Shown here in pieces: positions 1-54,136 of a DNA stretch of 54,136 nucleotides. Source of the DNA: Rhodospirillales bacterium (GTDB lineage Bacteria > Pseudomonadota > Alphaproteobacteria > UBA828); the NCBI GenBank assembly GCA_028820995.1, contig JAPPHR010000013.1, forward strand, positions 1 to 54,136, read 5' to 3'. Under the pieces are notes generated by a model. The model did not search any database, was not told where the DNA came from, and saw nothing but the letters and a program-made list of their open reading frames with translations. Position 1 is the first letter of the stretch. Each line of letters starts with the position of its first letter. The position numbers and the translations under genes were made by a program.

Positions 1-469
1 AGACCGGGAAGGACTGCAGCACGTCCGAGATCCGCATCATGAACTCGGTCGCCCAGTTCCGGTAGAAGCCCGCGAGCAGCCCGAGGAAGGTGCCGATTAC
101 CAGCGAGATCAACGCCCCGCCCAAGGCAATCGTCATGTCCGCGCGCGGCGCCGAGATGACGCGGGAGAATACGTCGAGGCCGGACTGATCGGTGCCGAAC
201 CAGTGGGGCGGCGCCTCGCGCTGGCCGCTCACGGTCTCATAGAAGAGGCGCGGCCAGGTCTCGATGGGGGGCGGCGGCGTCGAGATCTCGCCGGTCGAGC
301 GTAGAGGGTCGTAGGGGCTGATGAGCGGGCCGAAGGCCGCGAGAAAGAGCGAGAGGGCGACGATCACAGCGCCGACGAGGAAGAAGCGATCGCTCCGCAG
401 CCGGGCCAGGAGGCCACGCCGGTCCACCGCCGGCAAGGCCGAGTTCGGTGCGCCCGTGAGATCGGTCAT
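1..469 (-). CDS. ABC transporter permease, DppC/OppC type (N-terminal part only; C-terminus lies beyond the window edge)
   Basis: Minus-strand ATG at 469, 16 nt after the stop of the preceding permease. My translation reads MTDLTGAPNSALPAVDRRGLLARLRSDRFFLVGAVIVALSLFLAAFGPLISPYDP...HWFGTDQSGLDVFSRVI..., the typical OppC N-terminal TM helix plus the FGTDxxGxDvfSR motif. Confidence 0.85.
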   Translation of the reverse strand, partial: MTDLTGAPNSALPAVDRRGLLARLRSDRFFLVGAVIVALSLFLAAFGPLISPYDPLRSTGEISTPPPPIETWPRLFYETVSGQREAPPHWFGTDQSGLDVFSRVISAPRADMTIALGGALISLVIGTFLGLLAGFYRNWATEFMMRISDVLQSFPV

Positions 470-485
470 GCCGCGCCCGCCCCGC

Positions 486-1517
486 TCAATACTTCACTCT
501 GGGATCGAGGTAGGCGTGGATGATGTCGAGCAGCAGGTAAATGAGGAGGGAGACGAGGGCGACGATCAGCACCACGCCCTGGATCGCCGGATAGTCGAAG
601 GAGAGGATCGAGCGGATCGCGTACTCGCCGATGCCGCCAAGCGAGAAGACAAGCTCCACGGTGACCGCGGCGCTCAGCAGCACGCCGTAGAAGATCCCGA
701 CCAGCGTGACCGCCGGCGTCAGCGCGGCGCGGAGTGCGTAGCGCCCCACCTGCCGCTTGGAGAGGCCGCAGCAGCGGGCGTAGAGGATGTAGTCCGACTT
801 CAGCGCGCGGATCATGTTCTGGCGCACCATTTTGGTGATCGCGCCGGAGACCACGAACACCTGGGTCAGAATCGGCAGCATCAGGTGATGGAGGGCCGAG
901 ACGAACGTGTCGAGGCGCCCCTGCAGCAGCGAATCGATGGTGAGGAAGCCCGTGATCACGCTCGGCTCGATGAGCAGCGGGTCGATGCGCCCGAGCGGCG
1001 GCGGCGCGATGCCGAGGATGAAGAAGAAGAGGAAGACGAACAGCAGGCCCCACCAGTAGTCGGGCTGGGCGCCGGCGAAGAGGCCCCAGACGAAGGCGAC
1101 GCGGTCGGCGATGCCGCCCGGCTTGGTCGCGCTCGCCATGCCGAGAGGGATGGCGATGAGGAACGAGATCAGCAGCGCGAGCGTGACCAGCTCCAGCGTC
1201 ACCGGCAGGAAGCGCCCGATCTCGAGGAACACCGGATCGCCGGTTACCCACGAGAGGCCGAGGCTGCCGTCGGCCAGCCCATCGGCGCCCTTGCCGGAGG
1301 AAAGGCCGAGGAAGCTCAGCAGCTGATCGACGACGGGGCGGTCGAGGCCGAGGGTCCGCTCGGCCTGGGCGTAGGCTTCCTCGCTGGCGTTGAGCCCCAC
1401 CAGCCGGGCCACGGGGTCGGCCGGCAGCAGCCGGATGAGGAAGAAGACCGCGAGCGCCACGCCGAGCAGCTGAAGCACGGCGATCCCGAGGCGGCGGAGG
1501 ACGAAGCGGCCGATCAC
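486..1517 (-). CDS. ABC transporter permease, DppB/OppB type
   Basis: 343-aa ORF. The N-terminus MIGRFVLRRLGIAVLQLLGVALAVFFLIRLLPADPV is the canonical DppB/OppB start. It is multi-TM and sits in series with a family-5 binding protein and a second permease. Confidence 0.9.
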   Translation of the reverse strand: MIGRFVLRRLGIAVLQLLGVALAVFFLIRLLPADPVARLVGLNASEEAYAQAERTLGLDRPVVDQLLSFLGLSSGKGADGLADGSLGLSWVTGDPVFLEIGRFLPVTLELVTLALLISFLIAIPLGMASATKPGGIADRVAFVWGLFAGAQPDYWWGLLFVFLFFFILGIAPPPLGRIDPLLIEPSVITGFLTIDSLLQGRLDTFVSALHHLMLPILTQVFVVSGAITKMVRQNMIRALKSDYILYARCCGLSKRQVGRYALRAALTPAVTLVGIFYGVLLSAAVTVELVFSLGGIGEYAIRSILSFDYPAIQGVVLIVALVSLLIYLLLDIIHAYLDPRVKY

Positions 1518-1533
1518 GGTCTAGGCCATGTGT

Positions 1534-1640
1534 CCCCACCTCTCCCCGACCCTCTCCTCCCCAGGGAGGAGAGGGAGAACAGGCGGCGCTGTCTGCGTTC
1601 CCCCTCCGCCTTTGGGGAGGGGGACAAGGGGAGGTGGGAG
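1534..1640. repeat. Nested polypyrimidine/polypurine palindromic element (two hairpins enclosed by an outer imperfect stem), REP/BIME-like
   Basis: Hairpin A: CCCTCTCCTCC (1550-1560) pairs with GGAGGAGAGGG (1565-1575), 4-nt loop. Hairpin B: TCCCCCTCC (1599-1607) pairs with GGAGGGGGA (1616-1624). Outer arms: CCCCACCTCTCCCC (1534-1547) and GGGGAGGTGGGAG (1628-1640) are near-complementary. Confidence 0.6.
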
Positions 1641-1694
1641 TCGCTCTTGGTCACCGCGTGGCCGCCGGCCGTCGCCGGGCCGCCGGCCGTTCGC

Positions 1695-2315
1695 TCACTG
1701 GTTGCCCTGGCCCCAGACGCTGATCACGTCGTCGGTGTCGACGATCTTGGCGAAGACCCAGGCCATGCCGGCGAGCGCGCCGTCGTAGCGGAGCTGCTCC
1801 AGCTCGCCGGTCGCGTCCTTCGGCACGAAGACCTTGTAGTCGCGCTGGCTGGCGTCGCGCACCGTCGTCTCGACGCAGATGTTGGTGGTCACGCCGCAGA
1901 CGACGAGGCTGTCGACGCCGAGGCCGTTCAGCAGCGGCTCGATGTTGGTGGCGTAGAAGGCGCTCGGCCGGTTCTTGTCGATGACCGTCTCGCCGTCCAC
2001 CGGCGCAAGCTCGTCCACGATCTCGATGTCCGGCGTGCCGGCGGCGAGCGAATCCACCTCGCGAAGCTGCGGCATGATGTAGTTCACGAGGATGCCGCCG
2101 TCGGCGTAGTCCGGCCGGTAGACATAGCGCGTGTGGATCACCGGGACGCCTGCCTGCCGGGCCGAGGCCAGCAGCCGCTTGCAGCCCGCCATCGCGGCCT
2201 TCAGCCCGGTGATGTCGATTCCCGCCTGCGCAAGCGAGCCCTCGTCCTCGAGGAAGGCGCGCTGCATGTCGATGACGACGAGCGCCGTGCGCTCCCTGCT
2301 GAGCTCCATCTCCAC
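1695..2315 (-). CDS. Isochorismatase-family cysteine hydrolase
   Basis: 206-aa ORF with ALVVIDMQRAF near the N-terminus, DKNRPSAFYAT, and VVCGVTTNICVETTVRDA (catalytic Cys context). These match the isochorismatase/nicotinamidase-like fold. Confidence 0.9.
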   Translation of the reverse strand: MEMELSRERTALVVIDMQRAFLEDEGSLAQAGIDITGLKAAMAGCKRLLASARQAGVPVIHTRYVYRPDYADGGILVNYIMPQLREVDSLAAGTPDIEIVDELAPVDGETVIDKNRPSAFYATNIEPLLNGLGVDSLVVCGVTTNICVETTVRDASQRDYKVFVPKDATGELEQLRYDGALAGMAWVFAKIVDTDDVISVWGQGNQ

Positions 2316-2339
2316 CGTTCCGGCCTCCCGCTCTCTGCC

Positions 2340-4028
2340 CTACTCGGCGGGGCGGAAGTCGTAGTAGTGGAGCGCGTTGTCCGGGTGCCAGACGACCCCG
2401 GTGACATCCGCGGACGTCGCCCAGTGGGTCTTGTATTCGAGGATCGGCACCATCGCGAGCTCCTCCATCAGCGTCTCTTGAATGTCGATCAGCGTCGCCG
2501 TGCGCTTGGCGTCGTCCGCCTCGTTCAAGGTGGCGAAGAGCGCGTTGTCCACCGCCTCGTTGCTGTAGTTCATGGCGTTCATGATCCCGCCCTTGGCCGC
2601 GGTCACGTAGCTGAGCAGGATGCCGTAGGCGGCGTCGACGCCGATCGGCTTCACGTGGTCGGTCAAGCCGAGCGGCATGTCCTTCTTGACCAGCTCGCGC
2701 TCGCCGTACTGGGTCTGCGGGATGGGGTCCAGCTCCATCTCGATTCCCACGTCGCGGAGCGCCGTCTGCAGCACGGTCGCGGTGGGGCCCAAGGCCGATT
2801 CCTTCTCGGCGATGTAGGTGATCCTGAGCGCGTCGGGGAAGGCCTCCAGGCCCTGGCCCTCGGGATAGCCGGCTTCTGCCAGGTACGCGCGGGCCTTCGC
2901 CTGGTTCTCCTCGTACTGCACCGAGGCCTCGTGGTAGCCCGGATAGGTCGTCGGGATCATCCCCGGCCACTTGCGCGCCTTGCCGAAGTAGCTGGTGGAG
3001 ATGACCTTGTCGTAGGGCACCGCGTGGGCCAGCGCCTTGCGCATCGCCAGGTTGTCGTAGGGCGGCACCTGGTAGTTGACGTAGAGGAAGAGGTTCTCGT
3101 TGCCGTAGGCGCTGACGACCTTGACGCCGTCGATCTTGCTCAGGCTGTCGTATTCCTTGGGCGTCAGCCGCTCGGCGATCTGCGCCCGGCCCGACTGCAG
3201 GATGGCGACGCGGTTGGCGCTCTGCGGCACCTTCCGCAGCACGACACGGTCATAGGCTGCGGGGCCCAGGTAGTAATCCGGGTTCGCCTTCACGGTGAAG
3301 CCCGCGCCCTTGTCCCAGTTGTCCAGGCACCAGGGGCCGAAGCCCGGCGCGTTGACGTTGTTGTTGTAGGTGTGGCTCCAGGGATCCTCCTCGGTCGCGT
3401 TGGCCTCCATGGTCTCCTTGTCGTAGATGTAGAGGCCGAAGATGGTGAGCACGCGGAGGAAGAGCTGGTTCGGCCCGGACTGGCGGATCTGCACCGTGTA
3501 GTCGTCGATCTTCGTGACCTCGTCGCCGAGGGTGCGCGCTGCGGCGCCGGATTCGTCCTGGGCGAAGACGGCCGGGGTGAAGCCGTCGATCGAGCCCACA
3601 TTGGAGAGGAACCAGCCGATCGGCGCAGCCCCGCTCACCGACTTCGCGCGGGCGAAGGTATAGACCACGTCGTCGGCGTTGAAGGTGGCGCCGTTGCAGC
3701 CCTTGACGCCCTGGCGGAGCTTGAACGTCCAGGTGAAGGTCTCGGGGTCGTAGGTCCAGGATTCCGCGAGCCTGCCCTCGAACTTGTTGAAGTCGAGGAG
3801 CTGCACGCCCTCCTCGTTCACCTCGCCGTGCGCGTAGTAGACCAGCGGCTCCAGCAGGTTCGCGATGCCGCCGTAAGTCGGGATCAGCGATGCCGTCGGC
3901 CCGTCGTAGTCGAGACCGGCGGGAATGTCGTCGGCCAGGACCAGCAGGTCCTTGGCCTGCGCCGCACCGGCCATGCCGATGGCAGCCACGATTGCGACGA
4001 GCACGCGGTGCAGCCATGAAATGTGCAT
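2340..4028 (-). CDS. ABC transporter substrate-binding protein, family 5 (peptide/nickel type)
   Basis: The 2340..5912 ORF is trimmed to the ATG at 4028, preceded by GGAGGGA. The signal peptide is MHISWLHRVLVAIVAAIGMAGAAQA. Length (562 aa) and sequence are typical of DppA/OppA-like SBPs. Confidence 0.9.
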   Translation of the reverse strand: MHISWLHRVLVAIVAAIGMAGAAQAKDLLVLADDIPAGLDYDGPTASLIPTYGGIANLLEPLVYYAHGEVNEEGVQLLDFNKFEGRLAESWTYDPETFTWTFKLRQGVKGCNGATFNADDVVYTFARAKSVSGAAPIGWFLSNVGSIDGFTPAVFAQDESGAAARTLGDEVTKIDDYTVQIRQSGPNQLFLRVLTIFGLYIYDKETMEANATEEDPWSHTYNNNVNAPGFGPWCLDNWDKGAGFTVKANPDYYLGPAAYDRVVLRKVPQSANRVAILQSGRAQIAERLTPKEYDSLSKIDGVKVVSAYGNENLFLYVNYQVPPYDNLAMRKALAHAVPYDKVISTSYFGKARKWPGMIPTTYPGYHEASVQYEENQAKARAYLAEAGYPEGQGLEAFPDALRITYIAEKESALGPTATVLQTALRDVGIEMELDPIPQTQYGERELVKKDMPLGLTDHVKPIGVDAAYGILLSYVTAAKGGIMNAMNYSNEAVDNALFATLNEADDAKRTATLIDIQETLMEELAMVPILEYKTHWATSADVTGVVWHPDNALHYYDFRPAE

Positions 4029-4307
4029 TGTCGATCCCTCCCTGCGCGACAGGCTTGTTCCGTTGTCCGCGAGGCGCCGCTCCCGGCGATCCTCTCTCGA
4101 CTGCCGCATGCGAAGCTTGCCGTCGGCGGGCGCGGCGGCGCAAGGGTTTTTCGCTTTCCGCACACTTGTGGTCGCGGGTGCAAAATCCCCCGGAACCGCT
4201 CGATCATGACCCGATTGCAATGACACGATAGCCAAACCTTGATACCGTTCCCCATCCAATGACGTTCGACCATCATTGGGTACGCAAGGCCATTGGAGGG
4301 ATACGGG

Positions 4308-5183
4308 ATGAGACCACCACCGTTTTCCTATGCGGACCCGAGCACGGTCGACGAAGCGCTGGACCTGCTGGCCCAGCATGGCGACGACGCCACGATCCTC
4401 GCGGGCGGCCAGAGCCTGGTGCCGCTCCTCAATTTCCGGCTCGCGCAGCCCGCCGTCATCGTCGACATCAATCGCATCGCCGACCTCGCCTATATCGAAC
4501 GACGCAACGGCGCGTTGGAAATCGGCACGTTGACCCGTCAGCGCGCCGTGGAACGGTCGGCGGCGGTGAGCGAAGCCTGTCCGCTGCTCGGCGAGGCGGT
4601 CGCGGATGTGGGGCATGTGCAGACCCGCAATCGCGGGACGGTCGGCGGCAGCCTTGCCCACGCCGACCCGACCGCCGAAATCTCCGCGGCGGTGACCGCG
4701 CTCGGCGGGAGCCTGCGGCTGCGCAGCGCGAGCGCGGAGCGAACGCTGACCCCGGACGAGTTCTTCGTGAGCAACCTCATGACGGCGATCGAGCCGGGCG
4801 AGATGCTGGTTGCGGTCGCGCTTCCGGTGTGGCCCGCAGGCACCGCGACCTGCTTCAACGAGTTCAGCCGCCGCCAGGGGGACTTCGCCCTCGCCGGCGC
4901 CGCCGCCGCGCTGACGTTCGGCGGCGATGGACGCATCGAGCGGGCGGGCCTCGGCCTCCTGGGCGTGGGCGATCGGCCCTTCGACGGGGCTGCGATCGCA
5001 AGCGAGCTGCTTTGCGGCGAGAAGCCCAGTGAAGCCGCCGTTCAGGCGGTGGCGGAGCGCGTGCAGAGCAGCGTGGATCCGCTCTCCGACATTCATTCGC
5101 CGGCGGACTACCGCAGGCACCTGGCTGGCGTGGTGACCCGGCGGGCGCTGCAGGGCGCGATCCGGCGCGGGACATCTGGGTGA
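4308..5183 (+). CDS. Xanthine dehydrogenase-family FAD-binding (medium, CoxM/CutM-like) subunit
   Basis: MRPPPFSYADPSTVDEALDLL..ILAGGQSLVPLLNFRLA is the standard FAD_binding_5 N-terminus. ATG 4308 is preferred over TTG 4293 because GGAGGG lies at 4295-4300. Confidence 0.85.
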   Translation: MRPPPFSYADPSTVDEALDLLAQHGDDATILAGGQSLVPLLNFRLAQPAVIVDINRIADLAYIERRNGALEIGTLTRQRAVERSAAVSEACPLLGEAVADVGHVQTRNRGTVGGSLAHADPTAEISAAVTALGGSLRLRSASAERTLTPDEFFVSNLMTAIEPGEMLVAVALPVWPAGTATCFNEFSRRQGDFALAGAAAALTFGGDGRIERAGLGLLGVGDRPFDGAAIASELLCGEKPSEAAVQAVAERVQSSVDPLSDIHSPADYRRHLAGVVTRRALQGAIRRGTSG

Positions 5184-5195
5184 AAGGCTGATCGG

Positions 5196-5672
5196 ATGGA
5201 CAACGAACGCAATATCGACGTCACCGTCAACGGCCGCTCTCACAGTGCGAATGTCCCGGCGCGGCGGCGGCTGTCCGAGTTCATTCGCGACGATCTGGGG
5301 CTCACCGGTACCCACGTCGGCTGCGAGCACGGCGTCTGCGGCACCTGCACCGTGCAACTCGATGGCGAGACGGTGCGCTCCTGCCTGATGTTCGCGGTTC
5401 AGGCGGACGGCGCCGAGATCATGACGGTGGAGGGGCTGGCGGACGGCGGTGCCCTGCATCCGATCCAGGAGGCCTTCTGGCAGGAGCACGGCCTGCAATG
5501 CGGCTTCTGTACCCCCGGCATCCTGATGACGGTCCACGAGTTTCTCCTGGAGAACAAGGGTCCGTTGGAAGAAGAGATCCGGCACGCGCTTTCCGGCAAC
5601 CTCTGCCGGTGCACCGGCTACCAGAACATCGTGAAGGCGGTCGAGACGGCTGACCGCCTGTGGGAGCGTTGA
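5196..5672 (+). CDS. (2Fe-2S)-binding small subunit (CoxS/CutS-like)
   Basis: 158 aa with two Cys clusters: GCEHGVCGTCTV and CGFCTPG...CRCTGY. Confidence 0.9.
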   Translation: MDNERNIDVTVNGRSHSANVPARRRLSEFIRDDLGLTGTHVGCEHGVCGTCTVQLDGETVRSCLMFAVQADGAEIMTVEGLADGGALHPIQEAFWQEHGLQCGFCTPGILMTVHEFLLENKGPLEEEIRHALSGNLCRCTGYQNIVKAVETADRLWER

Positions 5673-5673
5673 C

Positions 5674-8001
5674 ATGGGCGCAACAATGATCGGCGAGCGC
5701 GTCAAGCGCCTCGAGGACCCCCGCCTCCTCACCGGGGAGGGCGGGTTCGTCGACGACATACAGCTTCCCAACACCCTGCACGCGGCATTCCTGCGCAGCC
5801 CGCACGGCAATGCCCGTATCCGCGGGATCGATCTCTCGGCGGCACGCGCGGCGCCGGGCGTGGTGGACGCCTTCAGCCTGTCCGACGGCTGGCCCGACGC
5901 GCCGCCGACCATACCCGTGCTGGCGCCCGTCGACGGGCTGCTGCCGTGCCCGCAATACCTGCTGGCCCGCGACCAGGTGCGCTACGTGGGCGAGGCGGTG
6001 GCCGTGATCGTCGCGGAAAGCCGCGATCTCGCCGAGGACGCGATGGAGCTTGCCGAGGTCGACTACGAGCCGTTGCCTGCCATTGCGACCATGGAAAGCG
6101 GGATGGCCTCCGGCGCGGAGGTGCTGCACGACACCGTGCCCGACAACGTCGCCGTCCGCTGGACGCAGGGGATCGGCGACGTGGCGGAGGCCTTCGACGG
6201 CGCCGCTCACGTCGTCAGCGACACATTCAGGATGCAGCGCTACACCGGCGTGCCGATGGAGGGGCGCGGCACGCTCGCGACCCAGGACCCGGTGAACGGA
6301 GAGCTCACCGTCTGGACTTCCGGCCAGTGGCCGCACACCCAGCGCGCGCTGACCGCCGCACTGCTCGGCCTGGAGGAAAAGAGCATCCGCGTCATCCAGC
6401 CGGAGGTCGGCGGTGGCTTCGGGGTCAAGGTCGAGCTCTACCCGGAAGACGTCCTCATCCCGTTCGCGGCGCTTCGCGTCGGCCGACCGGTGAAGTGGAT
6501 CGAGGATCGGCGCGAGCACATGCTCACGGTCGTCCATGCCCGTGAGATGGATATAGACCTCTCGGTCGCGCTGGAGGCGGATGGAACCATTCGCGGCATG
6601 CGCTGCCGGCTTCTCAGCGATCAGGGCGGCTACTTCCGCACCCTCGGCACGGTCAATCCGTCGCTGGCGATAACCAGCGTGCCCGGCCCCTACCGGATCG
6701 AGAATTACGAGGGCGAGGTGGTGTGCGTGCTCACCAACAAGAGCCCGTCCTCGCCCTACCGCGGCGCCGGCGGGCCCGAGGCCGTGTTCGCGCGCGAGCG
6801 GCTGTTCGATATGGCGGCCCGCGAGATCGGCATGGACCCGGCCGCGTTTCGCGAGAAGAACATCTTGCCGGCCGATGCGATGCCTTACGACACCGGCCTC
6901 GTATCGGTGGAATCGACCGTGGTGTTCGATTCCGGCGACTTCCCTGCCGGGCTGCAGCGGGCGCTCGATGCCATCGACTACGCCGGTTTCCGGGCCGAGC
7001 AGGCGCGCGACCGGGAGCAGGGCAGGTTGCGCGGGCTCGGCATCTGCGTCTACACCCAGATGGCCTCCGTCGGCCCTTACGAGAGCGCCGAGGTGCGTGT
7101 CGACGGCGGCGGCAAGGTCGCGGTGGTGAGCGGCGCAGCACCCCAGGGCCAGGGCACGGGAACCGCATTGGCGCAGGTGGTGGCGGACCAGCTGGAGGTG
7201 CCGCTCGATCAGATCACCGTGACCTTCGCGGACACCGCGCGCATCCCCTTCGGCGTCGGCACCTATGCGAGCCGCAACGCGGTGATGGCGGGCTCGGCGA
7301 CTCTGGTGGCGTCCGAGCGCGTGCGCGACAAGGCGATTGCGGTGGCGGCCCATCTGCTCGAAGCCAGCGAGGCGGACGTCGAGTGGCACGAGGGAACGGC
7401 GCGGCTCAAGGGCGTCGCCGAGAAGAGCCACACGCTGGCGGAACTCGCCCAGGCGGCGGGGCCCGGCGGCAACCGGCCGGAGGGCATGGAGCCGGGGCTG
7501 GAGATTCGCCACTATTTTGAGACCCTGGATGCGCCCTTCGCCTTCGGCGTTCACATCGCAGAAGTGGAGGTCGAGCCGGAAACGGGGGACGTGGACATCA
7601 AACGTTACGTTGCGTTCAGCGACTGCGGCCGGCTGATCAACCCGATGATCGTCGAAGGGCAAATCGTGGGCGGCATCGCGCAAGGGGTGGGCGGCGCTCT
7701 GCTCGAAGAGCTGGTCTATGACGAGGACGGCCAGATGCTGAGCGCGAACCTCGCGGACTATCAGCTGCCGACCAGCCTCGACCTGCCGAACGTCGAGATC
7801 AGCCACGAGGAATCGCCGTCGCCCCTCAACCCGCTCGGCGCGAAGGGGATCGGCGAGGGCGGCGCGATCGCGGGCCACGCCGTGATCGCCAACGCTGTGG
7901 AAGACGCTATCGCCCACACCGGCGCACGGGTCCGCGAGACGCCGCTCAGACCGGCTGCGGTCTGGAAGCTGATGCAGGAGGCCGGCGCTGCTTCCTCTTA
8001 G
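5674..8001 (+). CDS. Molybdopterin-binding large subunit of a xanthine dehydrogenase-family hydroxylase
   Basis: 775 aa. IGERVKRLEDPRLLTGEGGFVDD N-terminus, internal SSPYRGAGGPE loop, C-terminal GAKGIGEGG. It starts 2 nt after the small-subunit stop. Confidence 0.9.
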   Translation: MGATMIGERVKRLEDPRLLTGEGGFVDDIQLPNTLHAAFLRSPHGNARIRGIDLSAARAAPGVVDAFSLSDGWPDAPPTIPVLAPVDGLLPCPQYLLARDQVRYVGEAVAVIVAESRDLAEDAMELAEVDYEPLPAIATMESGMASGAEVLHDTVPDNVAVRWTQGIGDVAEAFDGAAHVVSDTFRMQRYTGVPMEGRGTLATQDPVNGELTVWTSGQWPHTQRALTAALLGLEEKSIRVIQPEVGGGFGVKVELYPEDVLIPFAALRVGRPVKWIEDRREHMLTVVHAREMDIDLSVALEADGTIRGMRCRLLSDQGGYFRTLGTVNPSLAITSVPGPYRIENYEGEVVCVLTNKSPSSPYRGAGGPEAVFARERLFDMAAREIGMDPAAFREKNILPADAMPYDTGLVSVESTVVFDSGDFPAGLQRALDAIDYAGFRAEQARDREQGRLRGLGICVYTQMASVGPYESAEVRVDGGGKVAVVSGAAPQGQGTGTALAQVVADQLEVPLDQITVTFADTARIPFGVGTYASRNAVMAGSATLVASERVRDKAIAVAAHLLEASEADVEWHEGTARLKGVAEKSHTLAELAQAAGPGGNRPEGMEPGLEIRHYFETLDAPFAFGVHIAEVEVEPETGDVDIKRYVAFSDCGRLINPMIVEGQIVGGIAQGVGGALLEELVYDEDGQMLSANLADYQLPTSLDLPNVEISHEESPSPLNPLGAKGIGEGGAIAGHAVIANAVEDAIAHTGARVRETPLRPAAVWKLMQEAGAASS

Positions 8002-8909
8002 CCCACTCCACCTGTGGCTCTGGGCAAGCGAGCTCGGCGGTTCCGGTGCAGCTGGTAGCCGGAATGGCCGGCGAGTGTGACCAGGACCACGGTGCCGCCG
8101 ATCACGGTGAGTAGCGGCGGCTCCTCGTTCAGCACGATCCAGACCCAGAGCGGGCCGAGCACGGTCTCCAGCAGCGTGAGGAGAGCGACCTCGGGCGCCG
8201 GCAGATAGCGCGGCCCCAGCGTGATGAGCCCGAACGAGAGGGGCAGAACGACGAGCCCCATGGCGGCGACGTAGCCTGCGCTGCTCCAGGGGACCGAGAG
8301 AGGCGAGGCGACGGCGAGCACGGCGAGGCCGGCCACCAGGCTGCCGAGCGCCGTCGCGGGGATCAGATTGATCGCCCGGGCCGCGCGCAGGATCACGAAC
8401 ACGCCTGCCATCGTGATCGCGACCGAGACGGCGGCCAGGTCGCCCAGCAGCGTGCCGCGGCCGACGCCGTCCCACACGACGATGGCGATCCCGCACATTG
8501 AGAGAAAGATCACCAGCCAGAGCTCGAGGCTCACCCGCTCGCGCAGGAAGATCCAGGCCAGCAGCGCCGTGATGACCGGCGTGGTCGCCAGGATCACGAG
8601 CGTGTTCGCGACGCCCGTGTTCGAGATGGCGACGACGAAGAGAATGCCGTTGATGCCGAACAGGAAGGCCATGCCGAGCCCGGCCCAACCGATAGCGAGG
8701 AACACGCGGATCGTCCTGCGCCGGTAAACGACCGCGAGGCCGAGCATGAGCGCGAGGCCCAGCGACAGATCACGCCAGAAGGTGATCGTCCAGACGTCGA
8801 GGTCCGCGAGGCGAATCAGGAGCGTGTCCGGAGTCAGCACGATAACGCCGGTCCCGGTGATGATGAGCCCGCGTGTGTGCGTCGCCAAACCGCTCCAACG
8901 GAACATCAC
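7998..8909 (-). CDS. DMT-superfamily (EamA-like) transporter
   Basis: 303-aa hydrophobic ORF with about 10 predicted TM segments in a duplicated EamA-like pattern. Its 3' end overlaps the converging large-subunit gene by 4 nt. Confidence 0.85.
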   Translation of the reverse strand: MMFRWSGLATHTRGLIITGTGVIVLTPDTLLIRLADLDVWTITFWRDLSLGLALMLGLAVVYRRRTIRVFLAIGWAGLGMAFLFGINGILFVVAISNTGVANTLVILATTPVITALLAWIFLRERVSLELWLVIFLSMCGIAIVVWDGVGRGTLLGDLAAVSVAITMAGVFVILRAARAINLIPATALGSLVAGLAVLAVASPLSVPWSSAGYVAAMGLVVLPLSFGLITLGPRYLPAPEVALLTLLETVLGPLWVWIVLNEEPPLLTVIGGTVVLVTLAGHSGYQLHRNRRARLPRATGGVG

Positions 8910-9058
8910 GGTTACCCTCGCCGCCCCGGAGGTGGTTGCCGTCCCGGCGAATACTAGCCCGCATGGCGCGCCCGGGTTACCGCCTGCGCCGAGCGCCGAC
9001 CTTGTCGCCGGCTGGGGCGGACCCTTAGGATCGGCGCCGCAACGAGGGACGGAGCACC

Positions 9059-9814
9059 ATGAAGCTGGAAGGGAAAGTCGCGATCGTCACCGGCTCATCG
9101 CGCGGGATCGGCGCTTGCATCGCGCGGCGCTACGGGCGGGAGGGCGCCGCCGTCGCGGTGGTCGCGCGCGCGAAGCGGGACCGCGCCGACGCGGTGGTCA
9201 GCGAGATCGAGGCCGCCGGCGGCAAGGCGGCGGCGTTCATGGCCGATATCGGCGTTGTCGCGGAGTGCGAGCGCCTTGCGCAGGAGGTCATCGATGCCTT
9301 CGGCACGGTGGACATCCTGGTGAACAACGCCGGCATCTTCACGCCGCTGCCCATCGAGGAGGTCACCGAGGAGAACTGGGACGCCCAGCACGCCCTCAAT
9401 CTCAAGGGTGCGTTCTTCCTCACCAAGGCCGTCGTGCCCACCATGAAGGCCAGGGGCACCGGCAAGGTCGTCAACATCTCCTCCATCGCAGGCTGCGGCG
9501 GGTTCCCTAACTCCAGCGCCTACTGCGCGACCAAGGGCGGCCTCACCAACATGACCAAGGCGCTCTGCCTGGAGCTCGCGGGGGACGGCATCAACGTCAA
9601 CGCGCTCTCGCCCGGCAACATCCAGACGGACATGAACGCCGCCTTCCGCGCGGACGAGGCATACGACGCGCGCCAGGCAGAGCTGACGCCGGCCGGAATC
9701 GGCCACATGGACCCGGATCAACTCACCGGCGCCGCGGTCTTCCTCGCCAGCGCCGATTCGGACTCGGTCCACGGCGTGGACCTTCTGGTGGACAACGGCT
9801 GGGCCGCCTGGTAG
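9059..9814 (+). CDS. SDR-family oxidoreductase (FabG-like)
   Basis: VAIVTGSSRGIG cofactor motif, NNAG, and SSAYCATKGG (the YxxxK catalytic motif). Confidence 0.9.
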   Translation: MKLEGKVAIVTGSSRGIGACIARRYGREGAAVAVVARAKRDRADAVVSEIEAAGGKAAAFMADIGVVAECERLAQEVIDAFGTVDILVNNAGIFTPLPIEEVTEENWDAQHALNLKGAFFLTKAVVPTMKARGTGKVVNISSIAGCGGFPNSSAYCATKGGLTNMTKALCLELAGDGINVNALSPGNIQTDMNAAFRADEAYDARQAELTPAGIGHMDPDQLTGAAVFLASADSDSVHGVDLLVDNGWAAW

Positions 9815-9836
9815 CGCCCGCCTTCAGGGGACCTCC

Positions 9837-10631
9837 ATGAGCGACATTCTCTACGAGGCGCACGGCCACGTGCGCCTGATCACCATCGACCGCGCCGCGA
9901 AGATGAACTCCCTCGACTTCGCGGCCAACGACAGGCTGATCGAGCGCTGGCGCGAATTCGCGGCGGACGACGCGGCGCGGGTCGCGGTCATCACCGGCGC
10001 GGGCGACAAGGCGTTCTGTGCCGGCGCCGACCTCAAGACCTACACCATGAACTATGCCGGCCGCCCTGCGCCCGAGTTCCGCACCCGCTTTACCGACGGG
10101 CCGGGCTTCGGCGGCATCACCCGCGGGCTCGAGATCCACAAGCCCATCGTCGCGGCGGTCAACGGCTACGCGATTTCCGGCGGGCTGGAGCTCGCCGAAG
10201 CCTGCGACATCCGCTTCTGCTCGCCCAACGCCGAGTTCGCGCATCAGGACGTGAACTGGGGCTTCCACCCGTGCGATGGCGGCTGCGTGCGCCTGCCGCA
10301 GATCGTGGGCCTCGGCAACGCCATGGAGATCATCCTCTCCGGCCGGCGTGTCGACGCAGAGCACGCGCTCCGCATCGGCCTCGTGAACCGCATCGTGCCC
10401 GCCGCAGACCTCGTGGCGGAGACCATGGACTTCGCCCAGCTCGTGGCGAGCCGGGCGCCGCTCGCCCAGCGCTTCGCTAAGGACGTGATGCTGCGCTCCT
10501 TCGATCTGCCGCTGGCGGACGCGCTCCGCCTCGAGTCCCGCTCGTTCTACGATCTCGGCGGCACGGAGGACCTCAAGGAGGGCACCGACGCCTTCCGCGA
10601 GAAACGAGCGGCCAGCTTCAAGGGCAGATAG
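9837..10631 (+). CDS. Enoyl-CoA hydratase/isomerase (crotonase) family protein
   Basis: 264 aa with ITGAGDKAFCAGADLK and AAVNGYAISGGLELAEACD oxyanion-hole motifs. Confidence 0.9.
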   Translation: MSDILYEAHGHVRLITIDRAAKMNSLDFAANDRLIERWREFAADDAARVAVITGAGDKAFCAGADLKTYTMNYAGRPAPEFRTRFTDGPGFGGITRGLEIHKPIVAAVNGYAISGGLELAEACDIRFCSPNAEFAHQDVNWGFHPCDGGCVRLPQIVGLGNAMEIILSGRRVDAEHALRIGLVNRIVPAADLVAETMDFAQLVASRAPLAQRFAKDVMLRSFDLPLADALRLESRSFYDLGGTEDLKEGTDAFREKRAASFKGR

Positions 10632-10649
10632 GCCGGGCGCGCCGATGCG

Positions 10650-10772
10650 GTGCTCGCGATGGCGGACGTGATCCCGGACATGACGCTTTCGGAGATCGCC
10701 GCCCATCTGGAGAGGGAGCACGGCCTGCGGGTCTCGCAGAGCACTGTGTGGCGCTTCTTCCTCGGCCGTTGG
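10650..10772 (+). pseudogene. Relic of an IS630-family transposase (internal HTH segment only)
   Basis: IPDMTLSEIAAHLEREHGLRVSQSTVWRFF matches the conserved PDxTLxElxxxLxxxxGvxVSxxTvWRFl segment of IS630/Tc1-type transposases. There is no DDE domain and I found no terminal repeats. Confidence 0.45.
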
Positions 10773-10885
10773 CTCCAGTTATGCTGTGTCAAAGATCGTG
10801 CAGCCAAACGTGCTCAAGCGAGCCCCGGTGCGGGCGGTATGTTAGACATCCTCGGCGCGCCCAAGCGCTCGTTGGCCCTTTCCGG

Positions 10886-11878
10886 ATGGTGACGATGCTT
10901 CCCTGCATTCTCGTCTCCCACGACCCGCCGCCGGAGGCGCGCGCCGCCTACCGCCAGCAGCTCGACTCCCGATCCGAACTGGTTTTCAAACCCGATCTCT
11001 CGCCTGAGGGCTGGGTCGCCGCGCGGGCACAGGCGCGCGTGCTGATCGCCCTGAACCCCCGGATCGAGATCACGGCCGACGATGTCGCGGCGATGACGTC
11101 GCTCCGCTTCGTTCAGCTCCTGACCGCAGGCGTCGACCACGTGCCGCTGCATCTCTTCCCGCGCGACGTGCCCATCGCCTCGAACGCTGGCGCCTATGCC
11201 GGCCCGATGGCGGAGTTCGCGCTGGCCATCACGCTGGCTGCGGTCAAGCGCCTGCCGGTCGAGCACAGGGAGATGCGGGAAGGGCGGTTCAACCAGTTCG
11301 TCGACAACAAGACGCTCAAGGGAGCGGTATGCGCGATTCTCGGCTTCGGCGGCGCCGGGCGCGCTACAGCCCGGCTGTTCAGGGCGCTGGGTGCCGAGAT
11401 CCACGCCATCAACCGCAGCGGCGAGACCGATCAGGAGGTGGCGTTCGTCGGCACCCTGGCGGCGCTGGAAGATGTGCTCCGCCGCGCCGATGTCGTCGTC
11501 GTCTCGATGTCCCTGACCGGCGCGACGAAGGGGCTGATCGGCGCGCGCGAGCTCGGCTGGATGAAGGACGACGCGATCCTGCTCAATGTCGCGCGCGGCG
11601 AGATCGTCGACCAGGACGCGCTCTATCGCCACCTGGTCGAAAACCCGCGGTTCTTCGCGTGCCTTGAATCGTGGTGGATCGAGCCGGTGCGGCATGGCGT
11701 GTTCCGAATCGACCACCCGTTCCTCGACCTGCCCAATGTGATCGCCGCGCCGCATAATTCGGCGAGCGTGCCCGGCGCGCAGGTCGACGCGATGCGCCAG
11801 GGCGCGCGCAACGTCCGCCGATGGCTGGACGGCGAGCTCCCCCGGAACCTCTTGGGCGCGGACGAACGCGGCGCCTGA
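10886..11878 (+). CDS. D-isomer-specific 2-hydroxyacid dehydrogenase family protein
   Basis: ORF trimmed to ATG 10886 (MVTMLPCILVSH...). NAD fold ILGFGGAGRATARL, then NVARGEIVD and APHNSA typical of the family. Confidence 0.85.
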   Translation: MVTMLPCILVSHDPPPEARAAYRQQLDSRSELVFKPDLSPEGWVAARAQARVLIALNPRIEITADDVAAMTSLRFVQLLTAGVDHVPLHLFPRDVPIASNAGAYAGPMAEFALAITLAAVKRLPVEHREMREGRFNQFVDNKTLKGAVCAILGFGGAGRATARLFRALGAEIHAINRSGETDQEVAFVGTLAALEDVLRRADVVVVSMSLTGATKGLIGARELGWMKDDAILLNVARGEIVDQDALYRHLVENPRFFACLESWWIEPVRHGVFRIDHPFLDLPNVIAAPHNSASVPGAQVDAMRQGARNVRRWLDGELPRNLLGADERGA

Positions 11879-12118
11879 AGAGCCAGGCATCGGGTGGGCG
11901 CTCAAGTGTGGATCGTTGCTACGGAGTCAGGTCAAACGTCGCCATTGCCGCCCGCATGACGGCGAACGACAAGGCCAGCCGCACGCCGCTTGCCCGATGT
12001 CCCACGTCGCGCGGTGGGCGCGCGTGGGCACGCGTATTCGCGCGACGCGCTGCGCGCTGCTCCTACCCTGTGGGCCGGACAGCGCAGCGCAAACCAGGAC
12101 CCTGGTGAGAAGTTCGCT

Positions 12119-13840
12119 CTACTGGGCTGCGCCGCCGCCACGGATGAGTTGGCCCGGATGCGCACCCGTCGGTTCCCCGTCCCGCAGCGTGACGGCACCG
12201 TTGACGACCGTGGCGGCAAAGCCGTCCGCCTTTTGTACGAGCCTGCGGGCGCCACCGGGCAGGTCGCGTTGAACCGTGGGCAGGCGCGGCCGGACCGTCG
12301 TTTCGTCGAAGACCACGATGTCGGCTGTGAAGCCGGGGCGCAGCAGGCTCCGGTCGTGCATGTTCCATGCTGACGCATTGTCGAACGTCAGCATCCGTAC
12401 CGCTTCTTCCAGGGTAAACGCCTGCTTGGTGCGCACCCAGTAGCTCAGCAGGTGCGTCTGCAGCGATGAGCCCATCTCCTGGCACACGTGCGCGCCGGAG
12501 TCGGAAAAAGTGGCGAGAGTGCGGGGGCTCTTCAGCATCCGCCGAACCTCGTCCGGTGTCTCGTTCACCAGTGGCTGGACGAAGAGCAGGTCCTCGTTCT
12601 CCACCATCAGGTCGAGCATGACCTCGACAGGGTGCCGACCGGAGGTTTGCGCGAGATCCTGGATGCTGGGTTCGTCCCAGTTCACGTCGAACATCGGGAA
12701 CAGATTGGCGTAGTCGGGCTTCATCGGATTGGTCGTGGCAGCACCGCCGCCCTGGAACTCGGTGCTCCTCGGTTGCATCCGCGCTTCGGCCGCGACGAGG
12801 CGGGCGCGGATATCCGGGTCGCGGAAGCGGGCCTGCTGCTCGCAGGCGGAAAGGGCGCGGATGTCGCGCCAGGCCGGCAGGGCATCGAACGGCAGGTAGG
12901 ACTTGAGCGAGAAGATCGCGTTGATCGACCGCGTGGTGGCCTGGCCCAGCACCCGCCCTCCTTCGGCTGCGACCCGGTCCATCCACTCGAACTGATACTC
13001 CAGAGGATTGGGTCGATCGCCCTGGCGCGAAGCGAAGACTCCCAGCATCAGCGGCCGGCGGCTCGAAACGGCGATCCTGGTCAGCTCGTCCAGGCAGGCC
13101 CGCTGCGCCTCGCCGCCGGAGACGTCGGGCCCGACCTGAAAGATGCCGGCGTTCAGCGCGGCCATCGCGTCCACCAGATGCGCGATCTCCGCCCAGTTGG
13201 CGATGCGGCTCGCCACCGGGCCGCCGTCCGGGCGGATGTGGGTGGTGGCCCTGGACGTAGACAAGCCCACGGCGCCGGCGCGGAGCGCCTCCTGCACCAG
13301 GTCCGCCATGAGCTTGAGATCGTCCTCGCTGGCCTCCTCGTCCAGGGCGCGATCGCCCATCGCGTACATTCTGAGCGCCGAGTGGCCGATGTAGGCGGCG
13401 TAGTTGATGGCCTTGGGGAACGATTCGACGGCCGCGAGATACTCCGGGAACGTTTCCCAGCGCCAGTCGATTCCCGCTACCATGGCGTTCTTGGGGATGT
13501 CCTCCACGGCCTCCAGGCACTCCGCGAACCACTCTCTTGCCTCCGGCTTGCAGGGCGCCAGCGCGAACCCGCAATTGCCCATGACCACGCTGGTCACGCC
13601 GTGCCAGCAGGAGCACGTGCCTGCCGCATCCCACGCCACCTGCGCATCCATGTGGGTGTGGCCGTCGATGAAGCCGGGCGCGACGATCATGCCCTCGGCG
13701 TCGATCGTCTCGTCGGCGGGGCTGCGAATTCGGCCGATTTCCGCGATTCGGCCTTGGCTGACCCCGACATCCGCCCGGTAGCGGGGCATGCCGGAGCCGT
13801 CCACCAAGGTTCCGTTGCGGATCAGCAGATCGAACGTCAT
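12119..13840 (-). CDS. N-acyl-D-amino-acid deacylase (D-aminoacylase) family amidohydrolase
   Basis: 573 aa. MTFDLLIRNGTLVDGSG..., PGFIDGHTHMD (HxH metal site), VVMGNCGFALAPC (Cys metal ligand context). Confidence 0.9.
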   Translation of the reverse strand: MTFDLLIRNGTLVDGSGMPRYRADVGVSQGRIAEIGRIRSPADETIDAEGMIVAPGFIDGHTHMDAQVAWDAAGTCSCWHGVTSVVMGNCGFALAPCKPEAREWFAECLEAVEDIPKNAMVAGIDWRWETFPEYLAAVESFPKAINYAAYIGHSALRMYAMGDRALDEEASEDDLKLMADLVQEALRAGAVGLSTSRATTHIRPDGGPVASRIANWAEIAHLVDAMAALNAGIFQVGPDVSGGEAQRACLDELTRIAVSSRRPLMLGVFASRQGDRPNPLEYQFEWMDRVAAEGGRVLGQATTRSINAIFSLKSYLPFDALPAWRDIRALSACEQQARFRDPDIRARLVAAEARMQPRSTEFQGGGAATTNPMKPDYANLFPMFDVNWDEPSIQDLAQTSGRHPVEVMLDLMVENEDLLFVQPLVNETPDEVRRMLKSPRTLATFSDSGAHVCQEMGSSLQTHLLSYWVRTKQAFTLEEAVRMLTFDNASAWNMHDRSLLRPGFTADIVVFDETTVRPRLPTVQRDLPGGARRLVQKADGFAATVVNGAVTLRDGEPTGAHPGQLIRGGGAAQ

Positions 13841-13976
13841 CAGCCAATTCCCCGAGACGAAGTCAGCGATCGCCGCACGCTATCAGCCGAGAGGTTCGGC
13901 GACAACGCGCCGCCTTGCCCCGGGTCCGGCCCGCACCTATCGTGCGCGCCAAGCAGGACGAGGGGAGGGGGCCGGC

Positions 13977-14309
13977 GTGAGCGACGATCCGGGGCGCGGC
14001 TACCACGACATCGGTGGGCTGCCCGGCGGGCGCATCGAGCGGGCGGAGCACGCGCATGCGCTCTGGGAAATGCGGGTCGACGCCCTCATGGTGCTGCTCA
14101 CGCACCCGGAGCGGCGCGTCATCACCGTGGACGAGCTTCGCCGCGGCATCGAGCAGCTCGGTGCCGAGGCCTACGACGCCATGACCTACTACGAGCGCTG
14201 GATAGCCTCCGTTACCAACACCCTGCTGGGCAAGGGGGTCATCACGGCCGACGAGCTCGGCCGCCGCATGGCCGAGGTCGCGGCGCGCGACGGGGAGGGC
14301 GCCGGCTGA
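13977..14309 (+). CDS. Nitrile hydratase beta subunit, N-terminal half (separate polypeptide)
   Basis: GTG 13977 lies 6 nt after AGGGGAGGGG. GYHDIGGLPGG resembles the MDGIHDLGG start of NHase beta, followed by ...VDELRRGIEQLGAEAYDAMTYYERWIASVTNTLLGKGVIT. The start codon is the least certain part. Confidence 0.75.
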   Translation: MSDDPGRGYHDIGGLPGGRIERAEHAHALWEMRVDALMVLLTHPERRVITVDELRRGIEQLGAEAYDAMTYYERWIASVTNTLLGKGVITADELGRRMAEVAARDGEGAG

Positions 14310-14599
14310 TGGCCGCGCGCTTCGCCGTCGGCGACCGTGTGGCCGTGCGCCGCGCCTTCCCGCTCGGCCACATTCGCACGCCCTACTACGCGCGCGGGGC
14401 GGTGGGCGACGTAGAGCGCATCTGCGGCGCGTTCGGCAATCCCGAAGAGCTGGCCTTCGGCCGCCGCGACGGCCCCAAGCAGACTCTCTACCGGGTGCGC
14501 TTCGCCCAGACCGTCCTCTGGCCGGACTACGACGGACCGCCCGGCGATACCATCGACATCGAGCTCTACGAGCACTGGCTCGAGCCCGCGACGGAGTGA
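14309..14599 (+). CDS. Nitrile hydratase beta subunit, C-terminal (SH3-like) half (separate polypeptide)
   Basis: The ATG overlaps the preceding stop (TGATG), with GGGGAGGG 9 nt upstream. FAVGDRVAVRR..HIRTPYYARG..G..E...LYRVRF....LW......IDIELYEHWLEP matches the C-terminal beta-subunit fold pattern. Confidence 0.8.
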   Translation: MAARFAVGDRVAVRRAFPLGHIRTPYYARGAVGDVERICGAFGNPEELAFGRRDGPKQTLYRVRFAQTVLWPDYDGPPGDTIDIELYEHWLEPATE

Positions 14600-14602
14600 G
14601 CG

Positions 14603-15232
14603 ATGGCAACCGAGACCCACGACCACGCCCACGATCACCGGCCGCCGCCCGACGAGGACGGCCCGCTCACCTACTACCAGACCATGGAGATCGCCGTGCG
14701 CGAGCTCCTGATCGAGAAGGAGGTGTTCGGCGCCGACGACGTGCGCGCCGCGATCGAGACCATGGACGCCCGCAGCCCCGCGCGTGGCGCCGAGGTGGTG
14801 GCCCACGCCTGGACCGACCCGGCCTTCAAGGAGGCGCTGATGGCGGACGGCAGCGCGGCCTGCGCCAGCATGGGTATCGAGCTCGGGCCGCTGCGCCTCA
14901 TCGCCGTCGAGAACACGGAGACTGTGCACAACGTCATCGTCTGCACGCTCTGCTCCTGCTATCCGCGCAACCTGCTGGGAATCCCGCCCGACTGGTACAA
15001 GGCAAAGGCCTACCGCGCGCGGGTGGTGCGCGAGCCCCGCGCGGTCTTGCGCGAGTTCGGCACCGAGATCCCCGGCGACGTGGCCGTGCGGGTGCACGAT
15101 TCCACCGCCGACATGCGCTATATTGTCGTGCCCCGGCGGCCCGCCGGCACCGAGGGCTGGGAGCGCGAGCGCCTGGCCGCTCTCGTGACCCGCGATTGCA
15201 TGATCGGCGTGACGGTTCCGAAGACCCCCTGA
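14603..15232 (+). CDS. Nitrile hydratase alpha subunit, Co-type metal claw
   Basis: 209 aa with VCTLCSCYPRNLLGIPPDWYK (the CTLCSC claw; Thr and Tyr are the cobalt-type variants). Starts 4 nt after the preceding stop. N-terminus is His-rich (THDHAHDH). Confidence 0.9.
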   Translation: MATETHDHAHDHRPPPDEDGPLTYYQTMEIAVRELLIEKEVFGADDVRAAIETMDARSPARGAEVVAHAWTDPAFKEALMADGSAACASMGIELGPLRLIAVENTETVHNVIVCTLCSCYPRNLLGIPPDWYKAKAYRARVVREPRAVLREFGTEIPGDVAVRVHDSTADMRYIVVPRRPAGTEGWERERLAALVTRDCMIGVTVPKTP

Positions 15233-15271
15233 TGCCGGGCGGCCCTACGTTGAGAAGGATCGATCTGGACC

Positions 15272-16948
15272 ATGCATGATCTCGTGATTCGCGGCGCGAT
15301 GGTGGCCGATGGCGTCGGCAATCCGCTTATCCGCGCCGATGTTGCGGTCAAGGACGAGCACATCGCCGAGGTCGGCGACGTGACGGAGAGCGCGCGGGAG
15401 ACGGTGGACGCCGACGGCCTCGTTCTGGCGCCCGGCATCGTCGACGTGCACACCCACTACGACGCCCAGCTCACGTGGGACAGCCAGGCGACGCCGTCCC
15501 CCTCGCTCGGCGTCACCACGGTCGTCATGGGCAACTGCGGCTTCAGCATCGCGCCGTGCCCGCCCGACCGGCGCGAGCAGATGGCCCGCAACCTGGCCGA
15601 GGTCGAGGGCATGCCCGTCGCCGCGCTCGAAGCCGGCATCGACTGGAGCTTCGAGAGCTTCCCGGAGTATTTGGCGCTGCTCAGGCGCAAGGGGTGCTAT
15701 CTCAACGCCGGTGTCTTCGTCGGCCACTCGGCGGTACGCACCACGGTGCTTGGCGCCGAGGCCTCGGACCGGGCTGCGACCGGGGACGAGATCGCCACCA
15801 TGCGCGGGATCGTGACGGAGGCGGTGGAGGCCGGCGCCATCGGTTTCGCCACCTCCACGTCGATCAACCACTACGGCGACGGCGGTGTGCCGATGCCCTC
15901 CCGGCTCGCGGAAGACGACGAGATGCGTGCCCTGGTGGGCGTGCTGGGCGAGCTCGGCCGCGGCATCTTCCAGCTCACCGTCGGCCCCAGCATGACGAAC
16001 GAACGGTTGGAGGGACTGGCTGCCCAGACCGGCCGGCCGGTGTTCATGACGGCAGCACTCCACAACGAGACCTTCCCGGACCGTGCCATCGGCATGCTCG
16101 AGGGCGCCGCAGCCGCGCAAAGCCGCGGCAACGCGGTGTGGGCGCAGGTCTCGTGCCAGCCGCTCAGCATGGACTTCTCCATGCGGACCGCCTTCCCGCT
16201 CCAGAGCCTCGATGCCTGGGAGCCGCTGCACACCGCGTCGGACGATGAGTTCCTGGCGATCATCGGGAGCGAGGACTTCCGCAACCGCTTTCGCGACGAG
16301 CTGGAGAAGCCGCAGAGCGGCAAGATCTTCTACGGCGACTGGCGACGGGTCGAGGTGGCGATGGCGACGACGCCGGCGCACCGGGCGCTCGAAGGCGAGA
16401 CCATCGAGACCATTGCCGGGCGCGAAGGCCGCGACCCGGTGGACGTGATGTTCGACCTCGCCGTGGACGAGAGGCTTGGCACGACTTTCAACGCCGCCCT
16501 GCTCAATGCGGACGAGGCGGCGGTCGAGGGCCTGCTGCGCCACGACGCAGGCCTCATCAGCCTCTCCGATGCCGGCGCCCACCTCTGCTACCTCTGCGAT
16601 GCCGGCTACGGCCTGCACCTGCTCGGGCACTGGGTCCGCGACAAGGGCTTGTTCGATCTGGAGGACGGCATCCGCCGCATCACCAGCATGCCGGCGCAGC
16701 TCTACGGCATCCCTGATCGCGGCGAGATCGCCCCCGGAAAGTTCGCGGACCTGTTGCTCTTCGACCCGGCGACGGTCGGACGGGGTGCAATCAGACGTGT
16801 CGACGACCTGCCCGGTGGCGAAAGCCGCCTGGTGCGCGACGCCAGCGGTGTGCACGGCGTCTGGGTCAACGGCACGGGCATCTACGACGGAGACGGCTAC
16901 CGCGAGGTCCCGCCCCCCGGCCACGTGCTCGACCGCTTCGCGCGCTAG
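15272..16948 (+). CDS. N-acyl-D-amino-acid deacylase family amidohydrolase (second paralogue)
   Basis: 558 aa. MHDLVIRGAMVADGVG..., PGIVDVHTHYD, VVMGNCGFSIAPC. Starts 39 nt downstream of the NHase alpha stop on the same strand. Confidence 0.9.
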   Translation: MHDLVIRGAMVADGVGNPLIRADVAVKDEHIAEVGDVTESARETVDADGLVLAPGIVDVHTHYDAQLTWDSQATPSPSLGVTTVVMGNCGFSIAPCPPDRREQMARNLAEVEGMPVAALEAGIDWSFESFPEYLALLRRKGCYLNAGVFVGHSAVRTTVLGAEASDRAATGDEIATMRGIVTEAVEAGAIGFATSTSINHYGDGGVPMPSRLAEDDEMRALVGVLGELGRGIFQLTVGPSMTNERLEGLAAQTGRPVFMTAALHNETFPDRAIGMLEGAAAAQSRGNAVWAQVSCQPLSMDFSMRTAFPLQSLDAWEPLHTASDDEFLAIIGSEDFRNRFRDELEKPQSGKIFYGDWRRVEVAMATTPAHRALEGETIETIAGREGRDPVDVMFDLAVDERLGTTFNAALLNADEAAVEGLLRHDAGLISLSDAGAHLCYLCDAGYGLHLLGHWVRDKGLFDLEDGIRRITSMPAQLYGIPDRGEIAPGKFADLLLFDPATVGRGAIRRVDDLPGGESRLVRDASGVHGVWVNGTGIYDGDGYREVPPPGHVLDRFAR

Positions 16949-18351
16949 CGGGGCGCTTCGAGCCCGAGTTCGCGCCAGATCCAGGCCGTGTCGTAGGGCT
17001 TCTCACCCTGTTGCGCGGCGCGGTGGTGCTCCGTGTTCTCCATCTGCTTGAGCCAGTCGATTGCCTGTGCGCGGCCCTCCGGCGTCGCCGCGGCCTGCCG
17101 CGGGGTCTTGCCGTCCAGTATGGGGAGCGGCTCGTCCAGGGTGCGGCGGAAATGCTCGTCGAAGTAGGCATGGATGATCCGCGCCGCCTCCTCGGGCGGA
17201 ATTCCGAGTTCGTCGTCCGGCTGCTCCGCGTGCTCCGCCATCGCCTGTTCCGGATCCCGATGGGAGATCAGCGGGCTCCCCACGAGATCGCCCAGACGGG
17301 ACGCCAGAAGGTCCCGCCCCCGCTCGGCCCGTTTCTGCGAATTGACGGTGAGAACCAGCGCACCGCTCTGCAACGCTGCGTCACCGAGCGACGTCATGCG
17401 GATGGTGTCCTCTGCTTCGGCCGCCGGAGGGTCTCCGCCATCCCCATCCATCCGGTGGAACGGCGAGCCCGGTGCCAGCCAGGCCCAGTGCGCCTCGTCG
17501 CCCTCCACCCTCTCGAACGCCTCGATCCCGTCGAGCACCGCGGCCAGCCTCGCCTCGTCTCCCGCGATCGGGAAGCGCACCTCGCAGAAGACGATCGCCT
17601 CGTCGTCACTGTTGCGAAACTCCGGCGGGGGAGCCTGCATCCGCATGACCGTGTCGACCGTCCAGTGTTCCGAGAATATCGGTGCGCACGGCAGACCCCG
17701 AACGATATATCGCCGCACCGTTTCCAGCTCCAGCGGCAGATCCTCCGAGCCCTCTTCGGCCTCCTCACGCAACTTCTCGATCATCCGATTCGCCAACTCG
17801 TCGAACGCCGACAGGAGCTCCTGCGACGCTTCGTGGCGAAACCGCAGAATGCCGCCCGTGAAGACCTCTTTTCCGTTCACGGTGACGATGCGCGCCGCTA
17901 CGCGGTCCCAGCGCGCCAGTGACTTCGAGCCGAGCTTCTCGTTTACCGTCACCGCCTCCCCGCCCAGGATCAGGTCGCGCACCGTCACGCTCCGGCCCGG
18001 ATCGATGTCGACGATCTCGTAGAGAGACACATGGGAATCCCTCAGCGCCTCCAGGTAGCGCCTGGCGGAGACGGTCTCGCGCCATCCGCGCCGCTTGAGA
18101 TAGTCGTCGATCAGGTTCAGCTCGTCCTCTTCGCCGAAGCGGGCGGCAAAGAAATCCTCGGTGATGAAGAAGTGCAGCATGACAGCGCTGTCGCCGAGAA
18201 GGGCGGCGATCTCATCCCCGGACATGTCCACGATGTCGGCGACGGGTTCGATGTGGGTCGCGTAGATCTCCGCGTGCGGTTCTTCCCATTCCTCCCTTGC
18301 CGCCCACTTGACGAGGTTCTCTTTCGCCTTGTCGACGCCGGGAATACGCAT
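16945..18351 (-). CDS. Hypothetical protein (468 aa); no domain recognised with confidence
   Basis: ORF trimmed to ATG 18351 (MRIPGVDKAKENLVKW...). It is acidic and has coding-like composition. The C-terminal LPILDGKTPRQAAATPEGRAQAIDWLKQMEN loosely resembles the LGGxTPxxxxxTxxGxxxVxxxL motif of Xre/MbcA/ParS-type (DUF2384-like) domains. Confidence 0.7.
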   Translation of the reverse strand: MRIPGVDKAKENLVKWAAREEWEEPHAEIYATHIEPVADIVDMSGDEIAALLGDSAVMLHFFITEDFFAARFGEEDELNLIDDYLKRRGWRETVSARRYLEALRDSHVSLYEIVDIDPGRSVTVRDLILGGEAVTVNEKLGSKSLARWDRVAARIVTVNGKEVFTGGILRFRHEASQELLSAFDELANRMIEKLREEAEEGSEDLPLELETVRRYIVRGLPCAPIFSEHWTVDTVMRMQAPPPEFRNSDDEAIVFCEVRFPIAGDEARLAAVLDGIEAFERVEGDEAHWAWLAPGSPFHRMDGDGGDPPAAEAEDTIRMTSLGDAALQSGALVLTVNSQKRAERGRDLLASRLGDLVGSPLISHRDPEQAMAEHAEQPDDELGIPPEEAARIIHAYFDEHFRRTLDEPLPILDGKTPRQAAATPEGRAQAIDWLKQMENTEHHRAAQQGEKPYDTAWIWRELGLEAPR

Positions 18352-18453
18352 GGAACGATCGCCTGCAGGGTCCGTTGCCGCTACGTCCCAAGGTAGTCGC
18401 GATGACCCGGCGCCACAACGCGGGGGCACGCGCGCTGCCGCCGCCCGCGCCGG

Positions 18454-19419
18454 CTACTGATCGGCGCCGGGGCGGGGGCCCACCGGGGTGGGCGTGGCGT
18501 CGCTGATGAACGGGCGCTCCGCTCGGGATGCGATGGCGGGCTCGGACTCGCTGCCCTCCTCCACCCTGACCCGGACATCGAGCCGGGACTCCCCGCCGCC
18601 GAAAACCGCACCCCTGGTCGGCGCGGCATCGGCGTAGTCACGACCCAAGGCGACGCGCACGTGGCGGTGGTCGGCGAGGGTGTCGTTGGTGGGGTCGATG
18701 CCGAGCCAGCCGAGATCGGGGAGGAGGAACTCCGCCCAGGCGTGGCTGGCTCCCTCGGGTGTCTGCTCGCCGGGCGCGCCTTCGCGATGGATGTAGCCAG
18801 ACACGTAGCGGCTCGGGATGCCCCACGAACGCGCAATGGCGATCATCACGTGGGTGTAGTCCTGGCAGACCCCGCTGCCGGTTTCCAGGATGCGCTCGAT
18901 CGGCGAATCGACCGCCGTGCTGCCCGGCTCGTAGCGGAAGGCGTCGTGCAGCGCGCGGCCCAGCTCCAGAAGGGAGGAGAGAGGATCGTCGCCGCGCCGC
19001 AGTCCCTTGGCCTCGGTGAAGTCTGCGAGCGCCGGGCTCGGCCGCGCGAAGCGGCTGGGCGCCAGAAACTCCCAATGGCGGAGAGGAAGCACGGCCTCGG
19101 CCAGCGCGCCCCAGGCGTCTTTCTCCATGCGGTCCGGCAAGTCCGGCGCGGGCGCGGTCTCGACGTCTGCCTGCGAGCGCACGGCGGTATGCTCGTGCGC
19201 GCGATGGATGTTGAACAGATGGCAGGCGTTGCCGAAGCAGTCTTCGAAGGAAATCGGGGCTGCGGCGGGATCGATCTGGAGCGTGAAGGCGGCGACCTGC
19301 TGCCCGCCGTCCTCGCGCGGGTGGAGGCGCAGCACCATCAGGCTGCCCTGCGCCGGCTCCTGGTAGCGAAAGTCCGACAGGTGCTCGACCAGGAACCGCC
19401 GCGGCGTGTCTCCGCTCAC
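18454..19419 (-). CDS. Transglutaminase-family protein (Bact_transglu_N plus transglutaminase core)
   Basis: 321 aa. SGVCQDYTHVMIAIARSWGIPSRYVSGY (catalytic Cys), ASHAWAEF (His), GIDPTN (Asp). The GTG start overlaps the upstream stop (GTGA). Confidence 0.9.
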   Translation of the reverse strand: MSGDTPRRFLVEHLSDFRYQEPAQGSLMVLRLHPREDGGQQVAAFTLQIDPAAAPISFEDCFGNACHLFNIHRAHEHTAVRSQADVETAPAPDLPDRMEKDAWGALAEAVLPLRHWEFLAPSRFARPSPALADFTEAKGLRRGDDPLSSLLELGRALHDAFRYEPGSTAVDSPIERILETGSGVCQDYTHVMIAIARSWGIPSRYVSGYIHREGAPGEQTPEGASHAWAEFLLPDLGWLGIDPTNDTLADHRHVRVALGRDYADAAPTRGAVFGGGESRLDVRVRVEEGSESEPAIASRAERPFISDATPTPVGPRPGADQ

Positions 19420-20390
19420 GGCGCGTCCTCGATCTCGTAGTTGAAGTAGGCGGCCGCGATGTCATCGTGCAGCTGGCGGCAGGAGGCGCCCAAATCCTGG
19501 AGCGCCGATCGTGTGGCGTCGTCGTCCTCGGGATCGCGATCCGGCCAGTCGAGGTCGATGCTGGCGACCATCCGACCGGCGCGGCGCTCCGCCTCGATCC
19601 GGAGCGGGGGGCCGGCGGCGACGGCGTCGAGCGCCTCCACGATGCGCCCCAGCGCGTGTCGGATCGAGTGCGACAGCGAGGGGTCGGCGACCAGGAAGTC
19701 GACCATGCTGGTCGGGCGAAGCCCTTGGGAGTAGAGGCGGCGGTACGCGAAATGCGCCTCGCAGATCCAGAGCAGGGAGAGCCAGTCCGCGTCGTCGTCC
19801 GGGGCGGCCGTTGGAAACAGCGCGATGTGTGCGTCCATCAGGGCGGCAACGGATTGCAGCCGTTCGACAAAGCGCCCGAGCTGGAGGAAGTGCCAGCCGT
19901 CGTCACGGTAGATCGTGCCTTCGGCGACGCCCGAGACCGTGCGGATGGCGCCCATGGTTCGGTCGTAGAAGGTGCCTGGCCGGTCGTTCCAGATGGTCTC
20001 CATCTCGACATCGCGCAGATCGATGTATGCGAGGTTGAGGGAGGACCACATCTTGTCGGGGATGACGTTCCGGACCTGCCGGGCGCTCTCGCGCGCCGCC
20101 GCAACACAGTTGCGGATCGCGTTGGGGTTGGTCGGCTCGAAGGTCAGATCGTCGGCCAACGTGTAGGCGTCGGCCAGCATGAAGTCTTCGTCGTCGGGGG
20201 GCGGATCCAGATGACCGCCCAGCGGCGTGCGGCCGGCGGCCCTGAAGAGGCGCCGCCAGCTCTGGTCGATCTGCTCGATCGGCCGATCCTCGATGATGAT
20301 GAACTGCTCCGCCAGCAGGTGGCAGCCGTGCTGGGCGCGCTCGAGGTAGCGGCCCATCCAGTAGAGGCCCTGGGCGTTGCGGGACAGCAT
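19416..20390 (-). CDS. Alpha-E domain protein (DUF403 type)
   Basis: MLSRNAQGLYWMGRYLERAQH is the hallmark alpha-E N-terminus. 324 aa, placed between the CP ATP-grasp and transglutaminase genes. Confidence 0.9.
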   Translation of the reverse strand: MLSRNAQGLYWMGRYLERAQHGCHLLAEQFIIIEDRPIEQIDQSWRRLFRAAGRTPLGGHLDPPPDDEDFMLADAYTLADDLTFEPTNPNAIRNCVAAARESARQVRNVIPDKMWSSLNLAYIDLRDVEMETIWNDRPGTFYDRTMGAIRTVSGVAEGTIYRDDGWHFLQLGRFVERLQSVAALMDAHIALFPTAAPDDDADWLSLLWICEAHFAYRRLYSQGLRPTSMVDFLVADPSLSHSIRHALGRIVEALDAVAAGPPLRIEAERRAGRMVASIDLDWPDRDPEDDDATRSALQDLGASCRQLHDDIAAAYFNYEIEDAP

Positions 20391-20394
20391 GCGG

Positions 20395-21894
20395 CTAGTC
20401 GGAGAGCACCCAGAGGTCCTTGCCGCCGCCGCCCTGGCTCGAATTGACGACGAGCGAGCCCTCCACCAGGGCGACTCGGCAGAAGGCGCCGGGGACGAGG
20501 CGGGTCTCGTTGCCGCGCAGCACGAAGGGTCTGAGGTCTACATGGCGCGGGCCTGCGCCGGACGGCGTGAGACAGGGCGAAACCGAAAGGTCGAGCACGG
20601 GCTGGGAGACGTAGTTGTCCGGGTTCCTCCGCAGCTCCTCGGCATAGGCCGCGCGCTCTTCGGGAGTGGCGTGGGGGCCGACGAGCATTCCGTATCCGCC
20701 CGATTCGCCGACCATCTTGACCACGAGCTTTTCCAGGTTGTCGAGCGTGTACTCCAGCCCCTCCGGATCGCGGCAGAGACGGGTATCGACATTGGAGAGC
20801 AGCGGCTCCTCGCTCAGATAGTAGCGGATCATGTCGGGCACGTAGACGTAGACGCTCTTGTCGTCGGCGACGCCGGTGCCGGGCGCGTTGGCGATGGTCA
20901 CGTTTCCGAGCCGATAGGCGTAGAAGAGTCCCGGGGTGCCGAGCTGCGAATCGGGACGGAACGCCAGCGGATCGATGAAGTCGTCGTCGATGCGGCGGTA
21001 GATCACGTCCACCTTCTTGAGCCCTGCGGTTGTGCGCATGTAGACGAAGCCGTTGTGGACCAGCAGGTCGCTGCCCTGCACCAGCTCCACGCCCATCTCC
21101 TGAGCAAGGAACATGTGCTCGTAGAAGGCGGAATTGTAGACGCCGGGCGTCAGCAGGACGATGCAGGGATCGGAGACTCCCGGCGGCGCAAGCTCGGTCA
21201 ACGTCTGGCGCAGCAGCCGGCCGTAGTGATCGATGCCGCGCACGTGGTGGCGGCGGAAGAGGTTGCGCAGGCTCGTCTTCAGCGCCCGCCGGTTGGCGAG
21301 CATGTACGAGACCCCGGAGGGCACCCGCAGATTGTCTTCCAGCACCATGAAGCCGTCGTTGGTGCGCACGATGTCGGTGCCGCAGAGCGCGACGTAGACG
21401 CCGTGGGGCACGTCCACGCCCCGCATCTCGACCCGGTATTGCGGGCAGCCGCGCACCAGATCCACGGGCACGACTCCGTCTTCGAGGATCCGCCCTGGTC
21501 CGTAGACGTCGGCCAGGAAGCGGTTGAGCGCCTCCAGCCGCTGTCGCAGGCCCCGCTCGACCAGGTCCCAGTCGGCGGCGTCGACGAGCCTCGGCAGGAA
21601 GTCGATGGGGATGATCCGCTCCTGCGCGCCCTCTTCGCCGTACACCGCGAAGGTGATCCCCTGATGCAGGAAGGAGCGCTCGGCATATTCCTGCATGGCG
21701 GCGATTTCGGCGGGGCGCATCGCGTCGAGCGCCTGGCAGAGCTCCCGGCAGTGGGCGCGCGGCACGCCGGTGGCCTCGAACATCTCGTCGTAGAAGGCCG
21801 GGCGAGTCTCGTACGCGGCAAAGAGGCGCTGCGCCGCGTTTGCGGGGCCGTCGCCGTCGGCTTCCGATTGCTTGCCGCGCGATTCGCGACTCAT
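20395..21894 (-). CDS. Circularly permuted ATP-grasp (type 2) protein
   Basis: 499 aa. The sequence pattern (GITFAVYG...ERIIPIDFLPR..., ...NAPGTGVADDKSVYVYVPDMIRYYL...) is typical of the DUF404/DUF407 CP_ATPgrasp family. It is the first gene of the triad. Confidence 0.9.
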   Translation of the reverse strand: MSRESRGKQSEADGDGPANAAQRLFAAYETRPAFYDEMFEATGVPRAHCRELCQALDAMRPAEIAAMQEYAERSFLHQGITFAVYGEEGAQERIIPIDFLPRLVDAADWDLVERGLRQRLEALNRFLADVYGPGRILEDGVVPVDLVRGCPQYRVEMRGVDVPHGVYVALCGTDIVRTNDGFMVLEDNLRVPSGVSYMLANRRALKTSLRNLFRRHHVRGIDHYGRLLRQTLTELAPPGVSDPCIVLLTPGVYNSAFYEHMFLAQEMGVELVQGSDLLVHNGFVYMRTTAGLKKVDVIYRRIDDDFIDPLAFRPDSQLGTPGLFYAYRLGNVTIANAPGTGVADDKSVYVYVPDMIRYYLSEEPLLSNVDTRLCRDPEGLEYTLDNLEKLVVKMVGESGGYGMLVGPHATPEERAAYAEELRRNPDNYVSQPVLDLSVSPCLTPSGAGPRHVDLRPFVLRGNETRLVPGAFCRVALVEGSLVVNSSQGGGGKDLWVLSD

Positions 21895-22009
21895 AAGTCA
21901 CGCTCGCAATCTGTCAGACTCCATCCGATTGTTGTTTGGAAGCGAGGCGATTCGCAAGCGCGGCGGTGCTGCGGAGAGCGCAGTCCGTGACCCCGGTGAG
22001 ATAGGCGGG

Positions 22010-22612
22010 CTAGTGCAGCGTCGGCGGTCGCGCGTCCTCCATCGGCGCTGCCTGATGGTGGCCTGCGTTGGCAGCAAGCTGGAGGCGCTGAGGCAGGAGG
22101 TATCCCGCAGCCATCAACGCAGCGGCGAACGCGGCGCCGTGCGTTGCGGCAGTCCGCATCGCGGCCGGCGGCAAGAACCAAGAGAGGAGGGTGGCCGCGT
22201 GCCGGTGGTCTCCGTCCTGGCAGCTCGCAAGAAGGGACAGGACGAGCCGCTCGTCGTTGCTAACGAAGCGGCAGCACATCGGATTCATCTGCAGCCCGCG
22301 AACGCCTGCGAAGCCGAAAACATCCAGGGTGCGCGCCAGCGCCTCCGCCGCCTCGAGACCGGCCCCGGGACCGCCGGTGGAGCAGAGCGCAACGCCGAGT
22401 TCGCCGGCGACGCGGGTGCGGACGTCTTCCCGGCAGGCAAAGGCTTCGCTCTCGGTCGCTGCCGCGCCGTAGTCGGCGGTGGCGAGCCTGCGCGCCGACC
22501 AGAGCACGAGCTGCTCGGCGAACGTGAGCCGCGGAATCGTCATCCCCGGCCCCGTCCGCGGGGGCTGCGCCTCCGGTGCTCGATCTTCCTGCCGCGCGGC
22601 GCCGCGGCTCAT
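22010..22612 (-). CDS. Hypothetical protein (about 200 aa; start uncertain, alternative ATG at 22543)
   Basis: Only this frame has protein-like composition (LTFAEQLVLWSARRL..., ...MCCRFVSNDERLVLSLLASCQDGDHRHAATLLSWFLPP...). The opposing + ORF is Arg/Gly-rich junk. No family recognised. Confidence 0.5.
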   Translation of the reverse strand: MSRGAARQEDRAPEAQPPRTGPGMTIPRLTFAEQLVLWSARRLATADYGAAATESEAFACREDVRTRVAGELGVALCSTGGPGAGLEAAEALARTLDVFGFAGVRGLQMNPMCCRFVSNDERLVLSLLASCQDGDHRHAATLLSWFLPPAAMRTAATHGAAFAAALMAAGYLLPQRLQLAANAGHHQAAPMEDARPPTLH

Positions 22613-22657
22613 CTCACCCTTCATCCCTGTCCTCGCACATTCGGATGCCGGCCTCAT

Positions 22658-22674
22658 ATGCGAATAACTCGCAT
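22658..22674. promoter_or_regulatory. 17-bp palindrome ATGCGA-N5-TCGCAT in a divergent intergenic region (candidate operator)
   Basis: Perfect 6-nt arms at 22658-22663 and 22669-22674. It lies in the AT-richer gap between the hypothetical gene (minus) and the LLM oxidoreductase gene (plus). Confidence 0.2.
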
Positions 22675-22866
22675 TTCGATCATCATAGAGGATTCCGACG
22701 CTAATGCAAATCATTCTTATTTCAGGTCGGGAATCCGATGGGCAAATCTTGTTTGCGGGCGTTGCGCCCCAGCACCGCGCGGTCGACGATCATGGTGAAT
22801 TTTCCGGACCAGTCGGTTATCCATCGACAAACGAATTCCCGCGATCCTTTAGGAAGGCCAGAAGCC

Positions 22867-23904
22867 ATGAAGTTTCAACTCGCCATTAACATGGAGCGGC
22901 TGGCGCCGGACCTGGACATGCGCGAGGTCGAGCGCCACACGCTGGAGATGGTGCAGATGGCCGACGCGGGCGGCTTCGCCATCGCCTGGGCCGCCGAGCA
23001 CCATGCGCTGGAGATGACCATCGCGCCCAATCCGTTCCAGATCCTGACCTGGTGGGCCGCCCACACGTCCCGTATCCGGCTCGGCTCGGCGGTGGTGGTG
23101 GCGGCGTACTGGCATCCCATCAAGGCGGCGGGCGAGGCCGCGCTGCTGGACCTCTACAGCGGCGGGCGGCTCGAGTTCGGCATCGGCTCCGGCGCATACC
23201 AGCGCGAGTTCGACCGCATGCACCCCGGCCTGCAGCGCAACGATGCGTTCCACTACATGTTCGAGATGCTGCCCGTGGTGAAGGCGCTCTGGCAGGGTGA
23301 CTACGCGCACCAGGGCGAGTTCTGGTCCTTCCCCGCCGCGACCTCGGTGCCGAAGCCGCTGCAGAAGCCTCATCCGCCGATCTGGATCGCCGCGCGCTCG
23401 CCGGACACCTACGACTTCGCGGTGAAGCACGAGTGCAACATCCTCTCCTGGCCGCTCACCCGCCCGATGTCGGAGGTCGAGGCCTACAAGGGGCGGTTGG
23501 AAAGCGCTTTGGCCGACAACCCCGGCAAACCGCGGCCGATCTTCGCCACCATGCGCCACACGGTGGTGTACGGCCGCAAGGAGGACTGGGAGGTGCCGGT
23601 GAGGGCCGCGATGCGCCAGTTCGGCCAGTTCGAGAACCTGTTCAAGAACCTCGGCGACGTCGCCAACGGCTTCCCCCGGACGATCCCTCTCACGGAGCTT
23701 GAGAACCGGGGCGAGTACGACCCGCGCATGCTCCATGACAACCTGATGTTCGGCACGCCGGACGAGGTGGTCGAGAAGCTCAGGGCCTACGAGGCGCTCG
23801 GCGTCGACCAGTTCACCTACTACGCCAGCCTCGGCCTCGGGATGAAAGAGCAGAAGCGCTCGCTCAGACTGTTCATCGACGAGGTCATGCCGGCGTTCGA
23901 GTGA
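22867..23904 (+). CDS. LLM-class (luciferase-like) flavin-dependent oxidoreductase
   Basis: ORF trimmed to ATG 22867 after AGGAAGG. MKFQLAINMER...AEHH...TSRIRLGSAVVV...HPIKAAGEAALLDLYSGGRLEFGIGSG is the LLM signature. Confidence 0.85.
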   Translation: MKFQLAINMERLAPDLDMREVERHTLEMVQMADAGGFAIAWAAEHHALEMTIAPNPFQILTWWAAHTSRIRLGSAVVVAAYWHPIKAAGEAALLDLYSGGRLEFGIGSGAYQREFDRMHPGLQRNDAFHYMFEMLPVVKALWQGDYAHQGEFWSFPAATSVPKPLQKPHPPIWIAARSPDTYDFAVKHECNILSWPLTRPMSEVEAYKGRLESALADNPGKPRPIFATMRHTVVYGRKEDWEVPVRAAMRQFGQFENLFKNLGDVANGFPRTIPLTELENRGEYDPRMLHDNLMFGTPDEVVEKLRAYEALGVDQFTYYASLGLGMKEQKRSLRLFIDEVMPAFE

Positions 23905-23941
23905 GGCCGCATGCGACCTCAGCGTCAGGCATTGGCCGCGA

Positions 23942-24730
23942 ATGAGCGCCGGTAGCGCAGGCGAGACGGCCTGGGAGGTCCATGGAAGCGGCCCGCCGGT
24001 CGTGCTGATCCACGGCTTCGGCCTGAACCGTGCCATGTGGCAGTGGCAGCTGCCTGCGCTCACGCCGCATTTCGGCGTGCTGACCTACGATCTGCTGGGC
24101 CACGGCGAGAGCGCGCCGCCGACCGGCACGCCCGGCCTCGCCATGTTCGCCGCGCAGTTGCTCGAGCTCATGGACCGCTGCGGCATCGAGCGCGCGGCGG
24201 TCGTGGGGTTCTCCCTCGGCGGCATGATCGCGCGCCGTGTCGCGTTGGATCGTCCGGATCGGCTCTCGGCACTGGCGATCCTGAACTCGCCGCATGACCG
24301 CAGCCCCGCCGAGCGCGACGCGGTGTGCGCGCGCGTGCGCCAGACCGAGGCAGACGGGCCGTCGGCGAACCTGGAGCCCGCACTCGAACGCTGGTTCACG
24401 CCCGCGTTCCGCGCCGAGACTCCGGATACCATCGCCCTCGTCCGCAACTGGATCATGAGCAACGATCCGGCCGTCTATCCCCAGATTTACCGGGTGCTCG
24501 CCGAGGGCGACGCCGAGATTGTCCGGGGTCTGGAGCGAATCCCGTGCCCCACCCTGGTCATGACCGGCGCGGACGACCCCGGCAACACGCCCGCCATGGC
24601 GCGGGCCATGGCCGGCCTCATCCCCGGCGCCCGTCTCGCGATCCTGCCCGGCCTCAGGCACATGGCGCTGGCCGAGGCGCCGAGGGCGGTGGGCGAGCCG
24701 CTCTCGGCGTTCCTCCGCGACGCGCTCTAG
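23942..24730 (+). CDS. Alpha/beta-fold hydrolase (3-oxoadipate enol-lactonase-like)
   Basis: PPVVLIHGFGLN, nucleophile elbow GFSLGG, and a C-terminal LPGLRHMA His region. Confidence 0.85.
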   Translation: MSAGSAGETAWEVHGSGPPVVLIHGFGLNRAMWQWQLPALTPHFGVLTYDLLGHGESAPPTGTPGLAMFAAQLLELMDRCGIERAAVVGFSLGGMIARRVALDRPDRLSALAILNSPHDRSPAERDAVCARVRQTEADGPSANLEPALERWFTPAFRAETPDTIALVRNWIMSNDPAVYPQIYRVLAEGDAEIVRGLERIPCPTLVMTGADDPGNTPAMARAMAGLIPGARLAILPGLRHMALAEAPRAVGEPLSAFLRDAL

Positions 24731-25599
24731 CCGAACGCGGCCAGGACGCCGACGCCGCCCACAACCAGCCCGACGCCACCCCATTGCAGCGCCGAGACCG
24801 GCTCGCGCAGGAAGGCGCGCGCCAGCACCACCGTCACCACCGTGTAGCCCACGCTGGCGACGATCGCGTACTCCCCGTGGGGGAGCCCGAGGCCGATGTA
24901 GAGCTGCAGGTGGCCGAGCGTGTCCATGACTCCGAAGGCCGCCAGGATCGGCCACGCCCGCACGGGAAGCCGCACCGGCGCGCGGCGCGCGAGCAATATG
25001 GCGAAGATCGTCACGACGCCGATGAGCCGGACCACCAGCACGGTCTGCCAGGGGCCGTAGATTTCTACGGCCTGGTCGGCTGCGGTGAGCGAGGCGGCAA
25101 AGGTCGCCGCTGCCACGAGGGAGAAGAGGATCGTTCGCCGGATCACCCGGGGCGCGTATTCCGGTGCCGACGTGTCGCTCCTGGTCGTCGTGCGCGCCAC
25201 CAGCCAGACCCCGGCCATGGTGGCGACCATCGCGCCCCAATGGAGCGGATCGGGGCGGGCCCCGAGGGCGACCGAGATCGGCACCGCGATCGCCGGGTAG
25301 CAGGCCACCACCGGCGAGGCCAGCGACACCGGGCCGTGGGTCACGGCGTGATAGAACAGGATCGAGCCGATCACGGTGCCGGCGCCGATGCCGAAGAGCC
25401 AGTGGATACCGTCGAGCCGCCAGTCGAAGGGCTCGCCCGATGCCGCCATCACGATCGCGACCAGCGCGGCGCCCACCGTCATCATGGTGCAGGTCGCCAC
25501 GAGGACACCCACCGAGCGGCCGGCGAACCGCGCGATGACATCCGAGATGCCCCAGGCCAGCGCGCAGCCCGCGCCCCAGGCGGCCGCGCTTTCTAGCAT
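24727..25599 (-). CDS. DMT-superfamily (EamA-like) transporter
   Basis: 290-aa polytopic ORF with duplicated 5-TM architecture. Its 3' end converges on, and overlaps by 4 nt, the hydrolase gene. Confidence 0.85.
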   Translation of the reverse strand: MLESAAAWGAGCALAWGISDVIARFAGRSVGVLVATCTMMTVGAALVAIVMAASGEPFDWRLDGIHWLFGIGAGTVIGSILFYHAVTHGPVSLASPVVACYPAIAVPISVALGARPDPLHWGAMVATMAGVWLVARTTTRSDTSAPEYAPRVIRRTILFSLVAAATFAASLTAADQAVEIYGPWQTVLVVRLIGVVTIFAILLARRAPVRLPVRAWPILAAFGVMDTLGHLQLYIGLGLPHGEYAIVASVGYTVVTVVLARAFLREPVSALQWGGVGLVVGGVGVLAAFG

Positions 25600-25851
25600 C
25601 GGGGCGCCGTCACGGCGTCATGCGATCATGCAGGAGCGGCCGGGCGCGTGCGTTTCGGTGGCCGGACTATTGAAGGCGATGCGGGGTGCATCCATGACGG
25701 CGCGGATTATGGGCGGCGGGGCTGGCGCCGTCGAGGTGCGCCCGGCGCCTCCACGCCATATTTCCGTCGCAATCACCTGAGACGATTGCTTCGACAGCCG
25801 GGGTGAATGACGATGCGGCTTCTTCGCCTAAGACGATGGCTCGGAGGCCGT

Positions 25852-26634
25852 ATGCTGCAGTCGCGGAAGGCGCTCGTTGTGGGCTGCGCCTTCGTCCTGA
25901 TCGGCTCCGCGGTCGCGGCCACCCCGGCTGCTCCGGCGCACGCCGGCGACGCCGTCGCCGCATACGCATCCCCCTGGGCGTCGGCCGCCGCCGAGGCGCG
26001 CGCCCTGGCAGACCGAATCCTGCAACGGGAAAGCGACGATCTGCTGCTGGACGGCAAGCGCCAGCGCGCGCTCGGACACGAGATCCAGCAGGCGTTGTCG
26101 CTCATCCGCCGAACCCATCCGGCGATGGCGGACGTTTCGGTACGGGAGGGCCGCCGCCGGGGGACCCTCGTTCTCGGGCTGGAGGGCGCGCTGCGCGATG
26201 CCGTCTTTGCCGCGTGGGGCGACGAGCGCGCGCCCGCCCCGCCCGGCACCGGGCACGCGGTCTTCGATGCCCTCAACCGAGGGCTCGGGCTCCAGGCGGT
26301 GCAGCCGTTCTCCGCCCTCGATTCGGTGGTCCTGTATCTCCACGAGCGCGCGAACATCGCTGCGGCGATATTGATGTACGGGGCGATCGACGGCGTTGCC
26401 TACGTGGAGCCTGACGCGTCGCTGGGCGATGGCCCCGATATCGAGGCGGTGAAGGAACAGGGACGCTGGTATTTCGTCTTTCGGCAGGCGTGGGGCGATT
26501 GCCCGTCCGGCTGCATCAACGAGGCGTTTGCGTTCTTTACCGTGGCGGACGGAGAGGCCGCGCCGATCGAGCCCGCACGGGCCCGCGGGATGGACGCCTT
26601 CGCGGCCCTCGTCACCGACAGAGGCTGGCGTTAA
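25852..26634 (+). CDS. Secreted hypothetical protein with C-terminal WGDCPSGC motif
   Basis: ATG 25852 follows GGAGG. Signal peptide MLQSRKALVVGCAFVLIGSAVAATPAAPAHA. The C-terminus is ...GRWYFVFRQAWGDCPSGCINEAFAFFTV.... No family recognised. Confidence 0.65.
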   Translation: MLQSRKALVVGCAFVLIGSAVAATPAAPAHAGDAVAAYASPWASAAAEARALADRILQRESDDLLLDGKRQRALGHEIQQALSLIRRTHPAMADVSVREGRRRGTLVLGLEGALRDAVFAAWGDERAPAPPGTGHAVFDALNRGLGLQAVQPFSALDSVVLYLHERANIAAAILMYGAIDGVAYVEPDASLGDGPDIEAVKEQGRWYFVFRQAWGDCPSGCINEAFAFFTVADGEAAPIEPARARGMDAFAALVTDRGWR

Positions 26635-26758
26635 GCCGGCTTCCCTGCGCCCGGAAGTCGCCGGGCAGCCCATGACCTTGCCGAGACATGCGGGCTAGAA
26701 TGCCGCCCGCCGCCGTTCGAGCAGTGCCGAACGGCTTGGGGAAGCAAGGGAGAGCAGG

Positions 26759-28330
26759 ATGCCCATAGGCCCAGTACCGCCCAGCGCGAAGAAGGTTCAG
26801 GAGATGGCCGAGTCCTTCGGCTTCACGATGAGTGACGCGGAGGCCGACCTCTACAGCGAGATGATGGCCGGCACGTTGAACAGCTACCGCCGCCTCGATG
26901 CGATGCAGGAGACCAAGCCTCCGGTGAAGTATCCGCGCGGCGGCTCCTACCGGCCGGGGCCCGAGGAGGACCCGTACAACGCCTGGTTCGTGAAGGGCGA
27001 GATCAAGGGCTCGGGCGAAGGCGTCCTCGCCGGCAAGCGGGTCGGCATCAAAGATGCGATCTGCGTCGCGGGCTTCCCCATGATCAACGGCGCCAAGGGG
27101 ATGGAGGGCTATATTCCCGACATCGACGCCACCGTGGTGACCCGCGTGCTCGATGCCGGCGGGACCATCCTCGGCAAGACCAACAGCGAGGACTGCTCGT
27201 TCTCCGGCGCGAGCCACACCTCGGCCTTCGGGCCCGTGCGCAACCCGCACAAGCCGACGCATTCGACCGGAGCGTCCTCCAACGGCAACGGCGCCGCGGT
27301 CGCGGCCGGCGACATCGACATGAGCATCGGCGGGGATCAGGGCGGCTCGATCCGCATCCCGGCGAGCTGGAGTGGCATCGTCGGCCTCAAGCCCACGTAC
27401 GGCCTCGTGCCCTACACCGGCGCCATGATGATCGAGATGACCATGGACCATCTCGGCCCCATGGCGGACACGGTGGAGAACACCGCCCGCATGCTGACCG
27501 CGATCGCAGGCGAGGACCCGCTCGACCCGCGCCAGCGGGGGCTGATCCCGGCGGGGCTCGACATGGACTACGTCACCGGCCTCGATGCGGGCTGCAAGGG
27601 CGTCAGGATCGGCGTGCTGAAGGAAGGCTTCGACCAGGGCGCGGGCGAGGAGAGCTGGGGCGACACGGGGCTGCCGCCCGGCGATGCGGTGGTCTCGGAC
27701 AGCGTGCGCGCCGCCGTCGACCGGCTGGCGGCCGCCGGCGCCGAGGTGACGGAGGTCTCCAACCCCCGCCACGAGGACGCCCTGCACGTGTGGCTGCCGA
27801 TCTGCGTCGAGGGCGCGCAGGCGGTCATGCTCAAGGGCAACAACACCGGCACCAACTGGCGCGGATTCTACAACACGCAGCTCCTCGACAACGTGGCGAA
27901 GAGCGGGCGCTCCAGGCCCAACGACATGGGCGTGATGGTGAAGTACGTGCTGCTCTTCGGCGAGTACATGCAGACGGACTACTACGGCCGCTACTACGCA
28001 AAGGCGCAGAACATCCGCGGGCAGATCACGCAGAGTTACGACGATCTGCTGGAATCCTGCGACGTGCTGGTGATGCCGTCGACGGCGATCCTGCCGACGC
28101 CGATCCCCGACAACGACGCGCCGCTCAGGGAGCGCATCGTCCGCACGCTCGACATGATCCACAACACCTGCCAGTTCGACGCAACCGGGCATCCGGCGAT
28201 CTCGGTGCCGTGCGGGGTCTCGGACGACCTGCCCATCGGCTTCATGATCGTCGGCCGCCACTTCGAGGACGCCAAGGTGCTGCAGGTGGCCGCTGCTCTT
28301 GAAGCGGCGAAGGACTGGAAGAGCTGCTGA
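26759..28330 (+). CDS. Amidase-signature (AS) family amidase
   Basis: 523 aa. GIKDAICVAG (catalytic Lys), GASSNGNGAAVAAG (variant of GGSSGGS), GGDQGGSIRIPAS (nucleophile Ser). Confidence 0.9.
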   Translation: MPIGPVPPSAKKVQEMAESFGFTMSDAEADLYSEMMAGTLNSYRRLDAMQETKPPVKYPRGGSYRPGPEEDPYNAWFVKGEIKGSGEGVLAGKRVGIKDAICVAGFPMINGAKGMEGYIPDIDATVVTRVLDAGGTILGKTNSEDCSFSGASHTSAFGPVRNPHKPTHSTGASSNGNGAAVAAGDIDMSIGGDQGGSIRIPASWSGIVGLKPTYGLVPYTGAMMIEMTMDHLGPMADTVENTARMLTAIAGEDPLDPRQRGLIPAGLDMDYVTGLDAGCKGVRIGVLKEGFDQGAGEESWGDTGLPPGDAVVSDSVRAAVDRLAAAGAEVTEVSNPRHEDALHVWLPICVEGAQAVMLKGNNTGTNWRGFYNTQLLDNVAKSGRSRPNDMGVMVKYVLLFGEYMQTDYYGRYYAKAQNIRGQITQSYDDLLESCDVLVMPSTAILPTPIPDNDAPLRERIVRTLDMIHNTCQFDATGHPAISVPCGVSDDLPIGFMIVGRHFEDAKVLQVAAALEAAKDWKSC

Positions 28331-28371
28331 GCGCTGTCCAGGTCGCAATCGGTCGGGGGAACCTATTGGGA

Positions 28372-28410
28372 ATATGGATATAAACCGAATAACATATTGG
28401 AAATCCATAT
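28372..28410. promoter_or_regulatory. Inverted repeat ATATGGAT-N23-ATCCATAT inside an AT-rich island upstream of the lipoprotein genes (candidate operator)
   Basis: Perfect 8-nt arms at 28372-28379 and 28403-28410. Overlapping direct repeats TATTGGGAAT (28364-28373) and TATTGGAAAT (28395-28404). The element lies about 80 nt upstream of ATG 28490. Confidence 0.3.
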
Positions 28411-28489
28411 GATTTAGACTAGCTTCGAGCGTGCGATACGGCGGTCGGCCGTGGGCCACTCGCGGTTTCGGCGCAAGGGAGACTTCGCG

Positions 28490-29332
28490 ATGAGGACAGG
28501 ACTCACGATCGCGGCGCTGGCGGTCGCGATGGCGCTTGTGGCCTGCACGCGCACGCTCGATCCTCCGACGCCCGAGGAACAGGCACGGGAGACGCATGCA
28601 ACGATCGTGAGCGGCGCAAACACGCTGCTGCTCGGCGACCGCCTGGGCTACGACGCGAGTAACGACGAGGTCGAGCGGGTGAACACGACCTGCGAGGGCG
28701 ACCGCTGCGCGATCGGATTCCTGTCCATATTCCGAACGAGCAGCTTCAGTGTCGAAAACGCTGAGCTGGAATTGCTCCGCGAGCGCCGCGGCGTGACCTT
28801 GGTGCGGACGGAAGGGTCGGGAACCTACGGCGACTCCGAGGCCTATGAAGGATGGCTCGAGCACAGCCTCTTTGCCACCCATTCGATCCTGTACGACACC
28901 GAGACCGATCCCGATCAGGGCGCGACGGTCGTCTCCAGCTTTTCGCTCGGCTTCTCGACAGGGGAGAACCCGCGCGCCGCCGACGGCTCGGCCCGCTGGG
29001 AGGGACTGATGCTGGGCCGCGACATGCGCGCGTCTGCCAGCCGCGGCCAGGCGATCCGGGGCGAAGCCGACGTGACGGTGGATTTCGCCGCAGACAGCAT
29101 GACGGCGGATGTCGAGTTCACCGACATCGTCAATATCGAGACCGGCGATCTCCATGACGACATGGCGTGGCAGGGCATGGCGGTGGAGGACGGTGGCTTC
29201 GCCCGGACGGACGCCCCGGACGACACGATCACGGGGCGGTTCTATGGTCCGGGCGAGGAGGAGGTCGGCGGCGTCTTCGAGCGGGACGGCATGGCAGGGG
29301 CGTTCGGCGGGCGGCGCACGTCCGCGCCGTGA
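28490..29332 (+). CDS. Lipoprotein, paralogue 1, with TbpB/fHbp-like C-terminal beta-barrel signature
   Basis: ATG 28490 follows AAGGGAGA. Lipobox ALVAC. The C-terminus is ARWEGLMLG...GEADVTVDF...ADVEFTDI...ITGRFYGPGEEEVGGVFERDGMAGAFGG. Confidence 0.8.
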   Translation: MRTGLTIAALAVAMALVACTRTLDPPTPEEQARETHATIVSGANTLLLGDRLGYDASNDEVERVNTTCEGDRCAIGFLSIFRTSSFSVENAELELLRERRGVTLVRTEGSGTYGDSEAYEGWLEHSLFATHSILYDTETDPDQGATVVSSFSLGFSTGENPRAADGSARWEGLMLGRDMRASASRGQAIRGEADVTVDFAADSMTADVEFTDIVNIETGDLHDDMAWQGMAVEDGGFARTDAPDDTITGRFYGPGEEEVGGVFERDGMAGAFGGRRTSAP

Positions 29333-29408
29333 CCCGCCGCGTCCTGCTCCTGTCCAGGCCGAGGCTGCCGATGGGCCGCCGGGGACGGAAGATCCCGAGG
29401 AGGGTCGA

Positions 29409-30266
29409 ATGAGGAAAGGATTCCCGAACGCGTTCGCGGCGCTGGCGCTCGCAATCGCGCTTGCGGCCTGCACCCACTCGTCCGATTCGCCGCCACCGCC
29501 GCCGACGCCGGATGAGGCGGCGCGGGCCGACTACGCCAGGATCGTCAGCGGCGCGAATGCGATTCTGTATGGTGACCAACTCGGCTATGTCGGCACCGAC
29601 GACGAGGTCGAACGGGTCGGCGTCAGGTGCCTGGTGGATGTCTGCTCTGCCGCGTTCTCCCGGTTTACCCGGCCGAACAATTTCTCCGTCGAGACTGTGG
29701 AGCTGGAACTGATGGGCGAGCGCCGCGGCGTGAGCCTGGTCGTGGAGGAGGCATCGCGTACGCATTTGGACGTTCACGTCTATGGCGGCTGGCTCGACCA
29801 CAGCTTGTTCGGGACCGAATCCGTTTTACTCACGAGCGCCGAATTGCCGGATCAGGGCGCGACGGTGGTCTTGAGCTATTCGGTCGGTTTTTCTACCGAG
29901 GAGAATCCGAGTGCCGTCGAGGGTTCGGCCCGCTGGGAGGGCCTGATGATCGGCCGCGACATGCGAGCGTCCGACAGCCGGGGCCAGGTGATCCTGGGAG
30001 ACGCCGACGTGATGCTCGATTTCGGCACGACTGCTATCACGGCAGATGTCGAGTTCACCGATATCGCCAATGTCGAGAGCGGCGAGGCGTGGGACGACAT
30101 GGCGTGGTACGGCATGGCGGTGGAGGACGGCGCTTTCGCCCACAGCGACGCGGCGGACGACACGATCTCGGGCCGGTTCTTCGGTCCGGGCGAGGAGGAG
30201 GTCGGCGGCGTCTTCGAGCGCGACGGCATCGCAGGCGCGTTCGGCGGACGGCGCGCCTCCGACTGA
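29409..30266 (+). CDS. Lipoprotein, paralogue 2 (tandem duplicate of 28490..29332)
   Basis: ATG 29409 follows GAGGAGGG. Lipobox ALAAC followed by a Pro-rich linker. Roughly 60% identical by eye to paralogue 1. It ends ISGRFFGPGEEEVGGVFERDGIAGAFGG. Confidence 0.8.
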   Translation: MRKGFPNAFAALALAIALAACTHSSDSPPPPPTPDEAARADYARIVSGANAILYGDQLGYVGTDDEVERVGVRCLVDVCSAAFSRFTRPNNFSVETVELELMGERRGVSLVVEEASRTHLDVHVYGGWLDHSLFGTESVLLTSAELPDQGATVVLSYSVGFSTEENPSAVEGSARWEGLMIGRDMRASDSRGQVILGDADVMLDFGTTAITADVEFTDIANVESGEAWDDMAWYGMAVEDGAFAHSDAADDTISGRFFGPGEEEVGGVFERDGIAGAFGGRRASD

Positions 30267-30281
30267 GGCTGGCCGCGCGGG

Positions 30282-31388
30282 CTAGAGAAAGGGCTTGGCG
30301 GAGAGCGTCTTCAGGAACGTATCCAGCGTGGAATCGTAAGAGGTGCCCACGCCATCGGCGTCGAAGACGACGAGATGCTCCAGTTTGGGGACCAGCTCGA
30401 CGCGGTCTCCGACCTTATGTTTGTGATGCGACTCCGCAATGCATAGGAGCCGTTCGTTATTCTCCATGAGCGTCATGTATTGGTAGTGCGAGCCGCGAAA
30501 CGAGATTTCAACGATTCTGCCCATCAGCTCGCTGGCATGGTCGTGAACGATATCGTCGGGCCGGACCAGTATTTCGACGCTGCTTCCCAGCGCGATGTTG
30601 TGGCCCCGGTGCACGCTGTGGATGCCGAGAACCGAGCGCAGCTTCGTCCCGTCGATCGCTGTCGCCGTGATCAACTGTCCTTCGCCGACGAATTGCGCGA
30701 CGAACTTCGAGTTCGGCAGGTGGTAGAGCACATGGGGCTCGTCCCACTGGTGGATGCGCCCGGCGTCCATCACGCCGACCTGGTCCGCCATGGCAAAGGC
30801 CTCGTCGTGGTCGTGCGTGACTAGGATCGCGCTCATGTTCTCGTGCTTCAGGATGCGTCTCACTTCCGGCACGATCGCGAGCCGTCGCTCGGCATCGAGG
30901 CTGGAGAACGCCTCGTCCATCAGCAGGAGCTTGGGCTTCGGCGCCATCGCTCGCGCCAGCGCCACGCGCTGCTGCTCGCCGCCCGAAAGCGAATGCGGCA
31001 TGCGCTCCTCGTAGCCGGCCAGCCCGAAGAGCTCCAGCAGCTCCGCGACGCGGCGGCGTTGCTCGGCCTTCGTCGCCCCGCGCAGCCCGAACGCGATGTT
31101 GCGGCCCACGTCGATATGCGGAAATAGAGCCACGTCCTGAAACACCATGCCGATCTGCCGGTGCTCGGGCTCCACCACGGAATCCGGCGTGGAAAAAGGC
31201 TTACCGTCCATGGACACGGTACCGTGCAGCGGCCGCTCGAACCCGGCGATCGCTCGAAGCAGAGTCGACTTTCCGCAGCCGCTCGGCCCCAGCAGGCTCC
31301 CGATTTCCCCTGCTGCGAGAGTAAACGTGGCGTCCGTCACCACGGCCTTGCCGTCGTACCCGAGCGTCAATGCGTCGATCGTCAGCAC
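30282..31388 (-). CDS. Fe(3+)/polyamine-type ABC importer ATP-binding protein (FbpC/PotA-like)
   Basis: 368 aa. Walker A GPSGCGKST, signature LSGGEQQRVALARA, Walker B LLLMDEAFS, plus a C-terminal regulatory (TOBE-like) extension. Confidence 0.9.
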   Translation of the reverse strand: MLTIDALTLGYDGKAVVTDATFTLAAGEIGSLLGPSGCGKSTLLRAIAGFERPLHGTVSMDGKPFSTPDSVVEPEHRQIGMVFQDVALFPHIDVGRNIAFGLRGATKAEQRRRVAELLELFGLAGYEERMPHSLSGGEQQRVALARAMAPKPKLLLMDEAFSSLDAERRLAIVPEVRRILKHENMSAILVTHDHDEAFAMADQVGVMDAGRIHQWDEPHVLYHLPNSKFVAQFVGEGQLITATAIDGTKLRSVLGIHSVHRGHNIALGSSVEILVRPDDIVHDHASELMGRIVEISFRGSHYQYMTLMENNERLLCIAESHHKHKVGDRVELVPKLEHLVVFDADGVGTSYDSTLDTFLKTLSAKPFL

Positions 31389-31392
31389 CGGC

Positions 31393-33045
31393 CTAGTCCT
31401 GCCCAGCGTGGCCGCGCGAGATCGTGCGGCTCAAGACGATCACCGGAAGGACGCCCACCAGCACGATCATGATCGAGGGCGCCGCTGCGTCCGCGAGCCG
31501 CTCGTCGGAGGCGAGCTCGTAGGCGCGCACCGCCAGGGTGTTGAAGTCGAACGGCCGCAGGATGAGCGTCGCCGGCAGCTCCTTCATCACATCGACGAAC
31601 ACGATCAGCAACGCCGTCAACACCGTGCTCCGCATCAGGGGAACGTGGATCTCGGCCAGCACCTGGATCGGCCGCCGCCCAAGCGAACGCGTCGCATAAT
31701 CAAGGCTCGGCTTGATCTTGTCCAAGCCGTTCTGCACGGCGCCCAGGGAAATCGCCAGGAATCTGACCGTGTAGGCGAAGAGGAGCGCGACGATGCTGCC
31801 GGACAGCACGAGCCCGATCTGCTCTCCCGTCAGGGACTTCGCGAGGTCGATCAGACGATGGTCGATCCATGCCAGCGGCACGATGACGCCGATGGCGACG
31901 ATGGCGCCTGGGATGGCGTAGCCGAGGCCCGAGACGCCGAGCGATACGCGCACCAGCTTCGTGTTGCTGTTGCGCCGCGCATAGCCCAGCACCAGAGCGC
32001 AGGCCAGAGCGATTACGGCGGCAAGCGCCGCCAGGTAGATGGAGTTCCAGATGAGCGCCAGGAAGGAGGCGCCGCCCCAGGCCGCGTCGACGAGCGCCCA
32101 CTTCAGCAAGACCGCGCCAGGAAGGATGAACCCCAGCACCACCGGCAGCATGCACGAGACCCAGGCCCAGATGGCCTGCCCCCTGCTCAGCCGGATGCGA
32201 TTCTCGTAGCGGGCGGGGCGACCGCCCGTGTCGTAGCGGGCTCTGCGACGCGAGTAGCGCTCCATGAAGATCAACAGCACGACGAAGAGCAGCAGCACTG
32301 TCGAGAATTGCGAGGCTGCGGTGATGTCGTCGAAGCCGTAGAAGGTGCGGAAGATCCCGGTGGTGAAGGTGCTCACGCCAAAATATTGAACCGTCCCGTA
32401 GTCGGCGAGGGTCTCCATGAGCGCCAGCGAGACGCCGGTGGCGATCGCAGGCCGCGCCAGCGGGATGGCGAGGCGAAAAAAACTCCGACGTACGCCGTAG
32501 CCCAGCGTGCGGCTCACTTCGAGCGTTGCCGCTGAGCGCTCGAGGAAGGACGCGCGTGCCAGCAGGAACACGTAGGGGTAGAGCACCAGGCCGAGCATGA
32601 CGATCGCTCCGCCGAGGGAGCGGATCGGCGGGAACCAGTAGTCCTCGCGTCCCCAGCCGGTGACGTCCCGGATGAAGGTCTGGACCGGGCCCGGATAGTC
32701 AAGGAGCCCCGTGTACGTATAAGCGATGATGTAGGCCGGGAGGGCCAGCGGCAGCGGCAGCAGCCAGATGAAGAGCCTGCGCCCCGGAAACTCGCAGACT
32801 GCTGTGTACCAGGCGGCGGGCACGCCCAGGATCAGGGTCAGCGTGCCTACGCCCAGCATGAGAATGAGCGAATTGACCACGTAATCGGCGAGGACGGTAC
32901 GCCAGAGGTGCCCCCAGGTCGCGCCGCTGTCCGCCCCGAACACCGATGCGACGATGATGAGCACCGGCAACGCCACGACGAAGGCGAGGAGCGGCGCCGA
33001 CGCGGCAACGAGCCGCGAGGCCGAAAACGGCGATGAGGCAATCAT
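31393..33045 (-). CDS. Iron ABC transporter permease, fused two-domain FbpB type
   Basis: 550-aa polytopic protein with two tandem MetI-like permease modules, as in FbpB/AfuB. Confidence 0.9.
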   Translation of the reverse strand: MIASSPFSASRLVAASAPLLAFVVALPVLIIVASVFGADSGATWGHLWRTVLADYVVNSLILMLGVGTLTLILGVPAAWYTAVCEFPGRRLFIWLLPLPLALPAYIIAYTYTGLLDYPGPVQTFIRDVTGWGREDYWFPPIRSLGGAIVMLGLVLYPYVFLLARASFLERSAATLEVSRTLGYGVRRSFFRLAIPLARPAIATGVSLALMETLADYGTVQYFGVSTFTTGIFRTFYGFDDITAASQFSTVLLLFVVLLIFMERYSRRRARYDTGGRPARYENRIRLSRGQAIWAWVSCMLPVVLGFILPGAVLLKWALVDAAWGGASFLALIWNSIYLAALAAVIALACALVLGYARRNSNTKLVRVSLGVSGLGYAIPGAIVAIGVIVPLAWIDHRLIDLAKSLTGEQIGLVLSGSIVALLFAYTVRFLAISLGAVQNGLDKIKPSLDYATRSLGRRPIQVLAEIHVPLMRSTVLTALLIVFVDVMKELPATLILRPFDFNTLAVRAYELASDERLADAAAPSIMIVLVGVLPVIVLSRTISRGHAGQD

Positions 33046-33137
33046 CGCAAGACAGGCCGTCGTCCTGGTGGCAAGGCCGGTTGCACTGTCGGGCCCGTCA
33101 CCGCCAACACGAGACGCAGGGGCACTGGGCTACAGCG

Positions 33138-34193
33138 TCAGCGCCAGCCGGCCCGGTCCATCAACTCCACGGCCTGACGATTGTTCGCGCCCAGAGCCGT
33201 CAGGTTCAGGGTGTCCTCCGCGAAGGCACCGAAAGATTCCAGCGTTTCCGACGCCGGCACGCCGGGGACGACCGGGTATTCGTGGTTGACCTCCGCGTAC
33301 CAGGCCTGCGCCTCGGGCGAGACCAGGAACTCGATCAGGCGGATGGCGGTGTCGCGGTTCTGCGCATGGGCGGTGATGCCGACGCCGCTCACGTTGACGT
33401 GGACACCGCGTTCGCCCTCGCTCTGATTTGGCCAGAAGGCCGTGAGCACGGCCGCGACGGCCTGATCCTCTTCCTTGGCACTCGCGGCAAGGCGTCCGAA
33501 ATAGTAGGTGTTGGCGACGGCGATATCGCATTCGCCCGCTGCAGCCGCCCTCAGCTGGTCGGTATCGCCGCCGGCCGGCGGGCGGGCGAAGTTGGCGACC
33601 ATCCCCTTGGCCCAGGCTTCGGCCTGCTCGGCGCCGTTCGCCTCGATCATGGAGGCGACCAGGGACTGGTTGTAGATGTTGCCAGAGGAGCGAATGCAGA
33701 TGCGCCCCTCCCACATCGGATCCGTCAATCCCTCGTAAGTGGAGAGCGCCGCCGGGTCGACCCGGCCGTTGGCGTACATGATGGTGCGTGCACGCTTGGA
33801 AAGTGCGACCCAGTAGCCATCGGCATCGCGCAGATGCGCCGGAACGGCGGCGTCGATCGTCTCGCTTCCGATCGTCTGCAGGACCCCGGCCTCCTTGGCG
33901 CGATGCAGCCGGCCCGCGTCGACCGTGATGAAGACATCCGCCGGAGTCGCCTCGCCTTCCAGCTGGAGCCGCTTCAGCAAGGCGTCGGCCTTGCCGGTCA
34001 CCAGGTGAAACTCGATCCCGGTCTCTTCCTGGAAACGCTCCAGGATGGGCAGGATCAGTGCTTCCTTGCGTGCCGAGTAGATGTTGACGGTCTCGCCGTC
34101 CTCGGCAGAGAGGACGCTGGGCGCCACGAGTACACTGGACAAGAGAGCCAACGTCGCGGTGAACGCGATGAAGCGTATGAGTTTCGTTCGCAT
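33138..34193 (-). CDS. Fe(3+) ABC transporter periplasmic binding protein (FbpA/AfuA-like)
   Basis: 351 aa. Signal peptide MRTKLIRFIAFTATLALLSSVLVAPSVLSA. VNIYSARKEALI... and ...VANTYYFGRL... are typical of ferric-binding proteins. The RBS is GAGAGGA. Confidence 0.9.
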   Translation of the reverse strand: MRTKLIRFIAFTATLALLSSVLVAPSVLSAEDGETVNIYSARKEALILPILERFQEETGIEFHLVTGKADALLKRLQLEGEATPADVFITVDAGRLHRAKEAGVLQTIGSETIDAAVPAHLRDADGYWVALSKRARTIMYANGRVDPAALSTYEGLTDPMWEGRICIRSSGNIYNQSLVASMIEANGAEQAEAWAKGMVANFARPPAGGDTDQLRAAAAGECDIAVANTYYFGRLAASAKEEDQAVAAVLTAFWPNQSEGERGVHVNVSGVGITAHAQNRDTAIRLIEFLVSPEAQAWYAEVNHEYPVVPGVPASETLESFGAFAEDTLNLTALGANNRQAVELMDRAGWR

Positions 34194-34556
34194 TGCAATT
34201 GCGTCCTCTCATCGTTCCCGGTCTCGACACAGTCTGGGCCGAGTTGGGTGCATGACCTCGGAGGCTGGGAGGGGGCAATCTATGTAAACGCACCTTAGTG
34301 TAGTTCCAATGTATCTTGCTGTCCAGGCATATGAAGTGGCGTTCGGATGGTCGGGTGCCACTCCGGGGTCTTGCTTGCGTCGGCTGTGCTGTACCGTGAA
34401 AATGGCAAGCGATGCCGAGGCGGCGGCGGGCTGCCGTGCCGCCTTGGCTGAGCGATCTCATGGTCGAGCAAGCGGGTATCCGCTTCCACGACTGCATCGA
34501 CATTTATCTCGAGGAGCCCCAGGCGCCACGCGCGCGGGAATTGGAGTGATCGACGC

Positions 34557-34892
34557 ATGGCGTTCAAGAAGGCGTGCACGCTGGACGACATCCACGAAGG
34601 CGAGATGGAGACCTTCGAGGTGGACGGCACGGAGGTGCTCCTGGTCCACGTGAAGGGCGAAGGCGTTTGCGCGGTCCAGGCGCAGTGCCCGCATCAGGAG
34701 GTCGACCTTGTGGAGGGCGACCTGGATGGTCGGGTGCTCACCTGCATGATGCATCTCTGGGAGTTCGACGTGGTGGCAGGCAAGGGAGTGAACCCTGCCC
34801 ATGCGGAGATCGCTCAGTATCCGGTCAAGATCGACGGTGAGGACGTCTTGATCGACGTCGAGGGCATCGAGCCCAAGCACGCCGACGACTGA
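34557..34892 (+). CDS. Rieske (2Fe-2S) domain ferredoxin
   Basis: 111 aa with CPHQ...(17 aa)...CMMH, i.e. the CxH / CxxH Rieske ligands. Confidence 0.85.
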   Translation: MAFKKACTLDDIHEGEMETFEVDGTEVLLVHVKGEGVCAVQAQCPHQEVDLVEGDLDGRVLTCMMHLWEFDVVAGKGVNPAHAEIAQYPVKIDGEDVLIDVEGIEPKHADD

Positions 34893-34914
34893 GGGCGGAG
34901 CGGGAGGAACGGCG

Positions 34915-35229
34915 GTGAGCGGCGACGGCACGGCGCGCGAGACGCGGGGCGGGCCGGTCCAGGCCGCCATCCGCCGCAAGCTGAGCGAGGCGCTGGCGCC
35001 CAGCCGCCTCGATATCGTTGACGATTCAGGCCGTCACGCCGGCCACGTCGGTGCGCGGCCCGAGGGCGAGACCCACTTCATCGTCGAAGTCGCCTCGGCG
35101 CAGTTTGCGGGGCTCTCGCGGGTCGCCCGCCAGCGCCTGGTCCACAAGGCGCTCGAAGACGAGCTGCAGGGGAGGGTCCACGCGCTCGCGCTGAAGACCC
35201 TCACGCCGGAGGAAGACACAGCGAATTAG
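34915..35229 (+). CDS. bolA: BolA-family protein
   Basis: 104 aa. L.IVDDSGRHAGH...THF.VEV.S..F.G.SRV.RQRLV...L is the BolA signature. GTG start. Confidence 0.85.
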   Translation: MSGDGTARETRGGPVQAAIRRKLSEALAPSRLDIVDDSGRHAGHVGARPEGETHFIVEVASAQFAGLSRVARQRLVHKALEDELQGRVHALALKTLTPEEDTAN

Positions 35230-35230
35230 A

Positions 35231-35255
35231 GCGTGTCCGTCTGTGACGGACACGC
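35231..35255 (+). terminator. Stem-loop immediately after the bolA stop (11-bp perfect stem, 3-nt loop, no U-tract)
   Basis: GCGTGTCCGTC tgt GACGGACACGC at 35231-35255. Confidence 0.4.
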
Positions 35256-35284
35256 GACAGGCCGCGACCGCGGCCCGCCGCGAA

Positions 35285-35373
35285 CGCGGCGCGCCCGCGC
35301 AGGTGCCGGCCGCAGGCCGGCTGCCGTGAGCGACAAAGAATCAGAGCGTTTGCGTGCAAACGGAAACGCTCTG
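35285..35373 (+). repeat. Double-palindrome intergenic repeat, copy 1 (RIME/REP-like)
   Basis: Contains GCCGGCC-gca-GGCCGGC and AGAGCGTTTGCGT-gcaa-ACGGAAACGCTCT. It is near-identical to the reverse complement of 54047-54136. Confidence 0.6.
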
Positions 35374-35385
35374 GAGCAGGCGGGC

Positions 35386-36318
35386 CTACACCGCCGCCAT
35401 CAGCGCCTGGACATGGGCCGCGGCGCTCGCGCCCAGCGCCCGCATGTTGTAGCCGCCTTCCAACGTCGAGACGACGTGGCCGTCGCAGTGCTCGCCGGCG
35501 ATCCGCAGCAGCTCGGTCGTGATCCAGGTGTAGTCGTCCTCCACCAGCTCCAGGTTCGCCAGCGGGTCGTCGCGGTGCGCGTCGAAACCGGCCGAGATCA
35601 TGATCAGCTCCGGCCGGTGCGCGCGGAGCGCCGGCAGCAGGCGGCTCTCCATCGCGTCGCGGAACCCAGCCGAGCCCGTGCCCGCCGAGAGCGGGGCGTT
35701 GACGACGTTGCCGACGCCGGTCTCGTGCGCGGCGCCGGTGCCCGGGTAGAGCGGCGACTGGTGGGTCGAGCCGAAGAAGAGATCGCCGTCCTCCTCGAAC
35801 GCCGCCTGCGTGCCGTTGCCGTGATGGACGTCGAAGTCGACCACGGCGATGCGGGTGAGGCCGTGCGCGCGCCGCGCCCGCTCGGCGCCGATCACGACGT
35901 TGTTGAAGAGGCAAAACCCCATGGGCCGGCGCGGCTCGGCGTGGTGGCCGGGCGGGCGCACCGCGCAAAAGGCGTTGTCTGCATCGCCGCCTAGCACCGC
36001 GTCCACCGCAGCCGTCACCGCGCCCGCCGCGCGCCGTGCCGCCTCGCCGGAGGCCGGCGACATGACCGTGTCGGCGTCGATCGCGACCCGCCCTTCGCTG
36101 GGCACGTTGGCGAGAATGGCGTCCACCAGCCGCTCGTCGTGTGCCCAGGCGAGGCTGTCGGTCTCGCCGACCGGCGCCTCGCGGCGCTCCAGGGTCGCAA
36201 ACGACTCGGCGGCAAGCGCGTCCTCGATCGCGCGAAGTCGTGCGCCCGACTCGGGGTGCTGCGCGCCGGGATCGTGCTCGGCGCACACGGGATGGCTGTA
36301 CAGAACTGTCCTGGCCAC
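35386..36318 (-). CDS. Histone deacetylase-family (acetylpolyamine/acetoin utilisation-like) deacetylase
   Basis: CAVRPPGHHAE, AVVDFDVHHGNGTQ and TLEGGY motifs. GTG 36318 is preferred (GGAG 9 nt upstream) over GTG 36351. Confidence 0.85.
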   Translation of the reverse strand: MARTVLYSHPVCAEHDPGAQHPESGARLRAIEDALAAESFATLERREAPVGETDSLAWAHDERLVDAILANVPSEGRVAIDADTVMSPASGEAARRAAGAVTAAVDAVLGGDADNAFCAVRPPGHHAEPRRPMGFCLFNNVVIGAERARRAHGLTRIAVVDFDVHHGNGTQAAFEEDGDLFFGSTHQSPLYPGTGAAHETGVGNVVNAPLSAGTGSAGFRDAMESRLLPALRAHRPELIMISAGFDAHRDDPLANLELVEDDYTWITTELLRIAGEHCDGHVVSTLEGGYNMRALGASAAAHVQALMAAV

Positions 36319-36473
36319 GGTCTCATCTCCTGCTCTGCCCAAGCGTAGCACGGGCTTGTCCGGAGCGCGGCCTCATCGGCGACAAGCCTCCTGTCGCAAA
36401 TTACGCTGTATTGGGGCTGGACCTGAGCCAGAGAATCGCCACATTGGAGCCTGAGGATCCAAGGGAGGAATCG

Positions 36474-37877
36474 ATGCGTCTTCCGCTGTTCTTGCTCACC
36501 CCCGTCCTGATGGCGGCGACCCTCGCTATCGCGGCCCCGGCGCAGGCGCACCCTGCGGCGGACGAGGTGCCCTCGCTCGCGCCCCTCGTGAAGGAGATCG
36601 GGCCGTCGGTGGTGAACATCATGACCACGGGCAAGTTGGAGCAGATCCAGCCGGAGTCGCAGGAGCCGCATCCCTTCTTCGACCACCCGTTCTTCAAGGA
36701 ATTCTTCGGTGAGCGCATGCCGGAGCGCCAGCGCCCGCAGCTCCGCCGGCCCAGTGCGCTCGGCTCCGGCGTCATCGTGGACGCCGAGAACGGCTACTTG
36801 CTCACCAACAATCATGTGATCGAAATGGCGGAAGAGATCACCGTGACGCTGACCGACCGCCGCACGTTTGAGGCGGAGCTGGTGGGCGCCGATCCCGAGA
36901 CGGATGTCGCGCTGCTCAAGATCGACGCCGATGCGCTGACTGCGCTGCCGTTAGCGAATTCGGACGAGCTGCAGGTCGGCGACTACGTCGTCGCCATCGG
37001 CAACCCCTTCGGCCTCGGCCAGACTGTCACCGCCGGCATCGTGAGCGCGGTCGGCCGCTCAGGCCTCCGCCTCGGTCCCGACTCCTACCAGAATTTCATT
37101 CAGACCGACGCGGCCATCAATGTCGGCAACTCGGGCGGTGCGCTCGTCAACCTCAAGGGCGAGCTCGTCGGCATCAACACCGCAATTTACACCGGACGCG
37201 TCGGCGGCAACATCGGCATCGGCTTTGCGATTCCCATCAGCATGGCTCAGCGGATCATGGATCAGCTGCTCACCCATGGCGAGATTCAGCGGGGCCGCAT
37301 CGGCGTGCAAATTCAGGACCTGACGCCCGAATTCGCTGAGGCGCTCGGGACCACCCATCAGAGGGGCGCCGTGGTCGCCCAGGTGCTGCCCGGAACGCCA
37401 GCGGCGGCGGCCGGAATTCAGCGTGGCGACGTGATCGTCGAGATGAACGGCCAGTCCGTGGTCGGCGCGTCCGACCTGCGCAACAAGGTCGGCCTGCTAC
37501 GCGTAGGCGATGCGGTCCGGCTCAGCATCGTGCGCGACGGGGAGACCATGGCGATCGAGCTCGCGGTCGGCGAGCGCGGCGAGATGTCGCTCAGCGCGGG
37601 CAGCCAGGTTCCTCAGTTGGAAGGCGTGGTGCTGGGTCCGTTGACCCCCGATTCCCCGCTCTACGACGAACTCAAGGAGGGCGTGCTCGTCATGGAGGTC
37701 GAGGCGGACTCCCCCGCCTGGAACGAAGGGCTGCGCGAGGGCGACGTGATCGTCGAGGTCAATCGCCAAGAGGTGAAGAGCACCGACGACATTCTGCAGG
37801 TGCTGGAGGGGTCCTCTCCGCCGCTTCTGCTGAACATCAGGCGGGGCGAGGGCGCGCGCTTCATCCTCATTCCCTGA
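36474..37877 (+). CDS. Do/DegP/HtrA-family periplasmic serine protease with two PDZ domains
   Basis: ATG 36474 follows GGGAGGAA. Signal peptide ...AIAAPAQA. Triad contexts TNNHVI, DVALLKI, GNSGGAL. The C-terminal half is PDZ-like. Confidence 0.9.
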   Translation: MRLPLFLLTPVLMAATLAIAAPAQAHPAADEVPSLAPLVKEIGPSVVNIMTTGKLEQIQPESQEPHPFFDHPFFKEFFGERMPERQRPQLRRPSALGSGVIVDAENGYLLTNNHVIEMAEEITVTLTDRRTFEAELVGADPETDVALLKIDADALTALPLANSDELQVGDYVVAIGNPFGLGQTVTAGIVSAVGRSGLRLGPDSYQNFIQTDAAINVGNSGGALVNLKGELVGINTAIYTGRVGGNIGIGFAIPISMAQRIMDQLLTHGEIQRGRIGVQIQDLTPEFAEALGTTHQRGAVVAQVLPGTPAAAAGIQRGDVIVEMNGQSVVGASDLRNKVGLLRVGDAVRLSIVRDGETMAIELAVGERGEMSLSAGSQVPQLEGVVLGPLTPDSPLYDELKEGVLVMEVEADSPAWNEGLREGDVIVEVNRQEVKSTDDILQVLEGSSPPLLLNIRRGEGARFILIP

Positions 37878-37924
37878 CGCGGCAGGACATTGGCCGCGTA
37901 GGGGCCGTCACCTGAGCCGCGCGC

Positions 37925-38692
37925 TCAGGCCGTGGCGCGCGCGCGGATGGGGCCGTCGGCCCGCTGGTTGATCAGCTGGTCCAGATAGGCGTTGCCGCTC
38001 TCGTCGATGTCGGCGGTGGGGCCCTGCCAGAGGATCGCCCCGTCGTGCAGCATGGCGAGCCGGTCGAAGCTCTTCCGGGCTACGCTCATGTCGCTCGTCA
38101 CCGCAAGCGCGGTCGTGCCGGTCCGCTCGATGGCGCTCCGAATGAGCGAGACGATCGCGCCTGTGAGGATCGGGTCGAGGCCGGCGGTCGGATCGTCGAG
38201 CACGAGGAAACGGGGCTCGGCGGCGATCGCGCGGCCCAGCGCGACGCGCTTTTGCATGCCGCCCGAAAGCTCGGCCGGAGAGAGGTCGGCGACGTCCGGC
38301 CTGAGACCCACCGACGCAAGGATGTCCGCAGCCCGTTGCCTGGCGGTGCGGCGGGCCATGCCGTGGCCGTGGATCAGGGTGAAGGCCACGTTCTCCCACA
38401 CGCTGAGGCTGTCGAAGAGCGCGTTCTGCTGGAACAGCACGCCCACGTCGCGCATCAGGTGCTCCAGCCCCGTCTTGTCGAGGCTTACGAGGTCGGTGTC
38501 GCCGTATTGGACGCTGCCGCTATCCATCGGCATCAGGCCGAGCAGACACTTCAGCAGGACCGACTTGCCGCCCGAAGAGGGGCCGACCAGGACGGTCGAC
38601 TGCCCCTCCGGCACATCGAGGTCGACTCCGCGCAGCACGGGCCTGCCGTCGAACGTCTTGACCACGCCGCGGGCTGTGACCGTAATGCTCAT
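37925..38692 (-). CDS. ABC transporter ATP-binding protein, MlaF-like, with no adjacent permease
   Basis: 255 aa. Walker A GPSSGGKS, signature LSGGMQKRVALGRA, Walker B FLVLDDPTAGLD. LFDSLSVWENVAF is typical of MlaF/Ttg2A-type ATPases. Confidence 0.85.
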   Translation of the reverse strand: MSITVTARGVVKTFDGRPVLRGVDLDVPEGQSTVLVGPSSGGKSVLLKCLLGLMPMDSGSVQYGDTDLVSLDKTGLEHLMRDVGVLFQQNALFDSLSVWENVAFTLIHGHGMARRTARQRAADILASVGLRPDVADLSPAELSGGMQKRVALGRAIAAEPRFLVLDDPTAGLDPILTGAIVSLIRSAIERTGTTALAVTSDMSVARKSFDRLAMLHDGAILWQGPTADIDESGNAYLDQLINQRADGPIRARATA

Positions 38693-38759
38693 GGCTCGTC
38701 TCTAGCCCGGATTTCTCTCCAATGTCACGGCCTGCGGCCAGCGAAAGAGGTCTCCCATC

Positions 38760-40016
38760 ATGCCTGACGACACGCTGCTCGAACGCCGCCACCGGCTGCT
38801 CGGCGCCGGCGCACCGCTCTTCTACGACCGGCCGCTCCATCTCGTGAAGGGGGAGGGGAGCAGGGTCTGGGACAGCGACGGCCGCGTCTATCTCGACGCC
38901 TACAACAACGTGCCGCACGTCGGCCATTGCCATCCGCATGTGGTGGGCGCACTCGCGGATCAGGCCGGCCGGCTCAATCTCTCGACCCGGTACCTGGACG
39001 AGCGAATCCTCGACTACGGCGAGGCGCTGACCGCCACATTCGCGGACGAGCTCACCCGCGTCTCGCTCACCTGCTCCGGCACCGAGGCGAGCGAGCTCGC
39101 GCTCCGGATCGCCCGCGCCTGCACCGGCAACGAGGGCGTCATCGTCACCGACTTCTGCTACCACGGGAACTCCGCCGTGGTTGCCGCGCTCTGCACAGCG
39201 TTCGAGATGCCCGAGGGTATCGACCCCAGGGTGCGCACGATCAGGGTGCCCGAGGCTGAGGACGACGCCGGCGAGGCGGCGGCAGACGTCGAGGCCGCCA
39301 TCGCCTCGATGGCCGAGGCCGGTATGCGGCCTGCCGCGATCTTCTTCGACACGATCTTCGCGACCGAGGGCATGCCCGCCGTTCCGGAAGGCTATGTCGA
39401 GCGGGCGGTCGCGCTCACCCGCGAGGCCGGCGGCCTCTACATCGCCGACGAAGTGCAGCCGGGCCTCGGCCGCACGGGCGCTGCGATGTGGGGGCACCAG
39501 CTCTACGACGCGGTGCCCGACCTCGTGACTCTCGGCAAGCCGCTCGGCAACGGCCACCCGCTGGCGGGCGTCGTCGCCCGCCCGGCGTTGATCGACGAGT
39601 TCGCTTCCAAGGCCATGTACTTCAATACCTTTGGCGGCAATCCGGTCTCCTGCGCGGTGGGGCACGCGGTGCTGGAGGTCATCGAGGAGGAAGGCCTCAT
39701 GGAGAACGCGCGCAGGGTCGGCGCGCATTTGCACGAGGGGCTTCTCGCGCTCGGCAACAAGCACGCGATGATCGGCGCGCCGCGCGGGCGGGGGTTCTTC
39801 ACGGGCGTTCCGTTCTTCGCCGGCGGGGACATGCGGACGCCGGCGCCGGCGCTCGCCAAGGCCGCGGTGAACGGGATGCGCGAGCGCGGCGTGCTGATCA
39901 GCCGCACCGGCCGGCACGACCACGTGCTAAAGATTAGGCCGCCCATGCCATTCTCTGCGGCGGACGCGGATCAGCTTCTCGCCGCCCTCGACGAAACCCT
40001 CGACTTGCTTGTCTGA
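38760..40016 (+). CDS. Class-III PLP-dependent aminotransferase-fold enzyme (AGXT2L/phospho-lyase-like subgroup)
   Basis: 418 aa. AYNNVPHVGHCHP, ADEVQPGLGRTG, and TLGKPLGNGHP (PLP Lys). The motif set resembles AGXT2L-type enzymes. Confidence 0.9.
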   Translation: MPDDTLLERRHRLLGAGAPLFYDRPLHLVKGEGSRVWDSDGRVYLDAYNNVPHVGHCHPHVVGALADQAGRLNLSTRYLDERILDYGEALTATFADELTRVSLTCSGTEASELALRIARACTGNEGVIVTDFCYHGNSAVVAALCTAFEMPEGIDPRVRTIRVPEAEDDAGEAAADVEAAIASMAEAGMRPAAIFFDTIFATEGMPAVPEGYVERAVALTREAGGLYIADEVQPGLGRTGAAMWGHQLYDAVPDLVTLGKPLGNGHPLAGVVARPALIDEFASKAMYFNTFGGNPVSCAVGHAVLEVIEEEGLMENARRVGAHLHEGLLALGNKHAMIGAPRGRGFFTGVPFFAGGDMRTPAPALAKAAVNGMRERGVLISRTGRHDHVLKIRPPMPFSAADADQLLAALDETLDLLV

Positions 40017-40026
40017 CGGACCACCG

Positions 40027-41049
40027 ATGACCGACTTCTACCGCCTGCCGCTCGCTGAGCGGGCCGAGCGGCTGCAGGCGCTCGCGACGGTCGCTCTGGC
40101 TCGCTGGGGGGTGCGGGACTGCGAGCCCGAGATCCTCAAGGTCCGCGAGAACGCCGTGTTTCGTGTCCGGACGGCGGAGGGGGACGCCGCGGTGCTCCGC
40201 GTTCACCGCCACGGCTATCACAGCGACGCGGCGCTTCGCTCCGAGCTTGCCTGGCTGGAAGCGCTGAACGCCGACGGCATCGCCGTGTCGGCGGTGATCC
40301 CGAGCGCCGCCGGCGCGCCGTTCGAGATCGTAACGGTCGCGGGCGTGCCGGAGCCCCGCCAGGTGGACATGCTGACCTGGATGCCCGGTATCCCCATCGG
40401 CACGATCGAGGAGGGGCTGAATCCTGCGATCGCGGACGTGCACGCGGTGTTCGAGGCCGTCGGGCGGCTCGCCGCTCGTCTCCACAACCAGACGGAGGCG
40501 TGGCCGCAGCCGTCTGGATTCGTTCGCCATGCCTGGGACCGCGAGGGACTGGTGGGTCCCAAGCCGCTGTGGGGCCGGTTCTGGGAGGCCGCCGTGCTTG
40601 GGGCCGAAGAGCGCCGGCTGATCGACCGTGCCCGGGCGCAGGTCCACGACGACCTGACCGCCTACGGCTGCCCGCCCCGCCGCTATGGCCTGATCCACGC
40701 CGACCTCAACCTCGACAACATGCTCTTCGACGGCGAGCGGGTGGTCATCCTCGACTTCGACGACTGCGGTTTCGGCTGGCACCTGTTCGACCTGTCGACG
40801 GTCTGGACCCTGTTCCACGGCAGCGACCTGGCCGAGGCGATGCGGGCCGGCGTCATCGAGGGCTACCGCCGCGAGCGCGACCTGCCGGACGAAGAACTCG
40901 CCCACATGCCGCTCTTCGAGCTCGGGCGCGCGTTCAGCTATCTGGGGTGGGTCCACACGCGCTCGGAGACCGCGAGTGCGCAGGCCCTGGCGCAGGAGGT
41001 CGCGACGCTCGTGTGCACGCTCGCGGAGGCTTACCTGCGCGGCGGGTAA
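40027..41049 (+). CDS. APH-fold phosphotransferase (homoserine kinase type II / hydroxylysine kinase-like)
   Basis: IHADLNLDNMLF (HxDxxxxN catalytic loop) and ILDFDDCGFG (DFD). ATG 40027 lies 11 nt after the aminotransferase stop. An alternative TTG at 40009 overlaps that gene. Confidence 0.85.
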   Translation: MTDFYRLPLAERAERLQALATVALARWGVRDCEPEILKVRENAVFRVRTAEGDAAVLRVHRHGYHSDAALRSELAWLEALNADGIAVSAVIPSAAGAPFEIVTVAGVPEPRQVDMLTWMPGIPIGTIEEGLNPAIADVHAVFEAVGRLAARLHNQTEAWPQPSGFVRHAWDREGLVGPKPLWGRFWEAAVLGAEERRLIDRARAQVHDDLTAYGCPPRRYGLIHADLNLDNMLFDGERVVILDFDDCGFGWHLFDLSTVWTLFHGSDLAEAMRAGVIEGYRRERDLPDEELAHMPLFELGRAFSYLGWVHTRSETASAQALAQEVATLVCTLAEAYLRGG

Positions 41050-41058
41050 ACGGCGAGG

Positions 41059-42174
41059 CTACGGAAAGAGAGTGAGGACGCCGGTGTAGCCGTAGAGCCG
41101 GTTGTGCGAGATTTCGCCGTTGCAGAAGAAGCCGACCAGCGGCACGTCGCCGAGCGTGCGCTCGATGAGCCGCAGCTCTTCAGACGCTTCGCCGAACATG
41201 TTGGGGCCGCGGGCGAGGCAGGTGAAATAGAGACCGCCGCGCGGCTCGGCGCCGGCCCGCCGCTTCACCGATTCCACCATGCGGCCCAGGTCCTGCTCGG
41301 CGGCCTCGGTGTCGCGGCGGCAGAACTGCACCAGGGCGCCGCGCTCCACCAGCTCGCCGATGCCGATCAGCCCCCGGTCGACATCGAAGCCCATGATATT
41401 GCGCACCAGGTAGTCGCCGGTGTCGCTGCCCGCGACAGGAAGGGCCGCGAAGATGAGGCCGCCGACCCGGCGCAGGTCGCTGGCGAGCTGCTCGCCGATC
41501 TCCTCCTTGAACACATCCAGCGCCGGGCGCCCGTCGAGCTCGATGATGATGTTGGCCTGGCAGTCGGTAATCTCGTGGCCGGGCCCGATCGGCATGCAGC
41601 TCTGGCTGAGCGCGGTCGCGACGGCGACGGTCTCGGACAAGAGGACGCCGGAGACCCCGCCCTCGGTGACTCCGCCCGCGATCTGCGCAGGCACCGCGCG
41701 CGACGAGGAGAGGCCGCCCACGAGGAATCCCTCCAGTTCGTCGGCGAGGTCGGCGATGATGTCGCCCGTGCGCTGGTTGCGCGGGTCGGCGTGAACGATG
41801 CCGAAGCGGGCGGGGGCACGCGCGATCCAGGCGCCGTTTTCGCGGCTGAACTCGCCGAGGTCGTCGCCGATGGTCTGGAAGACCCGATAGCTCGTCCGGT
41901 CGAGGTCGGCGATCATGACCGCAGCGGCGGGCTCGTCGAAGTATTCCCGCCCCGTGGCGCAGATGCCGATGCCGACCGAGCCCACCCACTCGTCGATGCC
42001 GGTCGCGCGCTTGAGCCGGGCCAGCGCCGCCGGCAGGTCATCGCCGATCGCGTCGGTGACGTAGAGCATCCCGAGCCCGTTCTGCGGCACGGTCGGCCCG
42101 AGCTTCTCGATGCAGGCCTCGATGGCGTCGTCGCCGCTCGCGCCGCCGGCATGGGCATACTGAAATCGCGTCAT
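41059..42174 (-). CDS. FIST_N/FIST_C domain protein (stand-alone putative ligand sensor)
   Basis: 371 aa. The overall pattern, ending ...VPLVGFFCNGEI, is characteristic of the FIST C-terminal domain. Confidence 0.85.
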   Translation of the reverse strand: MTRFQYAHAGGASGDDAIEACIEKLGPTVPQNGLGMLYVTDAIGDDLPAALARLKRATGIDEWVGSVGIGICATGREYFDEPAAAVMIADLDRTSYRVFQTIGDDLGEFSRENGAWIARAPARFGIVHADPRNQRTGDIIADLADELEGFLVGGLSSSRAVPAQIAGGVTEGGVSGVLLSETVAVATALSQSCMPIGPGHEITDCQANIIIELDGRPALDVFKEEIGEQLASDLRRVGGLIFAALPVAGSDTGDYLVRNIMGFDVDRGLIGIGELVERGALVQFCRRDTEAAEQDLGRMVESVKRRAGAEPRGGLYFTCLARGPNMFGEASEELRLIERTLGDVPLVGFFCNGEISHNRLYGYTGVLTLFP

Positions 42175-42225
42175 TCTCTGCGTCCCGGCGCTAGTTCGCG
42201 CTCGTAAGCGTGCTCAATGGTGCGC

Positions 42226-43572
42226 TCACGGGCATGCGTCCTGCAAGCGGGCGGCGCACCAGGCTGCTGCGCGCAATGTCGTGGCGTCCGCCCCGAAGCG
42301 CCCCACCACCTGAAGGCCAAGCGGCAGGCCGCCCACGGTAAGGGCGGGCACGTTGACCGCCGGCACGCCGAGCATGGTCCAGAGCATGGTCTGGGTGCGG
42401 CTGCCGGTAAAGTCCAGGCCCTCCGGCGCTCCGCCGGGGGCGGCAGGGGTCAGCGCCGCATCGTAAGGCCTCATCGCATGCTCGAACGCGCGCCGCATCG
42501 CGTCCGCCTCGTCGAGCAGGGAGAGGTAGGCATCGGCATTGATCGCCCGTCCGCCTTCGATGTGCTCGCGCACGATGTCGGAGAGCGCGGCCTCGCCCCG
42601 CGCGACCCACGGCGCGAACGCGTGGGCGACCTCCCGCCTCATGATGCCGAGGTGCACCGCTCTGGCCGCCGCGAAGGGCGAGCCGAGGGTAAGCGGCTCG
42701 GCGCCGAGTTCGCCCGCCGCAGCCTCGTAGGCCGCCGCCGCGTCGGCCTCGGCCTCCTCCCAGCCCGGCTGCCTGATGAACGCGAGCCGGGGCCGCCCGA
42801 GCGGCAGGGCGAGCGCTGCGGCGAGGCGAGTGGGCGCCCGCCCGGCACTCGCCTGGTCCAGCCCGTCGTCGCCGGAGATCGCGTCAATGCCGAGCGCCAC
42901 GTCCTGCGCCGAGCCCGCGAACACGCCGACGTGGTCGAGGGATCGCGAGAGCCGCGTGACTCCGGTACGGGGGATCGTGCCGAAGCTCGGCTTCATGCCC
43001 CAGACGCCGCAAAAAGCGGCCGGCCGCACGACCGAGCCTGCGGTCTGGGTGCCGAGCGCGAGCGGCACGCCGCCTGCGGCCACGGTCGCGGCCGAACCGG
43101 AGGAGGAGCCGCCCGGCGTGTGCGCAAGCGCGTGCGGATTGCGTGTCTCGTTGGCTGCGCCGCAGGCAAGCTCGGTGGTGACGGTCTTGCCCAGGATCAG
43201 CGCGCCGGCGGCGCGCAGGCGGCGCACGACCGTGGCATTCGTGTCCGGCCTGCGTCCTGCGTCGAGGGGAGTGCCGTTCTCGGTCGGCCGGTCCGCGGTG
43301 TCGATGATGTCCTTCACGGCGACGGGGACGCCGGCGAGCACTCCCTCCGGGCCCGCAGCGTCGATCGCCTGCGCCTGCGCCATGGCCTGCCCGGCATCGA
43401 GACAGGCCCACGCGTGCACGCGCGAATCCGTCTCGGCGATGCGCTCGAGGGCGTCGGTACAGGCTGCCGCAGCGCTCCCGCGTCCTGCCCGGACGCTGGC
43501 CGCGATCTCTGCCGCACGTGGGCATTCCGGCAATCGCAGCGTCTCGTTTCGTCCCGTGCCGGTCGTCGTCAT
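42226..43572 (-). CDS. Amidase-signature family amidase
   Basis: 448 aa. VAVKDIIDT (Lys), GGSSSGSAATVAAG, GTQTAGSVVRPAAFCG (nucleophile Ser). Confidence 0.9.
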   Translation of the reverse strand: MTTTGTGRNETLRLPECPRAAEIAASVRAGRGSAAAACTDALERIAETDSRVHAWACLDAGQAMAQAQAIDAAGPEGVLAGVPVAVKDIIDTADRPTENGTPLDAGRRPDTNATVVRRLRAAGALILGKTVTTELACGAANETRNPHALAHTPGGSSSGSAATVAAGGVPLALGTQTAGSVVRPAAFCGVWGMKPSFGTIPRTGVTRLSRSLDHVGVFAGSAQDVALGIDAISGDDGLDQASAGRAPTRLAAALALPLGRPRLAFIRQPGWEEAEADAAAAYEAAAGELGAEPLTLGSPFAAARAVHLGIMRREVAHAFAPWVARGEAALSDIVREHIEGGRAINADAYLSLLDEADAMRRAFEHAMRPYDAALTPAAPGGAPEGLDFTGSRTQTMLWTMLGVPAVNVPALTVGGLPLGLQVVGRFGADATTLRAAAWCAARLQDACP

Positions 43573-43673
43573 CGTCTCACCATCCGTATGGCCTGGACCT
43601 CAAGCATACCGCGGGGTCTCGTAAACAGCGCCGTTCCTTGGCAAGGCCTGCGGGCAGGGCTATAAGCCGAGGC

Positions 43674-44708
43674 ATGCTGGTCACTCTGGTCGACGACTCC
43701 ATCCCGTTCAACGGGATGACACCGGCCTATCAACCCATTGGCGGTGCCGAGAAGGCGTTTGCCAGCCTGCCGGCCGCGCTCGCGCGCCAGGGCCATGTCG
43801 TGCGCGCCGTCAACCGAAGCCCCAACAGCCTGGGCTTCGAGAACGTGAGCTGGATTCACTGGGAAGGCCGCAAGCCGCCGATCACCGAGGTGCTGATCGC
43901 GTTCCGCAAGCCGGCACTGCTCGAGTTCACGCGGGCGACCAAGGCGCGCATCCTCTGGGTCACCGGGCCGCCGGATTACCTCCACCGCCCGGCAGTCCAC
44001 GAGGTGCTGAGCCGCACCGACGCGAAACTGGTGTTCTTGGGCAACACTCATTCCGAGGCCTATCGGTCCCAGGAGCAGAACGCGATCTACTACCGCTCGA
44101 TCGCACCCGGCGTGCGCGAGGAATACCGCAGCGGCGAGGAGATTTCGCCGGAAGATCCGCCGACCGCCGTGGTCACCACGCACCCCAAGCACGATCTCGA
44201 CTGGCTGCTGGGCCTGTGGGTCGAACGCATCCGCCCCGAGGCGCCGAACGCTCAGCTGCACGTCTACTCGGCAGCCTTCAAGCGGGCGCAGACGGGCGAG
44301 ACGCTGGCCGACGAACTCATGCCGATCTACGAGAAGGCGCAGGCGGCTGCGGACCATGGGGTGACAATCATGGCGCCCACCGGTGATCGGGACATGGCGA
44401 AGGCCTACGCCATGGCGCGGGTGCACCTCTATCCCGGCTCCGAGCGCGAGATGTATTGCTCAACACTGGCGGAATCGCAGGCCGTCGGCCTTCCCGCGGT
44501 GGCGCGGCCGGTGGGCGCGGTCAAGGAGCGCTTCACCGATCGTCAGTCGGGTTTTCTGGCGCCCGACGACGATGCCTTCGTCGAGAATGCGCTTGCCATG
44601 CTGAAGGACGACGAAGCCTTCGAGAAGGCGAGCAAGACGGCGCGCCGGGTTGGCCGGAATAGAAGCTGGGATACGGTGGCCAACGAGTTCGAGATGCTCT
44701 TCCGCTGA
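43674..44708 (+). CDS. GT-B glycosyltransferase (family 4/1-like)
   Basis: ORF trimmed to ATG 43674. GGAEKAF near the N-terminus and the C-terminal E-x7-E-like region STLAESQAVGLPAVARPVGAVKE. Confidence 0.8.
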   Translation: MLVTLVDDSIPFNGMTPAYQPIGGAEKAFASLPAALARQGHVVRAVNRSPNSLGFENVSWIHWEGRKPPITEVLIAFRKPALLEFTRATKARILWVTGPPDYLHRPAVHEVLSRTDAKLVFLGNTHSEAYRSQEQNAIYYRSIAPGVREEYRSGEEISPEDPPTAVVTTHPKHDLDWLLGLWVERIRPEAPNAQLHVYSAAFKRAQTGETLADELMPIYEKAQAAADHGVTIMAPTGDRDMAKAYAMARVHLYPGSEREMYCSTLAESQAVGLPAVARPVGAVKERFTDRQSGFLAPDDDAFVENALAMLKDDEAFEKASKTARRVGRNRSWDTVANEFEMLFR

Positions 44709-44726
44709 AGTGGTTCTTCGCCGCCC

Positions 44727-45383
44727 CTACATCACGCCGTACTTCTCCCAGGCCTCGGCGGTCGAGAGGCCGTTCTCGATCTCCTTGGCGATAAGGGTTT
44801 CCATGCGGCGCTTTTCCAGCGCCTTCTCGACGCACTCCGCCGCGACCTCGCTCGGCACCACGAGCACGCCGTCGTCGTCGCCCAAAATGAGGTCGCCCGG
44901 CCTGACCCCGACCTCGGCGATCCGCACCGGCTCCCGGTAGGCCACCACCCGGCCCCGGCCGCGCTGGTCCTGCGCGTAGGAGCCGCGGGCGAAGACCGGC
45001 AGCGTCATTGCGCGGATCTCGCGGGCATCGCGCATGTAGCCGTCCAGCACGGCGCCGGCCGCGCCCTGCGCCAGCGCGCGGGTGGTCATCAACTCGCCCC
45101 AGAGCGCGAAGGGCAGCGCTCCGGCGGCGGCCACGTACACCTCGTCCGTCCCGAGCGAATCCAGCGCTTCGAACATGAGGCCGAAGCTGTGGTCGTCCGG
45201 CGTGGCGGCGACCTCCAGCAGCGGCATCGCCCGGCCGACGAGCCTTGCGCCCGGCACCGCCGGCTGGATGGCCGGCGGCAGGAACTGGTGGCGGCGGCCG
45301 AGGGTGTCGAGCACGTCGCCGAGCTGCGCGGTGGAAAGCTCCGCCCGCACAGTCGCGAGAAGCGTGTCGGGAACCTGGGTCAT
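44727..45383 (-). CDS. RraA-family protein (4-hydroxy-4-methyl-2-oxoglutarate aldolase / RNase E regulator fold)
   Basis: 218 aa with ...ALWGELMTTRALAQGAAGAVLDGYMRD...GDLILGDDDGVLVVP. The ATG overlaps the upstream stop (ATGA) and the RBS is GGAGGAAGG. Confidence 0.85.
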   Translation of the reverse strand: MTQVPDTLLATVRAELSTAQLGDVLDTLGRRHQFLPPAIQPAVPGARLVGRAMPLLEVAATPDDHSFGLMFEALDSLGTDEVYVAAAGALPFALWGELMTTRALAQGAAGAVLDGYMRDAREIRAMTLPVFARGSYAQDQRGRGRVVAYREPVRIAEVGVRPGDLILGDDDGVLVVPSEVAAECVEKALEKRRMETLIAKEIENGLSTAEAWEKYGVM

Positions 45384-46291
45384 GGCGTTCCTTCCTCCGG
45401 CCCTGCCGGGCAACTGCGGTCGATCAGGGTCGCAATCACCGGATGGTAGCGCGCCCCTAGCCCGTTCTCGATGGCGTGCGCGAACAGCGCCTTGACCAGC
45501 GCCGCGCCCTCGGCGTAGATGCCCGATTCCTGCGCGAGATCGAGTGCGTAGTCGAGATCCTTCAGCGCGTATGAGACGGGGAACGCGCCCTCCGGAAAGT
45601 GCTCCTCCAGCATCGCCTTCATGCCGTGATTGCGGAGCGCGAAGCTGTCGCCCGAACTCCGGCCCACCGCTTCCAGGAAGGTTTCCGGCACGATCCCCTG
45701 GCGACGCGCGATCGCGAGCCCCTCCGCCAGCGCGCGGACATTCTGGAAGAGGATCATGTTGTTCAGGATCTTCACCGCCTGCCCGCTGCCGACGGGCCCG
45801 CAATGGGTCACGTCCTGGGCGATGTGGGCGAGCAGCGGGCGCAGCCGCTCCACCAGAGCCGCATCGCCGCCCACCATGATGCTGAGGGTGCCGTCGATGG
45901 CGGCCTGGCGGGTGCGGGCGATGGGTGCATCGGTGAAGGCGATGCCGCGCGCGGCGAACGCGCCCTCGATCTCACGCGCGAGCGCCGGCGGCGCGGTGCT
46001 GGTATCGACCACGGTCCGCCCGGCGGGCAGGTGCTCGATCAGGCCATCGTCGCCGAGACACACCGTCCGTACCTCTCGGCCCGAGGGAAGCGACAGGAAG
46101 ATCAGATCGGCCGCTTCCGCGATCGCGGCGATGGAGGGCGCGACCGCCGCGCCGTCCGCAGCCAGCCGCTTCAGCGGAGCGGGGTCGATGTCGTGGGCCG
46201 TGACTTGGCCGTCGTGCTTGCGCACGAGGTTGCGGCACATGGGCTCGCCCATGACGCCCGTGCCGATGAAGCCGACGCGGATGCCGCTCAC
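45380..46291 (-). CDS. NAD(P)-dependent 3-hydroxyisobutyrate dehydrogenase-family oxidoreductase
   Basis: GTG 46291 overlaps the upstream stop (GTGA). VGFIGTGVMGEPM Rossmann motif, and GSGQAVKILNN typical of the HIBADH family. Confidence 0.85.
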   Translation of the reverse strand: MSGIRVGFIGTGVMGEPMCRNLVRKHDGQVTAHDIDPAPLKRLAADGAAVAPSIAAIAEAADLIFLSLPSGREVRTVCLGDDGLIEHLPAGRTVVDTSTAPPALAREIEGAFAARGIAFTDAPIARTRQAAIDGTLSIMVGGDAALVERLRPLLAHIAQDVTHCGPVGSGQAVKILNNMILFQNVRALAEGLAIARRQGIVPETFLEAVGRSSGDSFALRNHGMKAMLEEHFPEGAFPVSYALKDLDYALDLAQESGIYAEGAALVKALFAHAIENGLGARYHPVIATLIDRSCPAGPEEGTP

Positions 46292-47802
46292 CGGTCGCGG
46301 CCTTCCTGCGCGAACCGGGCGGCGCCGGTGCCGGCGAGGCGGCCGAAGACCGCGCCCGAGACCAGGCCCGTGCCGCCCGGATAGTTGCCGTAGAAGAGAC
46401 CGCCCACCAGCTCGCCCGCCGCGAAGAGGCCTGGGATCGGCGCGCCCGAGACCGCCTGCACCCTGGCCTCCGGATCGATCGCCAGCCCGCCGAAGGTAAA
46501 GGTGATGCCGCAGGTGACGGCGTAGGCCTCGAACGGCGGGGTCTCGATCCGGTTGGCCCAGTTGGATTTGGGTGGGGTAATGCCGCGGGTGCCGCGGCCG
46601 TCCTTCACGGTGGGGTCGAAGGGAACCTCCGTCATCACCGCGTCGTTGTAGGCCCGTACGGTCTCGAGGAAGCGCGCGCCGTCGATCCCCTCCATCCGTG
46701 CCGCGAGGTCTTCCAGCGAGTCGGCCTTCGCCCTGGTGACCTGGCGGATGCGGTACTCGTCCCGCAGCAGGTGGGTCACCTGCGAATCGAACACCTGCCA
46801 CGCCACCTGGCCCGGCTGCTCCAGCACCCGGCGGCCGTAGGCGGCGTAGGTGTAGTTCCGAAAGTCCGCGCCCTCGTCGACGAAGCGCTCGCCCGCCGCG
46901 TTGACGATGATCGCGAAGGGGTAGCTGTGCTTCTGGAAGCCGTCGCCGACTGCGAGGTCGCCGAAGGCCGGCGCGTTCCGGTCCCAGGCAACCGCGTGGC
47001 AGCCGGACCAGTGACCGGCCGGCATGGCGCCCGCCTCCAGCGCCATGCGGATGCCGTCGCCCTGGTTGAAGCGGGTCCCGCGCACCTTCGCCAGGTCCCA
47101 GCCTGGCCCGAGATAGCGCGCCCGCCACGCGGCGTTGGCCTCGAAGCCGCCGCAGGCGAGCACCACCGCATTCGCGCGGACTTCCACCGTGCGCCCCTCG
47201 ATCAGCGCGCGCACGCCGCGCACGCCGCGCACGCCGGCGTCGTCGGCGATGAGGGAGAGGGCCTGCGCCCGGTAGTGGACGGCGACCTGCGCTTCCGCCG
47301 CGGCCCTGTAGAGCGCGTCGACCAGCCCCGGCCCGCCGCCCCAGGCCTCGACCGCGAGCCCGCCCCAGAAACGGAAGCGCCCGTCCGCCCTCTTGAAGGC
47401 CTGGCGGCCGTAGCTCGGCTGCAAGCGCACGCCGAGCTTGCGCAGCCAGAGCAGGGTGGGGTGGCTGCGGGTCACGAGCTGCTCGACCAGGTCGGGGTCG
47501 GCGCGGTACTGGGTGAGCCGCGCCATGTCGTCGTAGTAGTCGGCCTCGGTGTAGGCGCCGAAGTCGGTCTCCGCCAGCTCGCGGTCCGAGAGATCGGGAA
47601 TCAGCGCGCGCAGCGCGTCCGCCCCGTCGAAGACCACCCGCATGGCGCCGGCCGTGTAGGTGCTGTTGCCGCCGCGCTCCTCTTCCGGCGCGGCTTCGAG
47701 CAGCCGCACGCGGGCGCCGCCCTCCGCCGCGGCGAGCGCCGCCGAGAGCGCCGCATTGCCGCCGCCCACGACCACGACATCTGAGGAGAGCGTTTCGGTC
47801 AT
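46288..47802 (-). CDS. FAD-dependent dehydrogenase, TcuA / fumarate-reductase-flavoprotein-like
   Basis: 504 aa. DVVVVGGGNAALSAALAAAEGGARV dinucleotide fold, and C-terminal PIPGLFAAGE typical of FAD_binding_2 enzymes. Confidence 0.85.
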   Translation of the reverse strand: MTETLSSDVVVVGGGNAALSAALAAAEGGARVRLLEAAPEEERGGNSTYTAGAMRVVFDGADALRALIPDLSDRELAETDFGAYTEADYYDDMARLTQYRADPDLVEQLVTRSHPTLLWLRKLGVRLQPSYGRQAFKRADGRFRFWGGLAVEAWGGGPGLVDALYRAAAEAQVAVHYRAQALSLIADDAGVRGVRGVRALIEGRTVEVRANAVVLACGGFEANAAWRARYLGPGWDLAKVRGTRFNQGDGIRMALEAGAMPAGHWSGCHAVAWDRNAPAFGDLAVGDGFQKHSYPFAIIVNAAGERFVDEGADFRNYTYAAYGRRVLEQPGQVAWQVFDSQVTHLLRDEYRIRQVTRAKADSLEDLAARMEGIDGARFLETVRAYNDAVMTEVPFDPTVKDGRGTRGITPPKSNWANRIETPPFEAYAVTCGITFTFGGLAIDPEARVQAVSGAPIPGLFAAGELVGGLFYGNYPGGTGLVSGAVFGRLAGTGAARFAQEGRDR

Positions 47803-47931
47803 CCTATCAATCCGATCCCGGCAAGGGTCGCCGTCGGCGTACAGCCTGCATGAGGTCGTGCCAACGGATGAGCCTGCGCGTCAGGCATACGGCGGTCGAC
47901 TCTAGCTCCGCAAGTGTTGTATCGTGTCAAC

Positions 47932-48183
47932 ATGCCTCGGGCCAAGCATCCGAAGAAGGAGGTCGAGAGTGCCTTGCGCGATGCCGAGAGCGCCGGTTGG
48001 ACGGTGACGCCGACACAGGCCGGACATCGCTGGGGCGTGATGTGGTGCGGCGCGGAGGATCCTTCCGGTTGTCAGATATCAATCTGGTCCACGCCCCGCA
48101 ACACCGGCAACCACGCCAAGCAGTTGCGACGCTTTATTGCTCGCTGCCCGCATACGTGGACTGAGCGAACGGGAGACGGCTGA
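47932..48183 (+). CDS. Small hypothetical protein (83 aa) with a HicA-like secondary-structure pattern
   Basis: MPRAKHPKKEVESALRDAESAGWTVTPTQAGHRWGVMWC...CQISIWSTPRNTGNHAKQLRRFIARC. This reads as helix, GW-strand, GH, two strands, helix, as in dsRBD-like HicA. No clear SD; a start at GTG 47914 is possible. Confidence 0.6.
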   Translation: MPRAKHPKKEVESALRDAESAGWTVTPTQAGHRWGVMWCGAEDPSGCQISIWSTPRNTGNHAKQLRRFIARCPHTWTERTGDG

Positions 48184-48184
48184 G

Positions 48185-48745
48185 ATGTCTGCGTTTCACT
48201 TCACTCTGATCGTCGAGGGGCCCGATCTTCAGGAGCAGTCGTGCATCGACGCGTTGTTCGAGGCCGGGTGCGACGATGCAGCTATCGGTCGAAGCGATGG
48301 AGTCCAGTTCGCCGACTTCGATCGTGAGGCTGCGACTCTCGACCGTGCCATCCTGACGGCCGTGGACGACCTGGAGAAGCTGCAGGGGGTCGAGGTCGTG
48401 CGCATTGCCGATGCCGGCCTTGCCTCGCTGGCGGATATCGCCGCTCGCCTCGGCCGCACTCGGGAGAGCGTTCGACTATTGGTCAGCGGCGCTCGGGGCC
48501 CCGGCGGTTTTCCGAAACCGGTCACCGACCCCCGCGGCCGCTATCGCCTGTGGCGCTGGTCCGATGTGGAGCGCTGGTGCGTGGAACGGTTGGGCGAGGC
48601 ATTGCCGATTTCGCAGGACGAAGTCACGGCGGCCTTCAGCGCCGCGCTGGAGCTCCGGCACTTCCGGCGGGCGATGGCGCCAGCAAGTCCGATCACTCTT
48701 CGGGAGCTCGTCGGCGCGGACGAGCTGCGGACGTCTCCCGAATAG
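48185..48745 (+). CDS. Hypothetical DNA-binding protein (N-terminal alpha/beta domain plus C-terminal HTH)
   Basis: ATG 48185 lies 1 nt after the preceding stop, with GGGAGA 8 nt upstream. FHFTLIVEGPDL...ALFEAGCDDAAIG.. in the N-domain. LADIAARLGRTRESVRLLVSG...YRLWRWSDVERW is HTH-like. Confidence 0.6.
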   Translation: MSAFHFTLIVEGPDLQEQSCIDALFEAGCDDAAIGRSDGVQFADFDREAATLDRAILTAVDDLEKLQGVEVVRIADAGLASLADIAARLGRTRESVRLLVSGARGPGGFPKPVTDPRGRYRLWRWSDVERWCVERLGEALPISQDEVTAAFSAALELRHFRRAMAPASPITLRELVGADELRTSPE

Positions 48746-48820
48746 GTGCGCCGCGCGCGGCGTGAGCCTTTCGCGAAGCGGACGTGTAGTATCCCGCGGC
48801 CCAAGTGCAGGAGGGATGCA

Positions 48821-50872
48821 ATGAGCGCAGCGGCAACCGAGGGACATCGATCCGCATCCGAGCTTAGTCTGGTGTGGGAGCCGCTGGAGATCGGCTCCAC
48901 GCGTGTGAAGAACCGGATCATGATGACCGCCCAGACGACTCTCCTGGGCAGGGACAACGTCCTCGGCGACCGGCACATCGAGTTCTTCCGGGAGCGCGCG
49001 AAGGGGGGCGCGGCGCTCTTCATCACCGAGCAGCAGGCCGGGCACCGGATCAGCAAGGGCTCGTTCTTCGAAGGCTGTTCGGCGTGGGAGAAGCGCGCCA
49101 TTCCCCAGTACGCCAAGCTTGCGGATGCGGTGCACGAACACGGTGCGAGGCAGTTCATCCAGCTCTTCGGCTGCGGCGTGCACGACAAGGGCACCATGAT
49201 CATGGACGAGTGGCACCCGCTCTGGGGTGTCTCCAAGATGCCTTCGATCGTGCACCACGAGATGCCGATGGTCATGGAACAGGAGCACGTCGACGACGTG
49301 GTCAAGGGATTCGCGGAATCCGCGCTCAACGTGAAGGTCGCGGGCTGCGACGGGGTGGAGCTGCATGCGGCGCACAGCTACCTGCTCGGCCAGTTCCTGA
49401 GCCCCGCCTTCAACGACCGCACCGACCGCTACGGCGGCTCCGTCCGCAACCGCTGCCAGATCCTGCTCGAGATCGGCGAGGCGGTCCGCGCCCAGGTCGG
49501 CGATGCGTTTACGGTCGGCGTCCGCATTTCCTTCGACGAGTTCATGGGCGATGCCGGGATCACGCCCGACCAGAGCGAGGAGCAACTGGAGGTTCTCTCG
49601 ACCAGCGGCCTCTTCGACTTCTTCAACATCTCAGGCGGCGGCTACTACACGTTGCACCGTGCCGTCTCTCCGATGAACGTGGAGAACGGCTTCATGCTGC
49701 CCTTCGCCAGTCGCGCCAAGGCGGTGGTGGGCAACCGGGCCAAGGTCTTCGCCGTCGGGCGGATCCTCGACCTGCACCAGGCGGAGCGCGCACTTGCCGC
49801 AGGCGATACCGACATGGTCGCGATGACCCGCGCGCAGATGGCCGAGCCGCATCTGGTGAAGAAGACCCGCGAGGGCCGCCAGAAGGAAATCCGCCGGTGC
49901 ATGGGCGCGAACGAGTGCGTCGCGCGGCTCTTCGACAACCGGCACGTGACCTGCGCCGTCAACCCGAGCGTCGGCCGCGAGGCCAAGTGGGGCAGCGACA
50001 CGCTGAAGCCGGTAGCGCCCGAAGAAGCGAAAGCGATCGTCGTCGTCGGCGGTGGCATCGCGGGGATGAAGACGGCGGCCGTCGCAGGAAGCCGCGGCCA
50101 TCGGGTCGTGCTGCTGGAGCGCGAGGAGCAACTCGGCGGCCACCTGAACCTGCTGATGGCGCTGCCGACGCGCAAGGAATGGGGCACCGCCATCGACAAC
50201 CTGAGCCGCGCCATGGATGTCGCCGGCGTGGACGTGAGGCTCGGCGTGGAGGCGACGCCCGACGCAATCGAGCTGGAGGCGCCCGATTCGGTGGTCGTCG
50301 CCACCGGCGCGCGTTGGGACTGCGACGGCCGCAGCCAGTTCCGCCCCGGTCAGCTGTGCCTCCCGGGCACGGAGCAGGAGAACGTCATCGAGGTGGGCAC
50401 GGCGACGGAGCGCGCGCTGGTGGATGCAAGCGCGCTCGGCGAGCGGGTCGTGATCCTGGAGGAGACCGGCTTTTACCTGCCGCTGGGCCTCGCCGAGATC
50501 CTGGCTGCGGGCGGGGCGGAGGTCGAGATCGTGACGCCGCGCGCCATGGTGGGCGAGGACGCCATGCGCACGCTCGATCTCTCCTACGTGATGCCGCGGC
50601 TGGAGGAAGCCGGCGTGCGCTGCAGCGGGCACATGAACGCGGAGAAGATCGAGGGCGGCACAGTCCACCTCCGCTCGGTCTGGGGCACGCGCTCGCGCGT
50701 TATCGAGGGGGTGGATACCGTCGTCATCTCGATGCTGCGCTCGCCTGACGATGCGCTTTACCGGGCGCTCGAAGGACGCGTTGCGGACCTGCACCGGGTC
50801 GGCGACGTGGTTGCGCCCCGGCGCCCGATCCAGTCCATGTACGAGGGCGAGGAGCTCGGCCGCGCGCTCTGA
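48821..50872 (+). CDS. NADH:flavin oxidoreductase of the FadH/TMADH type (OYE-like TIM barrel plus FAD/NAD(P) domain)
   Basis: 683 aa from ATG 48821 after GCAGGAGGG. GVELHAAHSYLLGQFLSP..N.RTD.YGGS (OYE motif), RRCMGANECVARLFDNRHVTCAVNP (Fe-S region), VVVGGGIAGMKTA (dinucleotide fold). Confidence 0.9.
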   Translation: MSAAATEGHRSASELSLVWEPLEIGSTRVKNRIMMTAQTTLLGRDNVLGDRHIEFFRERAKGGAALFITEQQAGHRISKGSFFEGCSAWEKRAIPQYAKLADAVHEHGARQFIQLFGCGVHDKGTMIMDEWHPLWGVSKMPSIVHHEMPMVMEQEHVDDVVKGFAESALNVKVAGCDGVELHAAHSYLLGQFLSPAFNDRTDRYGGSVRNRCQILLEIGEAVRAQVGDAFTVGVRISFDEFMGDAGITPDQSEEQLEVLSTSGLFDFFNISGGGYYTLHRAVSPMNVENGFMLPFASRAKAVVGNRAKVFAVGRILDLHQAERALAAGDTDMVAMTRAQMAEPHLVKKTREGRQKEIRRCMGANECVARLFDNRHVTCAVNPSVGREAKWGSDTLKPVAPEEAKAIVVVGGGIAGMKTAAVAGSRGHRVVLLEREEQLGGHLNLLMALPTRKEWGTAIDNLSRAMDVAGVDVRLGVEATPDAIELEAPDSVVVATGARWDCDGRSQFRPGQLCLPGTEQENVIEVGTATERALVDASALGERVVILEETGFYLPLGLAEILAAGGAEVEIVTPRAMVGEDAMRTLDLSYVMPRLEEAGVRCSGHMNAEKIEGGTVHLRSVWGTRSRVIEGVDTVVISMLRSPDDALYRALEGRVADLHRVGDVVAPRRPIQSMYEGEELGRAL

Positions 50873-50905
50873 ATTATAGGATGCGGGAGAGGCGCGCCTG
50901 CCGCT

Positions 50906-52438
50906 TCACTCCGCCGCGCGCTGGCTGAGCCGGGACTGCAGCGCGGTGCACAGCGTGCGCAGGACTTCGAGGCGCGCATGCCGCTTGCTGTTGCCGGGGA
51001 TCAGGGTCCACGGCGCCTCGGGCGTGCTGGTGTTGGCGAGCATGTCGTTGGCGGCGTCCTCGTAAGCCTCCCACTTCGCCCGGTTGCGCCAGTCCTCTTC
51101 CGTCAGCTTCCAGCTCTTGTAGGGGTTTTCCTTGCGCGCCAGGAAGCGCCGCTCCTGCTCGTCCTTGTCGATATGGAGCCAGAACTTCATCAGCAGCGTG
51201 CCGTGGCCGATGATCTGCTCCTCGAAGTCGCGGATCTCGGCGTAGGCGCGCTGCCATTCCGCGTCGGTGGCGAAGGATTCGACGCGTTCGACCAGCACCC
51301 GGCCGTACCAGCTGCGGTCGAAGACCGAGACCTGCCCCGCCTCGGGAAGCCTGCGCCAGAAGCGCCAGAGGTAGTGGTGGTCGCGCTCCTCGTCGCTCGG
51401 CGCGCTGACCTGATGGACGCGGTACCTGCGGGCGTCCAGCGCCGAGACCATGCGCCGGATGGCGCCGCCCTTGCCGCCGGCGTCCCAGCCCTCGAAGACG
51501 AGCACGACCGAGAGCCCGTGCAGCAGGTTCTGCGCGGCAAGCCAGTAGAGATCGGCCCTGAGCCGCGCCATCGACTTCTCGTAGATCTTGCGGCCCACGT
51601 TCTGCGGCTGCTCGATGGTGGAGATGGGCTTGACCTGGCGCTCCGTCGCGCCCACTACCGTCGGGCTCGCGACCGGCGCACGGGCGCGGAAACCGGCATC
51701 CGGCGACGGCAGCCCGGCGAGGCGGGCTTCGAGCGCCCGGCGTATCATCCCCAGCACCGTGAGCGAGCGGTAGCGCGCGTGGCGGCCATCGATTACGAGC
51801 CACGGCGCCTCGGCGGTGCTGGTGCGGGTGATGATGTGCTCGGCGGCCTGGTTGAACTCGTCGTAGCGGTGCCAATTGCGCCAGTCCCACTGCGAGATTC
51901 GCCAGTGATCGCGCGGATGCTTCTGCAGCGCCTCCAGCCGCTTCTGTTGCGCGTCGCGGTTGAGATGCATCCAGAACTTGAGGATCAGAGCCCCGTCGTC
52001 GGCGAGCGTTCGCTCGAACGCCGCGATGCGCGCGAGCCGGCGGTCGAGCGCGCTCGGCCCGATGCGCCCGTAGGCGCGGTCCAGCAAGGGCTCGGAATAC
52101 CAGGCGCTGAGGAAGAGGCCGAGCCGCCCGCGCCCCGGCAGGTCGCGCCAGTAGCGCCAGAACTCGGGCCGCTGGCCTTCTTCCTCGGTCAGCCGGTCGT
52201 AGGCGTGGGTGACGATGCGGCGCGGGTCGAGCCATTCCGAGAGCAGGTTGACCGTCTCTCCCTTGCCCGCGCCGTCGACGCCCGCGAACAGCACGATGAC
52301 CGGGAAATCCGATTCCGCGAGCCCGCGCTGCGCCTCGACCAGCGCGACCCGGAGCGCCGTCGCCTGCTCCTCGAACGCGGCTTTGGAAACCTCCCGCGCC
52401 CGCTCGCGCTCCACCTCATCGAACACTCGAGCGTTCAT
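50906..52438 (-). CDS. Two-domain polyphosphate kinase 2 family protein (polyphosphate:AMP phosphotransferase-like)
   Basis: 510 aa with two PPK2 modules: FAGVDGAGKGET...FLSAWYS and FEGWDAGGKGGA...FDRSWYGRVLVERV. Confidence 0.9.
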   Translation of the reverse strand: MNARVFDEVERERAREVSKAAFEEQATALRVALVEAQRGLAESDFPVIVLFAGVDGAGKGETVNLLSEWLDPRRIVTHAYDRLTEEEGQRPEFWRYWRDLPGRGRLGLFLSAWYSEPLLDRAYGRIGPSALDRRLARIAAFERTLADDGALILKFWMHLNRDAQQKRLEALQKHPRDHWRISQWDWRNWHRYDEFNQAAEHIITRTSTAEAPWLVIDGRHARYRSLTVLGMIRRALEARLAGLPSPDAGFRARAPVASPTVVGATERQVKPISTIEQPQNVGRKIYEKSMARLRADLYWLAAQNLLHGLSVVLVFEGWDAGGKGGAIRRMVSALDARRYRVHQVSAPSDEERDHHYLWRFWRRLPEAGQVSVFDRSWYGRVLVERVESFATDAEWQRAYAEIRDFEEQIIGHGTLLMKFWLHIDKDEQERRFLARKENPYKSWKLTEEDWRNRAKWEAYEDAANDMLANTSTPEAPWTLIPGNSKRHARLEVLRTLCTALQSRLSQRAAE

Positions 52439-52768
52439 TGCCGCCTCCGCCGAGGTCTACCTCCCAACACGCGCGGAACGCGTGCCCGCAGCGCAGGTGG
52501 CGGTCTTGTCGCCGCCTCGTCCTCCGCCGACCGTCACGAACGGTAATATGCCGACGCCTCAAATTCGATAGGGATTTCCGCTCGGCCGTGGATGTCCTTG
52601 ATCTGTGCGGGAGCGAACGTGATTTCGTCGCCGGGGCTCATCCGCCAATTCCCCGGTACGCGACCCGGAAGCGACGACAAGCGCGAGGCGGGTCGGTGCG
52701 GTGCGCAGTCGGTCTCTCTATCGGCGGTTCAAAGGATGCATGACGCACAATCGGTGCAGAGCATCTCT

Positions 52769-53212
52769 CTATTCCTTCATGCCCAGCGCTTCTTTCGTAC
52801 GACTCAGCGCTTGCAGAACGATGTCCACGAGTCCGGGCTGCATGTCGGCAATGTAGGCAGAATATTTCGTCAATATGGCGCTGCCGGCTGGGGTCTCGTA
52901 GAACTCCGACAGCGCCTCGATCTCCTCGACGGTGAAATGCGTCGTCATGGCGGGCACGATGATCGCCTCCAGACTCTCGATATTGAGCACTTCCCTGATC
53001 ATCTGCAGATAGAGATCGCGTTCCACACCCGCTGGGAAGGTCTCCGCCGACGCCTCTTCGATATCCTTCAGCATCACCGGCAGCGTTAGGGCGACATGGC
53101 GTTCCGCGAGTGCGCGGCGGTTCTCCATCGTGTCGGCGATGTCGGAATCGGCCAACGCGGCATTCGCGAAGAAGACGATGAGGCAGACCGCAAGAAGTCC
53201 GGGTGCGAGCAT
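52769..53212 (-). CDS. DUF2059-like secreted protein
   Basis: Start chosen at ATG 53212 (signal-like MLAPGLLAVCLIVFFANAALA); upstream ATGs at 53275 and 53305 are possible. FTVEEIEALSEFYETPAGSAIL matches the DUF2059 FTxxELxxxxxFYxSPxGxK motif. Confidence 0.65.
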   Translation of the reverse strand: MLAPGLLAVCLIVFFANAALADSDIADTMENRRALAERHVALTLPVMLKDIEEASAETFPAGVERDLYLQMIREVLNIESLEAIIVPAMTTHFTVEEIEALSEFYETPAGSAILTKYSAYIADMQPGLVDIVLQALSRTKEALGMKE

Positions 53213-53503
53213 GATTGCCCGCGTCAGATCGTTCTCCGGCGTGTGCGTTCGCGTCAGCCGCAATTCGGTTTGCATCCGTGGTGATCGCAGGGCCGCATTG
53301 TCCATCGCCGCATGCGCGAAATCTTATGCAGTTTGCGACGATTTCGATGCCGGTGAGATATGCCCGGCGTCGGCGCCGACGCGTTTGCGCTCGACAGTGC
53401 CGCGGCTGGACGAGGACGTTCGGCCCGCGCCGGGATGACGTCCCCCGACAAAGCGACTTCGTCGTTTGGGAGGCGTGCCTCCGGGGGCCGCTCAAAGGCG
53501 CGG

Positions 53504-53950
53504 CTATGGAGTCTCTTCTGCGGCCGCGCTCTTCGTCAGCGTGATGATGTTGCGATTGTCAGTGCGCCGATACGCCACATCGTCCATCATCTGCTGCACG
53601 AGAAAGAGGCCGAGCCCGCCGAGCGCGCGCTCCTCCAGCGTCGCGTCGACATCGGGCTCTCTCGTCAGTGAGGAGTCGAACGGCCGTCCGTCGTCCTCGA
53701 TCACCACTACGAGCGTATCGCCGTCAACGCGAAGGGTGAGGCCGATTCGGTGCTCCGCGTCGTCGTCGTAGCCGTAGCTGATGGTGTTGGTCAGGATCTC
53801 GTCGATCGAGAGATTGACCGCGTAGACGATCTGCGGCGAAACCCCCAGCGACTCGCAATACGCGTCGATCTTCTCCGCCGCGGCGCCGATCTCCCGCAGG
53901 TCGTTGACCAGCGAAAGCTCCAGCGAATCGTCGCTTGCACTATCGTTCAT
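53504..53950 (-). CDS. Anti-sigma regulatory factor / Ser-Thr kinase (RsbW/SpoIIAB-like HATPase_c_2)
   Basis: 148 aa from ATG 53950. SIDEILTNTISYGY (N-box-like), VVIEDDGRPFD (G1), GGLGLFLVQQMMDDV (G2). Confidence 0.8.
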   Translation of the reverse strand: MNDSASDDSLELSLVNDLREIGAAAEKIDAYCESLGVSPQIVYAVNLSIDEILTNTISYGYDDDAEHRIGLTLRVDGDTLVVVIEDDGRPFDSSLTREPDVDATLEERALGGLGLFLVQQMMDDVAYRRTDNRNIITLTKSAAAEETP

Positions 53951-54046
53951 CGGCCAAACGTGTCGCGGCACCCGCAGGGGTTCGTCTCGGCCTGCTCAGC
54001 GCTCACATTTACGCCTATTCGAAAGGACCGCCAAACGGTTTTCTCT

Positions 54047-54136
54047 CAGAGCGTTTCCGTTTCGCACGGAAACGCTCCGATTCTTTGTCGCTCACGGCAG
54101 CCGGCCTCCGGCCGGCGCCTCCGCGAGGGCGCCGCA
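54047..54136 (-). repeat. Double-palindrome intergenic repeat, copy 2 (inverted relative to copy 1; runs to the window edge)
   Basis: GAGCGTTTCCGT-ttcgc-ACGGAAACGCTC and GCCGGCC-tcc-GGCCGGC. Its reverse complement aligns with 35285-35373. Confidence 0.6.

Follow-up and report, generated by a model that had tools for sequence, protein, structure and literature searches.

Gene organisation of the nitrile hydratase locus

The window, meaning the whole 54,136-nucleotide stretch of DNA that was analysed, encodes a three-gene nitrile hydratase (NHase) flanked by two paralogous amidohydrolases, AH1 and AH2. All five genes were also recovered when genes were called independently on the source contig, and the coordinates and sequence features given for them in an earlier sequence-only reading were all confirmed on re-reading the sequence. 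The features of the locus, with the three genes at 9059-11878 assigned by Pfam, are as follows.

9059-9814, + strand: SDR, upstream and syntenic with the NHase-AH2 block
9837-10631, + strand: enoyl-CoA hydratase/crotonase (ECH), upstream and syntenic with the NHase-AH2 block
10895-11878, + strand: 2-hydroxyacid dehydrogenase, an insertion between ECH and AH1
12119-13840, - strand: AH1, a 573-aa paralogue of AH2, divergently transcribed, a local non-conserved neighbour
13841-13976, no strand: AH1-bN intergenic region, 136 nt, divergent, the presumed promoter region
13977-14309, + strand: bN (ORF1), N-terminal half of NHase beta, 110 aa
14309-14599, + strand: bC (ORF2), SH3-like C-terminal half of NHase beta, 96 aa
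14603-15232, + strand: alpha (ORF3), NHase alpha subunit, 209 aa, with the claw VCTLCSCY followed by PR
15272-16948, + strand: AH2, a 558-aa amidohydrolase of D-aminoacylase fold, 39 nt downstream of alpha

The gene bN starts with GTG at 13977, preceded by GGGGAGGGGG at 13961-13970, and ends with TGA at 14307-14309. The ATG of bC at 14309 overlaps this stop codon by one base (TGATG), and bC has its own ribosome-binding site, GGGGAGGG at 14292-14299, 9 nt upstream of the ATG. bN, bC and alpha are three translationally coupled genes, an arrangement that presumably gives equal amounts of the subunits. No terminator-like site was found inside the bN-bC-alpha-AH2 block, nor between alpha and AH2, and these last two genes are probably co-transcribed. 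The 136-nt region between AH1 and bN contains no sigma-70-like site, Rfam match or recognisable element, and no activator gene is present at the NHase locus. In loci L002-L013 nothing matches the 2-hydroxyacid dehydrogenase at 45% identity or more, and the gene is found in no related locus.

Subunits of the nitrile hydratase

In profile searches, bN matches PF21006 NHase_beta_N (E 9e-19) and covers positions 2-100 of the 226 in TIGR03888, while bC matches PF02211 NHase_beta_C (E 8e-22) and covers positions 136-226, bearing out the proposal that the two genes encode complementary halves of a beta subunit. Aligned to the 219-aa beta subunit of the Pseudomonas putida Co-NHase (3QXE_B), bN spans residues 3-94, with DELRRGIEQ and TYYERW conserved, and bC spans residues 129-219, with GHxR...RG conserved. 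The alignable beta residues in this comparison resemble those of classical NHases (Leu for Phe; Arg, Tyr-Tyr and Trp kept), and nothing was found in favour of the amino-acid-like or N-acylated substrate suggested earlier.

The alpha subunit matches PF02979 (E 9e-79) and scores 253.1 bits against TIGR01323, above the cut-off of 249.85. Since alpha exceeds the cut-off of this NHase equivalog model and the beta halves are complementary, the enzyme is assigned as an NHase. A claw containing Thr and Tyr (VCTLCSCY) marks the cobalt type. Alpha carries exactly this motif, in agreement with the original cobalt-type call, and cobalt use is predicted from it; CSCYPR is common to nearly all split-beta relatives.

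bN and bC lie in different frames at all eleven loci with an alpha 83-92% identical to that of the window, as well as at all AH2-linked loci. Of the 80 nearest relatives by alpha, some 70 have a split beta, in two gene orders, and 125 of the 150 best library representatives of bC are shorter than 190 aa. By these comparisons the split form is the majority state among relatives, common rather than unusual. A fused beta of 202 aa, 62% identical to bC, also occurs in the protein library (P0244), indicating that fused and split forms interconvert. The existence of this fused form would fit a strain-specific frameshift or assembly error in an ordinary alpha-beta NHase, but the comparative data refute that explanation, which we consider to have almost no chance of being correct. 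The split is present at every close or AH2-linked locus across independent assemblies, the one-base TGATG overlap is retained in the called genes of L082, L083, L087 and L089, bC is preceded by its own ribosome-binding site, and a Streptomyces canus enzyme of like architecture is active (PMC7329996). The earlier view of the split as stable and selected, with no recent frameshift, therefore stands.

The split-beta arrangement is not new. The closest characterised case is ScNHase of S. canus CGMCC 13662, which has been purified and consists of AnhD (10.4 kDa), AnhE (11.4 kDa) and AnhA (21.3 kDa); it is cobalt-type, has the gene order N-half/C-half/alpha without an activator gene, and has been characterised on neonicotinoid N-cyanoimines (PMC7329996). 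AnhD doubles as a self-subunit-swapping and metal chaperone (PMC7329996). The window resembles ScNHase in gene order, in subunit size (110, 96 and 209 aa against 10.4, 11.4 and 21.3 kDa) and in lacking an activator, and by analogy bN may act as a cobalt and subunit-swapping chaperone. ScNHase differs in being an actinomycete enzyme without a reported linked amidohydrolase (PMC7329996), whereas the window has AH2. Two Streptomyces loci of ScNHase-like layout (L029 and L035), assumed to be orthologous to AnhDEA, encode alphas 55-59% identical to the window alpha.

The sequence-only reading omitted ScNHase from its list of known split-beta enzymes but was correct about the thiocyanate hydrolase ScnBAC. 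This enzyme of Thiobacillus thioparus (ScnB/ScnA/ScnC; 2DD4) has a split beta and the same gene order as the window, as the assignments of bN, bC and alpha bear out: in alignments the counterpart of bN is chain B (E 2e-7), that of bC is chain A (E 7e-12) and that of alpha is chain C (188 bits). The window alpha is nevertheless no closer to thiocyanate hydrolase (SCNase) than to ordinary Co-NHases. ToyJKL of Streptomyces rimosus, as summarised in PMC7329996, is a Co-NHase with three subunits, two of them small ones that take the place of beta; its alpha is reported to suffice for catalysis by itself. ToyJKL sits in a deazapurine nucleoside biosynthetic cluster, unlike the window enzyme, which has no such cluster.

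The amidohydrolases and their genomic contexts

AH1 and AH2, which share 36% identity, both match PF07969 Amidohydro_3 (E 6e-33), and their best solved relative is D-aminoacylase (1M7J/1RJP). AH2 has a confident amidohydrolase fold, with best Foldseek matches to PpOngB, D-aminoacylase, N-acyl-D-Glu deacylase and Klebsiella D-acylase (target-normalised TM 0.73-0.77), and it retains three motifs, HxH, the GNCG Cys and the SD(A)GAH Asp. In both sequence and fold, AH1 and AH2 match best to the Alcaligenes faecalis DA1 D-aminoacylase (1M7J) and to Bb3285 (3GIP), an N-acyl-D-Glu deacylase; shared with these enzymes are an N-terminal beta-sandwich, the HxH, the GNCG Cys, the strand-8 Asp and a C-terminal domain. 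AH1 and AH2 are, however, 70-90 residues longer, and their central ~240 residues have no detectable sequence similarity to these enzymes. The label of N-acyl-D-amino-acid deacylase given to them earlier agrees with the fold, HxH and GNCG but is doubtful: neither has a conserved His at the positions of the two beta-site zinc ligands of D-aminoacylase, the ATHMRDE and SHHK motifs that hold His220 and His250 being absent. The invariant residues of the AH1/AH2 family are instead C96, H152, H200, H437 and H449. Because of the missing beta-site His, AH1 and AH2 are, judged by sequence, unlikely to be ordinary N-acyl-D-amino-acid deacylases, and the chemistry of AH2 is uncertain. We know of no member of its fold subgroup that hydrolyses primary amides.

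AH2 lies directly 3' of alpha in L002-L011, L082, L083, L087-L093, L101, L103 and L104, and directly downstream at all ten close loci long enough to show it. An NHase precedes AH2 in five of the six sampled AH2 clusters at 65-74% identity, with alpha-AH2 gaps of 16-20 nt or, in L087, a 4-nt overlap. NHase and AH2 diverge in step, at 61-92% and 65-95% identity respectively (alpha/AH2 pairs of 75/74, 68/70 and 61-65/65-67%), and a neighbour-joining tree of 90 alphas groups those linked to AH2 in a single clade. No AH homologue occurs within 8 kb of the other three-subunit NHases (L012-L081), L064 having an NHase without AH2. Comparative evidence thus points to AH2 as a real operon partner, its NHase link confined to one lineage of uncultured Alphaproteobacteria. 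The downstream amidohydrolase holds up as a conserved and probably co-transcribed neighbour within its clade, and a genome survey of the linkage found AH2 adjacency clade-wide but no NHase at some close and all distant AH2-like genes. All AH2-linked loci also share flanking synteny, either SDR-ECH upstream or Mem_trans-GcvP downstream, so the adjacency could partly reflect shared descent rather than selection. ECH is immediately 5' of bN in L005, L009, L010, L011 and L013, and SDR-ECH lies upstream in L083, L084, L089 and L092.

The original description of an NHase coupled to two amidohydrolases holds for AH2 but not for AH1. AH1 adjoins the NHase divergently in the window, L002 and L003 and, in tandem after AH2, in L004, but at no other locus; it is absent within 8 kb in seven of the ten closest loci able to show it. 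Its orthologues at 74-86% identity (P0164, P0197 and P0206) occur in unrelated contexts without an NHase. AH1 is therefore a non-conserved neighbour, apparently present by chance in a few genomes.

A proposed nitrile-to-acid route

We propose that the locus encodes a cobalt-type three-subunit NHase that hydrates a nitrile, and that the probably co-transcribed AH2 most likely hydrolyses the amide product, a reading to which we give a probability of roughly 0.55. The alpha claw Cys-Thr-Leu-Cys-Ser-Cys would bind Co(III), and the oxidised cysteines would be held in position by conserved Arg and Tyr residues of the beta halves. With no activator gene, bN probably serves as the cobalt and subunit-swapping chaperone, as AnhD does. 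The NHase would then hydrate a probably uncharged nitrile to the amide, which we infer that AH2 converts to the acid and ammonia. The nitrile-amide-acid route is plausible but unproven.

A less probable though still credible alternative is that the NHase is functional but AH2 is a mere syntenic neighbour, a mobile three-gene cassette having been gained by, or lost from, a pre-existing SDR-ECH-...-AH2 locus. The two would then have unrelated substrates, and the amide would pass to an amidase-signature enzyme encoded elsewhere. Close AH2 orthologues do differ in whether an NHase is present at precisely this position, and several of them, at 64-66% identity, have no upstream NHase (L084-L086, L099, L100 and L102). 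Among ~70 more distant AH2-like genes, at 49-59% identity, not one has an NHase close by; their commonest neighbours are SDR and enoyl-CoA hydratase, and among AH2-like genes in metagenome loci SDR adjoins 20 and ECH 7. In free-living relatives a PF01425 amidase is encoded upstream, two or three genes away, and the window contains two such amidases (26759-28330 and 42226-43572), but these share only 26-35% identity with the NHase-adjacent amidase of L083 and are not orthologues of it. Against mere synteny, too, are the tight or overlapping same-strand spacing in every NHase-positive locus, the retention of the NHase directly before AH2 while genes on both sides change, and the parallel fall in NHase and AH2 identities. 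It is unlikely that the enzyme has a role in vivo other than that of a nitrile hydratase, with a related substrate containing a C-N triple bond: thiocyanate, as for ScnBAC; an isonitrile; or, as for ToyJKL, a 7-cyano-7-deazapurine such as preQ0. Its gene order is that of thiocyanate hydrolase, and on the SCNase gamma model TIGR03887 alpha reaches 216 bits, but this is well below the cut-off of 291, whereas its score on the NHase alpha model exceeds the cut-off there, and PDB Co-NHase alphas score higher (200-216 bits) than SCNase gamma. In L083, L089 and L092, genes for a nitrile reductase, QueF, and a Vut_1/YhhQ-type transporter precede the NHase by 3-4 kb, but both persist in the NHase-less L084-L086 and are missing in the window as in its close clade, and no deazapurine biosynthesis genes were found nearby.

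Classical NHase operons have an amidase-signature partner (PF01425), a single-gene beta and an activator, unlike the window, with its Amidohydro_3 metalloenzyme-fold partner, split beta and lack of an activator. In such operons, known from Rhodococcus, Pseudomonas chlororaphis B23 and others, the hydratase lies beside an amide hydrolase and nitriles are converted via amides to acids (PMC7193024). No paper joining 'nitrile hydratase' with 'D-aminoacylase' was found, in line with the earlier statement that this pairing has no characterised example, and the operon pairing of an NHase with an Amidohydro_3-type metal-amidohydrolase appears to be undescribed. On the proposed nitrile-to-acid route, AH2 would replace the amidase-signature enzyme of the classical operons. 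In evolutionary terms, a single lineage of uncultured Alphaproteobacteria has a three-gene NHase cassette immediately before an AH2 gene that would be the older of the two; elsewhere AH2-like genes usually travel with SDR and enoyl-CoA hydratase.

The nitrile hydratase and its known relatives

The nitrile hydratase (NHase) genes lie between two amidohydrolase genes, and two same-strand genes are found further upstream:

9059-9814, SDR gene
9837-10631, enoyl-CoA hydratase (ECH) gene, same strand as the SDR gene
12119-13840, minus strand, AH1, 573-aa amidohydrolase, divergent paralogue of AH2
13977-14309, plus strand, bN, N-terminal half of the NHase beta subunit
14309-14599, plus strand, bC, C-terminal half of the NHase beta subunit
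14603-15232, plus strand, NHase alpha subunit
15272-16948, plus strand, AH2, 558-aa amidohydrolase downstream of alpha

Re-reading of the sequence confirmed the places, starts, overlaps and ribosome-binding sites that the sequence-only reading gave for the last five of these genes, and the same five were called independently on the source contig, which is a metagenome scaffold in ENA. bN contains only the N-terminal NHase beta Pfam domain and bC only the C-terminal one. On TIGR03888, the 226-position NCBIfam beta model and the sole match of bN within NCBIfam, the two proteins cover positions 2-100 and 136-226 respectively, bearing out the proposal that they are complementary halves of one beta subunit. 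A structure search placed bN on residues 3-94 and bC on residues 129-219 of the 219-aa beta subunit of the P. putida Co-NHase (3QXE_B), and the motifs DELRRGIEQ, TYYERW and GHIR...RG of bN/bC align with the equivalent motifs of 3QXE_B. We take the conserved Arg and Tyr residues of beta to be those that contact the claw.

The alpha subunit matches PF02979 (E 9e-79, profile search) and scores 253.1 bits against TIGR01323, the curated NHase alpha equivalog, just above the cut-off of 249.85. Comparison with Co-NHase alphas of solved structure gives 200-216 bits, and the claw VCTLCSCY occupies residues 113-120. Identity of alpha and the beta halves as a Co-type NHase is well supported by homology, from which cobalt content and activity are predicted. 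Neither the called genes within ~10 kb nor the other window ORFs scanned include a member of an NHase accessory, CobW-type or cobalt-transporter family, and riboswitch, promoter and terminator signals around the operon did not rise above chance. ORF sizes (111, 104 and 253 aa) suggested a second NHase at 34557-35994, but this candidate was rejected: the first two ORFs encode a Rieske and a BolA protein, and Pfam gives no match for the third.

The sequence-only reading named the thiocyanate hydrolase ScnBAC and the toyocamycin NHase ToyJKL as the known split-beta enzymes. The closest precedent, AnhD/AnhE/AnhA, was left out; its architecture is already characterised, and a split beta is therefore no surprise. 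In ScNHase from Streptomyces canus CGMCC 13662, the genes for AnhD (10.4 kDa, N-half), AnhE (11.4 kDa, C-half) and AnhA (21.3 kDa) occur in that order; cobalt is present, an activator gene is absent, and AnhD is also a metal and self-subunit-swapping chaperone (PMC7329996). ToyJKL is cited there as a further three-subunit enzyme (PMC7329996). The window shares with both systems separate, conserved N-half and C-half beta genes adjoining alpha, and with AnhDEA the absence of a separate activator or accessory gene. Identity as a thiocyanate hydrolase was rejected, since the window alpha scores only 216.3 bits on the gamma equivalog TIGR03887, below the cut-off of 291.45.

ToyJKL sits in a 7-deazapurine nucleoside cluster whereas the window enzyme does not; no QueC/D/E-type or GTP cyclohydrolase genes were found among the window ORFs scanned. 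In three free-living relatives (L083, 2496-3496; L089, 1446-2445; L092, 2613-3612), the interval between SDR-ECH and the NHase contains a QueF gene, of the preQ0 nitrile reductase family, and the gene for a short transporter of Vut_1/YhhQ type; after these come an amidase-signature gene in the opposite orientation and genes for an alpha/beta hydrolase and a PhyH dioxygenase. A preQ0 or 7-deazapurine substrate, prompted by this arrangement, was rejected: QueF and Vut_1 are retained where the NHase is missing and are absent from the window clade, so their position is probably coincidental synteny.

Distribution of the split beta subunit

Scanning one genome per species with alpha yielded 80 loci. 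In all of the closest judgeable loci (L002, L003, L005-L011 and L013; alpha 83-92% identity), which come from uncultured Alphaproteobacteria or Rhodospirillales MAGs, bN and bC lie in different frames; L004 begins inside bC and was left out of this judgement. Different frames are also found in all AH2-linked loci, with the one-base overlap conserved. This conservation across loci excludes a frameshift artefact, and the earlier view that the split is no recent frameshift stands.

The beta subunit is split in approximately 70 of the 80 loci, in two gene orders. The first is that of the window (N-half, C-half, alpha). The second is permuted (C-half, alpha, N-half) and is found in Rhizobium grahamii, Methylocystis, Reyranella, Verrucomicrobiota and Planctomycetota; the ORF upstream in these loci measures no more than 124-166 aa between stops and therefore cannot be a full-length beta. 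Permuted loci include L023, L024, L026, L030, L038, L042, L050, L053 and ~18 more, around locus coordinates 7600-9000, with Rhizobium grahamii CCGE 502 as one host, and their downstream N-half might easily be taken for an 'activator'. Only seven of the 80 loci carry beta in its classical fused form, downstream of alpha.

bC was searched exhaustively against 1.84 billion cluster representatives, which gave 1449 relatives. Among the best 150 of these, 125 fall below 190 aa in length, and only a few are fused betas of ~200 aa. One of the latter, P0244 (202 aa), is a true fusion of the N and C halves, indicating that split and fused forms interconvert. The split is a genuine, long-standing and widespread arrangement, and the split form dominates around the window enzyme. 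The representatives search also yielded P0258 (310 aa), in which a bC-like and an alpha-like domain are naturally fused; the alpha-like domain carries VSSLGGSY in place of the cysteine claw and is presumably unable to bind metal through one.

In an alignment of 90 alphas, the residues following the claw read CSCYPR in nearly all split-beta sequences and CSCYPW, F or I in fused-beta ones. Lys follows CSCYP in two split-beta loci and Leu in one Streptomyces group. The residue after CSCYP may be a sequence marker of the three-subunit type; its site in the window is 14954-14959 (alpha residues 118-119).

Linkage and fold of the amidohydrolases

The sequence-only reading coupled the NHase to both amidohydrolases. 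AH2 proved to be a genuine partner within one lineage, but the coupling is absent from distant AH2-like loci and from other three-subunit NHases. AH2 lies directly after alpha in every close locus of sufficient length, and reverse look-up from AH2 found bN-bC-alpha immediately upstream in five of six protein clusters at 65-74% identity. At the NHase-AH2 junction in L082, L083 and L087-L093 the gap is 16-20 nt or the genes overlap by 4 nt, and no terminator-like site was found inside the NHase-AH2 block. The identities of the NHase and of AH2 to the window fall in step, and a neighbour-joining tree of the 90 alphas groups those linked to AH2 in a single clade, with L064 nested inside it as the one exception. 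The sixth cluster (L084-L086) has AH2 at the same locus without the NHase, which is also missing from the metagenome loci L099, L100 and L102 (AH2 64-66% identity). None of ~70 AH2-like genes at 49-59% identity has an NHase nearby, and no AH homologue lies within 8 kb of other three-subunit NHases. Three-subunit NHases without AH2 share no amidase or other recurrent partner, and their neighbours are unrelated. Adjacent, same-strand hydratase and amidohydrolase genes are conserved together within one clade and not outside it.

All AH2-linked loci have SDR-ECH upstream or Mem_trans-GcvP downstream, and are variants of one ancestral locus. SDR-ECH lies just upstream in the window lineage, with ECH directly before bN in several relatives. 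The commonest neighbours of the distant AH2-like genes are SDR (20 loci) and enoyl-CoA hydratase (7 loci, often as SDR-AH2-ECH), a cluster that hints at an older, non-nitrile pathway of the AH2 family. On five metagenome contigs (L124, L157, L158, L173 and L175), an SDR gene, an AH2-like amidohydrolase gene (~51-53% identity) and an enoyl-CoA hydratase gene follow one another at locus coordinates of ~2000-6000. The simplest history is that the NHase genes, as a three-gene cassette, were added to an older SDR/ECH/AH2 neighbourhood in a single alphaproteobacterial lineage and later lost from some of its members.

AH1 did not hold up as a conserved partner. Its adjacency is limited to the window, L002 and L003 (divergent) and L004 (in tandem after AH2); it is absent within 8 kb in L005-L011, and has orthologues at 74-86% identity in unrelated contexts without an NHase.

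Other genes flank the block in the window. On the minus strand at 16945-21894, a DUF7986 gene runs towards AH2, with a 4-nt overlap at the AH2 stop codon, and a trio of transglutaminase-like, Alpha-E and circularly-permuted ATP-grasp genes comes after it. Most close relatives keep this trio in synteny beside the operon, but not the DUF7986 gene. Upstream of the operon (4603-8001, plus strand) lies a xanthine dehydrogenase / CO dehydrogenase-type trio (FAD_binding_5, 2Fe-2S and molybdopterin-binding subunit), with an EamA transporter gene after it on the opposite strand.

The AlphaFold model of AH2 (mean pLDDT 82.9, pTM 0.86) finds its best Foldseek matches in PpOngB, D-aminoacylase, N-acyl-D-Glu deacylase and Klebsiella D-acylase (targets 1M7J, 3GIP, 9G5M and 9KB1; target-normalised TM 0.73-0.77). 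The D-aminoacylase fold, the strand-1 HxH, the Cys after strand 2 and the strand-8 Asp are all present in AH1 and AH2. H60, H62, C89 (in GNCG) and D433 do not vary among 23 members of the AH1/AH2 family; C96, H152, H200, H437 and H449 are further invariant residues. Sequence alignment to D-aminoacylase covers only ~195 N-terminal and 110-180 C-terminal residues, even with the family profile.

The tight (beta) zinc site of D-aminoacylase (1M7J) is, we take it, formed by Cys96, His220 and His250; ATHMRDE and SHHK were confirmed at the two His positions in 1M7J. Unlike in the D-aminoacylase subgroup, these His ligands have no conserved counterpart in AH1/AH2. No invariant His occurs between residues 201 and 436 in the 23 members, the predicted AH2 barrel strands 232-236 and 257-262 have Thr and Ala as their last residues in the model, and the 1M7J fragment 186-286, which holds both motifs, has no similarity to the AH1/AH2 family profile. 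AH1 and AH2 therefore make up a branch of their own within the D-aminoacylase fold. Because phmmer, family-profile and pairwise comparisons gave no reliable residue-level alignment of the AH2 central region with D-aminoacylase, the ligand mapping rests on motif absence and predicted strands. Arg377 of 1M7J, after the strand-8 Asp, binds the substrate alpha-carboxylate. This Arg may be missing from AH2: its position falls on Ala/Asp there (SDAGAHLCYLCDAGYG vs SDGLPHDERPHPRLWG) in a weak phmmer loop alignment, with low model confidence at 434-436. The database name 'N-acyl-D-aspartate/D-glutamate deacylase' for AH1 and AH2 should not be trusted.

A proposed route from nitrile to acid

We propose that bN, bC and alpha most likely assemble into an (alpha-betaN-betaC)2-type Co(III) hydratase, with bN probably doubling as a chaperone. 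The enzyme would hydrate a neutral nitrile; its alignable beta pocket residues are like those of classical NHases. AH2, made from the shared transcript, would then hydrolyse the resulting amide. The predicted NHase assembly is well supported by homology; AH2 co-transcription and amide hydrolysis we infer from gene linkage. To the reading as a whole, a Co-NHase with AH2 as its amide hydrolase, we assign a probability of about 0.55.

The main alternative, possible though in our judgement rather unlikely, is that AH2 is a mere syntenic neighbour and the amide is handled by an amidase-signature enzyme. Two such genes (PF01425) are present elsewhere in the window, at 26759-28330 (plus strand) and 42226-43572 (minus strand), and free-living relatives carry an amidase-signature gene near the NHase. 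However, the two window genes are not orthologues of the amidase near the NHase in L083 (26-35% identity). A more ambitious version of the pairing of Co-NHase and AH2, which we put forward tentatively, is that the D-aminoacylase-fold branch to which AH2 and its relatives belong is undescribed and has a non-canonical metal site, and that in one lineage of uncultured Alphaproteobacteria this enzyme was recruited to hydrolyse the amide made by a three-subunit Co-NHase. Possibly together with the upstream SDR and ECH, the two enzymes might constitute a new assimilation pathway for a natural nitrile.

The NHase belongs to a known, characterised type. No paper joining 'nitrile hydratase' and 'D-aminoacylase' was found in the literature searched, and the pairing of an NHase with an Amidohydro_3 enzyme instead of an amidase-signature enzyme appears to be undescribed. 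As a variation on the familiar NHase-amidase theme, the pairing is restricted to a single lineage of uncultured bacteria; if it is synteny only, the locus simply adds a further example of a known enzyme type. To our knowledge, few NHases have an assigned natural substrate or physiological role, and three-subunit NHases have barely been studied. In the present survey, the three-subunit form is the commonest among the relatives of the window enzyme. The conserved four-gene unit of a three-subunit NHase and a non-standard amidohydrolase is a concrete target to express and screen, and could reveal new amide hydrolase chemistry.
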